NCBI GenBank assembly: GCA_024672275.1 | Contig: GCA_024672275.1_4536.1 | Length of the DNA stretch: 64,000 nt | Source: a phage | Reading direction: 5' to 3' (one strand) | Part shown: positions 1-64,000 of the stretch, one piece after another | Layout of the letters: every line of letters starts with the position of its first letter | Position numbering within the stretch: the first letter of the stretch is position 1 | Notes under the pieces: model-generated | Seen by the model: the letters and a program-made list of their open reading frames with translations, nothing else | Database searches by the model: none | What the model was told of the DNA's origin: nothing | Position numbers and translations under genes: made by a program

Positions 1-34
1 AAAAAAACATCATTCATCACCTGGAGTTAAAATC

Positions 35-232
35 ATGGCAACATTGCACATAGTAGCGAAAGCAGGACAAATCAGCGTCGTGGTAAACGGTTTTACTGAG
101 TTCAGTCATCCCCAGGATGATCATGAAACGGTTTTATCTTTCATTGATTCCCTGTTAGAAATGGGAGTCATTACAGAAGACCAGCACGCTACAAAATGCA
201 AGCGCGTTAATCAAATTGCAGGAATAGAATAA
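35..232 (+). CDS. hypothetical small protein (65 aa)
   Basis: ATG at 35 preceded by purine-rich SD-like tract; same strand as following gene array; no recognisable motif. Confidence 0.45.
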   Translation: MATLHIVAKAGQISVVVNGFTEFSHPQDDHETVLSFIDSLLEMGVITEDQHATKCKRVNQIAGIE

Positions 233-238
233 AAAGTA

Positions 239-296
239 TTGACAACAAACAACAACCTGATAAGATGTATCACGTAGGGCGGCAATGGTGCCGCTC
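239..296 (+). promoter_or_regulatory. sigma70/sigA-type promoter + 5'-proximal GC hairpin cassette
   Basis: TTGACA 239-244, 16-nt spacer, TGn-TAAGAT 261-266, conserved CACGTAGGGCGG box, hairpin GCGGC/GCCGC 277-296 (20-mer TAGGGCGGCAATGGTGCCGC), 23 nt before ATG 320. Confidence 0.7.
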
Positions 297-319
297 ACAA
301 CAGAAGAGAGATTATAATC

Positions 320-592
320 ATGGCATCATATAGCGCAACAATGATCGTAGCTGGCACCACTGGTAAACCTATGAGCGGTGGCGGATCTTTCGCAAATATC
401 AACATTGACGGGCGTTTATCCCTGGACGCAGCGATCACCGTGGCGCGGGAAACATTTAAGAAAGAATGTAAATTCAATAAACAAGATTATCTCGGTTTTG
501 CTATTGAAAAAACCGCGCGCTTTGTTGATTATAAAAGCCCAAAAATGGTTGATACTACACTAAAAGCGCAAGATGTAGCGTTTTTACTTTAA
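320..592 (+). CDS. hypothetical protein (90 aa)
   Basis: ATG 320 directly downstream of promoter-hairpin cassette and purine-rich RBS; ORF track. Confidence 0.6.
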   Translation: MASYSATMIVAGTTGKPMSGGGSFANINIDGRLSLDAAITVARETFKKECKFNKQDYLGFAIEKTARFVDYKSPKMVDTTLKAQDVAFLL

Positions 593-595
593 GGC

Positions 596-651
596 TTGAC
601 ATTAACGAATAATTTGTTTATATGTTACATAAAGCGGGAATAGTTCCCGCT
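596..651 (+). promoter_or_regulatory. sigma70-type promoter + GC hairpin cassette
   Basis: TTGACA 596-601, 17-nt spacer, TATATG 619-624, hairpin AGCGGGAA-TAG-TTCCCGCT 633-651. Confidence 0.65.
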
Positions 652-668
652 ATTTGTAAGGTGGTAGA

Positions 669-926
669 ATGTTTTACATCAAATTAAAAGGTCACGTGAT
701 CGCGTTCAAAGATAACGCTTTTTACAGATTAGCAAAATATGCGTTAATACATCCCCACTATGTTTATATAAGGGGGCGTGATGAAATAAATATCTTTGAT
801 CAAACAACATGCGAAAACATCGAGATCCGCAAGGTTGGCGTACGTGATTATCGTACATCTTTCTACCCTTGCAAGGATTCAGCAAGTCTTTTTAAAGTAT
901 GCCAATTGTTGAAAAAAGGTGGTTAA
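669..926 (+). CDS. hypothetical protein (85 aa)
   Basis: ATG 669 after cassette; RBS GGTGG; ORF track. Confidence 0.6.
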   Translation: MFYIKLKGHVIAFKDNAFYRLAKYALIHPHYVYIRGRDEINIFDQTTCENIEIRKVGVRDYRTSFYPCKDSASLFKVCQLLKKGG

Positions 927-927
927 T

Positions 928-1485
928 ATGGGCCGCGAATATGTGATCCAGTCTTGGGTAAAACATGAAGCAGATGATCCGCGCATCATTCCCAATCATC
1001 TTATCGATGAATCCACGGGATATAGCGGTGAGCAAATAGGTAACAGATTAGCACGTAGTAACGGCAACGTAAAAGCGCGTTATGTGCGCCCTGGTTGGCT
1101 GGCAAATGGTAACGCTGATTTATCCAGTGCGGAAGATGCGAGCGACGGCGCGAAAGATAATCCTTTGTACAAAGTTGATCCGGCTTTTCGTGTCCTGGAT
1201 GAATACCCCAGCAAGATAGCGGCGCTCGATCAGGCCCTGGAAAGTAAGCGCATCACCTGGACCGCTTACAACATGGCAAAAAACGTACTTGATGGTAAAT
1301 TGATTCAAGCTGAAAGAAAATTAGCCAAAATTGCAGCCATAGCCCAGGAGGAAGACGAGGAGACAACGGAAGAGGAAGAGTACGAAGAGATCCCGCCGTT
1401 GTTGTGCGTTGATGCTTTTCCTGATTATCAGCCGACAGAGGAAGAAAAAAGGATCGCACTAGAAAACTTTGAAAATAGTCTTTGA
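928..1485 (+). CDS. hypothetical protein with acidic C-terminal tract (185 aa)
   Basis: Internal ATG 928 with RBS AAAAAGGTGG (track ORF begins at GTG 919); translationally coupled to 669..926. Confidence 0.6.
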   Translation: MGREYVIQSWVKHEADDPRIIPNHLIDESTGYSGEQIGNRLARSNGNVKARYVRPGWLANGNADLSSAEDASDGAKDNPLYKVDPAFRVLDEYPSKIAALDQALESKRITWTAYNMAKNVLDGKLIQAERKLAKIAAIAQEEDEETTEEEEYEEIPPLLCVDAFPDYQPTEEEKRIALENFENSL

Positions 1486-1540
1486 CATATCGCCGCCACT
1501 GGCATAATATTTACCACGTAGGGCGGCAATGGTGCCGCTC
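1482..1540 (+). promoter_or_regulatory. sigma70-type promoter + GC hairpin cassette
   Basis: TTGACA 1482-1487, N17, TAATAT 1505-1510, TTACCACGTAGGGCGG box, exact 20-mer hairpin 1521-1540. Confidence 0.7.
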
Positions 1541-1567
1541 ATAGTGAAATTATGCAAGAGGTTTACA

Positions 1568-1663
1568 ATGATTAATAAAGAAAATAGCTTGACGGTTGGA
1601 ACGATTAACGCTATCATTTTCGCCGTTCCATTTTGGGTTGTAGTAGCGGCTATTATTTTCTAA
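1568..1663 (+). CDS. small hydrophobic peptide (31 aa)
   Basis: ATG 1568 after cassette, RBS AGAGG; predicted single TM helix; below 60-aa ORF-track cutoff. Confidence 0.4.
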   Translation: MINKENSLTVGTINAIIFAVPFWVVVAAIIF

Positions 1664-1672
1664 AAAATATTC

Positions 1673-1733
1673 TTGACAACGTTTTTTAATCTGATAAGAT
1701 GTATCACATAGGGCGGCGGAATACTTCCCCGCC
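1673..1733 (+). promoter_or_regulatory. sigma70-type promoter + GC hairpin cassette
   Basis: TTGACA 1673-1678, N16, TGn-TAAGAT 1695-1700, hairpin GGCGGCGGAA-TAC-TTCCCCGCC 1711-1733. Confidence 0.7.
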
Positions 1734-1754
1734 AAAACAAAAAAGGGTAACACA

Positions 1755-2117
1755 ATGAGCAAGCAAATCAATACTATCATGTTTAATCTGGTATCTTTCC
1801 GCGATGATATGAAAAATTTACCACGTGAAACGGTTGATATTCATGTTTCAGCTTATCGCGCCCTTATTGACATGTTACCGCTAAAACGTGATCAACATGC
1901 CGCTAATATGATGCTTAATGCTATGCTTAAAAAGATGATTCAAACGGATCTCACCCTGGCGTATGAGTATCAAGGGCGCTTATATGCAACTTACAACAAG
2001 GCGGTACCTGGTCTGGGAAGTACCGAAGAGTTGCACGGCTTAAACCTGGATCAAAACACTTGGGATAGTATGCGCCGCGTTATGGTATGGGCTGAAAGCG
2101 GTAAAATTTACGAATAA
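1755..2117 (+). CDS. hypothetical protein (120 aa)
   Basis: ATG 1755 after cassette; ORF track. Confidence 0.6.
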   Translation: MSKQINTIMFNLVSFRDDMKNLPRETVDIHVSAYRALIDMLPLKRDQHAANMMLNAMLKKMIQTDLTLAYEYQGRLYATYNKAVPGLGSTEELHGLNLDQNTWDSMRRVMVWAESGKIYE

Positions 2118-2123
2118 AAACGG

Positions 2124-2183
2124 TTGACACTGTTTAAACTTCTGGTATAGTTTACCACATAGGGCGGGAAGTGGTTTCCCGCC
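2124..2183 (+). promoter_or_regulatory. sigma70-type promoter + GC hairpin cassette
   Basis: TTGACA 2124-2129, N16, TGn-TATAGT 2146-2151, hairpin GGCGGGAA-GTGGT-TTCCCGCC 2162-2183. Confidence 0.7.
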
Positions 2184-2205
2184 AACAATGAAAAAGGTTA
2201 TCATC

Positions 2206-2571
2206 ATGGCTATTAATATTAATGTTTCCTCTTATGCTACCCTGGCTGACACGGCTAAAATTGAATTATCCAGCATTGAGGCGGTGCATATTAGCGCCCG
2301 TCGCTGGTTTCAACAGTCCTACGGTAATACATATTTTTCTTTAATGGTTGACGTTGAGATCGGCGGTAAACTGATCGAGGTGGTTAACGTTCCGTTTCAA
2401 TATGGCTATGGTGATCATTTTGATACCGTCGCCCTGGAAGAATTTAGCAAGGTTGTTAATATGGAAGGTAAAGAGTTTTTACGCGGCGCGTATCTTTCCC
2501 GTTTTTGCCGTGACAATGGGATCACTGTATACAGTCATGCAAGCGATGTTAAACGTAAAAAAGATCTATAA
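2206..2571 (+). CDS. hypothetical protein (121 aa)
   Basis: Internal ATG 2206 with RBS AAAAAGG favoured over track start 2188; N-terminus MA.. like neighbouring genes. Confidence 0.55.
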   Translation: MAININVSSYATLADTAKIELSSIEAVHISARRWFQQSYGNTYFSLMVDVEIGGKLIEVVNVPFQYGYGDHFDTVALEEFSKVVNMEGKEFLRGAYLSRFCRDNGITVYSHASDVKRKKDL

Positions 2572-2577
2572 AAAGCA

Positions 2578-2637
2578 TTGACAACACGAATAAAAAGAGT
2601 AAACTGTATTACATAGAGAGCGGGAACACTTCCCGCC
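2578..2637 (+). promoter_or_regulatory. sigma70-type promoter + GC hairpin cassette
   Basis: TTGACA 2578-2583, N16, TAAACT 2600-2605, hairpin GCGGGAA-CAC-TTCCCGC about 2619-2637. Confidence 0.65.
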
Positions 2638-2660
2638 TCACTGAAAAAGAGAGAAAAATC

Positions 2661-2900
2661 ATGGCTAAATCTAAAATGTACAACGGTCACAAAAACAAAA
2701 CTCATTGGAATGTAAGCCTTTGGATTAATAACGATGAATCGTTATACCGGTTGGCCCAAGATTTTATTAACGCTAATGCTAATCGTAATGATGCGGCGCG
2801 GGATATGATGCTTTTTCTGGAACAAACTGGACAAGATAAAACGCCAGACGGTTTCAAATATAGCACTACTGCGATCCGTGCCGCGATGGTTGGAATGTAA
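2661..2900 (+). CDS. hypothetical protein (79 aa)
   Basis: ATG 2661 after cassette and AGAGAG RBS; ORF track. Confidence 0.6.
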   Translation: MAKSKMYNGHKNKTHWNVSLWINNDESLYRLAQDFINANANRNDAARDMMLFLEQTGQDKTPDGFKYSTTAIRAAMVGM

Positions 2901-2909
2901 TAAAAACAG

Positions 2910-2969
2910 TTGACAACGTTTAAAATTAGTGTAAGATGTATCACATAGGGCGGGAAGTGGTTTCCCGCC
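2910..2969 (+). promoter_or_regulatory. sigma70-type promoter + GC hairpin cassette
   Basis: TTGACA 2910-2915, N16, TAAGAT 2932-2937, hairpin identical to 2162-2183 copy (GGCGGGAAGTGGTTTCCCGCC) 2948-2969. Confidence 0.7.
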
Positions 2970-2990
2970 AAAACAGAGAGATTAAAGATT

Positions 2991-3218
2991 ATGGCTATCA
3001 ATATTGTTCGCGTATCCGGCACCGTTGGCACTTCCCAGGTCATTGCAGTTGTAACAAACAAAAAGATTAATGATGTATGTGAAAGCTTGAATAAGTGGGC
3101 TATTGCTAATTTTGGGGAATATGCAAGCGTTGAGTACATCGAATCCTACCAGGTGCCAACCATCAGCCTAACCGATCTCAACGTTGATCGCCTGTTATGC
3201 CTGGATGAATTAATCTGA
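2991..3218 (+). CDS. hypothetical protein (75 aa)
   Basis: ATG 2991 after cassette; ORF track. Confidence 0.6.
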   Translation: MAINIVRVSGTVGTSQVIAVVTNKKINDVCESLNKWAIANFGEYASVEYIESYQVPTISLTDLNVDRLLCLDELI

Positions 3219-3227
3219 AAAAGATTG

Positions 3228-3285
3228 TTGACACCGGAAAGAAAAAGAGTAAACTGTATTACGTAGGGCGGCAATAGTGCCGCTC
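3228..3285 (+). promoter_or_regulatory. sigma70-type promoter + GC hairpin cassette
   Basis: TTGACA 3228-3233, N16, TAAACT 3250-3255, hairpin GGCGGCAATAGTGCCGC (1 mismatch to 20-mer) 3266-3285. Confidence 0.7.
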
Positions 3286-3308
3286 ACAACAGAAGAGAGA
3301 TTATCACG

Positions 3309-3524
3309 ATGGCTAATATCCGTACACTGTTAAAAAATGCAAGTCAAGTTTTATTTTCAGATGACGAGTATTTCAATAAAGACATTACAGGCGTAAAAAA
3401 TCTTAAAGATGTAAAGGATGTGATAGGTATTCGCGGATCTTTACGTAAAGGTGACTACTACGGCAATAAAGTACAATATAAATTAAATCAGTCTTATGAT
3501 TTTACTTTGACAATTATTTCATAA
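3309..3524 (+). CDS. hypothetical protein (71 aa)
   Basis: ATG 3309 after cassette; ORF track. Confidence 0.6.
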   Translation: MANIRTLLKNASQVLFSDDEYFNKDITGVKNLKDVKDVIGIRGSLRKGDYYGNKVQYKLNQSYDFTLTIIS

Positions 3525-3530
3525 AACCGC

Positions 3531-3592
3531 TTGCAATCTTAATAAAATAAAGTAAACTGTATTACATCAAGGCGGCGGAATGGTCCACCGCC
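3531..3592 (+). promoter_or_regulatory. sigma70-type promoter + GC hairpin cassette
   Basis: TTGCAA 3531-3536, N16, TAAACT 3553-3558, hairpin GGCGGCGGAA-TGG-TCCACCGCC 3571-3592. Confidence 0.6.
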
Positions 3593-3616
3593 TAACAAAG
3601 AGAAGAGGAAAATATC

Positions 3617-3784
3617 ATGATCACTTTCGCTACCCGTGAAGCCGCTCGCAACGTTGCACGTAAAGTTAACGCCGCCAACCTGGGTGCTACTTTTAAAGCC
3701 CCGGTGAAAGATGAATCAGGAAAATGGATCTTCCCTGGTCTGCGTCATGCTGACAAGTTAGGTACTTTAAGCCTTAAAAAATAA
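3617..3784 (+). CDS. hypothetical small protein (55 aa)
   Basis: ATG 3617 after cassette, RBS AGAGGAAAA; below ORF-track size cutoff. Confidence 0.5.
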   Translation: MITFATREAARNVARKVNAANLGATFKAPVKDESGKWIFPGLRHADKLGTLSLKK

Positions 3785-3787
3785 TCG

Positions 3788-3824
3788 TTGACTTTTCGTT
3801 ATAGCGCCTTACAATGGGCGCTAT
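3788..3824 (+). promoter_or_regulatory. sigma70-type promoter with palindrome overlapping -10 (operator-like)
   Basis: TTGACT 3788-3793, N16, TACAAT 3810-3815; perfect inverted repeat ATAGCGCC/GGCGCTAT 3801-3824 straddles the -10 instead of lying downstream. Confidence 0.55.
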
Positions 3825-3858
3825 AGAGAAGAGAAACCACTACTAACAAGGAAACATC

Positions 3859-4080
3859 ATGATCACTTTCGCTATTGTCGCCGTTGTTGCTGGTCAGGTT
3901 TACATAAACGATACATTCACCACAGAAGACAAGGCCGCAGGAGACATAACCGCCGTTTACAATGAGTGCAAGGCAGTAGAAAGGATGTTAGCGCCTTGTA
4001 TGCTAATGAGTGAACGCCAGGACGGGATAACAGTATTTACTAACATTGAAACAGGGTACCAAATGGTAGTAACAAAATAA
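3859..4080 (+). CDS. hypothetical protein (73 aa)
   Basis: ATG 3859; ORF track. Confidence 0.6.
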   Translation: MITFAIVAVVAGQVYINDTFTTEDKAAGDITAVYNECKAVERMLAPCMLMSERQDGITVFTNIETGYQMVVTK

Positions 4081-4083
4081 AGC

Positions 4084-4141
4084 TTGACACGGATTTAATT
4101 TTCAGTAAATTGTTACACGTAGGGCGGGAATAGTTCCCGCT
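4084..4141 (+). promoter_or_regulatory. sigma70-type promoter + GC hairpin cassette
   Basis: TTGACA 4084-4089, N16, TAAATT 4106-4111, GTTACACGTAGGGCGG box, hairpin AGCGGGAA-TAG-TTCCCGCT 4121-4141. Confidence 0.7.
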
Positions 4142-4158
4142 AAAAAGAGAGAAAGACC

Positions 4159-4512
4159 ATGAAAGCACAAAATACAATTAAAGAGTACGTCCTTGCCGCT
4201 ATCGATTTTAATGATTACAGTATTACAACCGAAAAAGAGAAGATCGCGGAATTGATGCGCCGTTTTAATTCCGAGTACTGGTACCCTGATAACCAATCAC
4301 GTTTTAATTATAGTATTGTTAAAGCACTTGCATCATGGTTACAAGGTTTGCCATCAGATATCAATATCGCTTTCGAATATTGGGAAATTGATCGCTTGTT
4401 AACATCCTGGGGATACATTAAAGAGAATAGCAGCGATGATAAAATCCAACGAGAAAGGGAAAATTATTGGCTTTATATTGCAGGCGTGATCCTTGCTTGC
4501 TCTTATGAATGA
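4159..4512 (+). CDS. hypothetical protein (117 aa)
   Basis: ATG 4159 after cassette; ORF track. Confidence 0.6.
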   Translation: MKAQNTIKEYVLAAIDFNDYSITTEKEKIAELMRRFNSEYWYPDNQSRFNYSIVKALASWLQGLPSDINIAFEYWEIDRLLTSWGYIKENSSDDKIQRERENYWLYIAGVILACSYE

Positions 4513-4518
4513 TAAACC

Positions 4519-4572
4519 TTGACAATTTTACAAAACAGTTTAAATTAACAATATAGCGGCAATGGTGCCGCT
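4519..4572 (+). promoter_or_regulatory. sigma70-type promoter + GC hairpin cassette
   Basis: TTGACA 4519-4524, N16, TAAATT 4541-4546, hairpin AGCGGCAATGGTGCCGCT 4555-4572. Confidence 0.65.
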
Positions 4573-4591
4573 CATATGAAGAGGAAACAAA

Positions 4592-4738
4592 ATGAATACA
4601 TCTAATCGCGCAGAAAAAATTCAATCTTCCAAGATCCGCAAAGCCTGGAACGAGGAAGTGATCCGCAAAGGCGACAAGCGCAATAAAACAAAGCGCGGGA
4701 AGAGTGACAAATATAATTGGATGGATTTAGAGGATTAA
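4592..4738 (+). CDS. small basic protein (48 aa, K/R-rich)
   Basis: ATG 4592 after cassette; RBS AGAGGAAA; below ORF-track cutoff. Confidence 0.45.
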   Translation: MNTSNRAEKIQSSKIRKAWNEEVIRKGDKRNKTKRGKSDKYNWMDLED

Positions 4739-4744
4739 CATAAC

Positions 4745-4772
4745 AAGGGCGCACCAAGCGCCCTTTCTTTTT
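4745..4772 (+). terminator. rho-independent terminator
   Basis: Hairpin AGGGCGC-ACCAA-GCGCCCT followed by TTTCTTTTT; identical copy at 10451-10479. Confidence 0.7.
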
Positions 4773-4793
4773 ACATGTAGAGGATAAACAAAA

Positions 4794-4979
4794 ATGACTT
4801 TAAACGAGCTTAAAACAGCCTACAGCGCAACATTAAAAATAGCCGTGCGCTACCGTGACGAATACGGTTTTATTGCGCAGGGCGTGATCCTGGGCTTTTC
4901 TGACGATGGTTTGATCTATGTTGATGCACATCATAATAAGGTAAAACCTGAAAACGTCATTAGCATAAAATATCTTTAA
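4794..4979 (+). CDS. hypothetical protein (61 aa)
   Basis: ATG 4794 with RBS AGAGGA; ORF track. Confidence 0.5.
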   Translation: MTLNELKTAYSATLKIAVRYRDEYGFIAQGVILGFSDDGLIYVDAHHNKVKPENVISIKYL

Positions 4980-4985
4980 AAGTGG

Positions 4986-5045
4986 TTGACACCATAACTG
5001 GACCTGTTAAACTGTATTACATCAGGCGGGGAATAGTTCTCCACC
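4986..5045 (+). promoter_or_regulatory. sigma70-type promoter + GC hairpin cassette
   Basis: TTGACA 4986-4991, N16, TGn-TAAACT 5008-5013, imperfect hairpin GGCGGGGA-ATAGT-TCTCCACC 5025-5045. Confidence 0.6.
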
Positions 5046-5064
5046 ATACAAAAAGGTAAATATT

Positions 5065-5271
5065 ATGATCACCGCAAAACAAGAGAAAATCATTATCGAC
5101 GTTGCAGCCGTTGCCGCTATTGCTATTATTGGATCTTATTATGATACCCGTTTCCCGTCGGCTATGCATGAGGTCGCCGCCGTTGCATCAGTTGGCGTAC
5201 TGTTTTACGTTGGTAAACGCTATTTATCACCAATGATTAACAAGCTGACACCGTGGAAAAATAAAGGTTGA
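5065..5271 (+). CDS. hypothetical membrane protein (68 aa)
   Basis: ATG 5065; hydrophobic segment IIIDVAAVAAIAIIG; ORF track. Confidence 0.55.
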   Translation: MITAKQEKIIIDVAAVAAIAIIGSYYDTRFPSAMHEVAAVASVGVLFYVGKRYLSPMINKLTPWKNKG

Positions 5272-5325
5272 TCCTGTTTTATATTGTGTTATAGTTATCG
5301 TGTAGGGCGGCAATGGTGCCGCGCC
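5268..5325 (+). promoter_or_regulatory. sigma70-type promoter + GC hairpin cassette
   Basis: TTGATC 5268-5273, N16, TATAGT 5290-5295, exact 20-mer hairpin 5305-5322. Confidence 0.6.
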
Positions 5326-5342
5326 CTTTTGAGGATGCAATC

Positions 5343-5627
5343 ATGAGTAAAGCTAACACCGTGCTAATGTTTTCCCTGATTAATGATCCCGCTTACTTGT
5401 CCAACATGACGCAGGACGGTAACACATTAACGGCAACATTCACCAATAAGCTTGACCGGGTGATCATCGTCTCACTGAAAACAGTTAGTAAAGGCTTTTA
5501 CTCGTTAGCTTATCATTGGATCACCGATACCGATGAGACAAGCCAGGACTATAGCGCCCCTTTCCCTGAATCAATGGCACGGGAGATCATCGCCGCCGTT
5601 GTAAATGATGGTTTGTTTACTGCATAA
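5343..5627 (+). CDS. hypothetical protein (94 aa)
   Basis: Internal ATG 5343 with RBS GAGGAT; track start 5313 lies inside the promoter hairpin. Confidence 0.55.
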   Translation: MSKANTVLMFSLINDPAYLSNMTQDGNTLTATFTNKLDRVIIVSLKTVSKGFYSLAYHWITDTDETSQDYSAPFPESMAREIIAAVVNDGLFTA

Positions 5628-5644
5628 AATAATTTAGAAAAAGG

Positions 5645-5701
5645 CTTGCAATCATTTTGAGATAGTGTATATTTAATTCATAGGGCGGCGGGAATAGTTC
5701 C
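5645..5701 (+). promoter_or_regulatory. sigma70-type promoter + GC hairpin cassette
   Basis: TTGCAA 5645-5650, N16, TATATT 5667-5672, hairpin GGGAA-TAG-TTCCC within GGGCGGCGGGAATAGTTCCC 5682-5701. Confidence 0.55.
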
Positions 5702-5725
5702 CAAAGCAAACGAGAGGATTACACG

Positions 5726-5845
5726 ATGAGCAAGTACACAGTAGAATACACGGTAGAAAATCCGGCAGTATCCGAAGGTAAAAAGATGACATTTGCCATC
5801 AGTATAATCGCTTTCGTTGTCACTATCTTATCAATCATCTTATAA
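5726..5845 (+). CDS. small hydrophobic peptide (39 aa)
   Basis: ATG 5726 with RBS GAGAGGA; C-terminal TM helix; below ORF-track cutoff. Confidence 0.45.
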   Translation: MSKYTVEYTVENPAVSEGKKMTFAISIIAFVVTILSIIL

Positions 5846-5855
5846 GGTACATACC

Positions 5856-6017
5856 ATGAAAACAGCAGACATTATCAAAGAGATCGCCCTTGCCGCTGGT
5901 GTTGAAGTCGAGGAAGTGATCGCGCTCAATCTTACAGAAAACGATCTGCGCAACTATGAAGCGGAAAGCGTGAAAGCAAGCGGCGCGGTCCTGGTATATG
6001 ATCCGGCTAACAAGTAA
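5856..6017 (+). CDS. hypothetical small protein (53 aa)
   Basis: Internal ATG 5856 of track ORF 5817..6017; follows stop of previous peptide. Confidence 0.45.
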   Translation: MKTADIIKEIALAAGVEVEEVIALNLTENDLRNYEAESVKASGAVLVYDPANK

Positions 6018-6026
6018 GGGGATAAC

Positions 6027-6137
6027 ATGAATCCGAAAGATATGCAAGCATGGAAAGGGTACGACGATCTAAGCGCCTTGCGCAATAAGTCAAGCCGTAA
6101 CTTTAGACGGTTGGAAGCAAAGAAAAAGAAAAAATAG
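6027..6137 (+). CDS. hypothetical small basic protein (36 aa)
   Basis: ATG 6027 with RBS AAGGGG; ends TAG immediately before next promoter. Confidence 0.4.
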   Translation: MNPKDMQAWKGYDDLSALRNKSSRNFRRLEAKKKKK

Positions 6138-6138
6138 T

Positions 6139-6196
6139 TTGACAAGTCCGCCTAGTCTGATAATATATATCTTGTAGGGCGGCAATGGTGCCGCTC
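6139..6196 (+). promoter_or_regulatory. sigma70-type promoter + GC hairpin cassette
   Basis: TTGACA 6139-6144, N16, TGn-TAATAT 6161-6166, exact 20-mer hairpin 6177-6196. Confidence 0.7.
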
Positions 6197-6215
6197 ACAA
6201 GAAGAGAGAAAAATT

Positions 6216-6500
6216 ATGAAAATCACAAAAAGCCTAACTAATTATGCAGCACGTCGCGGATTATGTTTAACCGTTGAAAACTTAGGGAAAGAAGACTTTT
6301 TGTGTTTTTGGGAGCTTGAAAACGATTGCGAGTGGATGTTTTCCTATTCTATCTGCGAAGATCAAAACGGTTGTTTGTTAACCTGGCGCGGTAATATCTA
6401 TTTACCGGAAGAAATTAAAGAAGAGTTACCAGGTACGATCATGACAGAGAGACAGCTTAAGGAAGTGATCAATTTTGTAGGGCAAAACATTAAAAAATAA
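6216..6500 (+). CDS. hypothetical protein (94 aa)
   Basis: ATG 6216 after cassette; ORF track. Confidence 0.6.
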   Translation: MKITKSLTNYAARRGLCLTVENLGKEDFLCFWELENDCEWMFSYSICEDQNGCLLTWRGNIYLPEEIKEELPGTIMTERQLKEVINFVGQNIKK

Positions 6501-6501
6501 T

Positions 6502-6564
6502 TTGACAGTAGGCAAACAACGTAGTAAAGTTTATTACATAGAGCGGCGGAATGGTCCACCGCTC
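6502..6564 (+). promoter_or_regulatory. sigma70-type promoter + GC hairpin cassette
   Basis: TTGACA 6502-6507, N17, TAAAGT 6525-6530, hairpin GAGCGGCGGAA-TGG-TCCACCGCTC 6541-6564. Confidence 0.65.
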
Positions 6565-6585
6565 ACAACAGAAGAGAAACAAATC

Positions 6586-6756
6586 ATGATCCCGACTATG
6601 TTTTATGTATCGCGCAAAGGTCACAATATTTTTTGGTCTGAAGATTTAAATGAAGCTATGACGTTTGCCCGTGATCGTGTTGCTATCGGTGGCGTTAACA
6701 TCACCGTAACCGATGAAAATGGCATTGAATACTATAACGGCGACGATGAAGAATAA
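6586..6756 (+). CDS. hypothetical small protein (56 aa)
   Basis: Internal ATG 6586 downstream of hairpin and AGAAGAGA RBS; track start 6502 is the TTG inside the -35 box. Confidence 0.55.
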   Translation: MIPTMFYVSRKGHNIFWSEDLNEAMTFARDRVAIGGVNITVTDENGIEYYNGDDEE

Positions 6757-6763
6757 TTAATGA

Positions 6764-6784
6764 GGCGGGGGAGTATTCCCCGCC
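6764..6784 (+). promoter_or_regulatory. GC hairpin of cassette type without recognisable promoter
   Basis: Hairpin GGCGGGGGAG-TAT-TCCCCGCC 20 nt upstream of ATG 6804; no -35/-10 found upstream. Confidence 0.45.
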
Positions 6785-6803
6785 GTCAATAAAGAGGTAA
6801 ATC

Positions 6804-7073
6804 ATGAAAATATCATTGGACGTTGCAATCAAGGCCATCGAGTCCGGTTACATCCTGGTAAAAGATGATAAGGCTAAAATAGTGCATCATGTTAACAAGG
6901 AAACAGGCGAAAGCATGATCACATATAAAGCCGCCTACTTTCTCCAATCAGTAGCAGATCCGCGCGTACAACGCCAGGTTACGGCGACTATTGCTAAAAA
7001 ATTATGTGCTTTACAGGGTGCAAGTTTTAACGAGATCGCCCCGTGTTTTGAGTGGTCAAGCTTGAAAAAATAA
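6804..7073 (+). CDS. hypothetical protein (89 aa)
   Basis: ATG 6804 with RBS AAAGAGG; ORF track. Confidence 0.6.
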   Translation: MKISLDVAIKAIESGYILVKDDKAKIVHHVNKETGESMITYKAAYFLQSVADPRVQRQVTATIAKKLCALQGASFNEIAPCFEWSSLKK

Positions 7074-7074
7074 T

Positions 7075-7136
7075 TTGACAACAATTATAAATCGGGTAGA
7101 ATGTATTTCGTAGGGCGGGGCAATAAGGCAACGCCC
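7075..7136 (+). promoter_or_regulatory. sigma70-type promoter + GC hairpin cassette
   Basis: TTGACA 7075-7080, N16, TAGAAT 7097-7102, hairpin GGGCG..CGCCC 7113-7136. Confidence 0.6.
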
Positions 7137-7154
7137 ATTAATGAGGGTAGAATC

Positions 7155-7259
7155 ATGTTAGAGAAAATTTTCACGGTTGTAATAGTGGGCCTGGCGTTAT
7201 CGGTTGGAGTGGTTGCAACTATGGCTAATATGATCCTATCTTCCCACGGTATCGGTTAA
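7155..7259 (+). CDS. small hydrophobic peptide (34 aa)
   Basis: ATG 7155 with RBS GAGGG; predicted TM helix. Confidence 0.45.
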   Translation: MLEKIFTVVIVGLALSVGVVATMANMILSSHGIG

Positions 7260-7269
7260 GGTGAAACAA

Positions 7270-7431
7270 ATGATCACGAACAAAACAGGCAAAACGGAAT
7301 TTTTACGCGGCTTACAAGTTGGTAAGCCTGAGATCTGGCATTGCACGAAGTCCGCGCATAATGAAATGAAAGATTTTACCGCTACTTTACAACGTGTTAA
7401 AATATCTATCACACAGAAAAAGCCTTGTTAG
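7270..7431 (+). CDS. hypothetical small protein (53 aa)
   Basis: ATG 7270 with RBS AAGGTG; below ORF-track cutoff. Confidence 0.4.
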   Translation: MITNKTGKTEFLRGLQVGKPEIWHCTKSAHNEMKDFTATLQRVKISITQKKPC

Positions 7432-7480
7432 TAGTAGAAAACGAGATCCCGCAAACTATTATTATTGTCGAGCGTACAGC

Positions 7481-7867
7481 ATGAAAACAGAAATCATTAT
7501 TGAAATCATCAACGGCTATAAAGAAGCCTTTATTTTTGCTGAATCAGCAAGGGATCATGAAGGTAATTTTATTGATAACTTAGACGATTATGATTTTTCT
7601 CCTAGCGCGGACGAACGGATCGCCCAGGATGTAACAGCCTTTATTAATGCTAATCTTGCCGCTATCTCTGAGGCAATGAGCGACGGCGCAACAGCCAACC
7701 AGATCGGGAATGATTTACATTTTACCCGTAACGGTCACGGCGTAGGCTTTTGGGATCGCCCTGAGATATACACCACTAACACGGCGAACCGCCTAACCAA
7801 TGCAGCTAAGTTTATGCCGAACGTGTCGGCTTACATTGGTGAAGATAATTTGATTTATATTGAATAA
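7481..7867 (+). CDS. hypothetical protein (128 aa)
   Basis: Internal ATG 7481 of track ORF 7394..7867 (track start is GTG inside previous ORF); start uncertain, weak RBS. Confidence 0.5.
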   Translation: MKTEIIIEIINGYKEAFIFAESARDHEGNFIDNLDDYDFSPSADERIAQDVTAFINANLAAISEAMSDGATANQIGNDLHFTRNGHGVGFWDRPEIYTTNTANRLTNAAKFMPNVSAYIGEDNLIYIE

Positions 7868-7873
7868 AAAGTA

Positions 7874-7931
7874 TTGACACAGATCGCCAGTGTGCTAATA
7901 TTTACCACGTAGGGCGGCAATGGTGCCGCTC
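7874..7931 (+). promoter_or_regulatory. sigma70-type promoter + GC hairpin cassette
   Basis: TTGACA 7874-7879, N16, TGn-TAATAT 7896-7901, TTACCACGTAGGGCGG box, exact 20-mer hairpin 7912-7931. Confidence 0.7.
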
Positions 7932-7950
7932 ACTGTAAAAGGTAAACATT

Positions 7951-8142
7951 ATGAAAACTATCACCTATCTGGAATCGAATAACATGTTTTTTGCGCCCGT
8001 TGATGAAATCATCGAAGCATTAAACAACGAGGAAGGGATCAAAGGTTTATCTTATAGCCAACTTTTAGGAATGGTTGCAGCAAATGTAGAGCTTGCTTAC
8101 TATGTTGAAAATTTTGATGAAGCTGTAATCTTTACAAAATAA
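7951..8142 (+). CDS. hypothetical protein (63 aa)
   Basis: ATG 7951 after cassette; ORF track. Confidence 0.6.
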   Translation: MKTITYLESNNMFFAPVDEIIEALNNEEGIKGLSYSQLLGMVAANVELAYYVENFDEAVIFTK

Positions 8143-8145
8143 TCC

Positions 8146-8202
8146 TTGATCTAATCTCTTAAATAACTTATATTTAATGCGTAGGGCGGCAATGGTGCCG
8201 CC
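8146..8202 (+). promoter_or_regulatory. sigma70-type promoter + GC hairpin cassette
   Basis: TTGATC 8146-8151, N17, TATATT 8169-8174, exact 20-mer hairpin 8183-8202. Confidence 0.6.
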
Positions 8203-8220
8203 GATAATGAGGAAAGTAAA

Positions 8221-8520
8221 ATGGAAACTATCGCTATTGTTACCGTAGAAAAACTGGTTGTTGGTGATGTATTCGCGTTAATGGTGCCTAACAGCAGCAA
8301 GCTGGGCGCTTATGAAGTAATGGATCATAAAAATGAATCATTTGGCGACGGTTGCACAATGGCGGTAAAATCTTTAAAGGATGGAATTATCCGCCAGGCT
8401 AACTGGCACAAAGGGAATCAAGTCGGTTTAATATCAGCTAATTTCTTGCCAGAAGAGCAAACATTAGATCAACTATCAGGCGGTAAGACGTTAGCCGAAC
8501 TACTGGAAACAGCGATCTAA
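8221..8520 (+). CDS. hypothetical protein (99 aa)
   Basis: ATG 8221 with RBS GAGGAAAG; ORF track. Confidence 0.6.
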   Translation: METIAIVTVEKLVVGDVFALMVPNSSKLGAYEVMDHKNESFGDGCTMAVKSLKDGIIRQANWHKGNQVGLISANFLPEEQTLDQLSGGKTLAELLETAI

Positions 8521-8527
8521 TCGACAA

Positions 8528-8545
8528 GGGGGCGGCAACGCCCCC
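8528..8545 (+). promoter_or_regulatory. GC hairpin with GNRA-type loop, no recognisable promoter
   Basis: GGGGGCG-GCAA-CGCCCCC 30 nt upstream of ATG 8575. Confidence 0.4.
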
Positions 8546-8574
8546 ATTAAACGCAATAGAAAGAGGATAGACAC

Positions 8575-8859
8575 ATGAAAAAGATGATCGCAGTAGTTGC
8601 CCTGGTTGTTGGTATTAACGCGCCTGTAATGGCGAAAGAGTTGCCAGAATCCATCACGTTAACCGATATTAACGCAGTGAACCGGATCGGTGTTAATTAT
8701 CGCCTATGCCTTGCCGCTAAAACTTTCCAGGACGGCACAACAGAGTACTACGGATTCGAGGGTATCCGCTGCGGTGAGCTTTCACGCGACCTTAAGGAAG
8801 ATCCAGACCTTGAGGCCATACCGATGACCGTAAACGGTAAAGCCCAGGTAAACCGCTAA
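8575..8859 (+). CDS. secreted/periplasmic small protein (94 aa)
   Basis: N-terminal Sec-type signal peptide MKKMIAVVALVVGINAPVMA; RBS AGAGGA. Confidence 0.6.
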   Translation: MKKMIAVVALVVGINAPVMAKELPESITLTDINAVNRIGVNYRLCLAAKTFQDGTTEYYGFEGIRCGELSRDLKEDPDLEAIPMTVNGKAQVNR

Positions 8860-8882
8860 CCATGAGAAAGGTAATCATCACA

Positions 8883-8996
8883 ATGGGGATCGTAGTAGCA
8901 ACGCTGGCGCTAATCCCCTTCCTGATTAAATATGTGCTAATCAGTGTTGTTCTGGTAGTCAGTGACCTATTGGAAACGGTTGGCACCTGGTTTTAA
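8883..8996 (+). CDS. small hydrophobic peptide (37 aa)
   Basis: ATG 8883 with RBS AGAAAGG; alternative start ATG 8862; one predicted TM helix. Confidence 0.4.
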   Translation: MGIVVATLALIPFLIKYVLISVVLVVSDLLETVGTWF

Positions 8997-9008
8997 GGAG
9001 TAATAAAA

Positions 9009-9200
9009 ATGAATGCAGAACAAGTTAGAAAGGTATTAGCAGCGTTGCGGTATCACAACCATAGCAAGGTAAAGAATGATCCTGACTATGTGGATTCAAG
9101 CCTGGAAGAAGACACATTGCAAGCTATAAGCCATATGCAAAAATTGCTTAAGCGTATGACAGAAAAGAATAGATCTGATTATATAGGTGACGAGATCTAA
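9009..9200 (+). CDS. hypothetical protein (63 aa)
   Basis: ATG 9009 with RBS AAGGAG; ORF track. Confidence 0.55.
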   Translation: MNAEQVRKVLAALRYHNHSKVKNDPDYVDSSLEEDTLQAISHMQKLLKRMTEKNRSDYIGDEI

Positions 9201-9206
9201 AATAGC

Positions 9207-9264
9207 TTGCACAATGTATCGGATAGTGTAAGATGTATCACGTAGGGCGGCAATGGTGCCGCCC
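9207..9264 (+). promoter_or_regulatory. sigma70-type promoter + GC hairpin cassette
   Basis: TTGCAC 9207-9212, N16, TAAGAT 9229-9234, exact 20-mer hairpin 9245-9264. Confidence 0.65.
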
Positions 9265-9284
9265 ACTGAAAAAGGTAAATCATC

Positions 9285-9473
9285 ATGGCAATCGTAAAAG
9301 CAAAAGATCTCAAGGTCGGTATGGAACTGGACACGGGCGCGATGGTAGTGACCGTTATTATCATCGATGCGGATCTCGTAGAGCTTGAATTACAGGTTTA
9401 TGATCCTGATTGCGGGGAGGTTGACTTTTTATCTTTCCAGGAGAACGCCGAGGAAACGTATAACATCAACTAA
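9285..9473 (+). CDS. hypothetical protein (62 aa)
   Basis: ATG 9285 after cassette; ORF track. Confidence 0.6.
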   Translation: MAIVKAKDLKVGMELDTGAMVVTVIIIDADLVELELQVYDPDCGEVDFLSFQENAEETYNIN

Positions 9474-9492
9474 AACACTGATAAAAAACAAG

Positions 9493-9521
9493 GTTGACGA
9501 AAGTCAGCCTTTTTGTTATGC
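9493..9521 (+). promoter_or_regulatory. putative sigma70-type promoter followed by long structured leader
   Basis: TTGACG 9493-9498, N17, TATGCT 9516-9521; about 200-nt leader with GC-rich element GGGCGGCACTGGCAACGGGGGAGG before ATG 9729. Confidence 0.35.
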
Positions 9522-9728
9522 TTATTGAACGGGCGGCACTGGCAACGGGGGAGGTAATCACCGGAAGACCCCGCTATATATTGATAGCTAACATCTATCA
9601 AACAACAAAACATCAAAGAGATAAACTATCAAATCTTTACAATTCTACCTATTGACCAATAAATCACAACAGTTTAATATTGTTTTTAGAGGTTAAAATA
9701 TTCCCCAAACGAAAACAGGAAAAAGAAA

Positions 9729-9965
9729 ATGAAAGAAGTCATGATCCTCAAAAAATCACCTATTTTACGTGGCGGTTTTATCGCTTACTCTGATGATTTG
9801 TTAATTGCAACAGTTGCAAAAATACTAAAATCAGAAGATGACAGTAAAAACGGCGTTTATCGTATCTGTTTCACCCGTGGAAAATTACAAGGTAAGATCG
9901 CTTATGCCTTTGATTTACAAGATGTAAACGATAAAATATGCGCTGTTATTGATTATGCAAAATAG
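9729..9965 (+). CDS. hypothetical protein (78 aa)
   Basis: ATG 9729 with RBS ACAGGAAAAAG; ORF track. Confidence 0.55.
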   Translation: MKEVMILKKSPILRGGFIAYSDDLLIATVAKILKSEDDSKNGVYRICFTRGKLQGKIAYAFDLQDVNDKICAVIDYAK

Positions 9966-9977
9966 TTAATTTTCTTA

Positions 9978-10020
9978 TTGACACCGGATCACGCTTGCAT
10001 TATTATTTATCACGTAGGGC
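9978..10020 (+). promoter_or_regulatory. sigma70-type promoter with conserved box but no hairpin
   Basis: TTGACA 9978-9983, N17, TATTAT 10001-10006, conserved TTATCACGTAGGGC box retained but second hairpin arm absent. Confidence 0.6.
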
Positions 10021-10052
10021 AAATCATTTTAAACGGTAAACGAGGAATCACC

Positions 10053-10436
10053 ATGAGCAATATCATCAACCTGGCAGCGACTGTAAACGGTAAAGACTTT
10101 AACGGCGCTGTAGACCGTGATCCTATGTGGTGCTTATCAGTGTTTAAAGGCGACCTGGTTGAAGTTAGAACAACCGAAGGTTATAGCGACGATTATAAAT
10201 GCGAGATCCATTTACATAACTGGTACACGGGTAAAACTTATGCGCTGAATCACGCGTTTATCGGAAAAATCGAATATCGTGAGATGATCGACGAAGAAAC
10301 GGGGCAAGATTTTAGCGAAAACGTTTATATTCGTTCAGAAACATTGGCCGAACGTTTGATCGAGAAAATGAAAGCAAAAAATAAAATTAATTTATCTCAT
10401 TGGATTGATATAACAAACGATCCAGCTTATCAATAA
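10053..10436 (+). CDS. hypothetical protein (127 aa)
   Basis: Internal ATG 10053 with RBS ACGAGG; track start 9978 is the TTG of the -35 box. Confidence 0.6.
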   Translation: MSNIINLAATVNGKDFNGAVDRDPMWCLSVFKGDLVEVRTTEGYSDDYKCEIHLHNWYTGKTYALNHAFIGKIEYREMIDEETGQDFSENVYIRSETLAERLIEKMKAKNKINLSHWIDITNDPAYQ

Positions 10437-10450
10437 ATAACATTTCATAC

Positions 10451-10479
10451 CAGGGCGCACCAAGCGCCCTTTCTTTTTG
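10451..10479 (+). terminator. rho-independent terminator
   Basis: AGGGCGC-ACCAA-GCGCCCT + TTTCTTTTT; identical to 4745-4772; closes the + strand early-like array. Confidence 0.7.
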
Positions 10480-12057
10480 CCCGAACAATGTTGATAGCTT
10501 TCGCCTATGAAAAACCGACACAGAACAAAATTGAATAAATCGCGGTATCGAGCTAATCAACCATTAAACGAATAACCATACCTCCCAGGGTAACAGGCTG
10601 TTAGAGAGCCATTTATAGCGGTTAAAATCGATCAACAACCAACAACAAACCATCAAAAACACCCTTTTACCTCCTTTCTAGTGCAATGATAACCATTATC
10701 ATCTATACATGATTATATATGCAATATAAGTGCATAACTATAATGTTGATAATAGTTCGCAACAACTAACTAACCAACAACCTAAAACAATAAGCAAACT
10801 AATTATAATCAAAGGAATAATAGCAAGATGATTGATAACGACAAACAATCAAACCATGATGAATACTAAGCAAGATAACGATAACACGACAAAACAACCA
10901 ACTAACGAACAATAACAAACGAAATCATTAAAATAATAACTATTGCCATAATAGTGACTGAATGAATCATTACAAAACGAATCATTCCCAAGATCATCAT
11001 TAGCACGCTATGCCGGACACATAGCGAGCTAATAATAAGCCAACTACACCCCAACAATCATAACCATCGGTGATGGTTATTTCTTGTTACTGCGTAGCTT
11101 GCAATAATTGCAAGCGTAATGACGCTTACACTTATTGCGCTGGCTTATTATTAGCATTATATGTAATTACCAAGATCATAACATTAGCGCAATAACAATA
11201 ATCATTGTAATTGTTACAAGATGAGATTATTAGCATGGCAATAATTATTGGGGGGCAATGGGAGGATGATTATCATCATTCCGATACATTGCACACTATG
11301 CACATAATAGAATAAAAGTCAATAATTTTGGGGCGAAATGTTACCGCCACGGGCGGGAATGTTGAGCACTAAGAAAAGAGATAAACCTTAATCATGGGGG
11401 CGTAAATATCCGAGGATTGCCAACGGCGATCCGGTAGGATGTTGAGCAAGTTTTCTTAAACGTAAATAAAATCAGAAAATTCTTGATTTATTTTAGTTTT
11501 TATGTTAATAAACGTTTAAATAATAATCATTCTCATATGAATAATAGTCCGTCTGTCATGCGCGGGATCAGTTGACATTGTTCCGTCATATGATGAAGTT
11601 GCCAAACCATTGATAAATAAGCGTTTGTGTGATTTATAATCAAGTGGCCCACCTTGTCGCTATGTTGGCATGAGCCTTGCATAAGTCATTGAATACGAAT
11701 GATAATTATTCTCATTCGCATGATATTTGGGAATTGTCGCTGCGTGGACCTGACGGCCCGAAAATTCGCGTTAAGCACTTCTTACGTATGCGCCATGATT
11801 TTTGCCATATCATATTGATTCTATTAGATATTCTTGCCATGATTGCCATGAAACAGGGTGTGTCGAAATAATCTCTCCCCGTAGATATTTTGGGTTACTT
11901 TTTATACAAGAGTGGGGTGTCAAAAATAATCGATATATATGGGATAATTAATAGGAATCCCCTATGGTAATTCGATTGTAATTGCCGAAGATTGATCGTA
12001 TGATGTTGGTGATTGATGATTGCCATGAAAGATGGCTAACGATGAGAGGAGATTGTC
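10480..12057. other. ORF-free, strand-skewed, repeat-rich spacer between gene modules
   Basis: No credible ORF; 10600-11000 is A+C-rich with CAACAA/AAC repeats; ATTAGC/AATAAT repeats 10980-11260; direct repeats GGAATGTTGAGCA (11358, 11428), TTGCCATGAAA and GTGTC(G/A)AAA..AATC (11838-11870, 11913-12030). Confidence 0.5.
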
Positions 12058-12402
12058 ATGCAAGAGAGTAAAAATGTTCCCTTGAGTAGCTTACGTCTAA
12101 TGAAGTTTTACAAAGCTTGGCTTGCTGGTGAGGTAGAAGGTCACACAACGAGTGGTTTGTGCATATGTCTGATTAAGTATGTAGAGGGAACATACCCTGA
12201 TGAACTGTTACCTCGTCTACAACAGGAGATGAAATCACAGTTTATTAGTGCAGGATTGGATTACAATTTCCCGTTTAATGAAGGTGGTTATGAAGAATAC
12301 ACCTTCGAACATAAAAAACTTATTTGCCATAAAAACAAACATCGTATACAATGGGTGCTAGATAGAATTCAGGATTACGAAGGAGAGAAAAATGACAAAT
12401 AG
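12058..12402 (+). CDS. paralog family member 1 (FY..W / GLC.CL / PF / WV.DR motifs), 114 aa
   Basis: RBS GAGAGGAG + ATG; shares conserved motif set with 12392, 17031, 20375, 23213, 24518. Confidence 0.65.
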   Translation: MQESKNVPLSSLRLMKFYKAWLAGEVEGHTTSGLCICLIKYVEGTYPDELLPRLQQEMKSQFISAGLDYNFPFNEGGYEEYTFEHKKLICHKNKHRIQWVLDRIQDYEGEKNDK

Positions 12403-12760
12403 TATTCCGTTGAGCAGTGCAACATTGCTTCGCTTCTATAAAGCATGGATTGCCAACTATCCTGCAATGAATCGCACAACGAGTGGCTTATGTGGTTGTC
12501 TGGTAGATTATGTAAATGATTTTGTTGGTGAGACAACTAGAGAAGAAGATAGAAGATGGCGGGATAGTTTGTTAGACCGTTTGAAATATGAAATGAGGAA
12601 ACAATTTACATGTGCAGGGCTGGACTACAATCTTCCGTTCAATGCAGATTGCATGGATTACCTTTCAGAGTGTATAAACTTGGCGTGTCATACCAACACG
12701 TTACGTCTTCAATGGGTGAAAGATCGCATTGAAGATGCAAATAATTCTTGCATTGAATAA
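12392..12760 (+). CDS. paralog family member 2, 122 aa
   Basis: RBS GAAGGAGAG + ATG overlapping previous gene; motifs LRFYKAW, GLCGCL, PFN, LQWVKDR. Confidence 0.65.
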   Translation: MTNSIPLSSATLLRFYKAWIANYPAMNRTTSGLCGCLVDYVNDFVGETTREEDRRWRDSLLDRLKYEMRKQFTCAGLDYNLPFNADCMDYLSECINLACHTNTLRLQWVKDRIEDANNSCIE

Positions 12761-12819
12761 AAATGTCTGTATGATAGTTTGCATACCGCGCATAACAGAT
12801 AGCCAATGAGGAGATTGAA

Positions 12820-13029
12820 ATGTCAAATATGAAAACTGTATCCTTGTATTTAGCTAACACTGATCGTGTGCACACCCTTGCTAATGCAAGTCGTGTACTC
12901 GTGCAGTTCCGAAACTTAGCACCGTCCGTTGTGACAGGCAGTGAAACGTGTGTGATCGATTTCATCAATGAATATTTCCACGGGAATCCTGTTGCTCGTC
13001 ACTTCGTGGAGAATATGAAAGATGCATAA
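12820..13029 (+). CDS. hypothetical protein (69 aa)
   Basis: RBS GAGGAG + ATG; ORF track. Confidence 0.5.
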   Translation: MSNMKTVSLYLANTDRVHTLANASRVLVQFRNLAPSVVTGSETCVIDFINEYFHGNPVARHFVENMKDA

Positions 13030-13252
13030 CATGAAACGTATGAAAATTCGTATTGAGAATGATGGTGGTTATAAAGGATTGGCACATGCAAAATTTCCAC
13101 TTGTGTTGGAAGCTACAGTGGAATACAGTGGGCTTGCTCATGTGCGATTCTCGAAGATGATGGAAGTGCAGGACTGGTTTTGGGACGAGATAGATGCACG
13201 AGAAGGGGAAGATTATGTTTTCTTTCCTCACGAATATGAAATTGTCTATTAA
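13022..13252 (+). CDS. hypothetical protein (76 aa, start uncertain)
   Basis: ORF track; alternative in-frame ATGs at 13031/13040; overlaps upstream stop. Confidence 0.45.
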   Translation: MHNMKRMKIRIENDGGYKGLAHAKFPLVLEATVEYSGLAHVRFSKMMEVQDWFWDEIDAREGEDYVFFPHEYEIVY

Positions 13253-13264
13253 AGGTTGTGTGCA

Positions 13265-13504
13265 ATGATCACACCACAACAGAACGAAGCAGCAATGGAT
13301 CTTCTTGATAGTTTGTATTTCGATAATTGGTACTCCGAATGTGAATGGATGAATATGCAAACTCTGAAAGAGAAAACAGAAGCGTTGATTACAGTAGATC
13401 AATTTCTTGCAGAGACGGAAAGAATGAACTATGATATGGCATCTCGCGCACGACGCGTTTCCATTTTCAATAGAATGTTAGCATTATGGGGAGGTAGAAA
13501 ATGA
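13265..13504 (+). CDS. hypothetical protein (79 aa)
   Basis: Internal ATG 13265 with RBS AAAGG (track start is TTG 13256). Confidence 0.55.
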   Translation: MITPQQNEAAMDLLDSLYFDNWYSECEWMNMQTLKEKTEALITVDQFLAETERMNYDMASRARRVSIFNRMLALWGGRK

Positions 13505-13962
13505 GACAATTCACTATACTGGCAGCTTATGTGCAATGTGTTCACGATTATGTTAGTGCTCATACAGGTTTGCTGGAAGTTACCAGTAAAATTGAAGGTA
13601 ATATGGGTACTGTCTGTGTGCAACATACTTTATCCAATGTGCCGTTTAAAGTGTTCACTGTTGTAGCTGCCGATTACAATCGTGTAGATGTGCGTTTCTT
13701 GGATCATAATTTTCGTAACGCACTAGATAATATCGAAGATTATCTTCCCGTGAAACCTTTGTCATTTCCACCGAGTCGTGCAAATAATGTAGTGACAAAC
13801 CTTAATGAAAGGAATGTGACTATGCACAAAAAAGTCCGTCAACTGAAAACGCTGATGGAAATGCAAGAAGAGATTGAAAAAGAACTGAAAGAAGATTTTG
13901 GTATGCTTCCAAAAGACGCTTTGAAATGGTATGATGAGTTAGGAGGAGAAAGTTATGAATAA
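13501..13962 (+). CDS. hypothetical protein (153 aa)
   Basis: RBS GGGAGG + ATG overlapping upstream stop (ATGA). Confidence 0.6.
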   Translation: MRQFTILAAYVQCVHDYVSAHTGLLEVTSKIEGNMGTVCVQHTLSNVPFKVFTVVAADYNRVDVRFLDHNFRNALDNIEDYLPVKPLSFPPSRANNVVTNLNERNVTMHKKVRQLKTLMEMQEEIEKELKEDFGMLPKDALKWYDELGGESYE

Positions 13963-14149
13963 AGGAACTACTGTATATTTAGTGACTAAGAACACCCCAG
14001 GGTGGAGCCAATGCAGCACTGTTCCTTACAAGATCTGTGCAACATTAGAACTAGCACAACGCGCAGAAGCAGAAGTGGATGCCATGCAACACAGCTATGG
14101 TGAGATCATTCCTTTTACTCTTGAACAAGAAGGAGCACATCATGTTTAA
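13955..14149 (+). CDS. hypothetical protein (64 aa) consisting of a repeated about 50-aa domain
   Basis: RBS AGGAGGAG + ATG; domain VYLV..C..V...A...A...A....E shared with C-termini of 14142 and 14603 genes. Confidence 0.55.
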   Translation: MNKGTTVYLVTKNTPGWSQCSTVPYKICATLELAQRAEAEVDAMQHSYGEIIPFTLEQEGAHHV

Positions 14150-14597
14150 AGTAGGGTTTACTTATAAATTCAAAAGCGTTGCTGACCAAGGAGATATGGC
14201 AACACATGACAAAGCAAATATTGCTGTTTGCCAAGCGATTGGAAACGAAGTTTTCAAAGTTATGAATACAGATGATAAGTATGGTCATGTTCTTGAGTTT
14301 TATATCAATGGTACCCTCTATACAGCAGGTGTTACCCCAGGGTTTAATTCGTATACTTATTTGATTGATAACGAAGAATTTAAATATTTTGAAGAAGTAA
14401 AGGAGGAAACAATGGGTAAAGCAGAACCACAATGGCATGTTGTGATCGTAGGATCAGAGTGTGTAGATGTTTGTTCTAGTTTTGAAAAAGCTTCTGAAGT
14501 CGCTACAAAAGCTAAGAAGGATTATCCGTCGAAGACGGTTGAGATTTACGCTCGTGTTGCAGTAGCAAACGCCACAATCACTATTGATAAGGAGTAA
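14142..14597 (+). CDS. hypothetical protein (151 aa), MFK-start paralog with shared C-terminal domain
   Basis: Internal ATG 14142 with RBS GAAGGAG; N-terminus MFKVGFTYKF like next two genes. Confidence 0.6.
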   Translation: MFKVGFTYKFKSVADQGDMATHDKANIAVCQAIGNEVFKVMNTDDKYGHVLEFYINGTLYTAGVTPGFNSYTYLIDNEEFKYFEEVKEETMGKAEPQWHVVIVGSECVDVCSSFEKASEVATKAKKDYPSKTVEIYARVAVANATITIDKE

Positions 14598-14602
14598 AGC
14601 CA

Positions 14603-15061
14603 ATGTTCAAAGAAGGTCATGTCTACCGTTTCCAGGATGAAGATTATATGCGACTATATTCTACCTTTGATAACAGTATTGCTGCTATCATTGGAGAGAA
14701 TTTTTTCGAGGTGTTGAGCACTGATGCAAATGGTAATATCTTGTCAATGGTTGTAATAGGTATGAGAGACGGTATTATCACTGCTGGTGACGGGGATCGT
14801 TACATAATCAATTCTGCTCATATAGATTATTTTGTTGATGGTGGTGTTCGTGGTGGTCGTGGAAAACCCCAAGAAGAACCTGTTGATACAACAAAAGAAG
14901 AGTGGTATGTTGTAATGACTGATGACACCTGTATTTCTGGATTTGAAAGTTATGAAGAAGCCTTGAAAGAAGCAGCAGAGCATAAAATGGCTAATCCTAC
15001 AGAAGAGGTTGAAGTTTATAAACGTTTGGTTGTTGCTACCATCGGCGTATCTTTTGTTTAA
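14603..15061 (+). CDS. hypothetical protein (152 aa), MFK-start paralog
   Basis: RBS AAGGAG + ATG; C-terminal WYVVMTDD..C...FESYEEA domain parallels 14142 gene. Confidence 0.6.
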   Translation: MFKEGHVYRFQDEDYMRLYSTFDNSIAAIIGENFFEVLSTDANGNILSMVVIGMRDGIITAGDGDRYIINSAHIDYFVDGGVRGGRGKPQEEPVDTTKEEWYVVMTDDTCISGFESYEEALKEAAEHKMANPTEEVEVYKRLVVATIGVSFV

Positions 15062-15073
15062 AAGGGGAATGTT

Positions 15074-15511
15074 ATGTTTAAAGTTAATGCTGTTTACTGT
15101 TTCAAAAGTAAAGCTGCCTGTGAAGCTTTCTCTATGATCTCTGATGAAAATTTCAAAATGGCAGCTTTGATTGAAGGGTCTTGTTTCCGCGTCGAAGATG
15201 TTAGTGAATCAGGGTCCGTTTGCTCATTGACTTTATTGGACAGCGGAGATATTATTGAAGCTGGACAGTATCCGTTCAGGAGTTGGGAGATATTGTTAGC
15301 TCGCGGAGAGCGTAACTTTTTTATGTGCGTGTCTGCGGGGGAAGTTGTGAAAGAAACTAAAGATGTTTCTGTTTACAATTCTGAATTTATAAGTTATAGT
15401 GAGTATCAACATCTGGAAGGCATTGTTGGTCACTTGTTATCTCTGATTGACGTTGAATGTGACCTGCCTGAATCATTGAAAGAAGAGTTGAAAGCATTAG
15501 ATCTGTTATAA
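15074..15511 (+). CDS. hypothetical protein (145 aa), MFK-start
   Basis: RBS AAAGGGGAA + ATG; ORF track. Confidence 0.6.
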   Translation: MFKVNAVYCFKSKAACEAFSMISDENFKMAALIEGSCFRVEDVSESGSVCSLTLLDSGDIIEAGQYPFRSWEILLARGERNFFMCVSAGEVVKETKDVSVYNSEFISYSEYQHLEGIVGHLLSLIDVECDLPESLKEELKALDLL

Positions 15512-15538
15512 TGTTTCGCACAACGAAAGGAGAATAAG

Positions 15539-15838
15539 ATGAATCTGACCGAACAGTTACGCCGTATTGCAAAAGAAGCTTCCTTCAACTTCCCTGTTGA
15601 AGAAGTGATCGAGACATGCTTTGCTGAAGCACGAGCGGGAAACTCTTCAAGAAATTTCACGCCATCTGATTTTGGTCTGAATAATTCTCCCACTCACCCA
15701 GAGCAGATCTACAATCAGGTGAAGTGGATGGATGAAGCAGTAGCAATTCTTCGTGAGCGTGGGCTTGTTGTTTATAAAGAAATGGATCTGAACGGGGCAT
15801 ACGAGTGGATCACTATTGATTGGTCCGAGGTGAAATGA
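15539..15838 (+). CDS. hypothetical protein (99 aa)
   Basis: RBS AAAGGAGAA + ATG; ORF track. Confidence 0.6.
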   Translation: MNLTEQLRRIAKEASFNFPVEEVIETCFAEARAGNSSRNFTPSDFGLNNSPTHPEQIYNQVKWMDEAVAILRERGLVVYKEMDLNGAYEWITIDWSEVK

Positions 15839-16071
15839 TGAAAGGTAACAAGATGAAAGTTAATCAAGTGCCGAGCGCATACACTTTGTGGCTTGCGCGA
15901 GCGTTACACCAGACGATCAAAGACCCTAAGAAGCCAATGAAGAGCGGGAAGAAGTTTATGTCTAAGGGCAAAACAACCTTTGGCTTCACTCGTATGTCTG
16001 TTAAGATGAAAAGGCTGGGGTATAAGCCAAACTATGCGCGTTACCCTTCCGAATATAACTGGTTCGACTAA
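15835..16071 (+). CDS. hypothetical basic protein (78 aa)
   Basis: Internal ATG 15835 with RBS GAGGTG overlapping upstream stop; K/R-rich. Confidence 0.5.
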   Translation: MMKGNKMKVNQVPSAYTLWLARALHQTIKDPKKPMKSGKKFMSKGKTTFGFTRMSVKMKRLGYKPNYARYPSEYNWFD

Positions 16072-16083
16072 AAGGAGAAAGCA

Positions 16084-16557
16084 ATGGCAGGTTTGAAACT
16101 GGAAATGTTGACAAAGCAAGAATTTGTTCCCGAACATGGTGAAACTTACATTGCTTTCTTGATCAGTGATTTTTATGGGGATTTAGAATACGTTGAACTG
16201 GAATGTGAATTTCACTACCAGATGATCGACGCAGAAACTGGCTATTGCCTTTCTATGTCTGCGGTGTATAATGGGGATAACGGGATTCCTTTTCATACCG
16301 CAATGCGTTACGAAGCGAAAAACCGATTCAAACTTCTCACCGAAGAAGAGAAAGAGACATACAGGTATCACGAAGAAGAGGATCAACGCTTCTGGTGGGA
16401 GAAAACTTGGTTCCTGTCTGATCGCCGTAATCTCCAGATACACCCAGAAGAACTGGATGAAATGTCTATCGGGATTATGAAGAAGAAAGACTTCATGTTC
16501 CAGGTGAGAGAAGCTAATAAGTTCCGTATTGCAATTAAAGAGGAGAACAAAACATGA
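16084..16557 (+). CDS. hypothetical protein (157 aa)
   Basis: RBS AAAGGAGAAAG + ATG; ORF track. Confidence 0.6.
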   Translation: MAGLKLEMLTKQEFVPEHGETYIAFLISDFYGDLEYVELECEFHYQMIDAETGYCLSMSAVYNGDNGIPFHTAMRYEAKNRFKLLTEEEKETYRYHEEEDQRFWWEKTWFLSDRRNLQIHPEELDEMSIGIMKKKDFMFQVREANKFRIAIKEENKT

Positions 16558-16838
16558 AAACATCTATTCGCGTAAAACATGATCCAAACAGCAGTTACCC
16601 ATACGCGGATGTTGAACGTCATGAAGGAGACTATTACACCATAAAACGTAAAGTCCCAACTGATACAGGGTTTAACTTTGATGTTATTGCGCTGGATGAT
16701 CAAGGTGTTGATAATCTGGTGAATGCATTACTCGCATTGAAGGAAGTGCGATATGAAAATCAGACTAAAGGTAAAGTGGCTTTCGATTCTTGTGATCGTT
16801 TAGCCGAAGAGATTGCCGAATGGCGTGACACTAACTAA
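16554..16838 (+). CDS. hypothetical protein (94 aa)
   Basis: RBS AGAGGAG + ATG overlapping upstream stop. Confidence 0.6.
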   Translation: MKTSIRVKHDPNSSYPYADVERHEGDYYTIKRKVPTDTGFNFDVIALDDQGVDNLVNALLALKEVRYENQTKGKVAFDSCDRLAEEIAEWRDTN

Positions 16839-16853
16839 AACAGGAGAAAGATT

Positions 16854-17030
16854 ATGGCTACTTTTCAACAATTGAAAGATGTTTCACGTTTAGTAAGAAA
16901 AATCCGAGAAGCAGACGCTGCTGTGCGGAATGCATTAACGCCAGCAGAGCGTGAAGATCTTGAAGAGGAGGTGAAAACAGCCGAGAATGCTTTTGCTGTG
17001 TATCTTTCAACACTGTATACAGGAGGTTAA
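16854..17030 (+). CDS. hypothetical small protein (58 aa)
   Basis: RBS ACAGGAGAAAG + ATG; stop TAA abuts ATG 17031; below ORF-track cutoff. Confidence 0.5.
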   Translation: MATFQQLKDVSRLVRKIREADAAVRNALTPAEREDLEEEVKTAENAFAVYLSTLYTGG

Positions 17031-17345
17031 ATGTCAGAAGAACTTAAAGAATTTTATCAGGCATATCATAACTGGCTATTAGCTGGTGCTCCAGATAATA
17101 ATCCTTTCTGGCATGATAAAGGATTATGTAGTTGCCTCTACCTTTGGACTGGTGGTTACGATGATCTAAATTATGAAATGCAAATGCAATTTCGAGAAGC
17201 AGGGTTGTCTGAAGAATACCCGTTTGATGACGGAGACTGGTTTAAATATGATTTTGCACAAAGAAACGGGCTATTGCATTTGAATGCTGCCCGTATAAAA
17301 TGGGTAAAAGATCATGCTACACAGGAGGATGTGCAATGCCAATAG
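17031..17345 (+). CDS. paralog family member 3, 104 aa
   Basis: RBS ACAGGAGG + ATG; motifs LKEFYQAYHNWL, GLCSCL, PFD, RIKWVKDH. Confidence 0.65.
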   Translation: MSEELKEFYQAYHNWLLAGAPDNNPFWHDKGLCSCLYLWTGGYDDLNYEMQMQFREAGLSEEYPFDDGDWFKYDFAQRNGLLHLNAARIKWVKDHATQEDVQCQ

Positions 17346-17536
17346 TGTTTAGTTTCTTGATAATTGTTATGGTTGTTCTTTTCGCGGCATGGCTTTGGGA
17401 TTTTGACCCAGGAGCAGCGCAGCAAAGAGCTACAGACTGGAAAGAACAATGTATTGTGCTCAAACATGAACGAAATGCGGAGAAATTTCTTGACCTAGAG
17501 TGTGATCGCCTTGTAAGATACAAGCAAGATAAATAA
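17336..17536 (+). CDS. small membrane protein (66 aa)
   Basis: Internal ATG 17336 with RBS CAGGAGGAT; N-terminal TM helix PIVFSFLIIVMVVLFAAWLW. Confidence 0.55.
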   Translation: MPIVFSFLIIVMVVLFAAWLWDFDPGAAQQRATDWKEQCIVLKHERNAEKFLDLECDRLVRYKQDK

Positions 17537-17550
17537 CCTTGAGGTGCAAA

Positions 17551-17739
17551 ATGGTAATTGAGATTAAACTTGAATATGCTGGGGCTGTTGCTCTGATCGC
17601 ACAAACGCTTGGAGCAAAGATTGAAGAAGTGTATATCAATGCCTGGAGCGTAGAGATTGATGTTCCTATGGACAACATTGCTAATCGCTTGCTGGTGGCA
17701 GAGTGTGAACGCACCAACATAATCTACAAAGGAGCATAA
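17551..17739 (+). CDS. hypothetical protein (62 aa)
   Basis: Internal ATG 17551 with RBS GAGGTG. Confidence 0.5.
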   Translation: MVIEIKLEYAGAVALIAQTLGAKIEEVYINAWSVEIDVPMDNIANRLLVAECERTNIIYKGA

Positions 17740-17740
17740 T

Positions 17741-17962
17741 ATGAAAATTAGAGTTTGCGATGTATTGGGTTATGTTGGTTTTGAGAATGTTCAGATTCCT
17801 TTTGTTGTTGAAGCACATCTTGTTAGCGATGACATGACTACATTCTTTGTTACGATAGAAGAAATGTCCAAAGTTGAGGGATGGGAGTGGTTTGAAGAAG
17901 ATGTTTGGGAAGGTTGTGATTACGTATTTTTCTCTGATGAAGTGAATGTTCTTTCGGAGTAG
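17741..17962 (+). CDS. hypothetical acidic protein (73 aa)
   Basis: RBS AAAGGAG + ATG; ORF track. Confidence 0.55.
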   Translation: MKIRVCDVLGYVGFENVQIPFVVEAHLVSDDMTTFFVTIEEMSKVEGWEWFEEDVWEGCDYVFFSDEVNVLSE

Positions 17963-17964
17963 GT

Positions 17965-18171
17965 ATGTCTTGTTTTACAAAAGCAGTGTCCATATGTAAG
18001 AAACAATATGAAAGTGATTACGGAATATTTAATATTCCAGTGGATCATATAGAGTATTGTTCATGTGGTGGCAGAATGAAGAAAACAGTGATTTATGCGG
18101 ATAATGGAGATGAACTTGTTCCGGTTATGGTTTGCAAAGCTTGTCATTCTGTTAAAACATTAAAAGCGTAA
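17965..18171 (+). CDS. zinc-ribbon small protein (68 aa)
   Basis: Two Cys pairs (C-x-C-G-G ... C-K-A-C); ATG 17965. Confidence 0.5.
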   Translation: MSCFTKAVSICKKQYESDYGIFNIPVDHIEYCSCGGRMKKTVIYADNGDELVPVMVCKACHSVKTLKA

Positions 18172-18174
18172 GGA

Positions 18175-18215
18175 GTCGGGACACCCGACGATTGGAGCTA
18201 AAAATTTTGCGTACA
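18175..18215 (+). terminator. putative hairpin terminator
   Basis: Hairpin GTCGGG-ACAC-CCGAC right after stop 18171, followed downstream by A/T run; precedes gene with own RBS. Confidence 0.3.
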
Positions 18216-18266
18216 ACCCTTTCCGCCCAACAGGGGCGCGTCGGGTAAATAAAGAGGAGAGTTTAT

Positions 18267-18665
18267 ATGAAAAAGATCATTGTAGGTTTATTGTTACTCA
18301 TTGCATCACTTGGAACAGCAAATGCGTCTCAAGTTTATGAGTGTGTGTCAGAGGTGGTTGTTAAAAATCTGAAAGGTGAAGTTATTTCTGGTCCTAAGAA
18401 AATGGCTTCTGTTGTCATTAACAAAGATAACTCCTTTATCCTTAAAAATTCAGGTGGTGCTTTGATGAGTGGCATTCTGCAATACACAGGAGAAAAAAGT
18501 AAAGATGGTAGTGCTATGTACGGTTCACAACAGTTTATTGGCACTACTGAAGTAGTAATGATGCGCACAGAGTATCGAGACACTTTGGCTTGGTTTGCAT
18601 TTCTAAAAAATGATAAAACAATAACGAATGTTCTTACTCTAGAAGCTGATTGTACGCAACGATAA
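18267..18665 (+). CDS. secreted protein or lipoprotein (132 aa)
   Basis: Sec signal peptide MKKIIVGLLLLIASLGTANA; RBS AAAGAGGAG. Confidence 0.6.
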   Translation: MKKIIVGLLLLIASLGTANASQVYECVSEVVVKNLKGEVISGPKKMASVVINKDNSFILKNSGGALMSGILQYTGEKSKDGSAMYGSQQFIGTTEVVMMRTEYRDTLAWFAFLKNDKTITNVLTLEADCTQR

Positions 18666-18675
18666 GGGGGTATTT

Positions 18676-19131
18676 ATGACTAAAATGCGACATTATGCTG
18701 TAAACTGCAACGATGTTTGGCGTTTATGTCCTGATGATCCGACAGAAGGCACATTTGTAAGATATGAGGATTATAAAGAGTTATCGGATGCTGTGATCGC
18801 ATTGTTAACTGATATCCGTTCACGTTATCCAGGACAAGATTTCACTTGCCCTCACATCAAACTTCTTGCCCTTCTGGTAGAAGGGGAGGAACAAGTGGAA
18901 GATGGCTTCAAGCGTGTAGAGTATCAAGGTGAAACTTTAGAGGTTCCTGAATTTGTTAATTATATTGCAACAGATTCGAATGGCGAGCGTTATGGTTACA
19001 GTCATAAACCGGAGATTCCAGATTTCGCTTATGCGTGGCGTATTCCTTATCAAGTTTTTAATGCTGCGGATTACTGGTATTTAGGAGAAGGAGATAGCCG
19101 TAATTGGCGTGACTCCTTGGCTCAGGTTTAA
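18676..19131 (+). CDS. hypothetical protein (151 aa)
   Basis: RBS AAGGGGG + ATG; ORF track. Confidence 0.6.
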   Translation: MTKMRHYAVNCNDVWRLCPDDPTEGTFVRYEDYKELSDAVIALLTDIRSRYPGQDFTCPHIKLLALLVEGEEQVEDGFKRVEYQGETLEVPEFVNYIATDSNGERYGYSHKPEIPDFAYAWRIPYQVFNAADYWYLGEGDSRNWRDSLAQV

Positions 19132-19135
19132 TACT

Positions 19136-19399
19136 ATGAAAGAAACATTACCAGCAGCCTACCGTCTGAATGATGAACGTATTTGGGAGTGGACCGACGT
19201 TTCTTGTTTTTACCCTGAAATAGTTCAATATTGGCGAGCGAAAGGGTGTGTTGTAGTTATCAACCCTTGTGGACCAGTAGATGAAGATTGTTTGTATCTC
19301 AATGGAAAATGGCACAGTTATTGTCGCTGGCCTTTTGAGTGGATGTGTAAAGAAGATCTCCCAGAGGGTTGGGAGTATCCTAAAGCAAATAGGAGATAA
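19136..19399 (+). CDS. hypothetical Cys/Trp-rich protein (87 aa)
   Basis: Internal ATG 19136 (track start is GTG 19109 inside previous gene); weak RBS. Confidence 0.45.
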   Translation: MKETLPAAYRLNDERIWEWTDVSCFYPEIVQYWRAKGCVVVINPCGPVDEDCLYLNGKWHSYCRWPFEWMCKEDLPEGWEYPKANRR

Positions 19400-19400
19400 T

Positions 19401-19763
19401 ATGTCTAAAGATTTTGTTGAAGTATTTGTCAAAGATGAAGAAACTGGTTTAGGCACGGGTTTCATTTGTGAAGAAACTTTTAAGCGTGAACAAGAAAAAG
19501 CTATTCTTATGCACCGCTATGATCATGCACTAGAACAATGGAAAAATGCAGAACAAAAATGCAAAAACCTTTACGCAGAAAATAGAAAACTACAAGATCA
19601 AATGGAGTTGTTAGCTATCAGTTTACGATCTCTCATTTTGGCTGTAGAAGATGGCTTTAAAAATCCAGATGGTTTTCCTGTGAGCGATATTGAACATGAT
19701 TTGTATCTTGCTCGTGGTGCTTACTTTTATGTTAAACAGAAGTCTGTAGAAGGAGAGAAATGA
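19401..19763 (+). CDS. hypothetical coiled-coil protein (120 aa)
   Basis: Internal ATG 19401 with RBS AGGAGATAAT. Confidence 0.55.
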   Translation: MSKDFVEVFVKDEETGLGTGFICEETFKREQEKAILMHRYDHALEQWKNAEQKCKNLYAENRKLQDQMELLAISLRSLILAVEDGFKNPDGFPVSDIEHDLYLARGAYFYVKQKSVEGEK

Positions 19764-19936
19764 TGGAAGAAAAACTGGAACGTATTATCGAGTTAGCCAT
19801 GTCTATTGGCTACGACGATTGTTTTCTCCAAACCATTGGAGAATCAGAGAAAGATTACGACTCTTGGGTGAAAGAGTTGGAAGAACTCAAAACTTCCTTG
19901 ATTGCTGACTTTGCTGAAGCAGAGGAGGATGAATAA
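19763..19936 (+). CDS. hypothetical acidic small protein (57 aa)
   Basis: ATG overlapping upstream TGA (TGATG), RBS AAGGAGAG; ends in TAATG overlap with next gene. Confidence 0.5.
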   Translation: MEEKLERIIELAMSIGYDDCFLQTIGESEKDYDSWVKELEELKTSLIADFAEAEEDE

Positions 19937-20163
19937 TGTCGGATTATAACTGGTATGAACTTGAAGCTGTTTGTCAGTTTTATGATTCAATAGTTCTACG
20001 TGATCCAATCTGTCAAGAATTAAGTCGCCGTGCAAGTGCATTGGCAATCCGTGTTAAAATAAATGGTTGGGACGCAGATCTGGAAAAAGAATTGGAATTC
20101 CTTTTGGAAACAACTCGTGTCTTCCGTAAAGTATTCCCTCAATGGTTTAAGATGGAGGAATAA
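19936..20163 (+). CDS. hypothetical protein (75 aa)
   Basis: ATG 19936 with RBS GAGGAGGATGAA; ORF track. Confidence 0.55.
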   Translation: MSDYNWYELEAVCQFYDSIVLRDPICQELSRRASALAIRVKINGWDADLEKELEFLLETTRVFRKVFPQWFKMEE

Positions 20164-20165
20164 TC

Positions 20166-20378
20166 ATGTGGATTGTCCGTCTTAAGTATGATGGCAAGTT
20201 TCCGTGGGAGAAAGATGTTTGTGCCTGTGATTCGGCAGCACATGCCAAAGCAGCGGGTCAGGCAGTAGTTGACATGTATAACAACACTTCCGTTGATCCA
20301 GAAATGGGAGGTGTTACAATGAGCATGTTCACTTACTATTCTTTTGAGGTTTACTATCATGAAGGAGAGTGGAAATGA
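20166..20378 (+). CDS. hypothetical protein (70 aa)
   Basis: RBS GATGGAGGAA + ATG; ORF track. Confidence 0.55.
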   Translation: MWIVRLKYDGKFPWEKDVCACDSAAHAKAAGQAVVDMYNNTSVDPEMGGVTMSMFTYYSFEVYYHEGEWK

Positions 20379-20695
20379 GCGAAGAACTATTAACATTTTA
20401 CCGCACGTATTTGGCATGGTTGGAAGCTGGTGCTCCTGAAGGTGAACCGTTCACCCGTTGCACAGGATTGTGCTCGAACCTCTATGATTTTTACGATATA
20501 GGGGAAAACGAACGATACGAACCTGTACTGGATGAAATGCATGAGCAGTTCTACCGCAAAGGTTTGGTTATGGTGTTGCCTTTCAACAGTAATTTTGGAA
20601 AGTACACCTTAGAAGCGGAAAGAAGCCGTTGTCATTTGAATGTGGATCGTGTGAACTGGGTAAAAGAACGTGTAGCAGAAGAAATAATTGGTTGA
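20375..20695 (+). CDS. paralog family member 4, 106 aa
   Basis: Internal ATG 20375 with RBS GAAGGAGAG; motifs LLTFYRTYLAWL, GLCSNL, PFN, RVNWVKER. Confidence 0.65.
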   Translation: MSEELLTFYRTYLAWLEAGAPEGEPFTRCTGLCSNLYDFYDIGENERYEPVLDEMHEQFYRKGLVMVLPFNSNFGKYTLEAERSRCHLNVDRVNWVKERVAEEIIG

Positions 20696-20720
20696 CAGAA
20701 GGATCTATCTTTGTCACAAT
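20692..20720 (+). promoter_or_regulatory. putative internal promoter
   Basis: TTGACA 20692-20697 (overlaps stop of upstream gene), N17, CACAAT; shares TTGACAGAAG start with 21160 element. Confidence 0.35.
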
Positions 20721-20749
20721 CATCTCATCGAAACAGAGAGGAGAAAATC

Positions 20750-21163
20750 ATGAAACAGTTTATCTGCACCCGTTCCACTAACAGTGATATCCTTGTAGGT
20801 AAGGTTATCAAAGGAGAACTCTTCCATGCAAACGGTAAGAAATATATTCTGCTGAAAGATTCTTTCAACGGGGAATATCCGCGCTGCACTTTCTTCAATT
20901 ACAACACTCCGTTTGCTTTAGAAGGAGATGCTTGGGAATGGGCTGAACTCAATCCTTGTTGTGAGGAAGAAGAATCTATGTTCTTAGGTTTAAACGTTTA
21001 CCGTGTAGATTACACCATGTGCGGAGCGGAACATTCTGTTCGCGTAGAAGCCGAATCCAAACTACAAGCACCTTTCAAGGCGGGATTGACTTTGGGTCAT
21101 TGTTTGGCAAACATTGAAGATGTTGTGATCCAAAAGGTTGTTTTAGAGAAAGAGGCTATTTGA
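20750..21163 (+). CDS. hypothetical protein (137 aa)
   Basis: Internal ATG 20750 with RBS GAGAGGAGAAAA. Confidence 0.6.
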   Translation: MKQFICTRSTNSDILVGKVIKGELFHANGKKYILLKDSFNGEYPRCTFFNYNTPFALEGDAWEWAELNPCCEEEESMFLGLNVYRVDYTMCGAEHSVRVEAESKLQAPFKAGLTLGHCLANIEDVVIQKVVLEKEAI

Positions 21164-21188
21164 CAGAAGACGGCACAATATTTAAATA
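21160..21188 (+). promoter_or_regulatory. putative internal promoter
   Basis: TTGACA 21160-21165, N17, TAAATA 21183-21188. Confidence 0.35.
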
Positions 21189-21215
21189 TAAAGATTAACC
21201 ACAAAGGAGATAGAT

Positions 21216-21515
21216 ATGCAAGTTGAAGACCTGATCAAAATTTTGAATGAAGCCAAAGAGAAAGGTGCTATCAAGGACTGGAAACGTGAAACAAGTGAAG
21301 ACCTATCTCACTGTTGCCGAGAATTTTACATCGAAGGTATTGCTGACGATCATTATATTATCGAATGGTATATCAACTTAATGACTCTTAAGCACGGTTC
21401 GTTTGAGGTTTGGTTTGATGACATTGATGTAAATGGTTTTCATCCTGGCTATAAAATCGCTATGCAGTTGTCTTATCGTAGAGAAGTTGTAGCACATTTG
21501 GGTTTACATAATTAA
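21216..21515 (+). CDS. hypothetical protein (99 aa)
   Basis: RBS AAAGGAGA + ATG; ORF track. Confidence 0.6.
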   Translation: MQVEDLIKILNEAKEKGAIKDWKRETSEDLSHCCREFYIEGIADDHYIIEWYINLMTLKHGSFEVWFDDIDVNGFHPGYKIAMQLSYRREVVAHLGLHN

Positions 21516-21525
21516 GGAGAAAAGA

Positions 21526-21849
21526 ATGCAAGCAGTTGTTAACGAAGCTATTATGAACTTATCCTTCTTGTTAGCTGGTTTAGGAGGTGTTCTCATAGGT
21601 TTGGCTCTTATCTGGTGTATTCGTCGATTAATCGGGTACCGACAAAAAGGTGTTTCATGTTTTGTATCTTACAATTTTACAACTGCTTACAGCAATGAGG
21701 TTGGATCTGGCAATGCTCAAGCATTTTTACCAACATATCCTCCTACGGTGGAAGATATTCGAAACTTGGAAGTAGAACTTATGGGACTAAGTGATAACTA
21801 TACATCTCTCGTTATTCAAAATATTTTTCGACTAAAACAGGAGGCGTGA
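21526..21849 (+). CDS. membrane protein (107 aa)
   Basis: RBS TAAGGAGAAAAG + ATG; N-terminal TM helix LSFLLAGLGGVLIGLALIW. Confidence 0.6.
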   Translation: MQAVVNEAIMNLSFLLAGLGGVLIGLALIWCIRRLIGYRQKGVSCFVSYNFTTAYSNEVGSGNAQAFLPTYPPTVEDIRNLEVELMGLSDNYTSLVIQNIFRLKQEA

Positions 21850-22062
21850 ATGAAGGCACATTACCCTCATCCCTTTGATCCTAAAAACAAAGCCGTAATT
21901 CTTCGTCAGTGGCAACGGGTTTGTCGTACTAAATGTCCAATTAATAGCCAACACGATGTGGACAAGGACTATCTTGGGACATTTGTTGAATACACTTACA
22001 TAGACAAAAACAAGCGTAAACAACATGTCGAGGAATACTGCTTAAGAGTAGAATGGCTGTAA
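21850..22062 (+). CDS. hypothetical basic protein (70 aa)
   Basis: RBS CAGGAGG + ATG; ORF track. Confidence 0.55.
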   Translation: MKAHYPHPFDPKNKAVILRQWQRVCRTKCPINSQHDVDKDYLGTFVEYTYIDKNKRKQHVEEYCLRVEWL

Positions 22063-22074
22063 ATAATAAATACC

Positions 22075-22103
22075 TTGACAAGTGTTTATTCGTTTTGTAA
22101 AGT
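22075..22103 (+). promoter_or_regulatory. sigma70-type promoter upstream of recombinase gene
   Basis: TTGACA 22075-22080, N17, TAAAGT 22098-22103. Confidence 0.45.
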
Positions 22104-22132
22104 GAGAATACAGCAATGGTTTAGGAGTGGTT

Positions 22133-22804
22133 ATGAAAAAGTTTGTTGTTTACAGTCGTCTTTCTAAACAGAAAAAAGGTGAGGCACAATATGGTATGGA
22201 GAGCCAAGAGAACGATATCCGTTACTTCTTAGACTCTGTGCCTGATGCGGAAGTTATTGGTCAATTTTCTGAATACTATTCGGGTAAGGGCGATTGGAAG
22301 CAACGTAAAGAACTGGTTAAAGCGGTTGAAATGTGTAAAGCTACCGGAGCAACTTTATTGGTAGCTAAAGTTGACCGCTTGGGTCGTAACAACGCCTCCG
22401 TAGCAACTCTTCTGGAGATGATCGATGTTAAGATAGCCATCATGCCAGACGCAGATAAAATGGTTATACAGCTTCTATCTGTTCTGGCTGAACAAGAAGT
22501 TAGAGGTATTGCTGATCGTATTAAAAAGGGTCTTGCTGTAGCAAAAAGTAAAGGTGTTTTATTAGGTAGTGCTAATCCTAAAACTGCCGCTGCACGTAGA
22601 AAAGGAAAAATGGAATACAACTCTGTTAAAGCAGACGCTTTTGCAGAGACATTCCGTGAACGCTTGGAGATCCTTAGAGATTTAAATACACCTTACAAAA
22701 CTATTGCTGAAAAATTCAATAGTAAGAAAATAGCAACAGCACGTGGTGGTAAATGGGATGCTAAAACTGTTTCTCGTTTGTGTGCCAGACTTAACATTAA
22801 ATAG
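22133..22804 (+). CDS. small serine recombinase (resolvase/invertase family), 223 aa
   Basis: N-terminal catalytic motif VYSRLS (Ser nucleophile) and LLVAKVDRLGRN box; C-terminal HTH-like segment; ATG 22133 with RBS TAGGAGTGG. Confidence 0.75.
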   Translation: MKKFVVYSRLSKQKKGEAQYGMESQENDIRYFLDSVPDAEVIGQFSEYYSGKGDWKQRKELVKAVEMCKATGATLLVAKVDRLGRNNASVATLLEMIDVKIAIMPDADKMVIQLLSVLAEQEVRGIADRIKKGLAVAKSKGVLLGSANPKTAAARRKGKMEYNSVKADAFAETFRERLEILRDLNTPYKTIAEKFNSKKIATARGGKWDAKTVSRLCARLNIK

Positions 22805-22812
22805 GAGAGGAT

Positions 22813-23223
22813 ATGAAACAAGAAAATGAATCTGTAGATCACTTAATCATGCTGTCAGCCCTTTTTGCCGGATGGGACGTATTTTTTGAAAATTTGTTCA
22901 ATTCTGCTACAGATGGTTCCGATTTTATGCGGCAGTTTAAACGACGAACTGTTGAGGACTATGCTTTCTATTCAGGTCGGATTGAAAAAGGTTACGAAGA
23001 TACAAATACAACACTCACCATTAAAGTTTTAGATGTGATGTTTAGTGTTATAGATGCTATCGACGAAAGTCTTCCGATCCTAGACAATTGTAATACGAAA
23101 GCCTATGTTTACAAAATAGCTCGTGCTTATGTGTCTGCAAACAGTTGTCTTCTTTCCACGCAGATTGCCGTGAACAATCTTGCCAACTTGTTCGACGAAG
23201 GAGAAACTTTTTATGACAATTGA
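22813..23223 (+). CDS. hypothetical protein (136 aa)
   Basis: RBS ATAGGAGAGG + ATG; ORF track. Confidence 0.6.
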   Translation: MKQENESVDHLIMLSALFAGWDVFFENLFNSATDGSDFMRQFKRRTVEDYAFYSGRIEKGYEDTNTTLTIKVLDVMFSVIDAIDESLPILDNCNTKAYVYKIARAYVSANSCLLSTQIAVNNLANLFDEGETFYDN

Positions 23224-23578
23224 TTTGAAGTGTAAAAGGATTCTTTTAGATTTCTATAATAATTGGTTAGAACACCTCCGTCTCTTTCCAAGAGAAAGTG
23301 GTTACGCTGATGTTGGCTTATGCCGAGGTCTACGTATGTATATAAGTGATGAATTTCGGGCCGAGCATTCTTTAGCATATTCTGTTTATGGTATGCAATT
23401 AGCCAGTTTTGAAAACGCTGGTTTAGATACAACTTTCCCATTTAACACAGCAAAATCTTTTGAGCAAGAGTGTAAGGAAAAACGTTGCATGTTTAATGAA
23501 AAACGTGTACAGTGGGTTAAGGATCGAGTTAAACAATTGGAACAAGAGTTGGATTTCTTCTATGATGAGGCAGAATAA
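23213..23578 (+). CDS. paralog family member 5, 121 aa
   Basis: Internal ATG 23213 with RBS GAAGGAGAAA; motifs LLDFYNNWL, GLCRGL, PFN, RVQWVKDR. Confidence 0.65.
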   Translation: MTIDLKCKRILLDFYNNWLEHLRLFPRESGYADVGLCRGLRMYISDEFRAEHSLAYSVYGMQLASFENAGLDTTFPFNTAKSFEQECKEKRCMFNEKRVQWVKDRVKQLEQELDFFYDEAE

Positions 23579-23850
23579 TGGATAGACAAACCTTAAAAAC
23601 AATGGCAGATGCTACCAATTCCCCGTACTTTGAAAAAGTAAGTAAATTGGTAGCTCAAGCCGCAGAGGAAGGATATTATAACATAAACATCCACAACCCA
23701 AGTCTTATACTAGAAATGCCAAGTGATAAGAAGATACAAGAGAGTATTTGTGAAGGTATTGTTAGTTACTGGCGCGAGCGTGGGTGTGGTGCAAACATGG
23801 CTTTAGACAGTGCAAACATTGTAAGATATATAAATATTTCTTGGGGGTGA
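23578..23850 (+). CDS. hypothetical protein (90 aa)
   Basis: ATG overlapping upstream stop (TAATG), RBS GAGGCAGAA; ORF track. Confidence 0.55.
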   Translation: MDRQTLKTMADATNSPYFEKVSKLVAQAAEEGYYNINIHNPSLILEMPSDKKIQESICEGIVSYWRERGCGANMALDSANIVRYINISWG

Positions 23851-23854
23851 TTTT

Positions 23855-24466
23855 ATGATTCAATGCACTCATATCCAAATTACTTGGAGAGATGAACTTT
23901 ACCATTTGGGACAATTTACTGTAGGGGAAACATACCCTATCATTAAACATAATCCTAACATCGCAAACTTTGACAAGATGGTTCTTGTTGAGGACGATCT
24001 AGGTCAAACTTATTCTTTAGATCTAAAATATCCGTTTTCTTACGGCTACGATTGGATCGTTACTTTTGAAGACGTGGAGGAAAATAAAACAATGAACGAA
24101 AAAAATTCTTGGTATTATCGTTGTGAACTGCCGCCAGTAGGTGAAAAGGTTATCTTTGTTCCTGATTTGGAAAGATATTCTTGGGACAGTTCTTATTCTG
24201 TTCCTAAAGAAGGCACCGAAGTTGAAGTTATTGCACATCGCACAACTTCGCATGGTAACGACGTAGCAGTTGTTTTCTGGGATGATGAAGGTGCTGCTTG
24301 TGCAGGTGGCTTTGTTGCAGGTAATTTTGAACCCCTGCCAGATCCTTTAAAGGAGGCAATTTTAGGCGTAGCTTCTTTTGGACTCTCTTACACGTCTGCA
24401 CAAGAGATCGTAGAAGGTATTTTAAACGGTACCGTTCCAAACGAAATTTTTAAACAGATTAAATAA
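23855..24466 (+). CDS. hypothetical protein (203 aa)
   Basis: RBS GGGGGTGA + ATG; ORF track. Confidence 0.6.
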   Translation: MIQCTHIQITWRDELYHLGQFTVGETYPIIKHNPNIANFDKMVLVEDDLGQTYSLDLKYPFSYGYDWIVTFEDVEENKTMNEKNSWYYRCELPPVGEKVIFVPDLERYSWDSSYSVPKEGTEVEVIAHRTTSHGNDVAVVFWDDEGAACAGGFVAGNFEPLPDPLKEAILGVASFGLSYTSAQEIVEGILNGTVPNEIFKQIK

Positions 24467-24470
24467 CAGT

Positions 24471-24500
24471 TGCACCCCGTTCTGCGGGGTGTTATTGTAT
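24471..24500 (+). terminator. rho-independent terminator
   Basis: Hairpin CACCCCG-TTCTG-CGGGGTG followed by TTATTGTAT. Confidence 0.55.
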
Positions 24501-24517
24501 ATGTAAAGGAGGCGCTA

Positions 24518-24856
24518 ATGTATTACACTGAAGACTACATACTGTATAACTTTTTTAAAGGTTGGTTAGAATGGGCGGAAAAAGCTCCTGTTGGAGATTG
24601 TGTTTTTCCTTGGGATTCTCGTCAAGGTTTGTGTCGTTGTTTGGAAGATTGGCTTATAACCACAAACTACAACTCAGAAACTAAGAAATCTACATCACAG
24701 AGACTAAAAATGTTATTTGAAGAAGATGGTTTAGATCCGATTTATCCTTTCGGTGAGGAAAGTTTCCACAATGGTCTTTTCCTTGGCACTCAACATTATG
24801 ATAAAGATCGTGTAGATTGGGTAAAAGAAAAGGTAGCACAGTATGAATGGGGTTAA
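24518..24856 (+). CDS. paralog family member 6, 112 aa
   Basis: Internal ATG 24518 with RBS AAAGGAGG; motifs ILYNFFKGWLEW, GLCRCL, PFG, RVDWVKEK. Confidence 0.65.
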   Translation: MYYTEDYILYNFFKGWLEWAEKAPVGDCVFPWDSRQGLCRCLEDWLITTNYNSETKKSTSQRLKMLFEEDGLDPIYPFGEESFHNGLFLGTQHYDKDRVDWVKEKVAQYEWG

Positions 24857-25046
24857 GAATTATCACCGCTGGTTAGAAAGCTATCTTAAGAAATGCGAAC
24901 TTGGTGTTCCAGGTTATACTTACGACACGGACGAGATTCTTGATGAAATGGAAGTTTGGTTTAAAGAGCCTCGTGAACTATTGGCAAATATTCTAATGGC
25001 TTGGGATGGTACGGCACAAAGCATCGAAGGAGGTAGAAATGAGTAA
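24843..25046 (+). CDS. hypothetical protein (67 aa)
   Basis: ATG 24843 overlapping end of upstream gene; weak RBS. Confidence 0.45.
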   Translation: MNGVKNYHRWLESYLKKCELGVPGYTYDTDEILDEMEVWFKEPRELLANILMAWDGTAQSIEGGRNE

Positions 25047-25173
25047 GAAATTGTTTAATATTCGTGAGAATCGTGATGGATCGTTCTCTGTAGTCAATGA
25101 ATTTAACGTTTCGGTTGGGACTTTTATTACTAAACGTCAAGCAGAACAAGTAAGAGATACTTTAAACAAGTAA
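25039..25173 (+). CDS. hypothetical small protein (44 aa)
   Basis: RBS GAAGGAGG + ATG 25039; below ORF-track cutoff. Confidence 0.45.
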   Translation: MSKKLFNIRENRDGSFSVVNEFNVSVGTFITKRQAEQVRDTLNK

Positions 25174-25190
25174 GTTTTTAAGGGGGACTT

Positions 25191-25610
25191 ATGTTAGGTA
25201 AGATCAAAGCTTTTTTCAAACATATTATTGAAGGAAGTCCAACAGAAGGTGCATTAGGAAGATCTCTAACAGGAGAACCACTTGCCATAATTTCTATCAG
25301 TCGTCATGGTGGATATTCCATTCGACAAACACCTTTAGGTATAGAAGGTAGTATGCTTTCTTGGACAATATCTCAAGTTGGTGATAACAGACTTGCAGCT
25401 ATAGCGTTACTTCGTGGGGAGTATGACTATTGTTTATCAGCATCTTGTAAAAAGCACCTCATAGAGCACATTAGAGACAGAGTAGAAAGAGAAGGCGGAT
25501 ACTTCTTCGAAACTAAGAGAAACGAACAAGGAACTCTTGACTTCACTAAGGTTTACTGGGACAATCATACTCGTCAAACTGTTGAACAACTTCTGGAGGA
25601 AAGATGTTAA
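25191..25610 (+). CDS. hypothetical protein (139 aa)
   Basis: RBS AAGGGGGA + ATG; ORF track. Confidence 0.6.
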   Translation: MLGKIKAFFKHIIEGSPTEGALGRSLTGEPLAIISISRHGGYSIRQTPLGIEGSMLSWTISQVGDNRLAAIALLRGEYDYCLSASCKKHLIEHIRDRVEREGGYFFETKRNEQGTLDFTKVYWDNHTRQTVEQLLEERC

Positions 25611-25813
25611 AAGCTTTTGCTGTATACTCTACTGTAGGATTCTTTTATTGGATTATCGTTATTGTCGGATGTTGGTTAGGTTCTTGTGTTGTGATGGGAG
25701 AATGGTTAACATACAATGTATTCGAATGGGATGTAGTTTGTAGATCATTACTTGTTATATGGACTGCTATTGTTTGTTGGATAACTGTTAGTCTAACATT
25801 AGATCTATATTGA
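25604..25813 (+). CDS. small membrane protein (69 aa)
   Basis: RBS GGAGGAAAG + ATG; two predicted TM helices. Confidence 0.55.
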   Translation: MLKAFAVYSTVGFFYWIIVIVGCWLGSCVVMGEWLTYNVFEWDVVCRSLLVIWTAIVCWITVSLTLDLY

Positions 25814-26106
25814 TTAATAGATGGTAGATAGATGATCATAGTTTATCTACCTTCACTTACGTTTCATACCTCACTATCGTGAGTAACATGAAACATTATT
25901 ATATAGAAATCTACTACTCGCTATCGCTCGTAAACATATGTTTAGGGTACCATACTTTTTTGAAAAAGTCAATGGTGACTCACCTATCAATTATCTGTTT
26001 AAGATAAGTCTTACCTATCAATCTAACTCTTAACTAGTATTGCACCTATAGTAAGACTATTCCTATAGTTATTAACCCTCTTCTTCTGTAGAATGTAATT
26101 AGATCC
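25813..26106. repeat. intergenic region with nested inverted repeats and direct repeats
   Basis: Inverted repeats GGTAGAT..ATCTACC (about 25822-25850) and GTTTCAT..ATGAAAC (about 25861-25895); direct repeats CCTATCAAT (x2) and CCTATAGT (x2) about 25980-26080. Confidence 0.45.
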
Positions 26107-26135
26107 TTGACAAACTCACAAAACTTGTGTTACAT
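26107..26135 (+). promoter_or_regulatory. putative sigma70-type promoter
   Basis: TTGACA 26107-26112, N17, TTACAT 26130-26135; upstream of ATG 26174. Confidence 0.4.
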
Positions 26136-26173
26136 TGTGTCTCACAGGTGAATAATACCGAACAGGAGGAAGA

Positions 26174-26389
26174 ATGAGTTCCAATTTTCTATACAAAGCA
26201 AAAGATTCACGAGATGGAGAGAACCATTGGTGGTTGATCACAGAAGATGGTGTTATCATCCTACCGTGGGACGGAGAGACGAAAGTTCAAATATTAGAGA
26301 AAGTAAAAGGTGTTAGTTTTAATGTTAGTCATGACATAACAACTTTCAAAGCTTTTGCTATGAATCCTAATCTTGTTGCTGAATGGTAA
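26174..26389 (+). CDS. hypothetical protein (71 aa)
   Basis: RBS ACAGGAGGAAG + ATG; ORF track. Confidence 0.6.
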   Translation: MSSNFLYKAKDSRDGENHWWLITEDGVIILPWDGETKVQILEKVKGVSFNVSHDITTFKAFAMNPNLVAEW

Positions 26390-26402
26390 TCCAGGAGAAA
26401 AT

Positions 26403-26621
26403 ATGACTAAAATGTATGCAGCCGTTGATAAGCTGGATGGGTCTGATTCTGTTTTTATTTTGAATAAAATGGGTGTCTTAGTTTATGCCCGAACTTCTCA
26501 AAACATAGAACACCAAGTGGAAGCAGCACAAATTTTAGAGCAAATAACCCCTCCATACCTATACTCAAATGTTGAGCGTTTTAACGATGCACTTGGTTTG
26601 ACGTTAATAGCGGAATGGTAA
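26403..26621 (+). CDS. hypothetical protein (72 aa)
   Basis: Internal ATG 26403 with RBS CAGGAGAAAA. Confidence 0.55.
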   Translation: MTKMYAAVDKLDGSDSVFILNKMGVLVYARTSQNIEHQVEAAQILEQITPPYLYSNVERFNDALGLTLIAEW

Positions 26622-26623
26622 TA

Positions 26624-26821
26624 ATGGCGAAAATGTTGGAAATTGATAATGTCGTAACAATCACTACGTCCATACCTTGCCATCCTATGCCTTGCCCCTA
26701 TTGTGGTGGTGCAGGATATGTTATGGCGGATGTAGGTCAAATTTACGAGTGTAACCCGTGCAAAACCACAGGTTATATCGAAATAGAATCAGAGGAGAAA
26801 CACTATGAGCCAAAACGCTAA
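26624..26821 (+). CDS. zinc-ribbon small protein (65 aa)
   Basis: Internal ATG 26624; Cys pairs CPYCGG ... CNPCK. Confidence 0.5.
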   Translation: MAKMLEIDNVVTITTSIPCHPMPCPYCGGAGYVMADVGQIYECNPCKTTGYIEIESEEKHYEPKR

Positions 26822-27254
26822 AGAAAAAGAAGTAATCACGGTAATCCGTCAGATGGAAGGTGCCGAAAACAATGCTTTTGTTACTAAGATTCTTCTTAAT
26901 ATCTTTGAAGATATTATTTTAAACAATCCTGGTCATAAAGATTATCAGTATGATGTTATGATGGGTGCTTTGCTTGAGATTAACAAAAACACTTTTGCTG
27001 AATATGAGCAACACATGCTTTTACCAGAGGAAGATCAGGATTATTTGTTATCTGGTGCTTTAAGTGCACAAGAAAATTTCTACCACGTTCTTAATATGGC
27101 TTATGCAGATGAACTTGCTGTTTCCCTTGAAGAGCGTATTCAAATGGTTCGTGATGTGATGAATGAACAAATCCAAGAAGTTGAAGACTTGGTGGCAGAA
27201 CCTTTAGCAGAAATTCGTGCAGCTATTGAAAAACAAAAAGGAACTCAATCATGA
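26805..27254 (+). CDS. hypothetical protein (149 aa)
   Basis: RBS GAGGAGAAA + ATG; ORF track. Confidence 0.6.
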   Translation: MSQNAKEKEVITVIRQMEGAENNAFVTKILLNIFEDIILNNPGHKDYQYDVMMGALLEINKNTFAEYEQHMLLPEEDQDYLLSGALSAQENFYHVLNMAYADELAVSLEERIQMVRDVMNEQIQEVEDLVAEPLAEIRAAIEKQKGTQS

Positions 27255-27418
27255 TGCAAGTAGGTGATGTGGTTTGTCTTAAAGGTGCAAACAAACAAAT
27301 GACAGTAATAGAAAGTTATGGTGAATCTTGTAAAGTAACTTGGTTCGATGAAAACGGGGAATTGCAACACGCCATATTCGATCAAAAAGCTTTGAGGAAG
27401 GTTGAAGAAAAAGAATGA
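27251..27418 (+). CDS. hypothetical small protein (55 aa)
   Basis: ATGATG overlapping upstream TGA; ends in ATGA overlap with next gene; below ORF-track cutoff. Confidence 0.45.
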   Translation: MMQVGDVVCLKGANKQMTVIESYGESCKVTWFDENGELQHAIFDQKALRKVEEKE

Positions 27419-27678
27419 GACATCCGTCAATATTTTTCTGTTTTGTCGATCTTGAAAACGAGTCTTTAATCGTTGATAGTGAGGGTTACTTCACTTATTG
27501 GGAATCCGAGCACGAAACTATAAGTGTAGTGAAAGAAATTATGCAAACCAATCCAAATCTACCAGCGCATAAGTACGGTATTGCAAAAGTGTTTGTTACT
27601 AAAACAGAGTACACAAAAGAGCGAAGCACTTTGTACCATAATATTGAAGTGATTCACTATTTCAAAGATGTTATTTAG
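27415..27678 (+). CDS. hypothetical protein (87 aa)
   Basis: ATG 27415 overlapping upstream stop; ORF track. Confidence 0.55.
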   Translation: MRHPSIFFCFVDLENESLIVDSEGYFTYWESEHETISVVKEIMQTNPNLPAHKYGIAKVFVTKTEYTKERSTLYHNIEVIHYFKDVI

Positions 27679-27686
27679 GAGGTTAT

Positions 27687-28295
27687 ATGGAAGAGAAGAT
27701 TTGGGATGGTAAAGATCCTTTAGAAGTTGGACACGTAGCGCGTGTCAAAAAATCTACTACAGGTCCTGGTTTTTCTGGTTTGTATCATATACCAGAAGAA
27801 GGTCAGCACGTTACAATTTTGGCTCGTGACAAACAAAACGGAGCAACGCCTGTGTGGATTGTTCGTTGGTATGACAAAGATCTTAACATTTGCTTGTCAC
27901 CTATTATGGCTCATTTGCTGGAAGCCCCTTGCTCTGAAGAAGCTCTAATTTTTGTTTCAGCTTTTCAGAAAGCCACAGGTTTAACATTAGATGCAAAAGA
28001 TGTGCAAAAAGCATTTGACATTATTCAGGAAGACAACGATACTACATCTAACGACGAACTGGTTGAAGTTACAATCTTATCTTCAGCAGATATCCGAGAG
28101 ATTGATAATTGTGATTTTCCAATCACATTTAAAATGTCGCAGAAAGACATACAGTCATCTGGAAGTTGTTTTGGTATACCTCGTTGGTTTTTTGATTCTA
28201 TCAAAAATTCTACTACAGAGGGATCAGACTATGATCAAGATGACATGCTTTGGTTCTTAAAAAACCGAGAGATTGTTCTCTCACCACTTAAATAA
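27687..28295 (+). CDS. hypothetical protein (202 aa)
   Basis: RBS TAGGAGG + ATG; ORF track. Confidence 0.6.
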   Translation: MEEKIWDGKDPLEVGHVARVKKSTTGPGFSGLYHIPEEGQHVTILARDKQNGATPVWIVRWYDKDLNICLSPIMAHLLEAPCSEEALIFVSAFQKATGLTLDAKDVQKAFDIIQEDNDTTSNDELVEVTILSSADIREIDNCDFPITFKMSQKDIQSSGSCFGIPRWFFDSIKNSTTEGSDYDQDDMLWFLKNREIVLSPLK

Positions 28296-28304
28296 GGAGA
28301 AATA

Positions 28305-28406
28305 ATGGTTTCATTTATCGTAGGTGTAGTTGTAGGCTATCTTATTAACAAATATCAAGACGTTATCACGGCAAAAGTAAAAGACATTTTAGACTCATCT
28401 AAATAA
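28305..28406 (+). CDS. small hydrophobic peptide (33 aa)
   Basis: RBS AAGGAGAAA + ATG 28305; predicted TM helix. Confidence 0.4.
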   Translation: MVSFIVGVVVGYLINKYQDVITAKVKDILDSSK

Positions 28407-28412
28407 TCTATC

Positions 28413-28446
28413 AAAGCTGCATCTTCAATAGGTGCAGCCTTTTAAA
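28413..28446 (+). terminator. putative rho-independent terminator
   Basis: Hairpin GCTGCA..TGCAGC followed by CTTTT. Confidence 0.4.
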
Positions 28447-28458
28447 AGGAGATATGGC

Positions 28459-28632
28459 ATGACTAAACGCACTGATTTTAAATGTATGCATTGTGGGAAA
28501 TCTTTTGGGGATCATCAAGCTCGCACATTCAACTGTCCACGTAAAGGTCGCGGAAATTTTAAAGGTTTTAATCCCGCACATGTTTATTCTCCAGATTACG
28601 ATAAGCCAGAAGAAGAAAAATTTGTTATTTAA
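28459..28632 (+). CDS. zinc-finger small protein (57 aa)
   Basis: Internal ATG 28459 with RBS AAAGGAGA; CMHCG ... CPRKG motif. Confidence 0.5.
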   Translation: MTKRTDFKCMHCGKSFGDHQARTFNCPRKGRGNFKGFNPAHVYSPDYDKPEEEKFVI

Positions 28633-28644
28633 TAAGGAGGTCAT

Positions 28645-28926
28645 ATGGAACTCGTTCAAGAATTGTATAATGCTTTAGGAGCAAAAGGAAAAGATTGGCC
28701 CGAACATGCGCTTATTGCTATAAGAGACTCCGATGGTGAGATTAAGTTTTCAAGCGTAAGTAAAGAGCACATCGTAGAAACAAAACTGGGTATTTACATG
28801 CGTGGAACTTATTGCTTATTCAACACCAGAATGGTAGAAGCCCCTGTTATCGAGGATGGAACAAAAGATTGTCCCACAATCGTAACAAAATCTGAATATG
28901 AGAAGTTTTTCTACGCTAAGGCTTGA
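28645..28926 (+). CDS. hypothetical protein (93 aa)
   Basis: RBS TAAGGAGG + ATG; ORF track. Confidence 0.6.
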   Translation: MELVQELYNALGAKGKDWPEHALIAIRDSDGEIKFSSVSKEHIVETKLGIYMRGTYCLFNTRMVEAPVIEDGTKDCPTIVTKSEYEKFFYAKA

Positions 28927-28960
28927 CACAGAAACAATACTATAGGATAGTGATCCTATC
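28923..28960 (+). promoter_or_regulatory. putative promoter with operator-like palindrome
   Basis: TTGACA 28923-28928; palindrome GATAG-TGATC-CTATC about 28945-28960; -10 assignment ambiguous. Confidence 0.3.
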
Positions 28961-28967
28961 GTAGCAA

Positions 28968-28993
28968 TAGAACCCGCTTCGGCGGGTTTTTTC
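28968..28993 (+). terminator. rho-independent terminator (UUCG tetraloop)
   Basis: CCCGC-TTCG-GCGGG followed by TTTTTT. Confidence 0.65.
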
Positions 28994-29044
28994 ATATCTG
29001 TAGCAATAGGAGGTCGTGTGTTAAATAAAATCGAAGAAGGTTGT

Positions 29045-29248
29045 ATGGCATTTTTGGTAGATAACCCGTTTCCCTTTATGGTTAAGGTCCATGTAGGAGA
29101 GTATTTAGGTTATGACGAATGGGATTGTAGTATCAATAGTGAAATGCACCACTACCAACCAACAATACTTAAGACGGATCAAATGGCGCGTATTACAGTA
29201 GAGGATGAATTGATCATTGAGTTATACGAGAGAGCACTACACAAGTAA
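29045..29248 (+). CDS. hypothetical protein (67 aa)
   Basis: Internal ATG 29045 with RBS GAAGAAGG; alternative GTG 29018. Confidence 0.5.
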   Translation: MAFLVDNPFPFMVKVHVGEYLGYDEWDCSINSEMHHYQPTILKTDQMARITVEDELIIELYERALHK

Positions 29249-29287
29249 GCTAGAACCCACCTAAATCGAACAGAGACGCTCTAAAAT

Positions 29288-29320
29288 AGAAAAGGCACCC
29301 ACTTGGGTGCCTTTGTTTTA
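29288..29320. terminator. bidirectional rho-independent terminator at convergence point
   Basis: Hairpin GGCACCC-ACTT-GGGTGCC flanked by A-run upstream and T-run downstream; + strand block ends, - strand block begins. Confidence 0.65.
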
Positions 29321-29590
29321 TTCTTCGTTAGATTGCGTCTCAGACGCGTTAAATTCGGTTTCAGTACAACTTGCTAGGTAACTTATATTTTGCATCACTA
29401 CAACTACAGGTGTTTGAAGTTTATCTTCTAGCCCCGCAGCCACTTGAGCCAAGGCATTATCAATATTTGATTTCCTAACGCCTGTTCCATGTCCTGTTGC
29501 CAAGTAAAGATTACCTTCCCCTTTTTGTGTAGCATTGGCAAAGTAGTAAACGTAATGTGCAAGGTAGTAATCACGGATTTCTTCAGTCAT
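29318..29590 (-). CDS. hypothetical protein (90 aa)
   Basis: RBS AGGAG + ATG at 29590; ORF track. Confidence 0.55.
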   Translation of the reverse strand: MTEEIRDYYLAHYVYYFANATQKGEGNLYLATGHGTGVRKSNIDNALAQVAAGLEDKLQTPVVVVMQNISYLASCTETEFNASETQSNEE

Positions 29591-29605
29591 TTTATTCTCC
29601 TAATA

Positions 29606-29628
29606 AGAAAGGGGCCGAAGCCCCTTGA
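29606..29628 (-). terminator. UUCG-tetraloop hairpin terminator (family copy 1)
   Basis: AAGGGGC-TTCG-GCCCCTT on - strand followed by UUUCUUAUU and the next RBS; identical hairpin at about 41715 and 46005. Confidence 0.6.
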
Positions 29629-29633
29629 GTGGT

Positions 29634-30449
29634 TTATTTGTTTAAGTGGTCTTCGACCATTTTAATGAAACCTTCATTGCTGAAGGCTGTTGCAGCTTTT
29701 TCTCGGTAAACAAAAACTCCACGATCTTCATAGAGAAGTGTTTCTTCGTAATTAACTCCAGGGTTAACTACAACCATTTTTGTACCCATACTAAGTGCAG
29801 GAAATAATTCCCAATTAAAATTGATAACTTGGTTTGAACATCCTACTACTACAACCAAATCTTGCATGGTCAAAGTATCGAACAAGTGAGCCATATCTGC
29901 ATACAAAGGTGCAGCCTCACCAAAAAATACAACATTAGGCTTCACCCAGTTATAATCATCTATGTTTATACTATTGTAACCAATATCTACCAGTGTTTTG
30001 TAATCTCCAGGATGCATACGGTAAACTACTTCAGGAAGATATCCGTGTACGTGAATAACAGAATCTCTGTCTACACCTGCTCGCTCTAGTAGATCATCAA
30101 CGTTTGTTGTCAAGTTTACTATTTGGTTAGGATATTCCTTAAACCACTTTGCTATTTGAATATGTGCAGCATTAGGTTGTACATCTTTAAGCTCAACACG
30201 TCTTTTGTTATAAAATTCGTGTGTTTTGGCATACAAATCCATACCGTTCTCGTCTACACCACCGACCACTGGAAGATCTGGAGATGTTCTAACACGATAA
30301 CCTGCCTGGAAAGCTCCAATATCGCAGACCTCTTCTAAATCATATTCTTCCCATAAGGCACGACCACTATCGGTGTCTGTTCGGAATGTTCTAATCCCAC
30401 TATCTGCACTTAAACCTGCACCGCTTACAAAAATCACTCGTCTTGGCAT
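29634..30449 (-). CDS. Sir2-family NAD-dependent deacylase/ADP-ribosyltransferase-like protein (271 aa)
   Basis: Sirtuin motifs GAGLSADSGIRTFR, TTNVDDL, HVHG, VFFGE, LVVVGCS; no Cys4 zinc ribbon; RBS GAGGAGG. Confidence 0.6.
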   Translation of the reverse strand: MPRRVIFVSGAGLSADSGIRTFRTDTDSGRALWEEYDLEEVCDIGAFQAGYRVRTSPDLPVVGGVDENGMDLYAKTHEFYNKRRVELKDVQPNAAHIQIAKWFKEYPNQIVNLTTNVDDLLERAGVDRDSVIHVHGYLPEVVYRMHPGDYKTLVDIGYNSINIDDYNWVKPNVVFFGEAAPLYADMAHLFDTLTMQDLVVVVGCSNQVINFNWELFPALSMGTKMVVVNPGVNYEETLLYEDRGVFVYREKAATAFSNEGFIKMVEDHLNK

Positions 30450-30925
30450 TCTTCCTCCTCATAATCATCATAATCTTCGTCATCCAAATCGTACACTTCG
30501 TCTTGAGAATAACTCACTTCAAAGTAAATATCAAACTCCGCAAACAAACGTAGAATGTTGGACATGCTATAATAATTATCGTAGGCAGATTCAGCTTCAT
30601 AGTAAACATAAAGCAAATGGTTAGCCTTATCATCTTCCAAATATTTCCCGTCTGCATACGCATAGTCTGCATATGCTTTACCTGCATCTTCCACAAGAGA
30701 ACGATCAAGCAGAGTAGGAAATGGTTTCTCTTTTTCTTTTAGTTTGCTCACCAACCAGTGTGCAATATTATGCCAATCTGCATCCTCTCCGCTGAAGCAG
30801 CTTGCGACTTCGCCAAACTTGGCATCTCCTAAGTCCCCGCTGATAGTGATCATGGTTGAACTATTGTAACCACAAGTTTCGCAATTTGAACAACTGTTGT
30901 GCACATGAATTTCTACTTGAAACAT
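30434..30925 (-). CDS. hypothetical protein with N-terminal Cys cluster and acidic C-terminus (163 aa)
   Basis: Internal ATG 30925 with RBS GGGAGG; CSNCETCG motif. Confidence 0.5.
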   Translation of the reverse strand: MFQVEIHVHNSCSNCETCGYNSSTMITISGDLGDAKFGEVASCFSGEDADWHNIAHWLVSKLKEKEKPFPTLLDRSLVEDAGKAYADYAYADGKYLEDDKANHLLYVYYEAESAYDNYYSMSNILRLFAEFDIYFEVSYSQDEVYDLDDEDYDDYEEEECQDE

Positions 30926-30942
30926 ATTTCCTCCCATAAAAG

Positions 30943-30970
30943 AAAAGCCCCCTGAAACAGGAGGCTTTGT
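30943..30970 (-). terminator. putative rho-independent terminator
   Basis: - strand hairpin AGCCUCCUG..CAGGGGGCU followed by UUUCUUUU. Confidence 0.45.
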
Positions 30971-30983
30971 TCAGATGCTGGCA

Positions 30984-31637
30984 CTATACCAGACTTTGTA
31001 GGTATTTGTCAAGGGCTTCTTGATCGCCTTGACAAACATAGCAACGGAAGTCTTGAGCCGAAGGTTGTTTATTTTCATCCCAGTCCCAATAAACATTACC
31101 CTTATAACGTGAACCAGGAAACTCAAAAGAGGCTGTATGTGTAATGTATCCTGGGCCACCAGTGAAATCACAGAATGAGAATTGGGGGTATGCCGCCTTT
31201 ACTGCCTCAATAAACCAAGCTTTACGATCTAAGGCTTCATTGATGCTATATGCATGTCTCTCCATTTCTTCCCAAGTTTTCCAGACACTTCTCTCATCAG
31301 GAGAAAAGACAAGCCATTCTGGAAGGTAGAGAGTGTCATAGTAATCATCATATTCGATCTCGGAGGCGCACGAAGCTGACTCCTCCAGTTTTGAGTAATC
31401 AAAAGCAGAATATACCCACCAACCATCTTCCAGTAAGGCTTTGATAGGGACGAAGCCTTTATCAGCATATTGATCGAAGTGTTTGACACGGTGGCTTGTG
31501 CAGTCTTCAAACTCACATTCTAAACGATATGCACCTTTTCGACGAGCCTCAAGACCGTGTGTACTGAAAATAACAACACTTCCTTCACCATCATTACGAT
31601 CTACTTGATAAGCAACTACTGGTTTTGAATTTGACAT
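30984..31637 (-). CDS. hypothetical protein (217 aa)
   Basis: RBS AAGGAG + ATG at 31637; ORF track. Confidence 0.6.
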   Translation of the reverse strand: MSNSKPVVAYQVDRNDGEGSVVIFSTHGLEARRKGAYRLECEFEDCTSHRVKHFDQYADKGFVPIKALLEDGWWVYSAFDYSKLEESASCASEIEYDDYYDTLYLPEWLVFSPDERSVWKTWEEMERHAYSINEALDRKAWFIEAVKAAYPQFSFCDFTGGPGYITHTASFEFPGSRYKGNVYWDWDENKQPSAQDFRCYVCQGDQEALDKYLQSLV

Positions 31638-32320
31638 TATTTCTCCTTATCTAGAAGATTGTTAGACAAAAACACGGCACGAGCAAAACCACGTGCGGTT
31701 AGGGATCTAAGTTGTTTTGTTTTTGCACTAGCTCCACCTAAGCTTTTCCAACCCCAGAAGCAGCCTATATGATCTACTGGTTTCTTCACTGGTTGAACAA
31801 AACCATTGCCGTGCCAAATACAAGTTTTCTTTGTATACCCATCACGGGTAGGCATTTTAGGATGAAAGCTTCCTTCCTCTTCAAACAAATACCCACCATA
31901 CTCATAAGGATCAAAGTAAAAATCGGGTTTACGCCATAAGGTTGAAAGTTTACCTACTGGGTTTTCAATCATCCAAGGAACATTATATTTGTTACCCAAA
32001 GCTTCCACTACACGAATATTAGCTAAAGCTTCATCTAATTCCTCTGTGCTACGTTCGTGTTTGCTACCACTACCTGCTAACATAGTGCAAGGTGGAAATC
32101 CAAAAATAATATCGGGTTTAGGTATCCCATGATCTTCAGGGTTGAATGTAGAATCTATCCAGGCATTCACATAGGTTATGTTTGGGTGCTCCATCCTAAC
32201 CTCGTATTTACCGTGATCCCCTTCATCAGCGTTTACACAAAAACACTTGTGACCTGCTTCGGCATAACGTAACACCATGATCCCAGATCCGTCAAACATA
32301 GACAAAACTGTTTTACTCAT
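31637..32320 (-). CDS. C5-cytosine methyltransferase-like small protein (227 aa)
   Basis: Motif I-like FDGSG, motif IV-like GFPPCT, motif VI-like ENPVG; no obvious target-recognition domain; internal ATG 32320 with RBS GGAGGGG. Confidence 0.4.
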   Translation of the reverse strand: MSKTVLSMFDGSGIMVLRYAEAGHKCFCVNADEGDHGKYEVRMEHPNITYVNAWIDSTFNPEDHGIPKPDIIFGFPPCTMLAGSGSKHERSTEELDEALANIRVVEALGNKYNVPWMIENPVGKLSTLWRKPDFYFDPYEYGGYLFEEEGSFHPKMPTRDGYTKKTCIWHGNGFVQPVKKPVDHIGCFWGWKSLGGASAKTKQLRSLTARGFARAVFLSNNLLDKEK

Positions 32321-32708
32321 TACCCCTCCATTCAAGACAAGCCATAACTTTACGCCAATCACTTTCTGTAAGAAAAATCTCGTTTGCTTTCTTCCACAAA
32401 TCTAAATCGTGAAGGGTTGGAATACGATATGTTAGTTCACAGAATCTATGCTCTTCTTCTGTAATATAACCAAAATGCAGAGCCACATCGTGAAACCAAC
32501 ACCAACCATGCATCTCTCGAACAACATGGTCATGTTGAGACATTGTTTTATGCCGTAAACCTAACCAACAAGGAACAGATACTTTAGTAGTCTTTAATCT
32601 GTGATCAACAGTATTAGAGTATTCAATAATAGCTGTCAGTTTCAATCGTGCTTTTTCTAAATCCTCGTGCGTCACTTTGAAATAACTTTCTGAAAGATAT
32701 CCACACAT
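32313..32708 (-). CDS. hypothetical protein (131 aa)
   Basis: Internal ATG 32708 with RBS AAGGAGG. Confidence 0.5.
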   Translation of the reverse strand: MCGYLSESYFKVTHEDLEKARLKLTAIIEYSNTVDHRLKTTKVSVPCWLGLRHKTMSQHDHVVREMHGWCWFHDVALHFGYITEEEHRFCELTYRIPTLHDLDLWKKANEIFLTESDWRKVMACLEWRGNE

Positions 32709-32709
32709 A

Positions 32710-33651
32710 TTAATAACCTCCTTCAAAAGGCTTTACTACATGTTGATTAGCTTTAAAACGTTCAACATAATCGTTTTCGCCCATGTTTTCATATAGCTTA
32801 GTAACAACATAAAAGTTTTCCCAAGCATATTCCCTAAACCAACCACTAGTGATGGATGTGCAGACTTTAGATAAAGCCATTATAAAACTTTGCTTAGGGG
32901 TTGGACCTCCGATCTCTCCACCGAAAGGAATTTGTGAACGTTCCAAAGCCAAAACACACGCTTCTTCATAAACACCTAACAGGCGCACATGTTTTGGTTG
33001 AGCAAAAAACTTTTCTTTGCTGGTCATAACTTCACTTCCATCTTTCATATAAGATTTATATGCCGGAGCATCCATTACCGCGATTGCTTCATGGATAGAA
33101 TCATGATCATAAACATACGGAACCTCATCACCTTTAAAAAAGTCTTTACTTTTTACGTTTAAGTTCGGATGAGAGTAAGTGTATGTTTCTTTCTCACGCA
33201 ACTCATAAATACTCTTAAGATTTTCTGGGATCTTTGCGCCCAGTGACCGCATGAAATGAATATCTTTCATAGTTTTAAAGAAGTGAGGACTATCCTTTTT
33301 AAAACGATGACTCATTTTAAGAAGGTAGAGCACATCTAAAGGAGCAACAACATGTCCAGCGTAAGTTCGACGAACATCATCAGAATCTTCACAATAACTA
33401 ATCAAAGCTTCTGTGCTATCTCCTTGAGAAGCAATATCGTATTCCAAATGTGCACCAGCTATCATTTTGACATGGCCTTTGTTTCCTTTACGTTCTACAA
33501 GTTCAACAAACTCATCTTGAGAGAACATTTTTGATAATTCTTCCCACTCTTGTTCTGTACACAGGTAATCTAAATCTACACAAGGGCGATACAAGTCTTT
33601 TCCCATGTCCATAGCATGAATTTGCAATGCACGGCTACCAATTAACACCAT
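32710..33651 (-). CDS. hypothetical protein (313 aa), weak nucleotidyltransferase-like N-terminus
   Basis: RBS AGAGGAG + ATG; N-terminal GS...(19)...DLD pattern reminiscent of Pol-beta-type NTases (weak). Confidence 0.55.
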   Translation of the reverse strand: MVLIGSRALQIHAMDMGKDLYRPCVDLDYLCTEQEWEELSKMFSQDEFVELVERKGNKGHVKMIAGAHLEYDIASQGDSTEALISYCEDSDDVRRTYAGHVVAPLDVLYLLKMSHRFKKDSPHFFKTMKDIHFMRSLGAKIPENLKSIYELREKETYTYSHPNLNVKSKDFFKGDEVPYVYDHDSIHEAIAVMDAPAYKSYMKDGSEVMTSKEKFFAQPKHVRLLGVYEEACVLALERSQIPFGGEIGGPTPKQSFIMALSKVCTSITSGWFREYAWENFYVVTKLYENMGENDYVERFKANQHVVKPFEGGY

Positions 33652-33681
33652 AATATTTCTCCTCTATTGGTTGATAGGTTA

Positions 33682-33710
33682 AGTTTATCAAGCTTCCAGA
33701 TTCCTGTCAA
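33682..33710 (-). promoter_or_regulatory. sigma70-type promoter (- strand)
   Basis: On - strand TTGACA, N17, TAAACT immediately after terminator hairpin and upstream of ATG 33651. Confidence 0.5.
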
Positions 33711-33711
33711 T

Positions 33712-33737
33712 AAAAAACCCGCCGAAGCGGGTTATTA
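33712..33737 (-). terminator. rho-independent terminator (UUCG tetraloop)
   Basis: - strand AACCCGC-UUCG-GCGGGUU followed by UUUUUAUU. Confidence 0.65.
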
Positions 33738-33741
33738 TTTA

Positions 33742-34014
33742 CTAACACATTGAGGAAGAAGAGATCCAAACACCTCTTGTGGTTAAACCATTTTCATCCA
33801 ACTCTACACCATAATCTTCACAAATGAAATCAATATAGTGATCTGCGGCTGGCGTTCCTGTAGGGTAATAAGTTTCTCCGTTACCGTAGTCACCTATCCA
33901 AGCTTGTTCCTGAAACTGTTCACAAAGTTCTTCAATCTCCTTACGAAACTTTCTTTGTGCTTGTTCCATCTCTTTAACTTTCTTTTTTATCAGCAGTTCG
34001 CCTTCAGACTCCAC
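33742..34014 (-). CDS. small acidic protein, C-terminal W-x-SSS-x-C family (90 aa)
   Basis: RBS AAGGAGAG + GTG start; C-terminus GVWISSSSMC. Confidence 0.5.
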   Translation of the reverse strand: MESEGELLIKKKVKEMEQAQRKFRKEIEELCEQFQEQAWIGDYGNGETYYPTGTPAADHYIDFICEDYGVELDENGLTTRGVWISSSSMC

Positions 34015-34023
34015 AATCTCTCC

Positions 34024-34242
34024 TTAACAGCTACTACTGTGCCAAACGCCTTGAGAATTAACGACGAAACCATCATCACCTTCACCATAACAAGAAGAGG
34101 ATTGCCAATCTTCAAAACAGATTGCGTCATTTTCTAAACTAAGACCAAAACCAGCATCTTCAGCTTCTTTTGTAAGTTCGTCCACTAAAGCCATAATAGC
34201 TTGGGCTTTTTCAGTTAATTCTTCAACATTACGATCACTCAT
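34024..34242 (-). CDS. small acidic protein, C-terminal W-x-SSS-C family (72 aa)
   Basis: Internal ATG 34242 with RBS AGAGGAGAAA; C-terminus GVWHSSSC. Confidence 0.5.
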   Translation of the reverse strand: MSDRNVEELTEKAQAIMALVDELTKEAEDAGFGLSLENDAICFEDWQSSSCYGEGDDGFVVNSQGVWHSSSC

Positions 34243-34517
34243 TAGTATTTCTCCTCTGGTTGGAAAACTGAACGACAAGCCCACATACTAGCTTCTTTTA
34301 AATGTTTAATAGCACAACGGATTTGATCAATACGTTCGTATGCAAAATCTAATTCTTTCTCTGTGCCGTCAAAAGACCCATGATATGCTTCACAATACTC
34401 TTCCTCTAAAGCTTTGAAGATTAAACCTAAACGCTCTTCTGCATCTTTAATAGCGTTAACCTTGCCAATCTTATCGTCAGTATGCGCCTTATAACCTTTG
34501 ATATCTTCGATTCCCAC
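34242..34517 (-). CDS. hypothetical acidic protein (91 aa)
   Basis: GTG 34517 with RBS TAGGAGG preferred over track ATG 34556. Confidence 0.45.
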   Translation of the reverse strand: MGIEDIKGYKAHTDDKIGKVNAIKDAEERLGLIFKALEEEYCEAYHGSFDGTEKELDFAYERIDQIRCAIKHLKEASMWACRSVFQPEEKY

Positions 34518-34528
34518 TTTACCTCCTA

Positions 34529-34726
34529 TTAACAACTTAAAGAAGATGGATGCCAATTTGTTCCAGTATTCTCATTTTCATCTTCTGGATCATAATAACC
34601 ACCCATCCCATATTCAGGGGAGAAACGGAAACCTTTACCAGTCTCATCTGCTAACTGCTCTGCTTCCGCTAAAGCCTCATAAGCTGCTTTTACGGCTTCT
34701 TCTACTGTTTTAAACTTGGTCGTCAT
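34529..34726 (-). CDS. small acidic protein, C-terminal W-x-SS-x-SC family (65 aa)
   Basis: RBS AGGAGAGGAGAAA + ATG; C-terminus NWHPSSLSC. Confidence 0.5.
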   Translation of the reverse strand: MTTKFKTVEEAVKAAYEALAEAEQLADETGKGFRFSPEYGMGGYYDPEDENENTGTNWHPSSLSC

Positions 34727-35000
34727 AAAATTTCTCCTCTCCTAAAGACATGTTGACATGAAATGCACGATATGTAAATTCGTTGTCCGTTGTGTTTGAA
34801 TAAAACTCAAATTGAACAACACCATCTTGAGAAGACAGATACATGCCAATTTGAACTGTTCCTTCTGGTACCAGGTAAGCATACTCTGGACGTAGTGTTA
34901 CATTGTAAAAATAAAGTTCCCCAACACCCATTTCATCCCAAGCTTCCCAAGCGGTAACGAAGTTACTTTCAAAACTTGTTACTGATCTGAACTCTGCCAT
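34710..35000 (-). CDS. hypothetical protein (96 aa)
   Basis: RBS GAGGAGG + ATG; ORF track. Confidence 0.55.
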   Translation of the reverse strand: MAEFRSVTSFESNFVTAWEAWDEMGVGELYFYNVTLRPEYAYLVPEGTVQIGMYLSSQDGVVQFEFYSNTTDNEFTYRAFHVNMSLGEEKFYDDQV

Positions 35001-35491
35001 AAAACCTCCTCAATCTTGTAGTTTGACTCCATCTCCAACACATTTCCACGAACGTCTCTCCGAAGAAAGGCATAAGCTTTATTAGGTATTGTAGACTCAT
35101 ATTTAACCATATCTGGCACAGCAAAAGATACTACTACTCCTGCTGGGCTTCTGTCAAGAGCCTTATTAATATTTCTAAGGATATCGTTAGCCAAGATTTC
35201 TGCCAATTCTCCAAGAACAGTTTCGGTTATATCTTTATATCCCATTAAGTATTTGTTGATATCTTTCATCTCTGTATTGTTCAGAGTATAGTCCAAAGGA
35301 TAGAAATTCAAAGCGGAGTCACTTTTATGTGTCCACATGAAATGCACCCGATCAGAGCAGAATCGTAACCCTCTATGAAGAATATCTTCTACAACAGGGA
35401 GAATTTCTTTTGTCACATCATTAACCATGTTGTAATCTAAGATTTCTGCCAAGTTTGTTCTTTGTTCACCACGTTTACGTTTAGGAATCAC
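34979..35491 (-). CDS. hypothetical protein (170 aa)
   Basis: GTG start, weak RBS; ORF track. Confidence 0.5.
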   Translation of the reverse strand: MIPKRKRGEQRTNLAEILDYNMVNDVTKEILPVVEDILHRGLRFCSDRVHFMWTHKSDSALNFYPLDYTLNNTEMKDINKYLMGYKDITETVLGELAEILANDILRNINKALDRSPAGVVVSFAVPDMVKYESTIPNKAYAFLRRDVRGNVLEMESNYKIEEVLWQSSDQ

Positions 35492-36062
35492 TTGTTATTG
35501 CCCTCATTACCAAAGGTCGTAGAAAATCGTAAATCTCTTGTTTTGTTTTCCCACGAATGTTTAAACAAGGAACATTATTGGCTTTAGCTATCTTCCAAGC
35601 CGTAGCTGTTCCACCTTTTGCATCTCCATGTTTATCAGTATTAGCACAAGCCAACAAGAAACAGGATGGAGCAGGATTTTCCAAATCTCTACCTAACACT
35701 TGATGCACATTACGTTGGTGCAATTTTCTAGCACCCTGCTTAAGCTTTTCATAGGCTGGGTGAACATCTTTGATCCATTGCACAGAGATAGCATAGTTCA
35801 TTGTATCTGGTTTTGCAAGAACAATAACATCCCCTGGAATCTGATTACCTTTGAAATTTTCCCAAGGAACATAAATCTCCTTGTTAGTAGGATTTTCAGA
35901 CTCTTGGACACCTGTTTCAAAAGCAGAATCACTACCCTCTGCCTTCCCAGACCTTAATTTAAACCCAAGGTTTGAAAGCCATTTCCCTATGCCTACCATC
36001 AAAGCCCACTCTTCTTCGGATATATCTCTACTTCCAACTCCCGTATAGAACAGTTCTGCCAT
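35481..36062 (-). CDS. Rossmann-fold DprA/SLOG-like nucleotide-binding protein (193 aa)
   Basis: Internal ATG 36062 with RBS GAGGTG; GVGSRD ... SGKAEGSDSA pattern resembles DprA/SLOG motifs (weak). Confidence 0.35.
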   Translation of the reverse strand: MAELFYTGVGSRDISEEEWALMVGIGKWLSNLGFKLRSGKAEGSDSAFETGVQESENPTNKEIYVPWENFKGNQIPGDVIVLAKPDTMNYAISVQWIKDVHPAYEKLKQGARKLHQRNVHQVLGRDLENPAPSCFLLACANTDKHGDAKGGTATAWKIAKANNVPCLNIRGKTKQEIYDFLRPLVMRAITSDS

Positions 36063-36069
36063 AATCACC

Positions 36070-36378
36070 TCAACAAGTAATTTCAAAAGGTGTATAGGGT
36101 TCCGTATTTCTCATGATCCAAGGACTGCTAGGATTGCTCGGATCATAAGGACCAAAAGGTTTTATGGTAGGTTGTGTTTCTTTCTTCTGAATCTCTTCAA
36201 AAATACGACGAAGTTCAGAATATTCTTGATCCACCATAAGATTCGGTGCATCTGATTCTACAGCTTGCAGGTTATCTTCCTTAAGAACAATCTCACGAAC
36301 AAGATTAACATCTTCTGTTTCTAAGATAACTTCTTTACGGATATTGCCTACACTTTGAATAATTGTAACCTTATACAT
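36070..36378 (-). CDS. hypothetical protein (102 aa)
   Basis: RBS GAGGAGG + ATG; ORF track. Confidence 0.55.
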   Translation of the reverse strand: MYKVTIIQSVGNIRKEVILETEDVNLVREIVLKEDNLQAVESDAPNLMVDQEYSELRRIFEEIQKKETQPTIKPFGPYDPSNPSSPWIMRNTEPYTPFEITC

Positions 36379-37121
36379 TAATCCTCCTCAAGAGTTGAAT
36401 AAAATTGAAGACCACCGTCCATATCGAAATAAGCAAATGTTAAGTTATTATTGAACACAGATCCAGTATCCATATAAACACGATTCGCATTGATAATAGG
36501 TGTTTTTACATAAGAGTGTCCATGAAACACATAATCCACACCCATCACAACAGGAAGTTTCATTCCCTCTTTAGCACAATCCACCATATCTCTGTCCCAC
36601 ATAAGTGCTTCAGCAAAACGGTTTTCCTGTGTTTTTGTCATCTTCGAAGTGTATTCTGGAATATCTGTTACAGGGAGATATTCCAAAGAAGACGGATACC
36701 CACCATGAATAAACGCAAGTTTCATGCCTCTGTAGTTAACAATGAGAACAACAGGTAAATCTTCTGTCATCATTGCTAAGGCTGTAGCTCCTTCTTCACC
36801 ACATTCTTCAAGGACCGTATATCCTCCATTTTGATACCAACACTCGAAGTAGCTACGATCTCCTTCCAGCATACCTTTAATCATCATGTCTTCATGATTT
36901 CCACGAATAGCGTAGCGATTGTGTTTACGAGTAAATTCTAAAACACAACGAAAGTTTTGCTTTCCACGGTCAGTAAGATCTCCTAAAGATACAACTACAT
37001 CTGTATCTCGGATACCTAACTTTGCCTTTCCTTTTTCATACAAATTATAACAACCGTGTAGATCTCCAATTATAAAAAGATCTTGATCGCTTTTAACAGT
37101 AATTTCTCTGTGTATGATCAC
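36378..37121 (-). CDS. Ser/Thr protein phosphatase (calcineurin-like metallophosphatase), 247 aa
   Basis: PPP-family motifs GDLHG, GDLTDRG, GNHE; GTG start with RBS GAGGAGG. Confidence 0.75.
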   Translation of the reverse strand: MIIHREITVKSDQDLFIIGDLHGCYNLYEKGKAKLGIRDTDVVVSLGDLTDRGKQNFRCVLEFTRKHNRYAIRGNHEDMMIKGMLEGDRSYFECWYQNGGYTVLEECGEEGATALAMMTEDLPVVLIVNYRGMKLAFIHGGYPSSLEYLPVTDIPEYTSKMTKTQENRFAEALMWDRDMVDCAKEGMKLPVVMGVDYVFHGHSYVKTPIINANRVYMDTGSVFNNNLTFAYFDMDGGLQFYSTLEED

Positions 37122-37447
37122 TTATCCTCCTCAAAATCTAAGAAAATAAAAATATTCACCTTTCCTTCAATCTCTTGTTCTAAAACAAGATCGGCAAATT
37201 CTGCATAAGCTTTCTCTTCAACTTTTTCAATATGTTCTGCGGCATCTTTAAAAGGTGTATCCCCATCCACCTTTACTAATAAGAAAAGAGATCGCATTTC
37301 GACGCTTTTACTGTTACGAGGAAGGAAATCTACAGCTTCAACAATTCTCCAACCCAAATAGCCAGGGGTTTTATGAATCTCCCCTAAATACTTTTCTAAG
37401 ATTTTACGACCCTCGTCGATAAGGGCTTGTTCTGTAGTAATTTCCAT
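37118..37447 (-). CDS. hypothetical protein (109 aa)
   Basis: RBS GAGGAGGAAGG + ATG; ORF track. Confidence 0.55.
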   Translation of the reverse strand: MEITTEQALIDEGRKILEKYLGEIHKTPGYLGWRIVEAVDFLPRNSKSVEMRSLFLLVKVDGDTPFKDAAEHIEKVEEKAYAEFADLVLEQEIEGKVNIFIFLDFEEDK

Positions 37448-37457
37448 TCCTTCCTCC

Positions 37458-38030
37458 TCAAATTATTAACGAAACCGCATGACTAAATCTTGGTTCAGAT
37501 ATAACCTCTGCTACAGTCACATATGTATCGTGCAGCCAAAAAGATTCTACTCTACAAACACAAATACCGTTGATAATGAAATCTACACAGGATTTATTAT
37601 TTTCGCACACTTGTTGACTATAAACAACCCCTAAAGAGTCATAAAGTGATCTCACTGTTGCTACCATCTCATCTGTTTCGTCTTCCTGTGAAACAAAGAA
37701 AACGAATACAGACAAGTTATTAGCGAAAGTATTGCTATTCTCTACTTCAACCGACTTACAAGGTAAAAAGGAGTAATATTTACCGTTAGGTATCAATTTC
37801 GCCTCAACCTGGTTAAGTATGCTTTGAGATGGTTTTGTTACATAAAAAAGATTTTCTGTTGGGTTTTCAACATTGCTCCTTACTATGCAACGAGTGGGGT
37901 TCGAAGGATCAAAAACATGATCGAAATCGACACACACAGGTAAGTTAACAACTTTAAACTTTTTGCTAAGAATGCTTACTGCTGTAAAAATCAAACCAGC
38001 ATTTATTTTGCCAGTGAAAGTTGAACGCAT
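37458..38030 (-). CDS. hypothetical protein (190 aa)
   Basis: Internal ATG 38030 with RBS CGAGGAG. Confidence 0.5.
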   Translation of the reverse strand: MRSTFTGKINAGLIFTAVSILSKKFKVVNLPVCVDFDHVFDPSNPTRCIVRSNVENPTENLFYVTKPSQSILNQVEAKLIPNGKYYSFLPCKSVEVENSNTFANNLSVFVFFVSQEDETDEMVATVRSLYDSLGVVYSQQVCENNKSCVDFIINGICVCRVESFWLHDTYVTVAEVISEPRFSHAVSLII

Positions 38031-38044
38031 AACTACTCCTCGGA

Positions 38045-38239
38045 TCATTCTACCAAAGAGAATTCCGCCTCTTCCAGGTAGATTACAGACCTTGTTGCAT
38101 GATATTTAACGCTCCAGAAATTACCTTCGCGCCGTAAAAGTATCTCATTCACATCAAGATTGCTTAGAAAAACCATATAACTTAAAGCTTGTTGACGCGT
38201 TGAGAATTGTTTCTCTAAAAGTTCTTCTCCGCTCTGCAT
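38045..38239 (-). CDS. hypothetical protein (64 aa)
   Basis: RBS AAGGAGGG + ATG; ORF track. Confidence 0.55.
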   Translation of the reverse strand: MQSGEELLEKQFSTRQQALSYMVFLSNLDVNEILLRREGNFWSVKYHATRSVIYLEEAEFSLVE

Positions 38240-38284
38240 AATCCCTCCTTAAAATACTCCCTCCGAAAAGGGAGTATAAGTATA

Positions 38285-38488
38285 TCACGTAGTTGTTATG
38301 TTGTCTTCTTGGATACTAGAATCCACTTCTGCAAACATATCTTCTGCACTGTAATTATTTCCAGTCCAGCGTGATAAAAGGATAGCAGCAATCTCTTTCG
38401 CATGAGATTCGGACTCTGCATAAACGTTAGTCCCAGTGTCACCTTTTTTCTTTTCATGTGCATAAATGCAGTAATAATTGTAAGCCAT
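38285..38488 (-). CDS. hypothetical protein (67 aa)
   Basis: ATG overlapping upstream stop (TAATG); ORF track. Confidence 0.5.
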   Translation of the reverse strand: MAYNYYCIYAHEKKKGDTGTNVYAESESHAKEIAAILLSRWTGNNYSAEDMFAEVDSSIQEDNITTT

Positions 38489-38724
38489 TAATCTTCCCAG
38501 TCATTGCCCTCGGTAGAGTGAACTAAAGCTCGCACGATACCACCGTAATCTACTGCCTGATTTGCAGCATGTTCGGCATAAACTTCAATGGCTTTTTTGA
38601 AGAAAAGAGCAGTAGCTGCTTCAATATTATCCATTTCGCCATCTACGTCAGTAGAAAGTGAAAGGTTGAGGCTTTCATCTACTTCATCAAAATCAATAGC
38701 CACTGTCATAATTAGTTTACCCAT
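38488..38724 (-). CDS. hypothetical acidic protein (78 aa)
   Basis: RBS TAAGGAG + ATG; ORF track. Confidence 0.55.
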   Translation of the reverse strand: MGKLIMTVAIDFDEVDESLNLSLSTDVDGEMDNIEAATALFFKKAIEVYAEHAANQAVDYGGIVRALVHSTEGNDWED

Positions 38725-38736
38725 AGTTCACACTCC

Positions 38737-39246
38737 TTAAACAAAATAAAATGGTTGAGAGAGGCCCAAACGATTCTTTGGGTCGTATACATACCAAGCG
38801 TATGCTGTCTTATCTGTTCCACCTGCAACAAACGAAGGCCGTTCTGAAAGGACTATAAGGTTTGTTGGTGGATTCTTTTGATGGAACTCTCGTCGTTTCT
38901 TTGACTCCAAGAAGCCCAACCGAAGAAGATAAATACAAACATCCGCCTCTTTTAAGCTCTTTTCCAAGAACTCCATTGCTAACTTAAATGGAGGATTTGT
39001 GATTATAATGTCGGGACGATTTTCCCATTCATGACTAAAATAATCTTTACCTTCTTCAAGTTCGCAATATTCTGAACCTTCAGGAAAATGGCGATAAATC
39101 GCTTCAGCTTCACCTCTGCAAGGTTCTGCAAAAACCCAACCTTCTTCCTTTAGATTTTTGAAATCTATAACACTAAACAAACTATTGATTGCTTTTTGCG
39201 GTGTCGGATAATAATCGCTCGTTGGGCGATCATAATCTAATGCCAT
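38737..39246 (-). CDS. small methyltransferase-like protein with NPPF motif (169 aa)
   Basis: TNPPF resembles N6-adenine/amino-MTase motif IV (D/N-PP-Y/F); RBS AGAGGAG. Confidence 0.35.
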   Translation of the reverse strand: MALDYDRPTSDYYPTPQKAINSLFSVIDFKNLKEEGWVFAEPCRGEAEAIYRHFPEGSEYCELEEGKDYFSHEWENRPDIIITNPPFKLAMEFLEKSLKEADVCIYLLRLGFLESKKRREFHQKNPPTNLIVLSERPSFVAGGTDKTAYAWYVYDPKNRLGLSQPFYFV

Positions 39247-39664
39247 CTAAAATCTCCTCTTTTGTAATATTATCCAACTCTTTAAAGGATGAAATCTCGT
39301 TTAATAATCCTATTTGATCAGCTTCTAGAGGATAAGTGTTTTTATCTGTTTTTCTAGACAGAATATCTTCAACAAACTTATCAATAGCCAAAGAAGAATC
39401 ATAAAATTTTAAAAGTTGGTAATCCATAGGAGATATTTTGTCATCTCTTAGAAATATTTCTAACATGTTTTCAGGAGTGTCATGGTTTAGTTTATGTTCA
39501 CCAAAAATATTAACTTCATAAACATCTTTGCCAAACCAACGTTTCTTCTTTTCAACAGTATAGGTTTTTGCCACCAGACCATCTAAACAGTTTCTTGCCC
39601 TCTTACATGTTTGACGGTAAGAGTGGATAGCGCCTTCAACAAACTTAGCAGGAACTTGTAACAT
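39230..39664 (-). CDS. hypothetical protein (144 aa)
   Basis: RBS ATAGGAGA + ATG; ORF track. Confidence 0.55.
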   Translation of the reverse strand: MLQVPAKFVEGAIHSYRQTCKRARNCLDGLVAKTYTVEKKKRWFGKDVYEVNIFGEHKLNHDTPENMLEIFLRDDKISPMDYQLLKFYDSSLAIDKFVEDILSRKTDKNTYPLEADQIGLLNEISSFKELDNITKEEILDGIRL

Positions 39665-39685
39665 TATTAATCTCCTATGTTTAAG

Positions 39686-39706
39686 AAATGCCCCCGAAGG
39701 GGCAGT
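39686..39706 (-). terminator. rho-independent terminator
   Basis: - strand UGCCCC-UUCG-GGGGCA followed by UUUCUUAAA. Confidence 0.6.
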
Positions 39707-39709
39707 TTG

Positions 39710-40402
39710 TTAAATAGCGGTTCCTTCGAAATCCGCCACATTTACGAGATTAATATTTTCAGATTTAGAAGTCAAGTTGTTTTCTGCAACAGATTTTTCT
39801 TCAGTATCCGCCTCGTTACCTGCCACGTTACGAGGTTCTTCTTCACCGTAGGGATTACCGAATTTCAAAAGATTGATCAATTCTTCTTTGGAGAAGTTTT
39901 CTAAATCATCATCTGTTAATTCAATAATCTCGTCTTGTTCTTCAATAAATGTTTCACCACCAGAAAAAGCATCTCGCTTTTTAGCTACTTCCATAGCCTG
40001 TTCTGGTGTTGCCCCTGCATCAAGAGCAGCTAAAGCAAAATCTGACCCACTCCCTACTGCATAATATTCTTCATCAATCGGATATGCACGTGTTGGGTTG
40101 TTACCTTCGTGCAGGAAAATACGTCCGTCTGGATGAACAACAAGTGCAATAAACTCTTCATCTTCTTTATCTGGATCAGAGTGAATCATCAAACCAGGGA
40201 CAGCATCACGTGCTGCTTCGCACTGTAGATTTTGTTCAAACCATTGAAAGAAAGAAAGCACGGAGGTCAGACGACCAGCACCACCTACAAGGTAATCTCC
40301 AATTTTTCGGACCTTTTTGAAATTAATAGAATCTACACGTCCACCAAAAGTTACCTTACCGTCACTCAAAATCTTATTTTTGGTTGCAATAATTGTCGTC
40401 AC
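39710..40402 (-). CDS. HslV/proteasome beta-like Ntn-hydrolase protein (230 aa)
   Basis: GTG start giving N-terminus (M)TTIIATKN with Thr after initiator, followed by GG.......KKVRK...GGAG pattern like HslV; RBS GGAGGAAGAA. Confidence 0.45.
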   Translation of the reverse strand: MTTIIATKNKILSDGKVTFGGRVDSINFKKVRKIGDYLVGGAGRLTSVLSFFQWFEQNLQCEAARDAVPGLMIHSDPDKEDEEFIALVVHPDGRIFLHEGNNPTRAYPIDEEYYAVGSGSDFALAALDAGATPEQAMEVAKKRDAFSGGETFIEEQDEIIELTDDDLENFSKEELINLLKFGNPYGEEEPRNVAGNEADTEEKSVAENNLTSKSENINLVNVADFEGTAI

Positions 40403-40905
40403 TATTCTTCCTCCTCTGTTAATGTTTTAAGAACCGCTTTCCCGCCATTCACGTATTTGCAGATGTATTCTATCGCACGTAGCGTCTCTTTGTCAACAAA
40501 AATTTGATCAGACGTTGCGAGCGGGTTATTAAGAAGATCACTGCAATCACGAACAAGCAGTGCTTTCTTATTAAACAAATTACTTAAGAACAGTAACTTC
40601 GCCTCTTCTTCTGTTATGTGCAGAAGGCTAGGATCGGAGCCAGCTATTCCTATTATACAATCAAACAAGCTTTCTTTACTATCAGAAAGTTCTTGAAAAT
40701 GGTTTAAAAGCCAATCTTCTCCTAGACACCAACATTTAAACATTTCCAGTTTATCTCGGAGGGTCATATTCTCTAAAGTAAGAGCAATCTCTTTTTCAAT
40801 ATGGTTTACACAAATTTGACGAAATTCGTTAGGTTTTACGAGTCCCGTTTGATAGCACTCATCTATACCGCTTCTTCCGATAGCTATTGTTGCTACACCC
40901 ATCAA
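40402..40905 (-). CDS. hypothetical protein (167 aa)
   Basis: RBS AAGGAGG + ATG; ORF track. Confidence 0.55.
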   Translation of the reverse strand: MMGVATIAIGRSGIDECYQTGLVKPNEFRQICVNHIEKEIALTLENMTLRDKLEMFKCWCLGEDWLLNHFQELSDSKESLFDCIIGIAGSDPSLLHITEEEAKLLFLSNLFNKKALLVRDCSDLLNNPLATSDQIFVDKETLRAIEYICKYVNGGKAVLKTLTEEEE

Positions 40906-40937
40906 TCCTCCTTATAAATGGCTTCCCTGCCATGTTA

Positions 40938-41696
40938 TTAAATAAACACTTCAGTAATCAGTTTAGACAAACGTCCACGTTTATTATCGTCCGTTGTCAG
41001 TTCAACGTATCCAATAAAATCTACAATTGGCTCACGAACACCTTCTTCATTTTCTGGATATAAAAGTTCCAAAATTTGATGCAGACCATTGCTACGTTTT
41101 TTAATTGCATATGTCTGGCGAACATCGCCTAATACAATAACATGCGTATTAATACCTGCACGTTCAATAAGAAGTTTAAGTGTTTCTGTTGACATAAGTT
41201 GTGCTTCGTCAATAATGACGATTGTATTATCCAGGGTAGCCCCTAACAAATAGTTAGGAATATTCAATTCGATCTTACCTGATCCAATATCGTTTTCCAA
41301 TTTGTTGGCTGTCATGAATTGCTGGAAAATACGTTTTGTAGATTCATAGTGTGCTGCTAGTTTATCTGTTTTATCCCCCGACAAGAAACCAATCTGATCA
41401 TCTCCGACTTCAGTAGGGTTCTTGATAAAAAGTAGTTTACGGAAGTCTCCTGAACGAAGCATCTGCAAAGCTTTCCATAAAGCAACAGAGGTTTTACCAG
41501 TCCCTGCCGGAGCATTTACAACAGTCAGATCATTCCAAATCATGCTTTGAACAATCTTATTTTGGTCCCCTTCAGGCATAAATTCATCTAAACGGTAATC
41601 GTCATTACCTACCGCTTTTGCTGCATAACGGCTTTCAATCTTTGCTGAATTAGCCAGTTTCTGCCGTTGTGTTTTAGCTGCGGTTTTATTTCCCAT
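40938..41696 (-). CDS. phoH: PhoH-like ATPase (252 aa)
   Basis: Walker A APAGTGKTSVAL, Walker B IIDEAQ, PhoH-like C-terminus; internal ATG 41696 with RBS AAAAGGAG just after hairpin. Confidence 0.8.
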   Translation of the reverse strand: MGNKTAAKTQRQKLANSAKIESRYAAKAVGNDDYRLDEFMPEGDQNKIVQSMIWNDLTVVNAPAGTGKTSVALWKALQMLRSGDFRKLLFIKNPTEVGDDQIGFLSGDKTDKLAAHYESTKRIFQQFMTANKLENDIGSGKIELNIPNYLLGATLDNTIVIIDEAQLMSTETLKLLIERAGINTHVIVLGDVRQTYAIKKRSNGLHQILELLYPENEEGVREPIVDFIGYVELTTDDNKRGRLSKLITEVFI

Positions 41697-41711
41697 AGTA
41701 GCACTCCTTTT

Positions 41712-41735
41712 AGAAGGGGCCGAAGCCCCTTTATT
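41712..41735 (-). promoter_or_regulatory. UUCG-tetraloop hairpin (family copy 2), terminator/processing site
   Basis: Identical AAGGGGC-TTCG-GCCCCTT between lysozyme stop (41734) and phoH RBS; weak U-tract, so may be attenuator or stability element. Confidence 0.5.
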
Positions 41736-42234
41736 AGTTGTAAGCATCTAAAGTTCCAGAAGTCAGAACTTTAATTACTCGTTCAGCACGGTTTGGCGTC
41801 TGGCTATACCATCGGCTTTTACGCATGTTTTTACCTGCTTGAGTATAATATGCATTGCTGATTAAAGTCAAGCTATTTTGAAACCCTTCAGCACCTTTTA
41901 ACCCCAACTGGAAAACCATGTTGATTATTCCCAATTTACGAGTATCACTAACCTTATCATAGATTGGTGATAAGATAGTACTGTTTTTTATGTCTCTCTT
42001 CACTTTTGCAACATCATCAGCAAAGATTTGACGGGCTTCTTTTTCTGTGATAACTCCATTAGTCTTACGACCAAGAAGATTATCTAAGATTTGAATAGCC
42101 TTTGCTTTATCTTTTATTTTAGTCAGAAGGTGTCCTATGCCGACTGTCCAATAACCAAGATGGTCTTGATAAACAGTAAGCTTCAGTCCTTCATCGACTC
42201 GTAGCATATCAAACTCATCTACTACTTTAGCCAT
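41734..42234 (-). CDS. T4-type lysozyme (GH24 endolysin), 166 aa
   Basis: Near-colinear with T4 gene e lysozyme: catalytic region MLR.DEGL.L..Y.D..GYWTIGIGHLLTK, C-terminal SRWY.QTPNRA..VI. Confidence 0.9.
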   Translation of the reverse strand: MAKVVDEFDMLRVDEGLKLTVYQDHLGYWTVGIGHLLTKIKDKAKAIQILDNLLGRKTNGVITEKEARQIFADDVAKVKRDIKNSTILSPIYDKVSDTRKLGIINMVFQLGLKGAEGFQNSLTLISNAYYTQAGKNMRKSRWYSQTPNRAERVIKVLTSGTLDAYN

Positions 42235-42241
42235 TTACTTC

Positions 42242-42391
42242 CTATTCGTCGTCTCCTACTCCGTGATCCAACTCGTTAAACAACAGATGTTCTGGAGAAG
42301 TTTCACGTTTTGGTTTCGTTTTCTTTATGTTGGACTTCAGCTCATTTGCCAAAGCACGAGAAAAGATCTTACGTTTCTGTTTACTTTTCAT
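42242..42391 (-). CDS. small basic protein (49 aa)
   Basis: ATG 42391 with RBS GGAG; K/R-rich; below ORF-track cutoff. Confidence 0.35.
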   Translation of the reverse strand: MKSKQKRKIFSRALANELKSNIKKTKPKRETSPEHLLFNELDHGVGDDE

Positions 42392-42396
42392 AATTG

Positions 42397-42657
42397 TTAC
42401 TCCGCAATTTGAGCCATGAGATCACGCAGTTCGGTAAAACCGCCTACGTATGTTACCTCCCCGTTCACTTCAGACAGAATTTGTGGAAATGTGCGTGGAG
42501 GAACTCCGGTAAGATCAACAACTGTTTTAGTCATTGATTCTAAATCATAGTCTTGATCAAGACTTAAATATTCAAACTGTTTATTGCGCATGGTTAATAG
42601 TTGTTTTGACATTTCGCAAAATTGACAGTTAGGTTTACCAAAAATTACAAATTCCAT
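42397..42657 (-). CDS. glutaredoxin-like redoxin (NrdH/Grx-type), 86 aa
   Basis: Active-site CQFC in thioredoxin-fold context FGKPNCQFCE; location beside nrdAB. Confidence 0.7.
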   Translation of the reverse strand: MEFVIFGKPNCQFCEMSKQLLTMRNKQFEYLSLDQDYDLESMTKTVVDLTGVPPRTFPQILSEVNGEVTYVGGFTELRDLMAQIAE

Positions 42658-43499
42658 TACCTCTCCTTATTAAGTAATACTGCTAAAGACTGTTCAATAC
42701 CTTTATTTAAATCTGATTTTGTAAGATAGTGACTGGTTACTAATTGTGACTTCACCGGACGTGCTGCTGGAGCATTATAGGTTGAAGCTGATACCGCCGA
42801 TATCTTAACAGGTTCTGGCATCTGTGTCAAGATCTTTTCCGCAAACTCCGCCCAAGAAATAAAATGGCTTCCTGCAAAATGGTAAGTCTTAACAGACCTT
42901 GACCAACCTGTTTTTAATACTTCAAAAATAGCTTCTGCTAAATCTGGAGCATATGTTGGACAAGAGAACTGATCAGCAACAATAATAAAATCACGTTGTC
43001 CATCGTTATAGCGAGACAACATCGTTTTTAGAAAGTTATTTCCAAATTCACTATATACCGAGGCTGTTCGAATAATATATGCATTTGGGTTAACTCCTCG
43101 CACCATTTTTTCACCAAGTTCTTTCGTATACCCATAATTGTTTATTGGGTTAGGTGTAGTATCTTCAAAAATAGGATGAGAATAATTAAAAATATAGTCT
43201 GTAGAAATATGCACAAAATCAATTTTAAGTTTGCTGCACACTGCCGCAATATTCGCAGGTCCATAAGCATTAACAGCCAAAGCAGTAGCAAAATCATGTT
43301 CTGCTTTATCTACAGCCGTATAAGCGGCGCAATTAATAACACCATCTACATAATCTTCAATAATAGCGTTTCGCACAGCTTCAAAATTTGTAATATCTAC
43401 ACGTTCTTTAGGATAAATTAAAGATACATTTGAAGGAGCCACTTTACGTAAAGCTTGTCCCAGTTGTCCATTACCACCCAATACCAGATATGTTAGCAT
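42657..43499 (-). CDS. rmlD: dTDP-4-dehydrorhamnose reductase RmlD (280 aa)
   Basis: N-terminal Rossmann LVLGGNGQLG, YTAVDKAE, STDY..Y.K...E catalytic region; overlaps rmlC stop. Confidence 0.85.
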   Translation of the reverse strand: MLTYLVLGGNGQLGQALRKVAPSNVSLIYPKERVDITNFEAVRNAIIEDYVDGVINCAAYTAVDKAEHDFATALAVNAYGPANIAAVCSKLKIDFVHISTDYIFNYSHPIFEDTTPNPINNYGYTKELGEKMVRGVNPNAYIIRTASVYSEFGNNFLKTMLSRYNDGQRDFIIVADQFSCPTYAPDLAEAIFEVLKTGWSRSVKTYHFAGSHFISWAEFAEKILTQMPEPVKISAVSASTYNAPAARPVKSQLVTSHYLTKSDLNKGIEQSLAVLLNKER

Positions 43500-44059
43500 A
43501 CACCCTCACTACGCAACTGTTGAAAAGATTTAGCCATTGCATCTTTTGTTGATAAGATAGGTTTAAAACCTTCGTCAAAAATCATATCGAAGCCCCAATC
43601 GATCCCTATGTCAGGATCATCCCAACGTAAACTTTGTTCGCTAGAAGGGTCGTATGGAGTTGTGCATTTGTATTCAAAGATAGCGTCCATACTCAAAACT
43701 ATAAAACCATGTGCCAAACCAGGGGGAAGCCAAAACTGCGTATGGTGTCGTGCACGAAGAACAACACCGTCCCAAGCACCGTAAGTTGGACTATCTTTAC
43801 GTAAATCTACAGCGAAATCCAATACTTCTCCACTTACACAACGAACAAGCTTACCTTGCGGGTTATTTGTTTGAAAGTGCATTCCTCGCAAAACACCGAA
43901 GTTTGATTTAGACATATTGTCTTGAACGAAAGTTTGTTTACCAATGATATCTTCGTATTTTTGTTCATTGTATGTTTCTAAAAAGAAACCACGATCATCT
44001 TTATAAACGTCTGGTTTGATAATTACCGCACCTTCAATTTTTGTTTTTTCTACTTTCAT
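43493..44059 (-). CDS. rmlC: dTDP-4-dehydrorhamnose 3,5-epimerase RmlC (188 aa)
   Basis: Cupin signature DDRGFFLETYN, VQDN.SKS..GVLRG.HFQ, GKLVRCV.GEV.D.AVD.RK.SPT.G, DP.IGIDW. Confidence 0.9.
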   Translation of the reverse strand: MKVEKTKIEGAVIIKPDVYKDDRGFFLETYNEQKYEDIIGKQTFVQDNMSKSNFGVLRGMHFQTNNPQGKLVRCVSGEVLDFAVDLRKDSPTYGAWDGVVLRARHHTQFWLPPGLAHGFIVLSMDAIFEYKCTTPYDPSSEQSLRWDDPDIGIDWGFDMIFDEGFKPILSTKDAMAKSFQQLRSEGVC

Positions 44060-44068
44060 TTTCTCTCC

Positions 44069-44395
44069 TTACCAGACATGTTGAGAAATAATAGTTTCCG
44101 TTTTAATGTTATATTTTTCAAGTAGCTCTACATAGGCTTCTTTTGCATTCTCATTTACTTGCTCAAGATCTACAGCTACGCTTCCTTCTCCGCCTTCTAA
44201 ATAAATACCATATATGCAATAAGACTCATCAGCATCGTAGAAAGGAGAGATGCGACTTAAGTCAAGACCTTCTTGTAAGAACCAGTTAAAATCTCCATCA
44301 AATTCTTCTTCAATTCTAGGATCTTCTCCTACAACCTCTTCCCACTTATTAAAAGGTGCACCCTGTAACATACGCCATTCGATATCAATACCCAT
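44069..44395 (-). CDS. hypothetical acidic protein (108 aa)
   Basis: RBS AGGAGGAG + ATG; ORF track. Confidence 0.55.
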   Translation of the reverse strand: MGIDIEWRMLQGAPFNKWEEVVGEDPRIEEEFDGDFNWFLQEGLDLSRISPFYDADESYCIYGIYLEGGEGSVAVDLEQVNENAKEAYVELLEKYNIKTETIISQHVW

Positions 44396-44549
44396 TTTTC
44401 ATCTCCTCCTCTTCTTGAGCAGCTTTAATAATTGCTTCATAAATATCGTAAGCAATGCCTCCACAACATCTAGCTTCGAAAGCTATTGCTTCTGCAATAT
44501 GATCTGTTAATTCTCGTGGAATTCGGACATACTCTTTTTCACTCTCCAT
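44385..44549 (-). CDS. hypothetical small protein (54 aa)
   Basis: RBS GGAGGTAGAAG + ATG 44549; overlaps both neighbours; below ORF-track cutoff. Confidence 0.45.
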   Translation of the reverse strand: MESEKEYVRIPRELTDHIAEAIAFEARCCGGIAYDIYEAIIKAAQEEEEMKNGY

Positions 44550-44691
44550 CTTCTACCTCCAACCCTTCTTTTTCAAAGACTACTACTCGTCCTTCACCAT
44601 GACAATTCAGGCAAGGAAATGTTACCATAATTTCCACTTCCATCTGTCCAGTCCCACCACACACAGGACAAAAAATAAGTTTTTCAGCCAT
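44539..44691 (-). CDS. zinc-ribbon small protein (50 aa)
   Basis: RBS AAGGAGGAATA + ATG 44691 (TAATG overlap); CPVCGG ... CLNCHG. Confidence 0.45.
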   Translation of the reverse strand: MAEKLIFCPVCGGTGQMEVEIMVTFPCLNCHGEGRVVVFEKEGLEVEDGE

Positions 44692-44900
44692 TATTCCTCC
44701 TTAATTATTTCAAACTTGGCAACACCATTTACAATAATATGACCACAAGACATAACTCCTAGCCAAGGATCGCCGTTTTTCTTCAGGCGTTTACCGAATA
44801 CATCACAAAAACCATTCTTCATTTCGGAGGCTTCATAAGAAGCCCCTTTGTCAAAAACGTCTTTGAATGTGTCGATTATACCAACACATCTCAAAATCAT
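44691..44900 (-). CDS. hypothetical protein (69 aa)
   Basis: ATG overlapping nrdB stop (TAATG); ORF track. Confidence 0.5.
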   Translation of the reverse strand: MILRCVGIIDTFKDVFDKGASYEASEMKNGFCDVFGKRLKKNGDPWLGVMSCGHIIVNGVAKFEIIKEE

Positions 44901-45985
44901 TAGAAGTCAAGCTCCTCATCATCAGAGAGATCTTTGTTAGCTGAATTCAATTTGTAATTAGTTAACTGAATCTCTTGGGCTGCTGACTGAATCAAATCAG
45001 GATTCAACCATTTTTCCATCCAAGCTAAAGGACTATGTTTAGGTGCTTTAAACTTAGCTTTCATTTTCAATCGACGATAAATAGGAGCAGCATTGAAATA
45101 AACCCACTGTTTAGACAATTCAGCGTTAAGACCTACAATAAAACGACCTTCACTAAACAGGTAGTCACACCACTGTTCCTCTTGTTCAACAACAGTGTCG
45201 AGGATCAAAGTCAACTCTTCAATATTGTCTTCGTAAATTTTACGCCAAATTGGGTCATGCAGCAATGCATCAATTACAGCATAATCCATCTTAACATGCA
45301 AGATTTCATCTAGCATAATTTTCTGGATCAGTTTACAAGCCCCAACAAACAGTTGTTGTTCTGCCATAGCAAAAGTAGCAGAGAAGGAAGATATAAACTG
45401 AATACCTTCTAATCCAATCAGGGCTACCATCCCTTTAAGAATCAGCAGTCGAAGTTCATCGTTAGCTTCAATCAATCCTAGAGCATACTTATGACCAGCT
45501 TCTTCCAACTGACCCATGATATCAGCAATGATACCCATACGATTGAAAATTTTATCATTAATCATAATCTGATTGATGACTTCAATTGGATCTGGAGTAC
45601 ATTGACGGATTATTTCAGAATACGTTAACGCATGGAGAACTTCCATTTCACTCTGCTTCATCATCATAGCACAGGCTTCATTGTTACTCAAGAATGGAGA
45701 GAACAAAGTGATGATTGATTTTGCAAGAGAATCATTTTCCCATTGGAACGATAAGTTTTTAATCATAACATCATAGTTGTTTTTAGAACAAGCTACGAAA
45801 TCTTTACGTGTCTGATCCAGATTAACTTCGTTTTCATCCCAATCTTGTGCTTTTTGAAGTTTGTAGAGTTTGTGCATTTCTGGATAAGTTACGTTAACAG
45901 AATCAAAGATCCCTAATTGTTCCCCTAAAAATACTGGATATTTTCCTGTTTTGTAAACTTCGTTATGTAAATTAATTGCTGCCAT
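44900..45985 (-). CDS. nrdB: ribonucleotide reductase class Ia small subunit NrdB (361 aa)
   Basis: Colinear with E. coli NrdB: N-terminal PVFLGE...Y....KLYKLQKAQDW..NEV, di-iron ligand region, C-terminal acidic tail DDEELDF. Confidence 0.9.
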   Translation of the reverse strand: MAAINLHNEVYKTGKYPVFLGEQLGIFDSVNVTYPEMHKLYKLQKAQDWDENEVNLDQTRKDFVACSKNNYDVMIKNLSFQWENDSLAKSIITLFSPFLSNNEACAMMMKQSEMEVLHALTYSEIIRQCTPDPIEVINQIMINDKIFNRMGIIADIMGQLEEAGHKYALGLIEANDELRLLILKGMVALIGLEGIQFISSFSATFAMAEQQLFVGACKLIQKIMLDEILHVKMDYAVIDALLHDPIWRKIYEDNIEELTLILDTVVEQEEQWCDYLFSEGRFIVGLNAELSKQWVYFNAAPIYRRLKMKAKFKAPKHSPLAWMEKWLNPDLIQSAAQEIQLTNYKLNSANKDLSDDEELDF

Positions 45986-46001
45986 TTAAATCCTCCTCAA
46001 T

Positions 46002-46024
46002 AAAAGGGGCCGAAGCCCCTTTAC
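46002..46024 (-). terminator. UUCG-tetraloop hairpin terminator (family copy 3)
   Basis: Identical AAGGGGC-TTCG-GCCCCTT between nrdA stop and nrdB RBS; - strand U-tract UUUUAUU. Confidence 0.6.
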
Positions 46025-46051
46025 GTTTACCCTTCTTCACCTGTTCTCCTA

Positions 46052-48295
46052 CTACATTTTACAGGCACTACACCCTTCGTCTTCAGAATCTTCTTGTGCT
46101 AAAGAGTCTGCTGATTTTGTTCTACTATTAAGGTAATACAATGACTTGCCACCCAATCTGGCAAAATTCAGAATAAACTGCATCTCAGCTTTCACTGATA
46201 AACGTCCACCTACCAATTTAGAATAATCTAGCCAAGAATCACAAGAAATTCCTTGGTCCGTGAATTTGGTAAAGATACCATACATTTCTGCAAGATCTTT
46301 AGCCGGAGTATCCCAGGCGGATTGGTAGAACATTTTCAGTTTTTCGTAGTCTGGAACAATAAATAATACACTACCTTTCTGACTTTGTTTATACATGATA
46401 GTATCACGAACAGGATACAGAGAGTTAGTAGTATTGCTTACCAAACTGCTGGACTCATTAGGTGCAATAGCAGCCAAAACACTGTTACGGATACCACCTT
46501 GTTCAATGATTTCAGCACGTAAGCCTTCCCAGTCCATTTTAAGATCGAAATTACCGATACTATCTACTGTTTTAGCATAAGTATCAATTGGTAGCCAACC
46601 TTGAGGCCATTTGGTCTTATCGATCCACTCCGCATTACCTTTTTCCTTAGCCAGGCGCAGAGAGGCTTTTGCCAACCAAAAGTAATGACGTTCTGCAAGT
46701 TCATGCATTAATTTTTTAGCATAAGCATCTGAATAATTTACAAAATTACTTGCCAAGTAATGCGCTAAGTTTGTAATGCCTACACCAATAGATCTACGTG
46801 CTTTAGCAGTTATTTCGTTATGTTTAAATGGATAATCCATTGTTTCAATAACGTTGTCAATTGTCAATACAGCGTAGTATGCAACATCTTCATATTCTTC
46901 AGGTAATACACGACCAGCAACAATAGAAGATAAGAAACATAAAGCCAATTCTTGATCTTCAGTATTCTCACCAGTAAAGAGATCCGGCATATTGTGGAAA
47001 GCTTTAGTCGGTAAGAAAATCTCTTGACACAGATTTGATTGATACACCGTATCCAGGAAAGGTGTATGGTTGTTAACGTTGTCAGCAAAGAACATGTAAA
47101 TACGTCCTGTTTCTGCACGTTGAACAATAATCTCTGTCAGAAGATCACGAGCCTTAACAAATTTTTTCTTAATGCGACGACGGCTTACTTTGTCATAAAC
47201 TGCATCAAACTCTTCTTCACTTTTATACAAAGCTTCATAAAGTTCAGGAGCATCATCACAACTAACTAACATCCAATCTTCGTTTTTTGCTGCTCGACGC
47301 AAGAATGAACGGTTAACAACAATAGAATAATCCAGTTTGTCTACTCGTTTATCTATAGGTGTTGTTGGATTCTTCAGTCGAATCAGATCATCAAAGTCTG
47401 GTTCAAGTATGGTGAAGGTAACTGTAGCACTACCTCCACGGCTTGCTTGCTTCGAAGCTCCAACACTATCTTCCATCCATTTCAGATACGGAAGAAGACC
47501 ACCATGAATAATACGATTATTCTTAACACCTTGACCTGTGGCACGAGTTTGAAGATTAACACCAATACCTGCGTTATTCAACGTATACTCATGAGCTAAG
47601 TAGTTAGCAATGGCTAAAGACTCTGCCGTATCGTCTGCACGGAATAAACAACAAGACGCACTTCCTTTGATTGGAGTTCGTAGAGTTGTCAGATACGGCG
47701 ATGGCAGATTAATCTTAAGATCGCTAACATAAGTATAAAGTTTTTTAATATCTTCTATACGGCGTTCTTTTGGTTGGATCTCCATAACCTTCATTGCGAT
47801 ACCAATGAAAAGAAACTGTGGAGACTCATGCACAACATCGTTTACTGCATCTCGAATAAGATATTTATCTACCATCTGACGTAAAACAGAATAACCATAA
47901 GTTAGATTTTTATTATGCTTTACAATCTTACCGATTTCTTTGATCTCTTCATCAGTATAATCCATTTTAGCCCAATGTCCACGTTCTACCATATCATGAT
48001 AAAAGGTATTCAGTGAAGGGATACTGTGGTATCCCCCATGAGCCTGTTTGTAAATCATACCCAGAAGAAGTCTTCCTGCCATATCACTGTAAGCTTGTGT
48101 TTTCTTGTCAATACACGCTGCAATCATTGCTTTATGCAGATCACGTGTAGACACACCGTCATAACACCGCTTCACAGCTTCTAATTCAATTTCAGACCAG
48201 TTTAGTTTACCTGCTGCAAATTCAGACCACTTGCGAAGTTTTTCTGGATTAAACTCCTCTGTCTTACCGTTAGATTTAGTTACAAAACGAATCAA
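46052..48295 (-). CDS. nrdA: ribonucleotide reductase class Ia large subunit NrdA (747 aa)
   Basis: ATP-cone N-terminus (VTKSNGKTEEFNPEK), active-site region SNLCQEIFLPT, C-terminal redox Cys pair CSACKM; TTG start with RBS AGGGAGGAG. Confidence 0.95.
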   Translation of the reverse strand: MIRFVTKSNGKTEEFNPEKLRKWSEFAAGKLNWSEIELEAVKRCYDGVSTRDLHKAMIAACIDKKTQAYSDMAGRLLLGMIYKQAHGGYHSIPSLNTFYHDMVERGHWAKMDYTDEEIKEIGKIVKHNKNLTYGYSVLRQMVDKYLIRDAVNDVVHESPQFLFIGIAMKVMEIQPKERRIEDIKKLYTYVSDLKINLPSPYLTTLRTPIKGSASCCLFRADDTAESLAIANYLAHEYTLNNAGIGVNLQTRATGQGVKNNRIIHGGLLPYLKWMEDSVGASKQASRGGSATVTFTILEPDFDDLIRLKNPTTPIDKRVDKLDYSIVVNRSFLRRAAKNEDWMLVSCDDAPELYEALYKSEEEFDAVYDKVSRRRIKKKFVKARDLLTEIIVQRAETGRIYMFFADNVNNHTPFLDTVYQSNLCQEIFLPTKAFHNMPDLFTGENTEDQELALCFLSSIVAGRVLPEEYEDVAYYAVLTIDNVIETMDYPFKHNEITAKARRSIGVGITNLAHYLASNFVNYSDAYAKKLMHELAERHYFWLAKASLRLAKEKGNAEWIDKTKWPQGWLPIDTYAKTVDSIGNFDLKMDWEGLRAEIIEQGGIRNSVLAAIAPNESSSLVSNTTNSLYPVRDTIMYKQSQKGSVLFIVPDYEKLKMFYQSAWDTPAKDLAEMYGIFTKFTDQGISCDSWLDYSKLVGGRLSVKAEMQFILNFARLGGKSLYYLNSRTKSADSLAQEDSEDEGCSACKM

Positions 48296-48311
48296 CTTCT
48301 CCTCCCTATTA

Positions 48312-48554
48312 TTAATGCATATTCAAAACATCTACATCATAACCGAACTTCATTTCATTAAAAAGTCCATTAGCATATAGAAAACCTTCAAAATGAGTTA
48401 TGTCATCAAACCCTTTTGCTTTTGCTCGACGATCTGCTTCTTGTCTTTTAGGAGATAAACGTTTTGAAGTGTCTAGAATTACAGTTACATTACAACCAAC
48501 AGTTTCATCAAAATAGACTTCGATTTCACAGCCTTCATATTTATTATCAGTCAT
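48312..48554 (-). CDS. hypothetical protein (80 aa)
   Basis: Internal ATG 48554 with RBS GAGAGGG; track ATG 48566 overlaps upstream stop. Confidence 0.5.
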   Translation of the reverse strand: MTDNKYEGCEIEVYFDETVGCNVTVILDTSKRLSPKRQEADRRAKAKGFDDITHFEGFLYANGLFNEMKFGYDVDVLNMH

Positions 48555-48562
48555 TGTCCCTC

Positions 48563-48973
48563 TCATTGATTAGTATCATCTGCTTTCGCAGGATCATAAG
48601 AGTTACCGAAATCATCCATCTTAATATGTGACGCACCCCAACCTGTAAATTCTTCATCACCAAAATGAAAAATATCATTTTCTTGGTAGATTCGTTTAAA
48701 ACCACAATTAGGTGAAACAGGGAAAGTGAAAAGCGTTGTATTTGCAAACACTACTCGCTTATCGTTATTGCTTCGGATATTCACATTACGCTCAACAGAA
48801 TAGTGTGAATCTTCAGCCATACCCAGCATTACAAGCGACGCTCTAATAACAGCATTTTGTTTCTCGTGTGGGATATTACCATTGTGTTTATTTGATTCTA
48901 GTTTCCAGATAGGGGTAGACATTACAGTAGACATGCTTACGGTAGCCCAAGTTGTAGTATTTACTAATGACAT
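48563..48973 (-). CDS. dUTPase-like protein (divergent), 136 aa
   Basis: Internal ATG 48973 with RBS GAAGGAG; alignable to trimeric dUTPase motifs (SNKHNG..IP ~ RSG.G.KHG; LGMAEDSHY ~ GLIDSDY; RVVFANTTLFTFPV ~ RIAQMIFVPV) with substitutions. Confidence 0.45.
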   Translation of the reverse strand: MSLVNTTTWATVSMSTVMSTPIWKLESNKHNGNIPHEKQNAVIRASLVMLGMAEDSHYSVERNVNIRSNNDKRVVFANTTLFTFPVSPNCGFKRIYQENDIFHFGDEEFTGWGASHIKMDDFGNSYDPAKADDTNQ

Positions 48974-49027
48974 ATTTTCTCCTTCATTTTGAATGGGAGG
49001 ACTCACCTCCTCCCAGTATTGTGCTAT

Positions 49028-49055
49028 ATTATACTAAAACTAATACTAAAGTCAA
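49028..49055 (-). promoter_or_regulatory. sigma70-type promoter (- strand)
   Basis: On - strand TTGACT, N16, TATAAT upstream of dUTPase-like gene. Confidence 0.5.
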
Positions 49056-49071
49056 TAACTATTTAAACAGA

Positions 49072-50070
49072 TCACCATTTAGTATGATTTGTTAAAAGTT
49101 GACGATGTTGAATCCAGCCTTTGAAATTGCCAGACCAAAACTTACCATTACGATCTACATGGGTAATACCTGGTTCCCAAGAGTTAGAATCCCAAGGAGC
49201 ATTGATAAACAAATCTTCAAAACAGTTCTCTCCATATTGTTCGCATGTTTCTTGCATTGGAGTGGCTTGATGTTCAAACGGAGAAGCATGAACCTTGCGC
49301 CCAGTCAGCAAACGACCATAGATATCTAAAGCTTTATCTTTAGTTGCATTTAAACGACGATAGCTAACCTGTGCACAACACGAAGCTGAAATAGCTTTGG
49401 CTTCTTCCAAAGTAAGCACAACAACTTCTCCAGATTCATCTTGAACGTAGTATCCACCAAAAACAAAATGATCGTCACCTTCTGTGCCAATATTATCATA
49501 GAAATGGTCTACATAAGGTGTGTGCCATTGCCCTGGTTTCAGCACTTCTGGTGTAGATTCTTCATACTCTTTGTGCATCTCTTTAGCCAAAGCTTCGATA
49601 GTAGGATCGGCTTCTTTGTCATCACGTAGCCACCAGAAATTTTCATATTCTGTTGCTGTCAGAACTGTTTTAATTCGTTGGAAAGGTTCCAGAAGACGGT
49701 TTGCAACTTGTTTGTGGTACCCTGCCAAAGAGAATTCTTCTGCAAAACGTGCTGCACTAAGCGCGGCAAGATCCCACCACTCTTGAGCAGTATAACCTGC
49801 ATCAATAAGAGCGTCATGATCAACACCTTTATCCTGCATACCAGGTTGGTTAGCCCCAAAACGATAAGGACGAGCAGGTTGATTTCGCACCATTTCAATC
49901 AGTGTTTTAACAGGTATAGCACGGCTAGAAGCAGCATTACGACTGAACAGGCGGTGAGTCATCAATTCTGAATGAATAATACGTGGATATTCTAGTTCAA
50001 AAGTTACAATCTCTTTTCCGTCTTCAGTGATGGAATGCGCAATAATACTAGCCGAAATCTGTTTTGTCAT
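49072..50070 (-). CDS. thyX: flavin-dependent thymidylate synthase ThyX-like protein (332 aa)
   Basis: ThyX signature region FELEYPRIIHSELMTHRLFSRNAASSR matches FTFH...P.....RQ.RHR..S.N..S.RY pattern; extra C-terminal domain. Confidence 0.55.
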   Translation of the reverse strand: MTKQISASIIAHSITEDGKEIVTFELEYPRIIHSELMTHRLFSRNAASSRAIPVKTLIEMVRNQPARPYRFGANQPGMQDKGVDHDALIDAGYTAQEWWDLAALSAARFAEEFSLAGYHKQVANRLLEPFQRIKTVLTATEYENFWWLRDDKEADPTIEALAKEMHKEYEESTPEVLKPGQWHTPYVDHFYDNIGTEGDDHFVFGGYYVQDESGEVVVLTLEEAKAISASCCAQVSYRRLNATKDKALDIYGRLLTGRKVHASPFEHQATPMQETCEQYGENCFEDLFINAPWDSNSWEPGITHVDRNGKFWSGNFKGWIQHRQLLTNHTKW

Positions 50071-50079
50071 TTTTTCTCC

Positions 50080-50688
50080 TTAGTTTTTAAAATTGTTCAA
50101 AGTGTTAAAAACATCCAAACATGTTAGCCACTGATCTTCTAAACTTGTGATCACAACATTTGGTTTTTTCTTTAGTTCTTCTAGATGGTTATCTTTATAA
50201 GGCGTATTAAAATATATTTTAACCACTTCATCTGGAAAATATAGTAGGTTATCAGCCCTGTCATCTATTGCTATGTCACAAGGCAATAAGTATTTTTCTT
50301 TCGTAGCAAAAAAGCCGTTGCCAGATCCTTTGCTAAAATCAATCGTATCTAATGTTCTTAAAACATGCTTATGTTTAGAACTTAAGTGACCACCTTTTGT
50401 CACACTTGCGATCAAAAGATTGCTACCTTTTCTTGAAACATACTTTAAGAAATCTGGCATACCTGTAACAAAACCCATCGTATCATAGAGATGAGGATTA
50501 TCCAGAAATCCGTAAGGATCTATGTTGAACTCTTCCCTGAAACCAGGAAAATAGTTGGTAAGATCGTAATCTGCATTTTTTGTGAATGTGTCGATTTTAA
50601 CACCAAGGCCACTAATCTTATTCAACCATTCTAACCAAGCAACATCTAACGGAGCCACAACTAAATCCCAATCACATACTATCTGCAT
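50080..50688 (-). CDS. HAD-family 5'(3')-deoxyribonucleotidase-like protein (202 aa)
   Basis: N-terminal DxD motif (VCDWDLV) of HAD phosphatases; location in dNTP metabolism cluster. Confidence 0.4.
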   Translation of the reverse strand: MQIVCDWDLVVAPLDVAWLEWLNKISGLGVKIDTFTKNADYDLTNYFPGFREEFNIDPYGFLDNPHLYDTMGFVTGMPDFLKYVSRKGSNLLIASVTKGGHLSSKHKHVLRTLDTIDFSKGSGNGFFATKEKYLLPCDIAIDDRADNLLYFPDEVVKIYFNTPYKDNHLEELKKKPNVVITSLEDQWLTCLDVFNTLNNFKN

Positions 50689-50706
50689 AAAACCTCCTCT
50701 CTCTTT

Positions 50707-50735
50707 TAGTATAGTTATCTTATACTAACTTTCAA
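50707..50735 (-). promoter_or_regulatory. putative sigma70-type promoter (- strand)
   Basis: On - strand TTGAAA, N16, TATACT upstream of HAD gene RBS. Confidence 0.35.
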
Positions 50736-51300
50736 TTTCCTGCAATAGGATTTTGACTATTTGTTTACGGCGTTTTGCTACTGTGCTTTCAGGTTCTATT
50801 TTACGCTTCTTCAACCAAGCTTTATCTTTCTTAGCTCTACACAAAGCTATTGCTTCTTTTTCAGCTTTTGCTTCTTCAAAAGATATGCCTTGCTTGTCTG
50901 CATAAGCAAGAATAGAGTTGCACAATTTACAAACCATTCGCAAATCTTCTTCTTTCACATAGATTAAACGGAAAACAAAAAGAGGAATATCATCAAAACA
51001 TTGAAGTTGTTTTGCTGCGTGAATATGATCCACTTGGAAGTCTTTCATTCCTCCTCTATGTCCACATATTTCGCACTCACAATTCCAAACTTGTTTTGGT
51101 TTTCCAGTTTTCTTGTCTATCATCACATTGCCGTCTTTATCTACTCGATCAACTTTAAAACGCCTTGCATTGATAACCTTAATTTTATTAGGGTGTCTCA
51201 TCCATGCTTTTCTAAAACATCCCCTAAGATAAGTATAAAATTCAGCTTGTGTTTTCCAGGGTGTTCCTTCACCCCACATTATTTTTGGTTCACCTGCCAA
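50725..51300 (-). CDS. HNH endonuclease (homing-endonuclease-like), 191 aa
   Basis: HNH motif CECEICGHRGG...DHIH...CKLCN; start ambiguous (TTG 51300 or ATG 51279). Confidence 0.6.
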   Translation of the reverse strand: MAGEPKIMWGEGTPWKTQAEFYTYLRGCFRKAWMRHPNKIKVINARRFKVDRVDKDGNVMIDKKTGKPKQVWNCECEICGHRGGMKDFQVDHIHAAKQLQCFDDIPLFVFRLIYVKEEDLRMVCKLCNSILAYADKQGISFEEAKAEKEAIALCRAKKDKAWLKKRKIEPESTVAKRRKQIVKILLQEIES

Positions 51301-51347
51301 TATTGCTCACCTTTTTAGCTGTATATTCCCCTGGTGGGATATTGTGT

Positions 51348-51380
51348 TTAAAAAACAAAAGGCGGTCTAACCCCGCCTTG
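51348..51380 (-). terminator. rho-independent terminator
   Basis: - strand AAGGCGG-GGUUAGA-CCGCCUU followed by UUUGUUUUUU. Confidence 0.55.
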
Positions 51381-51467
51381 CACATTGTTTCTGGAATAGT
51401 CAAAGTTAGTAAAAGTTTATCACCTTTTCGGTTGAATATTTTATAAACTTCTCCTGCTCCATATTGT

Positions 51468-51869
51468 TTAGTATTGCTCGCCACTAATACGTTCCTTAAG
51501 TTGTTTAATAGCTTCAACTGCATCTACATAAGAAGAGTTATACATGTGTTTCAGTGCCACTCGGATTAAAGGATCTTTTGTGAAGAAATCAATAAGAAGC
51601 ATAGCTTGATCATGTTTAGCTGCATTTGTCATAGATGGATAATTTTCACGAACCATATACGTGTTATTTTGCATAAGGGTTCTTTCTAGTTCAATACAAT
51701 GAATAGCTTTATCTAGGTTAATCTGACGTTCACCTTTAATACGTGTTGCGTATTTTGCCAATTTGCAAAAACAAGGTGTACCACCAACCAAATAAGCTAG
51801 TTCAATAGGTTGCATTGCCATTTTTGTGTAGTGATCACCGTCAACCTGATTATCAAAAGCATTAGACAT
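51468..51869 (-). CDS. hypothetical protein (133 aa)
   Basis: RBS CAGGAGGAAA + ATG; ORF track. Confidence 0.55.
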   Translation of the reverse strand: MSNAFDNQVDGDHYTKMAMQPIELAYLVGGTPCFCKLAKYATRIKGERQINLDKAIHCIELERTLMQNNTYMVRENYPSMTNAAKHDQAMLLIDFFTKDPLIRVALKHMYNSSYVDAVEAIKQLKERISGEQY

Positions 51870-52089
51870 AATTTTCCTCCTGAATTCCTACTGCGCCTTC
51901 TTCTGGGTAGTCTGTATAATAAGCTACCCTACCTTGATAGATAACATCACCATCATCATTGTAGATTGCTGTATCTTCTTGAATTGTTATTTCAACGTCA
52001 AGTAAATCTGGGTCTTTCTCGATGGTATAGTTTAGACCTAACATTTCAAACAGTTCGAAAATTTCGTTACCTGTTAATGTAATGCTCAT
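51862..52089 (-). CDS. hypothetical acidic protein (75 aa)
   Basis: Internal ATG 52089 with RBS AAAGGAGGAAAT (track start 52134 lacks RBS). Confidence 0.5.
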   Translation of the reverse strand: MSITLTGNEIFELFEMLGLNYTIEKDPDLLDVEITIQEDTAIYNDDGDVIYQGRVAYYTDYPEEGAVGIQEENYV

Positions 52090-52175
52090 ATTTCCTCCTT
52101 TTATTGTGGTTAGCAGAGTATACACTAATATCAAATTTTTGTCAATAAAAAAGGGAGCAATAAGCTCCCTGATTA

Positions 52176-53135
52176 TTAGATTCCAATAATAGTTGCTGCT
52201 CGTTTATCTTTGGATCTGGTGTTTGCTCTACTACGTGACAAACCTCCACAAGATTCACAACGAATGATATCGAAAGAACTTACCGCAGTGTGGTATTGCT
52301 TACCAGTAACAACGTGAACATGATCACTGCCGCAACGAGAACAACGGACTTTCTCATCTGGGTAATAAGCGGATAAGTTAGGATGCTGTGGAATCCACGG
52401 AAGGATTTTCATATACAAATCACGGAGTGAAACAACATCGCCATCATTGTAAATCTGCATACGTTCAAAAGCATCACGATCACCTTCACAACATGCTTTC
52501 CATAAAGGGAACCCCTCGTTATCCAGTTTTTCACTTTCTGTTTCAAAATACGCTCCCATTTCTTTAAGAGAATTGGAAGGAAGTGCAAACTGTTTCTTAG
52601 CTGCCTTCAAGGTATCAACAACTACATAGTTAGAAGGTGGAGCCATATCATGATATGCGAAGCGTTGGTTAATGTATGCACGGTCAAACTTATACCCGTT
52701 GTGTGCCACAACTACATCTGCCTCGTTCAGAAGGTTCCAAAGATCTTGGCAAAGCTCCCAATCATCCGTATGATCAATATCAAAAAGAGGATAAGAAGAC
52801 AAGTTCTTACCTTCCACTTCGCCAGTATACAGGTCAGCAGAAGAGTAGGATAACAAATAACCTCTGCGAATCACCTGGTCTGGAGAAATGAAGGCTTTGA
52901 ATCGACGGAAAGTATATGCAATCTCTGGTGCAGTTTCAACATCAATAATTTTAATAACTGGTTGTTTCTTTTTAACTGGCTCTTGTTTACTTGCTCCAAA
53001 TCGTGCAAGGAAATCGTTCACTGTGCTTTTTCTTGTTGGACTACCTAAAACAATTGCTGCAATATTACGAGAAGACATACCCTCTGCACTCATACTAAGG
53101 ATATCTGCTTTCTGCTCTTCTGTTAATCTGCTCAC
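52176..53135 (-). CDS. DnaQ-like (DEDD) 3'-5' exonuclease with N-terminal HTH and C-terminal zinc ribbon (319 aa)
   Basis: Exo I IDVETAP, Exo II VVAHNGYKFD, Exo III YNDGD; C-terminal CSRCG...CESCG; GTG start with RBS CAGGAGG. Confidence 0.6.
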   Translation of the reverse strand: MSRLTEEQKADILSMSAEGMSSRNIAAIVLGSPTRKSTVNDFLARFGASKQEPVKKKQPVIKIIDVETAPEIAYTFRRFKAFISPDQVIRRGYLLSYSSADLYTGEVEGKNLSSYPLFDIDHTDDWELCQDLWNLLNEADVVVAHNGYKFDRAYINQRFAYHDMAPPSNYVVVDTLKAAKKQFALPSNSLKEMGAYFETESEKLDNEGFPLWKACCEGDRDAFERMQIYNDGDVVSLRDLYMKILPWIPQHPNLSAYYPDEKVRCSRCGSDHVHVVTGKQYHTAVSSFDIIRCESCGGLSRSRANTRSKDKRAATIIGI

Positions 53136-54250
53136 TCTGCCTCCTGTTGTGAGATGTATGACTGAAGCATACTCTCAAATGTTGTATCGTCATTATCCCA
53201 GCGTTTCATGTATACCAACTGGAAAATTGTTTCTATCCATTCATCTGTTGTCATATGGACTTCTTCTCCATCCCAAGAAGTAAAATTAACACCATCTGGG
53301 AACCACGAGTAGTAAGTATCTTTAACTGTTTGGAAAAGTTCTGCTTGAGTTTTACAAGCTGAAAGAAGATTAAAACAAGTAATATCTCCGAACTTAATAT
53401 CAAAATCTTGATAAGGTCGGATACTATCTGTTTTATCTCCCATTAGCATCTGATATGCTAACCAGTAACTGCCCCAACCTTTAACTTCTTTCTTTTTACC
53501 TTTATCTACAATCCATATATCGCCAATAGACTCGTCAATAAGAATTATATCTGGATTTTTAAATACTCCATCCTCTTTGTAGAAATTAAAAAGGATACTA
53601 GGAGTATGTAAACTATCTTTATCTATAGACACTACGATATAAGAAAATTTACCCGTCCTTTTATAATCTTTATAACCTTGGAAACCATACTTCTCTAACT
53701 CATCGTCAGCCTCTATTACAGTAACAACATCACCATTGTGGAACTCCACAAGATAATCTTTGGTTTCTGAAAGCTGAAGTGGTTTGATATCTAATCGTTC
53801 AGATTTATATTCTACAGGCATTTTGAAGGCGTGTCTGAAAGTTTTTCCTACGCCAATAACTCCGCAATATTTTTCTAAACGTAGATGTTTTAGAATACCT
53901 AAGACTTTTGTTTTAGCTGCTTGGAAGGTGTGTCCGATATCTTCTGGCGGGTATTGCTTATCAATGATTTCGAACTCTTCCTTTGTGAAGGGACGTTTGT
54001 TTTTGGAGGCTCTTTCTGCATTTGTATCTCCTAGCCAACCTCCAATTTTAGTCTTGCTTTTACCCCAAAACTCTGTCTTATTTTTAAATTCCTTTTGAGC
54101 ACCTGAAGGGATGTGCTTCGCAATGATTGTTCTTTTCTCTAACGCAGACGCTGCTTGGAAAGCGATCTGATCATAATCAATTGCAGCTATTGTTTCTTCG
54201 TTGACATATAAATGAAGATCTTCAGGTTTAATTAAAATATAACCGCTAAT
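53132..54250 (-). CDS. T4 RNase H-like 5'-3' exonuclease / flap endonuclease (about 372 aa) with non-canonical start
   Basis: C-terminal half (track ORF 53132..53821) has FEN motifs EADDE, VVSIDKDS, MLMGDKTDSIRPY; 146 stop-free in-frame codons upstream encode N-terminal IAAIDYDQIAF (cf. T4 RNase H ICLIDFSQIAL) but contain no ATG/GTG/TTG; candidate AUU start at 54250 after AGGGGG. Confidence 0.65.
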   Translation of the reverse strand: MSGYILIKPEDLHLYVNEETIAAIDYDQIAFQAASALEKRTIIAKHIPSGAQKEFKNKTEFWGKSKTKIGGWLGDTNAERASKNKRPFTKEEFEIIDKQYPPEDIGHTFQAAKTKVLGILKHLRLEKYCGVIGVGKTFRHAFKMPVEYKSERLDIKPLQLSETKDYLVEFHNGDVVTVIEADDELEKYGFQGYKDYKRTGKFSYIVVSIDKDSLHTPSILFNFYKEDGVFKNPDIILIDESIGDIWIVDKGKKKEVKGWGSYWLAYQMLMGDKTDSIRPYQDFDIKFGDITCFNLLSACKTQAELFQTVKDTYYSWFPDGVNFTSWDGEEVHMTTDEWIETIFQLVYMKRWDNDDTTFESMLQSYISQQEAE

Positions 54251-54262
54251 ATTTCCCCCTAA

Positions 54263-54472
54263 TTATTCATCGTCATCCTCTGTTGAGAATGTTTTAGTAT
54301 ACGGACATTGACGACTTTTCGGGATTGCTATAACTTCATCTTGGTTAGCGTTAGAATAGTAGCAATATTTTGTATTGCCATTAACTTCAGAATCAGACAA
54401 GATTAAAGTAATTTGACCTGCTGCTACTGTGAAACTAAAAGCTAAAAGAACGACTGTCAGAATCTTTTTCAT
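54263..54472 (-). CDS. secreted small protein (69 aa)
   Basis: Signal peptide MKKILTVVLLAFSFTVAAGQ; RBS AGGAGG; stop codon in frame with downstream FEN reading frame. Confidence 0.55.
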   Translation of the reverse strand: MKKILTVVLLAFSFTVAAGQITLILSDSEVNGNTKYCYYSNANQDEVIAIPKSRQCPYTKTFSTEDDDE

Positions 54473-54483
54473 AACGCCTCCTA

Positions 54484-54512
54484 AAAAGCCTACCTCATTA
54501 AGTAGGTAGGCA
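54484..54512 (-). terminator. rho-independent terminator
   Basis: - strand 8-bp stem GCCUACCU/AGGUAGGC followed by UUUUUAGGAGG. Confidence 0.6.
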
Positions 54513-54544
54513 TAATATCATAACTAATCCCGCAAGTCAAGAAC

Positions 54545-55423
54545 TTATTTAAGGATTGTTGCTTTGGTTAAATCTTCCATCAGACCTCGAATCTCATTGA
54601 AGCACAGAAGGACCGAAGCTTCAATACTACCTTCTTCGTCTGCAAAATATTTCGGAAAACGTAGTTTAGAAAGTTTAAACTCTTTATCCACTACAAAATC
54701 TACAACACCGTCATATTCAAGACCGATTGCAACAACATCTTTACCATCTTCTTTTAGTTCGACAGCTTTAGACTCGTATAGGGATTCTTTACTCCAAACA
54801 ACAACGCCCTCGCTATCCTCCATTTTGATATAATTTCCGAGAGTAATACGATCTGCTTCATGATTCTCCAGCAATTCACCAAAACCTTTTACAATAGCTT
54901 CTTCGTGCACACTAAAACCTACCGAAGGGAAAGTCCCCAGAACGGAACGGAGGAAAGAAGTAATCTCTTCTGCAACCTTTTTACTTCCATTAAGAACATA
55001 AAGAAGATTCGTAGTTTTATCCAAGACAACATAGTTAAAGAAATCTTCAGGTTCTGTTTCAGGCAATAGTGCAAATTCAATATCTTCCTTCATTGCTTTG
55101 ACTACTTCTTTATCGACATAAAACTCTTTACCTTCGCTCTCCATGTCCTGACGCATTTCTTCTAGACGTTCATTCAGAATACGTTTAACTTTCTTTTTAT
55201 CTACCTTCTTCACAGATTGACCTACATTAAGTAGTTCAAGATCTGAAAACTCTTTTACAAATTTAGAGTCATCTTCGAAACGAACAAGACCGATAGTGTG
55301 TGACTGGGAGCCTTCTGCTGTTACAAATTCCAGAGGAATATCTGTAATGCTGTTAAGGGATGCTACAGAAGCATTGTCACCAACAACCATAGGCAGAGCG
55401 GATTTAAAAGATTTTACAAACAT
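54545..55423 (-). CDS. RdgC-like recombination-associated protein (292 aa)
   Basis: Size and segment ITSFLRSVLGTFPSVGFS resembling RdgC LALLRKSLGSLPVVPLS; RBS ATAGGAGGAAA. Confidence 0.4.
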   Translation of the reverse strand: MFVKSFKSALPMVVGDNASVASLNSITDIPLEFVTAEGSQSHTIGLVRFEDDSKFVKEFSDLELLNVGQSVKKVDKKKVKRILNERLEEMRQDMESEGKEFYVDKEVVKAMKEDIEFALLPETEPEDFFNYVVLDKTTNLLYVLNGSKKVAEEITSFLRSVLGTFPSVGFSVHEEAIVKGFGELLENHEADRITLGNYIKMEDSEGVVVWSKESLYESKAVELKEDGKDVVAIGLEYDGVVDFVVDKEFKLSKLRFPKYFADEEGSIEASVLLCFNEIRGLMEDLTKATILK

Positions 55424-55453
55424 GTTTCCTCCTATTTAATACATCTCACATTA

Positions 55454-55470
55454 CCGCCCGTAAAGGGCGG
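55454..55470 (-). promoter_or_regulatory. GC hairpin upstream of RBS (- strand)
   Basis: CCGCCC-TTTAC-GGGCGG between stop 55480 and RBS of 55423 gene; resembles + strand cassette hairpins; no U-tract. Confidence 0.4.
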
Positions 55471-55479
55471 CTTACAACA

Positions 55480-56205
55480 TTACTTGTTAATAATACCTGC
55501 GATATTAGGTTTAATGAAACCTGACCACTTCATGATCTTACCTTTATCATCAAAGAACACATACACTTTCTGTTTTTCATTATAAACAGCATGGACACCA
55601 GTGTATGCCCCTTCTGGACGATTGGCATTTCGTTCTTCAATTGCAGCGCATTCTTGTGCAATGGCTGAATCGATATCTGAAGTTTTCCAAGTTTTCAGCA
55701 ACTGTTGTTTAGTTGGATACTTGGAATCATTACTTTTCAATACCTCTTTAATAACTTTCTTTTCTGGATATTTTGAACGGATCAGAGTGTCACGAGACAT
55801 ACGCATAATACCCGCAGCCATTAGCGCCATTTGAACTGGCTCTGTAAATGTTTGTTCCAAAGCATCGAAATCGGTATACACAGTTGGAGTAAAAACATCG
55901 CCTACAGCATAGTCCAAGAAATTCAGCGTATGTTCTTCACCAAAGAACATGTAAGTAAGATAACTGGATACTACAAAAATATCCGCTGCTGCATCCAAGA
56001 GTTCTACATGATCGTTTACTTTCGCGGCTGTTTCATACTCTTTAAGCTCTTCACGAACGAACCCGATTTGGGACATAAATAACTCTTGAGTGAATTCAGG
56101 TTGTTCACCACCTCGTGCTTTGGCATTCCAATCAATTACGTGCTTTGCTGCATTTTTGAAAAATTCAGTATCGAATTTAATATCTTTAAAAAAATTCTCG
56201 ATCAT
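55480..56205 (-). CDS. MazG-like all-alpha NTP pyrophosphohydrolase-like protein (241 aa)
   Basis: EE..E...A......VELLDAAADI pattern typical of MazG/HisE fold (weak); RBS TAAGGAGAAA. Confidence 0.35.
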   Translation of the reverse strand: MIENFFKDIKFDTEFFKNAAKHVIDWNAKARGGEQPEFTQELFMSQIGFVREELKEYETAAKVNDHVELLDAAADIFVVSSYLTYMFFGEEHTLNFLDYAVGDVFTPTVYTDFDALEQTFTEPVQMALMAAGIMRMSRDTLIRSKYPEKKVIKEVLKSNDSKYPTKQQLLKTWKTSDIDSAIAQECAAIEERNANRPEGAYTGVHAVYNEKQKVYVFFDDKGKIMKWSGFIKPNIAGIINK

Positions 56206-56218
56206 TGTTTCTCCTTAT

Positions 56219-56407
56219 TTAAAAATATTGTTTTGTAAATTCCACCAGATATACAACAACTGCACCCATTTGTGTACCTGCTGCACCGTAGACAATAATT
56301 AGACTAACCTTCTGCCACCATGTTGGGTGAGAGAAAGTTGATGCGCCAATTATACCACAAGCAACAATAGAAAGGAACACAAGAACCAGAATAACTTCAA
56401 TGCTCAC
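56219..56407 (-). CDS. small membrane protein, holin-like (62 aa)
   Basis: Two predicted TM helices; GTG start with RBS AAGGAGG. Confidence 0.45.
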   Translation of the reverse strand: MSIEVILVLVFLSIVACGIIGASTFSHPTWWQKVSLIIVYGAAGTQMGAVVVYLVEFTKQYF

Positions 56408-56418
56408 TGCAACCTCCT

Positions 56419-57048
56419 TTATGTTTTAATCTTGCCAAAATACAATACTTCAGCTTCCTGTCTTGCTGATATAGCATCTTCAATATCAGTAAATGCTCCA
56501 AGACGGATATCTTTTCCTTGATAGGATATACGAGCAATCCATCTTTTTTCTTTCTCGCTCCACACAACACCTGTTTTACCAGAAGTGTTGTTTTTCTGTT
56601 TTCGTGTATTGTATGACTGGACAGACCTTGTAGCCCAGCGACAATTTTCTTTACTGTAATCTTTTTCCGAGTCTATTCTGTCAAGAGATAAACCTTTAGG
56701 TCTATCTCCCATATCCTCAAAAAATGCAGAGAATGAATTTCTCCAAGCATCGCAGACCTTAATACCACGACCACCGTAGTATTCAAAGTGAGTATTGTTT
56801 TTGTTATAGCATCTCCCTAACATAGCTTCCCACGATTTGTATGCTCCTGTTTGTGTTGTTTGCGGTCTACACTTCGAACAATAAGAACTTTTATTCTTCC
56901 TAAGTGTTGCCATAGTTACCGTGCAAATATTACCACAATCACAAGAACAAGTAAAACGTCTTTTGCCATGCTTGTCCCTTTCAATCTCTTCTAAGACAGT
57001 ATAACAACCACATTTCTTACCTACAAGGTCTACTCTCTTGGCTCCCAT
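56419..57048 (-). CDS. homing-endonuclease-like protein with AP2-type DNA-binding repeats (209 aa)
   Basis: N-terminal Cys cluster; AP2-like repeats W.AMLGRC....YGGRGIKVCD.W and GVVWSEKEKRWIARISYQGKDIRLGAFTDIEDA; paralogous to 62751..63356. Confidence 0.5.
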   Translation of the reverse strand: MGAKRVDLVGKKCGCYTVLEEIERDKHGKRRFTCSCDCGNICTVTMATLRKNKSSYCSKCRPQTTQTGAYKSWEAMLGRCYNKNNTHFEYYGGRGIKVCDAWRNSFSAFFEDMGDRPKGLSLDRIDSEKDYSKENCRWATRSVQSYNTRKQKNNTSGKTGVVWSEKEKRWIARISYQGKDIRLGAFTDIEDAISARQEAEVLYFGKIKT

Positions 57049-58145
57049 GTTCCCTCCACCATTTCCCGTAAACGGACACCTGTTGGTTTAGTAGGTATTC
57101 CACCATCAGAAAACTCTTCATACTCAATCTCAACAAATTTACCAATTAACATTTCGGCATTCTCTGCTTTACGATAATTGATAGTCTCATGAGCATCTTT
57201 ACGCATTAAGAATTCGACTACTTTACCATTTTCCATCTCACCTGTCAACACTCCATCGCCATTTTTATCACTTTTTGAATTTGTTACTTTAACTTCAAGG
57301 GTATGGCGAGGCTTACGTTTAATAACGTCATAAGAACGTTTATCAAATTCGTAAACTCCGTGAGCATTACGATATACTACACCTTCAGCTTTCTCAAGTA
57401 AAGCTTTTTCATAGAAAGCATCAAACTGTTCTTGGTTTTCAATATACTCTGTATGAACTACACAAATAAGCTCGTCAAGACCATAATCTTCAACTACTGC
57501 CTTAAGAGCAGCAAGAACATCAACACGTTTTTCAAACGGTAGATCTGGAACTGGAATATCGTATACGTAATAGTTCAGCAAAGGTGTATTTGCATTATGC
57601 TTCTTCCAGGCACTGTTAATTTGTTGTAGACTAAGGACACCTAACCCAGCAAACACTTCACCATCAAGAGGATGACCAACAACTTCACTAATAAAGTTTG
57701 GAATACCTTTCCAATGAGGTGGCAGGTTATACACTTCCCCAGCTTTTGATAAACACTCTCCTTTCATGTTAATCATAGAACGTAACCCGTTCAGTTTGTA
57801 TTGTGCATAACCAGGGAACACAACCCTTTCAGGATAATCTTTATAATCCTGGCATTTCATTGGTGTGGAAGGAACATGGTTTTCAGCTTCTTCTTTTGTT
57901 TTATAATAGCCATTCTTTAACTGTTTTGTCCATTTGGCAAAAGCTTCAAGTTCAGCTTGTTCTTCTGGTGTTGTTTCATTGGAACGACCAATGTTTTTTG
58001 CTTCTGCTGTATAAGATTTTTCTGTGATTTTTCCACCTACCCTTCCATGAGCTACAGTAACAACTGCACCATCTGTATACACTGTCCACTGTTTAAGTTT
58101 TCCTTTTGAATCTTTACCATACAGCGTTTGATTTGTTTGTTGCAT
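57030..58145 (-). CDS. ATP-dependent polynucleotide ligase-like nucleotidyltransferase (371 aa)
   Basis: Motif I variant YAQYKLNGLR (KxNG), motif IV-like EGVVYR, motif V-like KRKPR; internal ATG 58145 with RBS GGGAGGA. Confidence 0.5.
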   Translation of the reverse strand: MQQTNQTLYGKDSKGKLKQWTVYTDGAVVTVAHGRVGGKITEKSYTAEAKNIGRSNETTPEEQAELEAFAKWTKQLKNGYYKTKEEAENHVPSTPMKCQDYKDYPERVVFPGYAQYKLNGLRSMINMKGECLSKAGEVYNLPPHWKGIPNFISEVVGHPLDGEVFAGLGVLSLQQINSAWKKHNANTPLLNYYVYDIPVPDLPFEKRVDVLAALKAVVEDYGLDELICVVHTEYIENQEQFDAFYEKALLEKAEGVVYRNAHGVYEFDKRSYDVIKRKPRHTLEVKVTNSKSDKNGDGVLTGEMENGKVVEFLMRKDAHETINYRKAENAEMLIGKFVEIEYEEFSDGGIPTKPTGVRLREMVEGTWEPRE

Positions 58146-58366
58146 TAGTCCTCCCATTTAAAAACTGAAATTTTCAATCTGTTACACACTTCATCCAAAT
58201 CTGCGTCGAGTAACGTTGTAGATGTTGCCAACATATAATCAATGCTTGTGAAACCTTGCCCTTTGGCATAGTCAAGCATATCTTCATACATATCTTCAAG
58301 ATCACCGTCATCAAAAGTAGCTAGAAAATCCTCGTCCCCACTACGAACATAAAATGCAGTACTCAT
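58145..58366 (-). CDS. hypothetical acidic protein (73 aa)
   Basis: ATG overlapping upstream TGA; ORF track. Confidence 0.5.
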   Translation of the reverse strand: MSTAFYVRSGDEDFLATFDDGDLEDMYEDMLDYAKGQGFTSIDYMLATSTTLLDADLDEVCNRLKISVFKWED

Positions 58367-58554
58367 TCATCTTCATCCCAAGATTCAAAAACGCAGCAAT
58401 CATCGGTTTCTATAATACCAACACGTCCGCAGGTATTGCAAGTGATTTTATCACCGTAGAATAAATAATTTTTATCACCCTCTGTGTTTACAGTTATGTC
58501 ATTACTACCACAAGGGCAAGTCAGCCAACCAACAACAACGATATCTTTTTTCAT
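58363..58554 (-). CDS. zinc-ribbon small protein (63 aa)
   Basis: CPCGSN ... CNTCG; RBS AAGGAGGGATT. Confidence 0.5.
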   Translation of the reverse strand: MKKDIVVVGWLTCPCGSNDITVNTEGDKNYLFYGDKITCNTCGRVGIIETDDCCVFESWDEDE

Positions 58555-58563
58555 AATCCCTCC

Positions 58564-58890
58564 TTAAGCGTTAAGTTCGTTGTTGAGTTCGTAAATCTCT
58601 TCTTGAAGAGCATCAATCTCTTCCTCCAAACGGGAGATCTCTTCTTTTAGATATACCATTTCGGATTCTTTCTCTTCTAATTCATTTTCAAATTTTACTT
58701 TATTAGCCTCATTTTCATAATGCAGTTCAGCGTAATCATCACGCATTTGTTCAATAAGATGAATCAGAGACAAGATATAATTGTCTCCCGTTTCATCACG
58801 CCACTCTTCACCGTGACGGAGAACGGTAATTCGTCCAGTATCTTCATCTAAAATTGTCTCATATTTACGATCATCTGTATAAATCTGCAT
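58564..58890 (-). CDS. hypothetical coiled-coil protein (108 aa)
   Basis: RBS AAGGAGAAATA + ATG; heptad-rich C-terminus. Confidence 0.55.
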   Translation of the reverse strand: MQIYTDDRKYETILDEDTGRITVLRHGEEWRDETGDNYILSLIHLIEQMRDDYAELHYENEANKVKFENELEEKESEMVYLKEEISRLEEEIDALQEEIYELNNELNA

Positions 58891-58899
58891 TATTTCTCC

Positions 58900-59304
58900 T
58901 TATTGAAGTTTAAGTGAACCACGAAGACGTTTCTCTTGCTGATCACGGATATATTGTGGAACCTCGTGAATTGAATCATTACCGTGCCTATTTTCAACAA
59001 CTAAAGAGATAACTTGATAACCAAATTCTTCAGCAAGAGCTAGATAAGGTTTAAGTTCTTTCTCTGTGGTTGAAGTATTAGAAACAATAATCTTGTTAAG
59101 ATTAGATGCCATAGCATCACGAACAATACCCTGACACCATGCGTGTGCTTTACCTACATTTTCTGGCTTCCAATCGTAAACACCACTCTCTGTGTAATGA
59201 TATTGATCTGCCTCACAGATAGGCCAATAACCTTCAGAAATAATTTCTGCTACTGTAGATTTACCAGCACCTGAAACACCACGTAAAATGATAAGTTGTT
59301 TCAT
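58900..59304 (-). CDS. P-loop polynucleotide kinase-like protein (134 aa)
   Basis: Walker A GVSGAGKST at N-terminus as in T4 Pnk kinase domain; directly follows RNA ligase gene. Confidence 0.55.
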   Translation of the reverse strand: MKQLIILRGVSGAGKSTVAEIISEGYWPICEADQYHYTESGVYDWKPENVGKAHAWCQGIVRDAMASNLNKIIVSNTSTTEKELKPYLALAEEFGYQVISLVVENRHGNDSIHEVPQYIRDQQEKRLRGSLKLQ

Positions 59305-60237
59305 TTATCCTCCAAAAAAGTTTTCGATTTTTTCACGTCGCTCTTGCTGATTTAAAGCAGCCCATTGAATCTTCGTAAAATTATTTCGAATCCATTCTAA
59401 CAAAGCGTAATATTCTTCGTCAACCATTTGTTTGGCATTTTTTGGATTATCCCAAATCAGATCCCACTTTTTATCTCCACCGCGCATAAGAAACTTCTTA
59501 GTAAGATAGTGTGGTGATTTAATTTTTAAAAGTAAGTTGAACGGATAGTTTGTTTCACGAACTACAAACCCTTCGTGTTTACAATGTTTAGACATTTCAA
59601 CAACATCTGAAAACTTAACCATTGGATGAACTTCAGGACGCTTAAATTTGGTGACAGAAGCAATTCCATCAAGAGCACCTTCAGGTAACATAAAACTTGT
59701 CCCATCAGGATTTTGAATTCTGGCACCAATTAAGTATGCACCTGGTTCTTCTTCGACAATATGCGGATCAGAAGGATCACAGATTTCAAACAGGAAAGTT
59801 GCTTTTGCACTCTCTGCCCATTTGATGAAATGTTCTATGTCATCGCACTCTGAAACAATATGATTCTTTGCAATACTTGCAAAATCTGATTCAAGGCTTC
59901 CTGTTGTCGATACAATAAGTTGACCTTTATATACACCTACAGAGGCCATAAAACCATTTACTTTACGAACCACATCTACAAGTTCATCCGCTGGTAGATC
60001 TGTGCCATTCTCAAAACGATTAAAAATCTTAGTGAAAGGCCAAATAACAACATTGTCATCAGCATCAACAACGATTCCGCGACATTCTAGAAGACGAGAA
60101 TCAATGCTCCATAAGTTATCCCAGAAAACTTTGTTCTTATACTTAAGAACAGATAGGCCAGAATACTCTCCTTCTTTATATGTTTTCTTATGAACTAAAC
60201 CTTTTTCAACCAAATCGTCGCAATTAAATTTAGTCAC
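59305..60237 (-). CDS. RNA ligase, T4 Rnl1-like (310 aa)
   Basis: Colinear with T4 RnlA N-terminal half: LLECRGIVVDADDNVVIWPFTKIFN (cf. [29 protein letters not shown]), motif I KVNG, EGFVVRE, LLLKIK; GTG start with RBS AAAGGAGAG. Confidence 0.75.
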   Translation of the reverse strand: MTKFNCDDLVEKGLVHKKTYKEGEYSGLSVLKYKNKVFWDNLWSIDSRLLECRGIVVDADDNVVIWPFTKIFNRFENGTDLPADELVDVVRKVNGFMASVGVYKGQLIVSTTGSLESDFASIAKNHIVSECDDIEHFIKWAESAKATFLFEICDPSDPHIVEEEPGAYLIGARIQNPDGTSFMLPEGALDGIASVTKFKRPEVHPMVKFSDVVEMSKHCKHEGFVVRETNYPFNLLLKIKSPHYLTKKFLMRGGDKKWDLIWDNPKNAKQMVDEEYYALLEWIRNNFTKIQWAALNQQERREKIENFFGG

Positions 60238-60238
60238 A

Positions 60239-60790
60239 TTACTCTCCTTTGATTATTTTGTGATGGTCTACAGTCACGATATCTCGTTTACCCATCATAG
60301 AAATTATCTCATCAAAATGCAAGATTTTTCCGTGTGCATCCCAACCCACATCTAACATTTTACCATAAGCTTCATCAGGGAAAGATCCGTGGGAATGCCC
60401 GTGTAGCATGATTGATCCACGCCCTTGTTTATTCCAGGAGGCTATAGGGTAATGGCTTAAGACGAAGAACAGCTTCTGATATTTCACTTCGTCATAATAC
60501 ACCACTTCTCCATACTCTGCAAGCACTTCTCGGTGTTTGCTGTAATCATGGTTCCCAACACAGTAGGTGATATCTCCTTGGAGACGGGAAGCAATTTTAC
60601 GGGTATCTTCTTCAGTTCCGAAACAGAAGTCGCCCAAATGCCACATCTTAACACCAGGAGTAGTAGCACATTTGTTCCATGCTTCGATCAAGGCTTCTGT
60701 CATGTGGTCCATATCTTCCCACGGACGATATTCAGGAGCAAACTCTCGAATACGTTTATGCATAAAATGCAAATCGCTTGTAATAAACAT
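60239..60790 (-). CDS. calcineurin-like metallophosphoesterase, candidate polynucleotide 2',3'/3'-phosphatase (183 aa)
   Basis: MPE motifs SDLHFMH, HLGDF, GNHD, LHGHSHG; immediately upstream of RNA ligase and kinase. Confidence 0.6.
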   Translation of the reverse strand: MFITSDLHFMHKRIREFAPEYRPWEDMDHMTEALIEAWNKCATTPGVKMWHLGDFCFGTEEDTRKIASRLQGDITYCVGNHDYSKHREVLAEYGEVVYYDEVKYQKLFFVLSHYPIASWNKQGRGSIMLHGHSHGSFPDEAYGKMLDVGWDAHGKILHFDEIISMMGKRDIVTVDHHKIIKGE

Positions 60791-61146
60791 TAGTATAATC
60801 CCTCGCTAAATAATTCATGGTCGTGACCATTACGCTCATGGTCGATCTGGTCCGCATTTTCCGCGATGATGTAAGCATCCGCACGACTCCACCAATTGTA
60901 ATACTGATCGATAAAGCCTTGATTATCTGGTGTGCACAAAGTTTTGTTGATTACACCTGCTTCTTTCAACACGCTTAACTGTGCATATAGTACAGGATTT
61001 GCATGTCGAACACAAGGAATAATTAACTCTTCACCATTATTCAAAATATACTTATTCGCAGCACAGACGATAACACGTTGCGCATAATGACCCTCACCAA
61101 TCCAGGTAAGAGGTTGGTAACAAATGTTGTTTTCAATACCACTCAT
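60790..61146 (-). CDS. hypothetical protein (118 aa)
   Basis: RBS GAGGAGGATT + ATG; ORF track. Confidence 0.55.
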   Translation of the reverse strand: MSGIENNICYQPLTWIGEGHYAQRVIVCAANKYILNNGEELIIPCVRHANPVLYAQLSVLKEAGVINKTLCTPDNQGFIDQYYNWWSRADAYIIAENADQIDHERNGHDHELFSEGLY

Positions 61147-61296
61147 TGTTTCCTAATCCTCCTCTCTTAAGTTATCCTCGAAAAAACTAGTGTCTGGAAG
61201 TAAAAGATCATTACTTGTGTCGGGCCAATCCTCTTCTTCTCGGTAGATAAAGTAACCTTCGTCCTCTTCTTGTTCCGACCAAACCGAATGATGCAT
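61147..61296 (-). CDS. hypothetical acidic small protein (49 aa)
   Basis: RBS TAAGGAGAAAAC + ATG about 61296; fills gap between flanking genes; below ORF-track cutoff. Confidence 0.4.
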
Positions 61297-61305
61297 GTTT
61301 TCTCC

Positions 61306-61650
61306 TTAGTAGTGCACACGAATCATTTTAATACCATAACGCAGCATGGATTCTTTTGCAAGCATGAATTTATCCCCAGCGGCGGGATTAGAAGTATGCA
61401 CGAAAATGGTAGGTGAACCAAAGCAAGGTTTACCAAACGCCAGAAGTTCTTCCAGGTGCAGGAAAACATCATACCCATCTTGGTCTGACTCCATACCTAA
61501 ATCATTGTCAAAAGACCACTCGGTTACTCTTCGATACAGTTTAGCAGGATCATTGAGAAAGGTCATAGCTTCTTGTGACGTTTTAAACCAAATTGCGTCT
61601 TCCTGTCCATAGTCGGCTGGGTTCCGCATATCATCTATCCAAACTTTCAT
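61306..61650 (-). CDS. hypothetical protein (114 aa)
   Basis: RBS AAAGGAGG + ATG; ORF track. Confidence 0.55.
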   Translation of the reverse strand: MKVWIDDMRNPADYGQEDAIWFKTSQEAMTFLNDPAKLYRRVTEWSFDNDLGMESDQDGYDVFLHLEELLAFGKPCFGSPTIFVHTSNPAAGDKFMLAKESMLRYGIKMIRVHY

Positions 61651-61660
61651 ATAACCTCCT

Positions 61661-62131
61661 TTAAGCTGGCATGATCAAAAAAGAACTTTCCACTTCAAAA
61701 TGCCAATCATCAACAAGCCCTGATTCCCAATCTTTCTCTTCATGGAAAGAGCAAATCCAACGGTACATACCTGGCGGTGTATTCTCAACATCTTCTGGCA
61801 ACCCATAATCCAAAGCTGTCTTACCGTTCTCTGTAAAACCAGGATGGAGATTAGGAGCTTTCAGTACAGAAACCATACCTCCAACATCCACAGCTACGAT
61901 CCACTCTGTCATGTATGGGCTGTCATATTGAGGCTCATCAGAACCTACCTCAACAGCCTCTGTGCGTAAGATGATAATAGCCTGCTCTGTGATTGGGGCT
62001 TTGACAATATACCCGTGATCCTCAAAAAGATCGATAACCTCGAACTCATCGCCGTTTTCTACACCATAACTCTTATTCAAAGAGATAAACTTCGGGTTAT
62101 CATCGTAAGCTTTAGTTACTTTAATTCTCAT
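61661..62131 (-). CDS. hypothetical protein (156 aa)
   Basis: RBS GAAGGAGG + ATG; ORF track. Confidence 0.55.
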   Translation of the reverse strand: MRIKVTKAYDDNPKFISLNKSYGVENGDEFEVIDLFEDHGYIVKAPITEQAIIILRTEAVEVGSDEPQYDSPYMTEWIVAVDVGGMVSVLKAPNLHPGFTENGKTALDYGLPEDVENTPPGMYRWICSFHEEKDWESGLVDDWHFEVESSFLIMPA

Positions 62132-62334
62132 TTTTCCTCCTTCACTTTAACCTCAAATTCTACAGGATTACCCTCAATGTAAAAACACTGATACTCTGCC
62201 TTATCATCCTCATCATGAGGCCAAGTTACCAAAGAGTTATAGCAATCTTCTGGTGCTTTGAAGATGGTTTTAGTCTCCACAGTAACATTCCCATTGAGTG
62301 TTGCCAATACCACCCACCCAGCTACAGGGATCAT
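62128..62334 (-). CDS. hypothetical protein (68 aa)
   Basis: Internal ATG 62334 with RBS GTGGAGG. Confidence 0.5.
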   Translation of the reverse strand: MIPVAGWVVLATLNGNVTVETKTIFKAPEDCYNSLVTWPHDEDDKAEYQCFYIEGNPVEFEVKVKEEK

Positions 62335-62513
62335 AGTGCCTCCACTTTCCACGTTTTACCATTATCAACCAAGGTCTTTGCTACAGCATACTCCTTCCCA
62401 TTAACAAGGAAATAATAAACGATAAAAGATTTCCCGATTGTTACTGTCTTAGTAACCTCTACACGTTTAACACCTTGCATGTATTTTGCCTTACCGGAAT
62501 AGAGTAAAATCAT
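62331..62513 (-). CDS. hypothetical protein (60 aa)
   Basis: RBS AGAGGAAT + ATG; ORF track. Confidence 0.5.
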   Translation of the reverse strand: MILLYSGKAKYMQGVKRVEVTKTVTIGKSFIVYYFLVNGKEYAVAKTLVDNGKTWKVEAL

Positions 62514-62791
62514 TTTGCATTCCTCTTGTTGTTGATAACATCCATAGCAGTATATGGTTTATTAGTGCCATGATACTCCAGAATCATTGGAGAGCCTTCT
62601 TGCACTACTTCAAAGATACCATAAACAGAACTTTCAGCAAATACCATTTGCTTCGTGCCTTCATCGTTTACAACGAGAGAAAACTTCTTGCCTGTCCCGT
62701 TGAGGATCTCATATTTCTTGCCAGCAGTGAATAATCCAGAGTACCACTCATTATCTGTTGCTTTTACACACTTCAGGAAAGTCTTGATCAT
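62510..62791 (-). CDS. hypothetical protein (93 aa)
   Basis: RBS AGAGGAGATAAA + ATG; ORF track. Confidence 0.55.
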   Translation of the reverse strand: MIKTFLKCVKATDNEWYSGLFTAGKKYEILNGTGKKFSLVVNDEGTKQMVFAESSVYGIFEVVQEGSPMILEYHGTNKPYTAMDVINNKRNAK

Positions 62792-63356
62792 TTCTTTTTA
62801 TCTCCTCTTTTAATCTATCTACTATACGAACATCATAGACGCCCTCTGTATACATGTCAATAACTTCTTCAAGATAAACTTTTTTAGCTTTTCTGTAAGC
62901 TTCTTTTGCTGCCTCTTCTGTAGAAAAACTTCCAAGATAGAAGCCCTTACCGAACTTACGGATGCTCGCTTGGTAGACCTTATCTCTCTTGTGATATGTA
63001 ACACCCCTATAAGATGTCGAACCCATAAGTGCAAAATTCACATACTCTGGTATAAAGACACACGTGCTTGGTGAATAAACTTTAGAATCGGAAAGAAAAT
63101 CCTTATCTAAAACTTTACCTTCCCAAGATTGACTCTCCATCCAGTTTTTGAAGTTAGAGAAGACCAACCATTCATCACAAACTTGAGCATTTTTGTATGC
63201 TGGCATCCTTGCCAACTGCTTCTCACAGTAACACCTACGCAACATATCCGTCCATCTCTCGTAATAAGGGCATGTCTTCCTTTTACCATCTTCTCCCCAA
63301 AAAGTAACTGGAACTTTTGAATCATTTATTCCTTTTCCGAACACTAGTTTTTTCAT
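62751..63356 (-). CDS. homing-endonuclease-like protein with AP2-type DNA-binding domain (201 aa)
   Basis: AP2-like segment YRGVTYHKRDKVYQASIRKFGKGFYLGSFSTEEAAKEAY; W..MLRRCY box shared with 56419..57048. Confidence 0.5.
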   Translation of the reverse strand: MKKLVFGKGINDSKVPVTFWGEDGKRKTCPYYERWTDMLRRCYCEKQLARMPAYKNAQVCDEWLVFSNFKNWMESQSWEGKVLDKDFLSDSKVYSPSTCVFIPEYVNFALMGSTSYRGVTYHKRDKVYQASIRKFGKGFYLGSFSTEEAAKEAYRKAKKVYLEEVIDMYTEGVYDVRIVDRLKEEIKRNDQDFPEVCKSNR

Positions 63357-63675
63357 AAATTTTTAATACTCCGTTTTCTTTTGCACAGGTTGGTACTGTC
63401 TTAAGTCCTCTTCGTTTTGCATCTGGAAGATTGAGTGTCCACCATCCGAACCAATAAATTTGGTCTGCCGTGAGTGGTTCAGCCATTGGATCTGCCTCCT
63501 GCTCCTCAAGACGTTGCAACGCTTCTTCAATCTTCTCGATTGGTGTGTCAAAGACGAATGCCTCCGTATCAAATTTATCTTTCTTAGGAACTGATTTAGC
63601 TACTTTGAGAACCTCGTTTTTCGGTTTCTTAGTAACGTTCTTTGGCTTTGATAACTTCTTCGGTGTTTTCGCCAC
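63322..63675 (-). CDS. hypothetical protein with basic N-terminus (117 aa)
   Basis: GTG start with RBS GGAGGTAGTAA; K-rich N-terminal 40 aa. Confidence 0.5.
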   Translation of the reverse strand: MAKTPKKLSKPKNVTKKPKNEVLKVAKSVPKKDKFDTEAFVFDTPIEKIEEALQRLEEQEADPMAEPLTADQIYWFGWWTLNLPDAKRRGLKTVPTCAKENGVLKIYEKTSVRKRNK

Positions 63676-63868
63676 TTACTACCTCCATACGATCTAAAAA
63701 GTCATTCACAAATCTCCAGTAACGTTGACCTGTTCTAAGATCTTCATAGATAACCACAGGATCAAACACTTTAGATATTCCGGCAGGTTTTGGAAATTCC
63801 ACTACTGTATATAAACCACCTTTTGCTACACAAGAATAGGTTACGCCTGTAATTGGATAGTTGCTCAT
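63629..63868 (-). CDS. hypothetical protein (79 aa)
   Basis: ATG overlapping upstream TGA (ATGA); ORF track. Confidence 0.5.
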   Translation of the reverse strand: MSNYPITGVTYSCVAKGGLYTVVEFPKPAGISKVFDPVVIYEDLRTGQRYWRFVNDFLDRMEVVSGENTEEVIKAKERY

Positions 63869-64000
63869 TTCTTTACGTACTCCATGATTGGGGTATGGTC
63901 GCCAGTAAGCGTAACACGGCTGTAGGACACATCTTGTGTCTTCAGTGTATCAATCCACTCTAAGAAGTGTTCTTTCGCTTCTGTGTAGTTCTGTGTGCCT
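63865..64000 (-). CDS. hypothetical protein, 3' end only (continues beyond window)
   Basis: Stop-free - strand frame from window edge to TGA at about 63865 that overlaps ATG of next gene. Confidence 0.4.
   Translation of the reverse strand, partial: GTQNYTEAKEHFLEWIDTLKTQDVSYSRVTLTGDHTPIMEYVKK

Follow-up and report, generated by a model that had tools for sequence, protein, structure and literature searches.

The window (the whole stretch of 64,000 nucleotides of phage DNA that was analysed) comes from a Phapecoctavirus and is 99.5% identical to phage ECO340P1. Two minus-strand open reading frames fill positions 42657–44059 exactly, and both passed the equivalog cut-offs for the enzymes that an earlier note on this DNA had named there, namely the dTDP-4-dehydrorhamnose 3,5-epimerase RmlC and the dTDP-4-dehydrorhamnose reductase RmlD (Table 1). 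In the direction of transcription, the genes run nrdA, nrdB, four small ORFs, rmlC, rmlD, grx, one small ORF, lysozyme and phoH. The rml pair thus lies between nrdAB and the lysozyme/phoH genes, as the note had it; the glutaredoxin gene, which the note had put on the nrdAB side, is downstream of rmlD.

Table 1. Features of the rml locus and its flanks, in coordinates of the window.
Feature	Position	Strand	Remarks
PhoH-like ATPase	40938–41747	-	PF02562, E 1.2e-36; downstream, conserved synteny
Lysozyme + phoH context block	40938–42234	-	
T4-type lysozyme	41734–42234	-	PF00959, E 5e-11; downstream, conserved synteny
Glutaredoxin (grx)	42397–42657	-	86 aa; PF00462, E 1.8e-9
rmlD, dTDP-4-dehydrorhamnose reductase	42657–43499	-	280 aa; SDR
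rmlC, dTDP-4-dehydrorhamnose 3,5-epimerase	43493–44059	-	188 aa; cupin fold
Deletion scar + Shine-Dalgarno site	44060–44068	-	coding strand TAA-GGAGAGAAA-ATG
108-aa ORF, conserved	44069–44395	-	phrog_15453, E 3.7e-71; PHROGs function unknown
nrdB	44900–45985	-	ORF; class Ia RNR subunit by annotation in relatives
nrdB + nrdA	44900–48295	-	upstream genes of the rml minus-strand block
nrdA	46052–48295	-	ORF; class Ia RNR subunit by annotation in relatives

The rml genes share their orientation with nrdAB, glutaredoxin, a ThyX homologue (divergent, with a partial match of 35 bits) and a deoxynucleotidase, all of them in tight packing. The start of rmlD overlaps the stop of rmlC by 7 nt (ATGCTAA), and the start of grx overlaps the end of rmlD by 1 nt (TAATG), an arrangement indicative of translational coupling. 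Each of the 16 related loci examined kept rmlD next to grx (Grx identity 42–100%), as did phage PaulScherrer. Between nrdB and phoH, the minus strand showed no terminator-like site, and a scan of 40.8–48.6 kb for sigma-70 promoters and terminators returned 30 sites, no excess over the 25.3 ± 4.5 obtained with shuffled sequence.

Over its full length, the RmlC of the window matched the Pfam family PF00908 (dTDP_sugar_isom; E = 7.8e-67, 224.6 bits, threshold 27), covering profile positions 1–167 of 168, and it scored 225.3 bits against the NCBIfam equivalog TIGR01221 (rmlC; cut-off 155.75). Its best PDB relatives were RmlC without exception (E 7e-56). Residues R23, Q46, N48, R58, H61, K70, Y130 and D173 are all kept, being invariant among 24 homologues; the catalytic ones occur in the contexts RGMHFQ (H61), GKLVR (K70), EYKC (Y130) and TKDA (D173). 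Presumably, H61 and D173 correspond to the His63–Asp170 dyad of Salmonella RmlC, Y130 to its acid Tyr133, and K70 to Lys73. Judging from these features, the protein is a member of the RmlC family (EC 5.1.3.13), with predicted epimerase activity. It shares 50% identity with RfbC of E. coli K-12. The nearest cellular RmlC proteins are 56–60% identical, while the phage RmlC clade itself spans 57–87%, and for this reason we rejected a recent capture of rmlC from a host.

The assignment of RmlD relied on a similar set of comparisons. The protein matched PF04321 (RmlD_sub_bind, Pfam) with E = 2.6e-73 and 247.1 bits (threshold 27) and stood narrowly above the cut-off of the NCBIfam equivalog TIGR01214 (rmlD; 238.5 bits, cut-off 224.05), while it failed the enterobacterial-type RmlD model NF007440 (118 bits vs a cut-off of 308). 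Identity to E. coli RfbD is only 31%. All solved relatives at E ≤ 1e-20 are RmlD (3SC6, 1VL0, 1KBZ), and in alignments with 3SC6 and 1VL0 the protein keeps both the nucleotide-binding motif GxxGxxG (G8xxG11xxG14) and the SDR triad, composed of T100 (in ISTDY) and Y122xxxK126 (in YGYTK). It accordingly belongs to the RmlD family (EC 1.1.1.133) and is predicted to carry out an L-rhamnose-type C4 reduction. For both proteins, the family scores greatly exceed what chance would produce. The earlier note had considered that active-site residues might be lost; the catalytic residues are kept in both proteins, and both enzymes look active by this measure.

As the note had also stated, rmlA and rmlB were not found in the window, when this was searched by tblastn with RmlA and RmlB of phage ESCO5 as queries; the lone match of the RmlB query was rmlD itself, and it was weak (E = 7e-4). 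Neither protein is encoded anywhere in the complete genome of phage anhysbys, which has the same two-gene arrangement as the window. The dTDP-L-rhamnose pathway (RmlA, RmlB, RmlC and RmlD) is hence phage-encoded only for the last two of its four steps. In ESCO5, tuntematon and others, by contrast, rmlB-rmlA stand directly upstream of rmlC, and both genes are above the equivalog cut-offs. The same four-gene order was seen in the one Justusliebigvirus genome examined (PaulScherrer), and the order nrdB-…-rmlB-rmlA-rmlC-rmlD-grx-lysozyme-phoH was kept in IMG/VR relatives down to 42% RmlD identity. The 108-aa ORF, which in the window is directly upstream of rmlC, precedes rmlB in the four-gene relatives; its position is the same in ESCO5, PaulScherrer and 7 of the 16 IMG/VR loci examined.

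The junction left by the missing genes could be read at the nucleotide level. In four-gene relatives, TAAGGAGAACTGATG precedes rmlB and GCGGAG(A/G)GAAAATG precedes rmlC; in the window, the scar joins the stop of the 108-aa ORF directly to rmlC and forms the hybrid TAAGGAGAGAAAATG, the crossover falling within a GGAGA microhomology. The deletion spans 1,876 bp between the rmlB and rmlC Shine-Dalgarno sites and removed exactly rmlB and rmlA, with such precision that rmlC keeps a Shine-Dalgarno site and its start codon. The junction was identical in the eight two-gene phages aligned (8/8). Among GenBank phage records, the deletion junction was present in 22 and the intact junction in 40 (22/62 two-gene), meaning that the four-gene operon is retained in about two thirds of Phapecoctavirus records; the 22 come from several countries and hosts. 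When tested on rmlCD distances, monophyly of the two-gene phages was not found, which, together with the identical junction, suggests one deletion event spread by recombination rather than a clean clade.

Other losses have occurred at the same place. DIJ07P2 has a separate deletion of ~802 bp, from the 3' end of rmlB through the 5' part of rmlA, and the IMG/VR contig 3300030441_000047 is without rmlB only. In every lineage examined that lost rmlA and/or rmlB, rmlC and rmlD were kept. The absence of rmlA and rmlB is a recent, lineage-specific loss from an older four-gene operon, and not the original design. It had been noted before for ESCO37, in a report that gives neither the junction nor an explanation (PMC10269720).

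The two remaining genes are under purifying selection, with pN/pS values of 0.03 for rmlC and 0.14 for rmlD. For rmlC, the ratio was 0.033 among two-gene phages vs 0.021 among four-gene phages, and for rmlD it was 0.136 vs 0.204. Within the two-gene phages, rmlC differences averaged 10.8 synonymous vs 1.4 non-synonymous. Of the 14 rmlCD sequences compared, 13, including that of the window, were free of stops and frameshifts; in the relative P3322, rmlD is split by a 1-nt gap. The argument from pN/pS would weaken if two-gene genomes repeatedly regained selected rmlCD alleles by recombination among co-infecting phages (PMC10269720), as could be the case.

The substrate of RmlC is probably available in almost every E. 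coli host. We detected rffG-rffH (at least 80% coverage) in 5306 and rfbC in 2199 of the 5426 complete E. coli genomes, the latter by blastn, so that this frequency is a lower bound for hosts. According to the K-12 annotation, rffG and rffH make the WecE substrate, dTDP-4-dehydro-6-deoxy-D-glucose, which is also the substrate of RmlC. The loss of rmlA and rmlB from the phage would be explained by this host redundancy, rffG-rffH being near-universal.

A possible use for the product emerged outside the window. The earlier note had advised looking for glycosyltransferases (GTs) elsewhere in the genome, and four consecutive GT genes do occur beside the primase/helicase in anhysbys and PaulScherrer; to judge from near-identical relatives, the window's own phage presumably carries them too. 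The cassette comprises two GT4-like GT-B proteins, one GT-A with a DXD motif and one small GT-A-like protein. No Pfam or NCBIfam family scored above threshold for any of the four, and PHROGs labels them all simply as 'glycosyltransferase'. An AlphaFold model of the GT-A (pLDDT 89) gave generic GT-A matches (STIV A197, LH3 and TarP, TM about 0.4), and one of a GT-B (pLDDT 92) gave GT4 matches (BshA, PglA, TarM and SdgB, TM about 0.6). Since these matches are generic, neither donor sugar nor acceptor can be assigned from the fold. We found no published description of the cassette in the literature searched.

The distribution of the GT-A is close to that of RmlC. The former occurred in 135 phage records and the latter in 168, with exactly 65 records each at ≥95% identity; outside this band, the organism tallies were close as well (Escherichia, 107 vs 106; Klebsiella, 9 vs 8). 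In six cases, the RmlC and GT-A genes were together on one IMG/VR contig. This co-occurrence, being largely within one phage clade, could be due to mere shared descent. A cassette of a gp016-like GT, the GT-A and a GT4-like GT-B is common to large lytic rV5-like myoviruses and to temperate prophages, unrelated to them, in Serratia, Enterobacter and Pseudomonas; in the prophages, it lies between lysis and terminase genes. We did not find rml genes in the 7–10 kb flanks of the prophage cassettes, implying that the cassette is not strictly dependent on a phage-encoded rhamnose supply. In an Enterobacter prophage and in the IMG/VR locus L035, the cassette has an inserted SDR resembling NDP-hexose 4,6-dehydratases (TDE motif). 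The four-GT cassette is the probable consumer of the dTDP-L-rhamnose that the phage enzymes would make.

Taken together, these data lead us to think it likely, if by no means certain, that functional rmlC and rmlD are the retained half of an old operon, fed with a host intermediate, and that their dTDP-L-rhamnose is used by the GT cassette. The two genes represent the remaining second half of the operon rmlB-rmlA-rmlC-rmlD-grx of a lytic Phapecoctavirus, the 1,876-bp deletion having put rmlC behind the ribosome-binding site that was formerly that of rmlB. The host makes dTDP-4-dehydro-6-deoxy-D-glucose via RffH/RffG, for enterobacterial common antigen (ECA), and in rhamnose-containing O-serotypes the same intermediate also comes from host RmlA/RmlB. 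RmlC would then epimerise it at C3 and C5, and RmlD would reduce the product at C4 with NAD(P)H, so that dTDP-L-rhamnose could be made by the phage even in hosts without their own rmlC and rmlD. Finally, the soluble GTs of the cassette would assemble a glycan with rhamnose in it, attached more likely to a protein or an envelope glycan than to DNA. Of the proposal in the earlier note that dTDP-rhamnose serves a phage-directed glycosylation, the general idea is thus favoured by the GT cassette, while DNA as the acceptor is unlikely.

A narrower version, which we put forward tentatively and with more doubt than conviction, is that the cassette fed by rml builds a 6-deoxyhexose glycan on virion proteins or, less likely, at sparse DNA sites. 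Under the virion-glycan reading, the phage may keep only those pathway steps that hosts cannot reliably supply. To our knowledge, no virion-protein 6-deoxyhexose glycan system has been described in phages of Gram-negative bacteria. In the literature searched, we found no functional (biochemical or genetic) study of these phage rml genes.

RmlC and RmlD might instead manipulate host metabolism with no glycan being made, either by diverting the intermediate from ECA or O-antigen, or by sparing dTTP through inhibition of RmlA, for which dTDP-L-rhamnose is a feedback inhibitor. Such a role would need just the two distal enzymes, which is the two-gene state, acting on a branch-point intermediate near-universal in hosts, and it would suit the packing of rml with genes of nucleotide metabolism. 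However, the ancestral and majority state has phage RmlA and RmlB, which would add to the consumption of dTTP instead of saving it. The co-occurrence of rml with the four-GT cassette, and the linkage of the cassette to a 4,6-dehydratase elsewhere, suggest use of the sugar rather than its disposal. We therefore consider this role unlikely. In particular, we do not favour a 'drain' on the dTDP-sugar pool; this idea of the earlier note, like its specific link to thymidine metabolism, does not sit well with an ancestral operon that brought along a thymidylyltransferase of its own.

Rather improbable, in our opinion, is the DNA hypermodification put forward by Olsen et al. 2020, whereby dTDP-L-rhamnose would be the donor for a modified base, as in the glucosyl-hmC of T4. 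The location of rml in a nucleotide-metabolism block would agree with it, as would the divergent ThyX homologue, the adjacency of the cassette to primase/helicase and DNA polymerase genes and, in temperate phages, its position beside terminase genes. Furthermore, the GT-A (gp015) showed a weak local match to a TET-associated glycosyltransferase (TAGT; Pfam E = 1.1e-3) and a weak match to the T-even beta-glucosyl-HMC alpha-glucosyltransferase (phrog_842, E = 5.8e-6). These matches, however, span only ~40 residues in the generic GT-A nucleotide-binding/DXD region, and we did not take them as a sign of a DNA acceptor. Neither a ThyA-type hydroxymethylase nor a TET/JBP protein is present in the annotated genome of a relative, the sole thymidylate-synthase-like protein being the ThyX homologue, and 20 ORFs scanned across 29.6–38.0 kb and 49.1–58.2 kb of the window gave no Pfam match to TET/JBP or to a ThyA-type hydroxymethylase. 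Near a putative cytosine methyltransferase (29.6–38 kb) there was no dioxygenase, and we found Sir2, DUF7275/DUF7277 and a metallophosphatase instead. The called neighbours of the prophage cassettes, too, include no identifiable base-modifying gene. Maffei et al. found these phages, full-pathway ones included, to be exceptionally susceptible to restriction-modification (PMC8594841), which counts against DNA modification. DNA glycosylation, one of the options in the earlier note, is consequently unlikely, at least in bulk.

It seems very unlikely that the pathway leads to a different product, with RmlD having the opposite, Tll-like C4 stereospecificity and yielding dTDP-6-deoxy-L-talose or another 6-deoxyhexose. 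The marginal equivalog score of RmlD, its failure against NF007440 and its low identity to RfbD would be compatible with this, but the top curated family and all the close solved relatives are RmlD, and no Tll-specific model scored higher. Finally, that rmlC and rmlD are a functionless remnant on its way out after the loss of rmlA and rmlB is scarcely credible, for although the pathway is incomplete in the two-gene genome and rmlD is split in P3322, nearly all rmlCD sequences are intact, synonymous changes dominate, the catalytic residues are invariant, the precise deletion preserved a Shine-Dalgarno site and start and persists in 22 records, and no lineage examined that lost upstream genes has given up this pair.

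The presence of rmlC and rmlD in such phages is already known. Dozens of GenBank records of relatives have both genes annotated, the rml genes of the group have been discussed (PMC7552041, PMC10269720, PMC8594841) and the word 'peculiar' has been used of them in print; the finding amounts to a correct annotation of a known kind of enzyme, already in public genomes. What nucleotide-sugar genes do in lytic phages is still an open matter, and phages of this group are used in phage-therapy cocktails. Two-, three- and four-gene versions of the operon in otherwise near-identical phages constitute a natural experiment, and matched host mutants exist (rffG/rffH, rfbB/rfbA and rfbC/rfbD). From the phage polymorphism and the host mutants together, one can learn whether the dTDP-rhamnose made by the phage is of consequence and where the sugar ends up. 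Decoration of virions by the GT cassette, should it occur, would have consequences for the stability of the phage, its recognition by the immune system and its host range.

Compared with bacterial rmlBDAC/rfb systems (RfbB, RfbD, RfbA and RfbC in E. coli), the genes of the window encode the same families with the same catalytic residues, and the chemistry predicted for the two final steps is the same as well. They differ in being encoded by a lytic phage and in covering only two of four steps, and they lie in a nucleotide-metabolism operon, coupled to glutaredoxin, rather than in an O-antigen cluster. The four-gene operon of other Stephanstirmvirinae (phAPEC8, ESCO5, tuntematon, phi92 and BASEL Bas60 PaulScherrer) has the same locus and flanks, and the window's phage differs from these in belonging to the two-gene minority with the shared deletion. 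At the DNA level, rmlC-rmlD was 97.5–99.1% identical to the Phapecoctavirus relatives compared, and 96.8% to DIJ07P2. The distance matrix of rmlCD is also compatible with recombination among phages.

Giant viruses reportedly possess nucleotide-sugar enzymes plus GTs (PMC4691112), and virion glycosylation in mycobacteriophages was reportedly described by Freeman et al. in 2023. The phages studied here resemble both in combining nucleotide-sugar genes with several soluble GTs, independent of the host O-antigen machinery; unlike them, they have phage-specific GT families that are only generically GT-A- or GT4-like, and their glycan is a predicted one. With T-even glucosylation and arabinosylation and with the TET-associated GTs, they share the placement of lytic-phage GTs among replication genes and one weak local GT match. 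They depart from those systems in that no hydroxymethylase or TET partner was seen, the phages are restriction-sensitive and the donor would be a dTDP sugar.

The earlier note had assigned RmlC and RmlD to 42657–44059, and the interval proved to consist precisely of two minus-strand ORFs. A Pfam search matched the first to PF00908 over its full length (E = 7.8e-67) and the second to PF04321 (E = 2.6e-73); both exceeded the NCBIfam equivalog cut-offs, with 225.3 bits for TIGR01221 (rmlC; cut-off 155.75) and 238.5 bits for TIGR01214 (rmlD; cut-off 224.05). The PHROGs labels were dTDP-4-dehydrorhamnose 3,5-epimerase and nucleotide-sugar epimerase, respectively, and the nearest solved structures were those of RmlC for the first (E = 7e-56) and of RmlD for the second (E = 6e-44). 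The RmlC residues that are catalytic according to the structural literature (H61, K70, Y130, D173), together with those that bind the substrate (R23, Q46, N48, R58), were all present, without variation across the 24 homologues aligned. The presumed functional residues of RmlD (G8xxG11xxG14, T100, Y122xxxK126) were also all there, so that the loss of active sites contemplated in the note did not materialize. These comparisons confirm the naming of both genes as rmlC and rmlD, predicted to encode enzymes of known kind.

rmlC shares 7 nt with rmlD, which in turn shares 1 nt with the start of the glutaredoxin gene. Glutaredoxin is downstream of rmlD and not, as had been described, on the nrdAB side; the rest of the placement was accurate. 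A sequence search of the 64-kb window found no rmlA or rmlB, as previously noticed, and no glycosyltransferase (GT) cassette genes (see below).

Features of the window and of comparison loci
Feature	Record	Position	Strand	Remarks
rmlC	window	43493-44059	-	188 aa; PF00908 full-length, TIGR01221
rmlD	window	42657-43499	-	280 aa; PF04321, TIGR01214
nrdA/nrdB gap	window	45986-46051		mere 66-nt spacer
nrdA/nrdB gap	ESCO5 (L001)	9349-10388		HNH endonuclease gene and ~112-aa ORF
nrdA/nrdB gap	PaulScherrer (L006)	10605-10940		~112-aa ORF only
rmlD	vB_EcoM-P3322 (L017)	1658-2499		1-nt gap; annotated as two CDS
GT cassette	NC_052656.1 (L003)	10294-13438
GT cassette	prophage (L019)	9357-10960
GT cassette	prophage (L020)	5589-7670
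GT cassette	prophage (L021)	7797-10921
GT cassette	IMG/VR contig (L035)
ThyX-like protein	window	49072-50070	-	332 aa; Pfam Thy1 weak, partial (E 1.6e-8, positions 59-191 of 191)
NT5C-like deoxynucleotidase	window	50080-50688		adjoins ThyX-like protein
MazG-like PRA-PH protein	window	55480-56205
Sir2-family protein	window	29634-30449	-	Pfam E 1.9e-22
DUF7277+DUF7275 protein	window	32710-33651	-
Dcm-type DNA methyltransferase, so called in relatives	window	31637-32362	-	Pfam: no match
HslV-family peptidase homologue	window	39710-40402	-

The window region was 98.3–99.5% identical to the thirty best-matching genomes of Phapecoctavirus (subfamily Stephanstirmvirinae, genomes about 150 kb), Escherichia phage ECO340P1 being the closest, and corresponds to positions 44,235–106,170 of phage anhysbys. 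In ESCO5, EF1-1, PNJ1809-36, tuntematon and P3322, rmlB and rmlA lie directly upstream of rmlC, and the ESCO5 products are both above the equivalog cut-offs. In the sister genus Justusliebigvirus the genes run nrdA, nrdB, small ORFs, rmlB, rmlA, rmlC, rmlD, grx, lysozyme, phoH, and uncultured IMG/VR relatives keep this synteny at identities as low as 42% for RmlD and 69% for NrdB. Because the order is common to all three groups, the four-gene operon is, on comparative grounds, the ancestral state.

The window derives from it by one deletion. Four-gene phages carry TAAGGAGAACTGATG ahead of rmlB and GCGGAG(A/G)GAAAATG ahead of rmlC, and the window junction reads TAAGGAGAGAAAATG; a crossover inside the GGAGA common to both Shine-Dalgarno sites has removed 1,876 bp. 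The junction was identical in all eight two-gene phages aligned, and in the GenBank phage collection it occurred in 22 records (the intact rmlA–rmlC junction in 40). By rmlCD distances the two-gene phages did not form a clade. Co-infecting phages of this group are documented to recombine (PMC10269720), and a single deletion allele evidently circulates through recombination. DIJ07P2 (L018) has an independent deletion of ~802 bp, from the 3' end of rmlB to the 5' part of rmlA, and a 148.7-kb IMG/VR contig (3300030441_000047, L054) has independently lost rmlB alone, retaining rmlA-rmlC-rmlD. Loss of rmlC or rmlD was found in none of the lineages examined.

The same region shows other rearrangements. 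In phiWec179/186/190, 'Pseudomonas phage PsgM04F' and the IMG/VR locus L053, RmlA is ~97% identical to that of Phapecoctavirus and RmlC and RmlD only ~65%; in L053, RmlB is also close, at 92%. A recombination breakpoint thus falls between rmlA and rmlC, just where the deletion in the window ends on the right. The gap between nrdA and nrdB also varies in content (table).

The substrate of RmlC is dTDP-4-dehydro-6-deoxy-D-glucose. According to the K-12 annotation, this compound is made in E. coli by RffH and RffG and is also the substrate of WecE, a step of the enterobacterial common antigen pathway. The rffG-rffH segment was present in 5306 of 5426 complete E. coli genomes at ≥80% coverage, and rfbC was detectable by blastn in 2199 (1069 at ≥80% coverage), a lower bound since divergent alleles can escape. 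Nearly every host thus duplicates the first two steps, which does not hold for the last two, a contrast that fits the repeated loss of rmlA/rmlB and the retention of rmlC/rmlD; the phage enzymes would take the host-made intermediate.

Could the two retained genes be a decaying remnant? Among fourteen rmlCD sequences compared, 13, from the window and twelve relatives, were free of stops and frameshifts; in P3322, unlike every other phage, rmlD shows a 1-nt gap, reflecting a sequencing error or else a true pseudogene. The pN/pS of rmlC was 0.033 within two-gene and 0.021 within four-gene phages, and that of rmlD 0.136 and 0.204, respectively, with the caveat that recombination with four-gene phages may add to the signal. 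Low pN/pS within two-gene phages and intact frames argue against decay.

As for genes elsewhere in the genome, where rmlA/rmlB or glycosyltransferases had been thought worth seeking, one complete two-gene genome contains no RmlA or RmlB homologue anywhere, and anhysbys encodes four consecutive glycosyltransferases (gp016, gp015, gp014 and gp013) beside the primase/helicase, outside the window; PaulScherrer has the same cluster. The paralogous gp014 and gp013 are GT-B proteins (AlphaFold model pLDDT 92), with GT4 enzymes such as BshA, PglA, TarM and SdgB as top PDB matches. The product of gp015 is a GT-A protein with FDDD and YGxED motifs (pLDDT 89; generic GT-A matches only), gp016 is a small GT-A-like protein, and none of the four has a membrane-spanning segment. 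The cassette (gp016-like, GT-A, GT-B) is conserved and phage-specific, adjoining primase/helicase in large lytic myoviruses.

By tblastn, GT-A was found in 135 phage records and RmlC in 168. At the Phapecoctavirus level (≥95% identity), each matched exactly 65 records, and outside this band the counts by organism were similar (Escherichia 107 vs 106, Klebsiella 9 vs 8); Justusliebigvirus, the phiWec phages and Klebsiella phage relatives were common to both searches among the matches listed. The BASEL Vequintavirus phages evidently lack both, as only four K-12-host records appeared in each list. On IMG/VR contigs, GT-A and RmlC occurred together in six cases, with GT-A identity down to 35–36%.

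Bacterial homologues of GT-B were prophage-borne in all three contigs examined (Pseudomonas silvicola, Serratia, Enterobacter huaxiensis), where the cassette, its gene order unchanged, lies between lysis genes and terminase. In two lineages, the Enterobacter prophage and a 24-kb IMG/VR contig with a primase/helicase homologue (50% identity; L035), the cassette contains an SDR that carries a TDE motif and best matches dTDP-glucose 4,6-dehydratases. As judged from these matches, this joining is an independent physical link of the cassette to 6-deoxyhexose nucleotides. Among the indications that the rml genes supply the donor sugar, it is the strongest, though still circumstantial.

With regard to the acceptor, bulk glycosylation of phage DNA, one option of the earlier note, is unlikely. 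Neither a ThyA-type hydroxymethylase nor a TET/JBP enzyme was found in the annotation or in Pfam scans of 20 window ORFs, the sole thymidylate-synthase-like protein is a divergent ThyX (at 332 aa, longer than expected of a ThyX), and no base-modifying gene was identifiable among the called neighbours of the prophage cassettes. Moreover, these phages are exceptionally susceptible to restriction-modification systems (Maffei et al. 2021, PMC8594841). A pure drain of dTDP-sugars, also proposed, or a dTTP-sparing role conflicts with the ancestral operon having its own thymidylyltransferase. With these roles disfavoured, we infer that the acceptor would rather be a protein or an envelope glycan.

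At about 28000–31000 of the window, a change in GC-skew sign coincides with a flip in gene orientation from the plus strand (1–28 kb, many small early-type ORFs) to the minus strand (metabolism and replication block). Seven GenBank records labelled as Campylobacter, Acinetobacter, Pseudomonas or Serratia phages (MG065639, MG065650, MG065656, MG065689, OP562383, OR584014, OK210077) are about as similar in the compared genes as are Stephanstirmvirinae named as coliphages, and their host labels look doubtful; ABPW7 is 99.1% identical in DNA to 41500–45000 of the window, and RmlC of Campylobacter phage B15 is a 98.9% match.

The rmlC and rmlD genes themselves are already known, being annotated in many near-identical Phapecoctavirus records and mentioned by Olsen et al.; Maffei et al. 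2021 noted a 'putative dTDP glycosylation machinery' (PMC8594841), and the absence of rmlA and rmlB from ESCO37 was reported in a 2023 study on avian-pathogenic E. coli phages (PMC10269720). A functional study of these phage genes was not found in the literature searched. New here are the deletion mechanism, the evidence of continued selection on rmlC/rmlD, the host-redundancy explanation with its genome counts, and the recognition of the GT cassette as a mobile, phage-specific module that is sometimes joined to a putative 4,6-dehydratase. Recent copying from a host is ruled out by the low identity to cellular proteins: compared with K-12, RmlC is 50% identical to RfbC and RmlD 31% to RfbD, and the closest cellular RmlC proteins (Pectobacterium, Klebsiella, Serratia) are 56–60% identical, next to a phage-only RmlC clade spanning 57–87%.

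Follow-up and report, generated by a model that had tools for sequence, protein, structure and literature searches.

The locus studied here raises two questions: whether three adjacent phage genes, described as encoding a dUTPase-like protein, a ThyX-like enzyme and a HAD nucleotidase, form a dUMP to dTMP route, and whether their departures from canonical motifs point to an altered substrate such as a modified pyrimidine. The genes lie in a 64,000-nucleotide stretch of DNA (the window) from a Phapecoctavirus, a myophage of E. coli resembling phAPEC8. Escherichia phage vB_EcoM_01 and other Phapecoctavirus genomes match the region at 99.5% identity. The region is a nucleotide-precursor block of the standard kind for such phages, in which only two of the three genes encode recognisable nucleotide-metabolism enzymes. 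Taken as a whole, the locus is probably an ordinary dTMP module with a rearranged ThyX, a HAD phosphatase and no dUTPase.

Gene organization of the region

All three ORFs were recovered where the preliminary description had placed them, on the minus strand (Table 1). Their position relative to nrdAB has to be corrected: given as downstream, they are upstream of both nrdA and nrdB in coding-strand order. The nrdA and nrdB labels follow the annotation of the orthologues in 99%-identical phages. An 84-aa ORF, its start overlapping the end of the preceding 136-aa ORF, had no Pfam match, and PADLOC returned no matches for any of the four ORFs.

Table 1. Features of the thyX region and their positions in the window.
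Feature	Position	Strand	Remarks
MazG/PRA-PH-like all-alpha NTP pyrophosphohydrolase	55480..56205	minus	241 aa; Pfam PRA-PH
HAD-like phosphatase ORF, NT5C-like	50688-50080	minus	202 aa
ThyX-like ORF, rearranged (permuted-type) clade	50070-49072	minus	332 aa
ThyX block 1, residues 21-174	49549..50010	minus	T. maritima 61-199; hhalign
THR-x7-SSRA motif, residues 38-51	49918..49959	minus	counterpart of RHR-x7-SGRY
Linker, residues 175-225	49396..49548	minus	joins canonical C-terminus to relocated segment
ThyX block 2, residues 226-268	49267..49395	minus	T. maritima 20-60; hhalign
Clade-specific C-terminal tail, residues 269-332	49075..49266	minus	conservation
Sigma-70-like promoter match	49028..49055	minus	TTGACT-16-TATAAT, 11/12; consensus match
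136-aa ORF (earlier "dUTPase-like"), function unassigned	48563..48973 (alternative start 49006)	minus	contains LGMAEDSHY; restricted to phAPEC8/phi92-like phages
84-aa ORF	48312..48566	minus	phrog_15807, annotated unknown function
nrdA	48295-46052	minus	class Ia ribonucleotide reductase
nrdB	45985-44900	minus	class Ia ribonucleotide reductase

A divergent ThyX with most catalytic residues retained

The proposed relationship of the 332-aa protein to ThyX is real: the Pfam family Thy1 (PF02511) was matched at 35.0 bits (cutoff 24.8), over profile positions 59-191 of 191, and the predicted model shows the three-dimensional ThyX fold. The NCBIfam thyX equivalog TIGR02170 reached 31.5 bits and missed its cutoff of 87.9, and phmmer found no matches among PDB sequences. 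Thus, unlike canonical ThyX (T. maritima TM0449, PDB 1KQ4/1O26; PBCV-1 A674R, 2CFA/4FZB; M. tuberculosis Rv2754c, 2AF6), the phage protein covers only two thirds of Thy1 and fails the curated model; its sequence identity to canonical ThyX is about 17-23%. It shares with canonical ThyX the genomic role beside ribonucleotide reductase, and its family, like known ThyX genes, is a target of inteins. The ThyX fold is also that of PolB, the UMP/dUMP C5-methylase of polyoxin biosynthesis (PDB 4P5A), which T. maritima ThyX retrieves as a relative by sequence (E 3.7e-34, residues 6-208); the phage ThyX shows no sign of a ribonucleotide preference.

Residues 38-50 of the protein, THRLFSRNAASSR, contain the signature region. 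The RHR-x7-S(-x-R) signature deviates at one position, the first Arg (T. maritima Arg78), which is Thr, while the remainder is kept, and Tyr91 is aligned with Ala51. Among 123 clade representatives, the basis of the ThyX conservation figures, T38 is conserved in 96%, H39 in 99%, R40 in 80%, S48 in 98%, R50 in 99% and A51, an alanine throughout this fraction, in 99%. S48 and R50, together with R125 (99%) and R149 (100%), are the equivalents of the dUMP-binding or activating residues Ser88, Arg90, Arg147 and Arg174, and S236 and H261, the latter equivalent to the stacking His53, are 100% conserved. Overall, the canonical residues Ser30, His53, Glu58, His59, His79, Arg80, Asn85, Ser88, Arg90, Arg147, Asn169 and Arg174 are kept, and four are replaced throughout the clade (Arg78 by Thr, Tyr91 by Ala, Arg74 by Ala or Ser, Arg165 by Thr). 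The departure from canonical ThyX motifs is therefore borne out, but it is confined to a minority of the catalytic residues, with Arg78 and Tyr91 replaced clade-wide.

Tyr91 is the proposed general acid and the clamp of His53. It has been described as strictly conserved and critical, its mutation causing a 1000-fold loss of rate, and Arg78 as a conserved arginine that stabilises the charge of FADH- (PMC11940539). Ser88, Arg90, Arg147 and Arg174, which serve uracil and phosphate binding and activation, are retained. The clade-specific invariant residues Arg323, His183, Lys120, Arg30 and Arg238 presumably compensate for those that were lost.

In relatives of the phage gene, inteins were located at H33|S34, behind one of the residues R40 to L42, between S48 and S49, and at H261|S263, directly after H261. 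These insertion sites are counted as a sign of selection on both motif blocks of the protein.

A probable reversed order of the ThyX segments

In canonical ThyX the segment Tm 20-60 precedes Tm 61-199; in the phage ThyX this order is reversed. Block 1, aligned by hhalign with a probability of 84.7-90.9% (score 46-47), contains T38-H39-R40...S48-S49-R50-A51, R125, N144 and R149. Block 2 (probability 81-93%, score 44-45), which is located C-terminal to block 1, is the counterpart of helices 1 and 2 and of the His53 loop and includes S236 and the stretch H261-A-S-P-F-E-H267. The two blocks meet exactly at Tm 60|61, and an hmmsearch of the family profile against 1kq4 returned the same swapped order. 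Splicing the blocks into the canonical order produced one collinear hhalign match whose score rose from 46 to 80-93 (probability 97-98.7%, E 1e-11 to 1e-15), with a canonical profile that is narrow, consisting of Thermotogota-type relatives of at least 57% identity. Collinearity with the canonical domain was obtained only after this artificial re-splicing. In Pfam, re-ordering the single sequence extended the coverage from 59-191 to 14-191 with a gain of only 0.9 bits, and the C-terminal 152 residues alone had no match.

Pure circular permutations that left the 85 intervening residues in place brought no gain in hhalign score anywhere in the scan; the relation is therefore not a clean permutation but one combined with an insertion. 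By score, residues 6-14 and residues 202-219 are equally good positions for the canonical N-terminal hairpin (Tm 1-19). The linker contains the invariant residues H183 and P185, and the model predicts two or three beta strands in it; hhalign found no match for it in canonical ThyX. The tail, with an hhalign probability of 0.3% against canonical ThyX, ends in the conserved motif N315-F-x-G-W-I-Q321-x-R323 (R323 100%, Q321 96%, N315 94%). The roughly 100 extra C-terminal residues noted earlier are thus matched in number, with about 110 more than in a 220-aa ThyX, but they do not form a simple add-on: the C-terminal extension consists mostly of the relocated canonical N-terminal segment plus the clade-specific tail, and the surplus of about 110 residues corresponds to an N-terminal strand, the linker with His183 and Pro185, and the tail of about 60 residues with Arg323.

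From the profile alignments and the order of predicted secondary-structure elements, the phage protein appears to be related to canonical ThyX by a circular-permutation-type rearrangement. The canonical N-terminal segment, carrying Ser30 and the folate/flavin-stacking His53 loop, would have moved behind the canonical C-terminus, and the old junction would have gained the tail together with a strand of some 20 residues at the N-terminus. Tandem duplication is the classical intermediate in permutation; family members of 520-680 aa were considered as such duplications and rejected, being intein-containing genes instead. A rearranged or permuted ThyX was not described in the literature searched, a search that cannot prove absence, and the architecture is apparently an undescribed variant. 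Sequences more than two residues off RHRX7S were filtered out by Stern et al. 2010.

The swapped order could instead be an alignment artefact, in which a collinear but very divergent ThyX is fused to an unrelated C-terminal domain and the match of HASPFEH to the His53 loop is convergent or due to chance. The modest score of each block taken alone, an independent hmmsearch E-value of 20 for block 2 and the small gain in Pfam on re-ordering would fit such an artefact. However, nothing ahead of the THR motif is a collinear counterpart of the two canonical helices and the His loop, and the 20 N-terminal residues cannot supply them; the blocks also abut exactly, and joining them nearly doubles the score. 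Block 2 moreover has equivalents of Ser30, His53, Thr/Ser55, Glu58 and His59 that are 95-100% conserved, its H261|S263 site is targeted by inteins just as the THR and SSR motifs are, and the stretch covered by sequential structure aligners, 135-158 residues, is no longer than block 1 itself. We regard the artefact as improbable.

Distribution of the rearranged clade

The clade is very large and mainly phage-borne, comprising about 5000 clusters at 50% identity and occurring in roughly 2% of sequenced phage genomes, among them more than 1000 genomes from very different groups (rV5, ICP1, PAK_P1-like, N4-like). A search with a 16-sequence alignment also found chromosomal copies, at about 40 loci whose record titles point to cyanobacteria of the Pseudanabaena type. 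The neighbours at the six loci inspected were all housekeeping genes, with just three to four loci having the same neighbours. These homologues lack the middle of the tail and retain NFTGFQAYR. This phage is thus not alone in its motif departures, which are fixed in thousands of clade sequences, including the chromosomal genes of Pseudanabaena.

Predicted function of the module

By the usual ThyX chemistry, the 332-aa enzyme most likely makes dTMP from dUMP, a prediction from sequence in which the methylene group would come from CH2-THF and be relayed by FADH2. Since no assayed phage ThyX of the rearranged clade was found in the literature, dTMP synthase activity is something we infer, and since Tyr91 and Arg78 are absent from the clade, the chemistry could differ. 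Plain dTMP synthesis is favoured by the context, namely NrdAB, a conserved HAD neighbour, inteins at the catalytic motifs and the published restriction sensitivity of phages of this group. The rV5-like phages keep HAD and thyX as a pair beside a dNMP kinase and nrdAB, and in N4-like phages a dCTP deaminase is encoded near thyX. In a complete, 99%-related genome, homologues of ThyA, DHFR, Dut, Dcd and Cd were all missing from the tblastn results, at a low sensitivity at which T. maritima ThyX does not detect the phage ThyX either. Judged by its family, the MazG/PRA-PH-like protein (PRA-PH 28.1 bits, cutoff 21.3) is a putative dUTP or dCTP pyrophosphatase, and the window holds no other candidate for this role.

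Altered chemistry, with the rearranged clade releasing 5-hydroxymethyl-dUMP or methylating UMP or dCMP and thereby feeding a modified base, would fit the clade-wide replacement of two reportedly conserved and mechanistically important residues and the failure of TIGR02170; a competing canonical nucleotide might, in principle, be cleared by the adjacent HAD nucleotidase, and the dTDP-sugar genes rmlC and rmlD are present in the window. The equivalents of Arg174, Arg90, Ser88 and Arg147 are nevertheless almost invariant (98-100%), and the clade extends over those very different phage groups and to a chromosomal Pseudanabaena gene among housekeeping genes, where the cell needs thymidylate. The annotations of the complete related genome show no hydroxymethyl-dUMP kinase or hypermodification genes, and known thymidine hypermodification pathways begin with a ThyA-type enzyme (PMC8989533). 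Phages of this phage's group were found to be exceptionally sensitive to restriction-modification, in a set of tested phages that included no Phapecoctavirus (PMC8594841), and this sensitivity, carried over from those relatives, argues against a protective modified pyrimidine. Altered chemistry is therefore a poor candidate, and the earlier idea of an altered specificity or a modified pyrimidine is unlikely. Just as doubtful is a broader form, in which the clade would be a distinct flavin-dependent pyrimidine C5-methylase for which Arg78 and Tyr91 are dispensable, its active site being rebuilt by residues such as Arg323, His183 and Lys120, and which in some phages yields something other than dTMP; if true, its product or substrate could be, for example, 5-hydroxymethyl-dUMP, a ribonucleotide or cytosine.

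In the favoured dTMP module, the second enzyme is the HAD protein. Motif I (D6-W-D8-L-V) and the IDDR of motif IV (residues 150-153, with D151-D152) provide the DxDx(T/V) and the acidic DD motif of HAD proteins of the NT5C type, as read from the sequence. The Pfam NT5C family (PF06941) was just missed with 23.7 bits (cutoff 24.8, E=5e-5), in an alignment spanning profile positions 5-161 of 180. The description of this gene as a HAD nucleotidase is accordingly plausible by its motifs and marginal by score: motifs I and IV and the length resemble those of the 5'(3')-deoxyribonucleotidases of human cdN/mdN type, while the score lies just below the gathering threshold and no solved relative is detectable by sequence (no PDB match in phmmer). 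The protein had no NCBIfam match and belongs to phrog_420. It shares 37% identity, including DxDxT/V and IDDR, with the gene immediately upstream of thyX in an rV5-like phage, and its family (408 phage records) occurs exclusively in large myophages of enterobacteria, Vibrio and Aeromonas. It is probably a deoxynucleoside-monophosphate phosphatase and, as such, may trim the dUMP/dTMP pool. A phage-encoded dUMP to dTMP module is therefore plausible for ThyX and the HAD protein beside nrdAB, though not for its supposed dUTPase member.

The 136-aa ORF is a lineage-specific protein

For the small ORF, 48973 is a more likely start than 49006: the ATG there is preceded by an AAGGAG Shine-Dalgarno sequence, 20 of 20 homologues begin with MSL, and deposited records annotate the gene with 411 nt. 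One deposited record names it "minor head protein". No dUTPase family matched it in Pfam or NCBIfam, PADLOC gave no match, and hhalign against E. coli Dut returned a probability of 0.1%. The dUTPase profile does not match, the five motifs with the catalytic Asp in motif 3 are absent, and the predicted fold is not a beta jelly-roll. The LGMAEDSHY string, with L and G invariant and M and Y nearly so, has D, N, E, R, T or K at the position of its Asp in homologues. The likeness to trimeric dUTPase (Dut, PF00692) is limited to size (136-150 aa) and this chance nine-residue string, with differences in motifs, predicted secondary structure and fold.

The promoter-like site of Table 1, of a kind not above chance across the region (30 found, 25.7 expected), falls in the 98 nt that separate the end of thyX from the 136-aa ORF and is followed by a GGGAGGA...TCCTCCC hairpin and the Shine-Dalgarno sequence. 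The 136-aa ORF would thus begin the next predicted transcription unit, which would also contain nrdAB. A single dUTPase-ThyX-nucleotidase module, in which this 136- or 147-aa protein is an extremely divergent dUTPase supplying dUMP, is suggested by its adjacency to thyX and by a loose resemblance of LGMAEDSHY to dUTPase motif 3, and is very improbable given the missing family matches, the variable Asp, the promoter-like site that separates the two genes and the rV5-like phages that keep HAD-thyX-nrdAB and lack this gene. By sequence, profile and predicted fold, the protein is lineage-specific and not the dUTPase it was taken for.

Implications

The thymidylate module of this phage is ordinary. 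For annotation, neither dUTPase nor minor head protein suits the 136-aa ORF. The permuted chain order is apparently common to the whole ThyX clade of about 5000 clusters, and the rearrangement may explain why the curated TIGR02170 model fails on these proteins and why Pfam Thy1 is matched over only two thirds. Lacking both Tyr91 and Arg78, the clade is a natural test of the roles proposed for these residues.

Gene order and source phage

Many Phapecoctavirus genomes match a 2.4-kb region of the window at 99.0-99.5% identity, and the source is a phAPEC8-like E. coli myophage (Phapecoctavirus, Stephanstirmvirinae, genome about 150 kb). Every gene between 44 and 64 kb lies on the minus strand, with the transcription order HNH endonuclease, HAD, thyX, gap, 136-aa ORF, 84-aa ORF, nrdA, nrdB. 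The genes flagged in the preliminary description as downstream of nrdAB are therefore upstream of it. GC skew flips around 28000-30000, from positive values up to about 28 kb to negative ones beyond about 30 kb, which may mark a switch of coding strand; the minus strand carries the genes inspected beyond 35.5 kb.

Features of the thymidylate region and other genes of the window
Feature	Position	Strand	Remarks
rmlD	42657-43499	-	
rmlC	43493-44059	-	
nrdB	45985-44900	-	
nrdA	48295-46052	-	
84-aa ORF	48566-48312	-	
136-aa ORF	48973-48563	-	
Intergenic gap, 98 nt	48974-49071	-	between thyX and 136-aa ORF
ThyX-like protein, 332 aa	50070-49072	-	
HAD-like protein, 202 aa	50688-50080	-	
HNH endonuclease	50725-51300	-	HNH/endonuclease VII-like, phrog_1985; directly upstream of HAD gene; free-standing, homing-endonuclease-like
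MazG/PRA-PH-like NTP pyrophosphohydrolase, 241 aa	55480-56205	-	
ATP-dependent DNA ligase	57030-58157		
AAA_33 kinase-like protein	58900-59304	-	
T4 Rnl1-type RNA ligase	59305-60237	-	
Metallophosphoesterase	60239-60790	-	
Homing-endonuclease-like protein, 201 aa	62751-63356	-	free-standing; AP2-domain match sub-threshold (32.2 vs 33.3 bits)

The kinase-like protein, RNA ligase and metallophosphoesterase stand in a row (58900-60790) as a possible RNA-repair set. The window has rmlD and rmlC, with rmlA and rmlB absent; in the matching position, the full set of four dTDP-rhamnose genes is present in phAPEC8_ev052 and P3322, two 99%-related phages, and a putative dTDP glycosylation machinery has been mentioned for phi92-like phages (PMC8594841).

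A ThyX with probably rearranged chain order

The ThyX-like protein matched Pfam Thy1 with 35 bits, covering profile positions 59-191 only, and scored 31.5 bits against TIGR02170, the NCBIfam thyX equivalog (cutoff 87.9), while phmmer against PDB sequences gave no match. It belongs to a clade of 6905 matches among 8000 scored candidates (4998 representatives at 50% identity, of which 1640 have E below 1e-30), most of which are 290-350 aa long and aligned full-length. An AlphaFold2 model built on a 71-sequence alignment reached a pLDDT of 94.6, and the predicted ThyX fold is well supported; together with the Pfam match, it bears out the original ThyX-like assignment.

When the clade profile was searched against the PDB with hmmsearch, T. 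maritima ThyX (1kq4) was aligned as three pieces, their order being swapped (profile 221-264 to chain 32-73, 26-55 to chain 73-102, and 138-179 to chain 172-213). Comparison by hhalign with T. maritima ThyX (Tm; sequence confirmed identical to 1kq4_A residues 13-232) and 119 collected relatives gave, in native order, matches of query residues 21-174 to Tm 61-199 (probability 84.7%, score 46.1) and 226-268 to Tm 20-60 (81.2%, score 44.4), the two blocks meeting exactly at Tm 60|61. Splicing residues 181-272 before 16-180 produced one collinear match to Tm 20-199 (score 80.1, 97.3%, E 1.7e-11), and joining 186-268 directly to 21-180 gave a score of 92.7 (98.1-98.7%, E 1e-13 to 1e-15); the hhalign score was not raised by pure circular permutations retaining the 85 inter-block residues. 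Pfam aligned the re-ordered single sequence in one stretch (profile 14-191) with a gain of just 0.9 bits, and sequential structure aligners covered 135-158 residues, the size of the first block. The canonical N-terminal hairpin has two candidate placements, query 6-14 or 202-219, and the tail (269-332) had no hhalign match in canonical ThyX. These alignments are best described by a putative circular-permutation-type rearrangement with about 85 added residues at the old junction. The protein thus does carry extra residues, as had been proposed, but not as a simple C-terminal add-on: residues 226-268 probably correspond to a relocated Tm 20-60, and the tail is without a canonical match. A literature search, with thin coverage of subscription journals, found no description of this architecture, and an earlier one may exist.

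Catalytic residues and inteins

T. maritima ThyX residues and their counterparts in the phage protein, mapped via the hhalign alignment, with frequencies from 123 clade representatives
Tm residue	Phage residue	Frequency in clade
Ser30	S236	100%
His53	H261	100%
Thr55	S263	98%
Glu58	E266	95%
His59	H267	99%
Arg74 (replaced)	S34	Ala or Ser
Arg78 (replaced)	T38	Thr 96%
His79	H39	99%
Arg80	R40	80%
Asn85	N45	96%
Ser88	S48	98%
Arg90	R50	99%
Tyr91 (replaced)	A51	Ala 99%
Arg147	R125	99%
Arg165 (replaced)	T140	Thr 98%
Asn169	N144	99%
Arg174	R149	100%

Compared with canonical ThyX, the clade has the substrate-binding and activating set but lacks two residues considered important, Arg78 and Tyr91. A 2025 structural paper called Tyr91 and Ser88 strictly conserved, reported a 1000-fold fall in flavin oxidation rate in Tyr91 mutants, and named Arg78 as the residue that stabilises the charge of FADH- (PMC11940539). 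We infer that residues (nearly) invariant specifically in the clade (G77, M78, K120, H183, P185, S228, N315, Q321, R323, R30 and R238) compensate for this loss. The departure from canonical motifs noted initially is thus real at Arg78 and Tyr91, but it is clade-wide and the substrate-binding residues are kept.

Clade members of 520-680 aa are not tandem duplicates, a reading that was rejected, but genes carrying inteins, whose endonuclease domains are of HNH or LAGLIDADG type. At least four intein sites were found (H33|S34, after R40 to L42, S48|S49 and H261|S263 in the numbering of the window protein), all at catalytic motifs and with junctions of the usual type (Cys1 and Asn/+1 Ser or Cys); carriers among the 50%-identity representatives include P0149, P0156, P0162, P0172, P0173, P0191, P0228, P0229, P0236, P0237, P0273 and P0280. 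Where inteins occur, they typically occupy those active-site motifs of essential enzymes that are conserved best. In this clade they are found at the relocated His motif and at the THR and SSR motifs alike, which indicates that both ThyX motif blocks are functional.

Distribution in phages and cyanobacteria

By tblastn the clade was detected in 1035 of 50,697 phage records (991 full-length), usually annotated as plain thymidylate synthase. Carriers include rV5-like, phAPEC8-like and phi92-like phages, Vibrio ICP1, PAK_P1-like Pseudomonas phages, N4-like Gamaleyavirus, and phages of Caulobacter, Flavobacterium and Myxococcus. Nucleotide-metabolism genes adjoin thyX in these phages: the order in one rV5-like phage is dNMP kinase, HAD homologue, thyX, nrdA, nrdB, grxA, nrdD, and thyX has a dCTP deaminase nearby in an N4-like phage and nrdA nearby in ICP1.

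When one genome was scanned for each prokaryotic species, 193 encoding loci were found; among the 80 matches listed, about 40 (within L033-L080) are Pseudanabaena-type cyanobacteria by record title. Their versions, 271-275 aa long, are without the tail middle and have a terminal 'NFxGxxxxR' motif. The complete Pseudanabaena minima chromosome (NZ_CP159508.1, L048:3995-4822) carries a 275-aa gene with the same swapped motif order, only the tail middle missing relative to the phage ThyX, amid cbiC, a precorrin methylase, a GAF protein and recO. The ORFs around the gene look housekeeping in five more genomes of the Pseudanabaena type (e.g. AhcY, DnaE, SufC, peroxiredoxin and PurU, named from reading N-terminal sequences). 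Such a stable chromosomal copy in Pseudanabaena argues that the clade would make thymidylate.

Neighbouring genes and nucleotide supply

A dUTPase had been proposed for the 136-aa ORF from the motif 'LGMAEDSHY'. The ORF matched no family in Pfam, NCBIfam or PADLOC, only phrog_15711 (unknown function), and its homologues form just 21 clusters among 5.8 billion proteins, the named ones from phAPEC8-like and phi92-like phages. Across the aligned homologues, L and G are the motif's only invariant residues, M and Y are nearly so, and the would-be catalytic Asp is D, N, E, R, T or K; comparing the family with E. coli Dut by hhalign gave a probability of 0.1%, and the ORF in the equivalent position of an rV5-like phage is unrelated. 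Judged by these comparisons, the proposal does not hold and the ORF is not a dUTPase. In LR597654.1, a complete genome 99%-related to the window, the orthologue (47067-47477) is deposited as 'minor head protein', a name without support in our analyses; other records have it as hypothetical. For a phage-encoded pyrophosphatase acting on dUTP or dCTP, the window offers a single putative candidate, the MazG/PRA-PH-like protein.

The gap after thyX holds an 11/12 sigma-70 promoter match (TTGACT-16-TATAAT, 49055-49028, minus strand), a consensus match only, of a kind not above chance number in the region. Downstream follow a hairpin with a perfect 7-bp stem (GGGAGGA-GGTGAG-TCCTCCC), an AAGGAG Shine-Dalgarno sequence and ATG 48973. 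The GTG at 49006, giving a 147-aa reading, falls inside the hairpin; MSL is the N-terminus in 20/20 homologues, and deposited records annotate 411 nt. The predicted unit of the 136-aa ORF and nrdAB would have the hairpin in its 5' leader, which could be regulatory.

The HAD protein has D6-x-D8-x-V at its N-terminus and IDDR at residues 150-153, and shares 37% identity with the gene that directly precedes thyX in an rV5-like phage. Its Pfam NT5C match (E 5e-5, 23.7 bits) is just below the 24.8 cutoff. Across phages it was found in 408 records, in some of them next to a thymidine kinase or a dNMP kinase. The HAD assignment is plausible, with a borderline Pfam score; the protein is most likely a dNMP phosphatase adjusting the dUMP/dTMP pool.

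The LR597654.1 annotation contains no other thymidylate synthase, dUTPase, dCMP or dCTP deaminase, DHFR or thymidine kinase, and tblastn of this genome with E. coli ThyA, Dut, FolA, Dcd and Tdk and T4 Cd gave a best E of 0.035, in a test of low sensitivity, as T. maritima ThyX used as query misses even the phage ThyX. Since ThyX-type enzymes regenerate THF and do not produce DHF, the absence of DHFR fits such an enzyme.

Altered substrate specificity, for example for a modified pyrimidine, had also been suggested. The BASEL study described Vequintavirinae and relatives, a grouping that includes the phAPEC8 cluster (genus Phapecoctavirus), as 'exceptionally susceptible' to restriction-modification and seemingly without effective protection, the tested phages being Vequintavirus and phi92-like isolates (PMC8594841), and known thymidine hypermodification pathways start with a ThyA-type dUMP hydroxymethylase (PMC8989533). 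Given these observations, along with the chromosomal copies in cyanobacteria and the retained uracil-binding residues, altered base chemistry is very improbable. As a thymidylate and ribonucleotide-reductase block, the module is ordinary for a phage; its ThyX is real and belongs to a widespread clade with an apparently rearranged chain order and two canonical residues missing.
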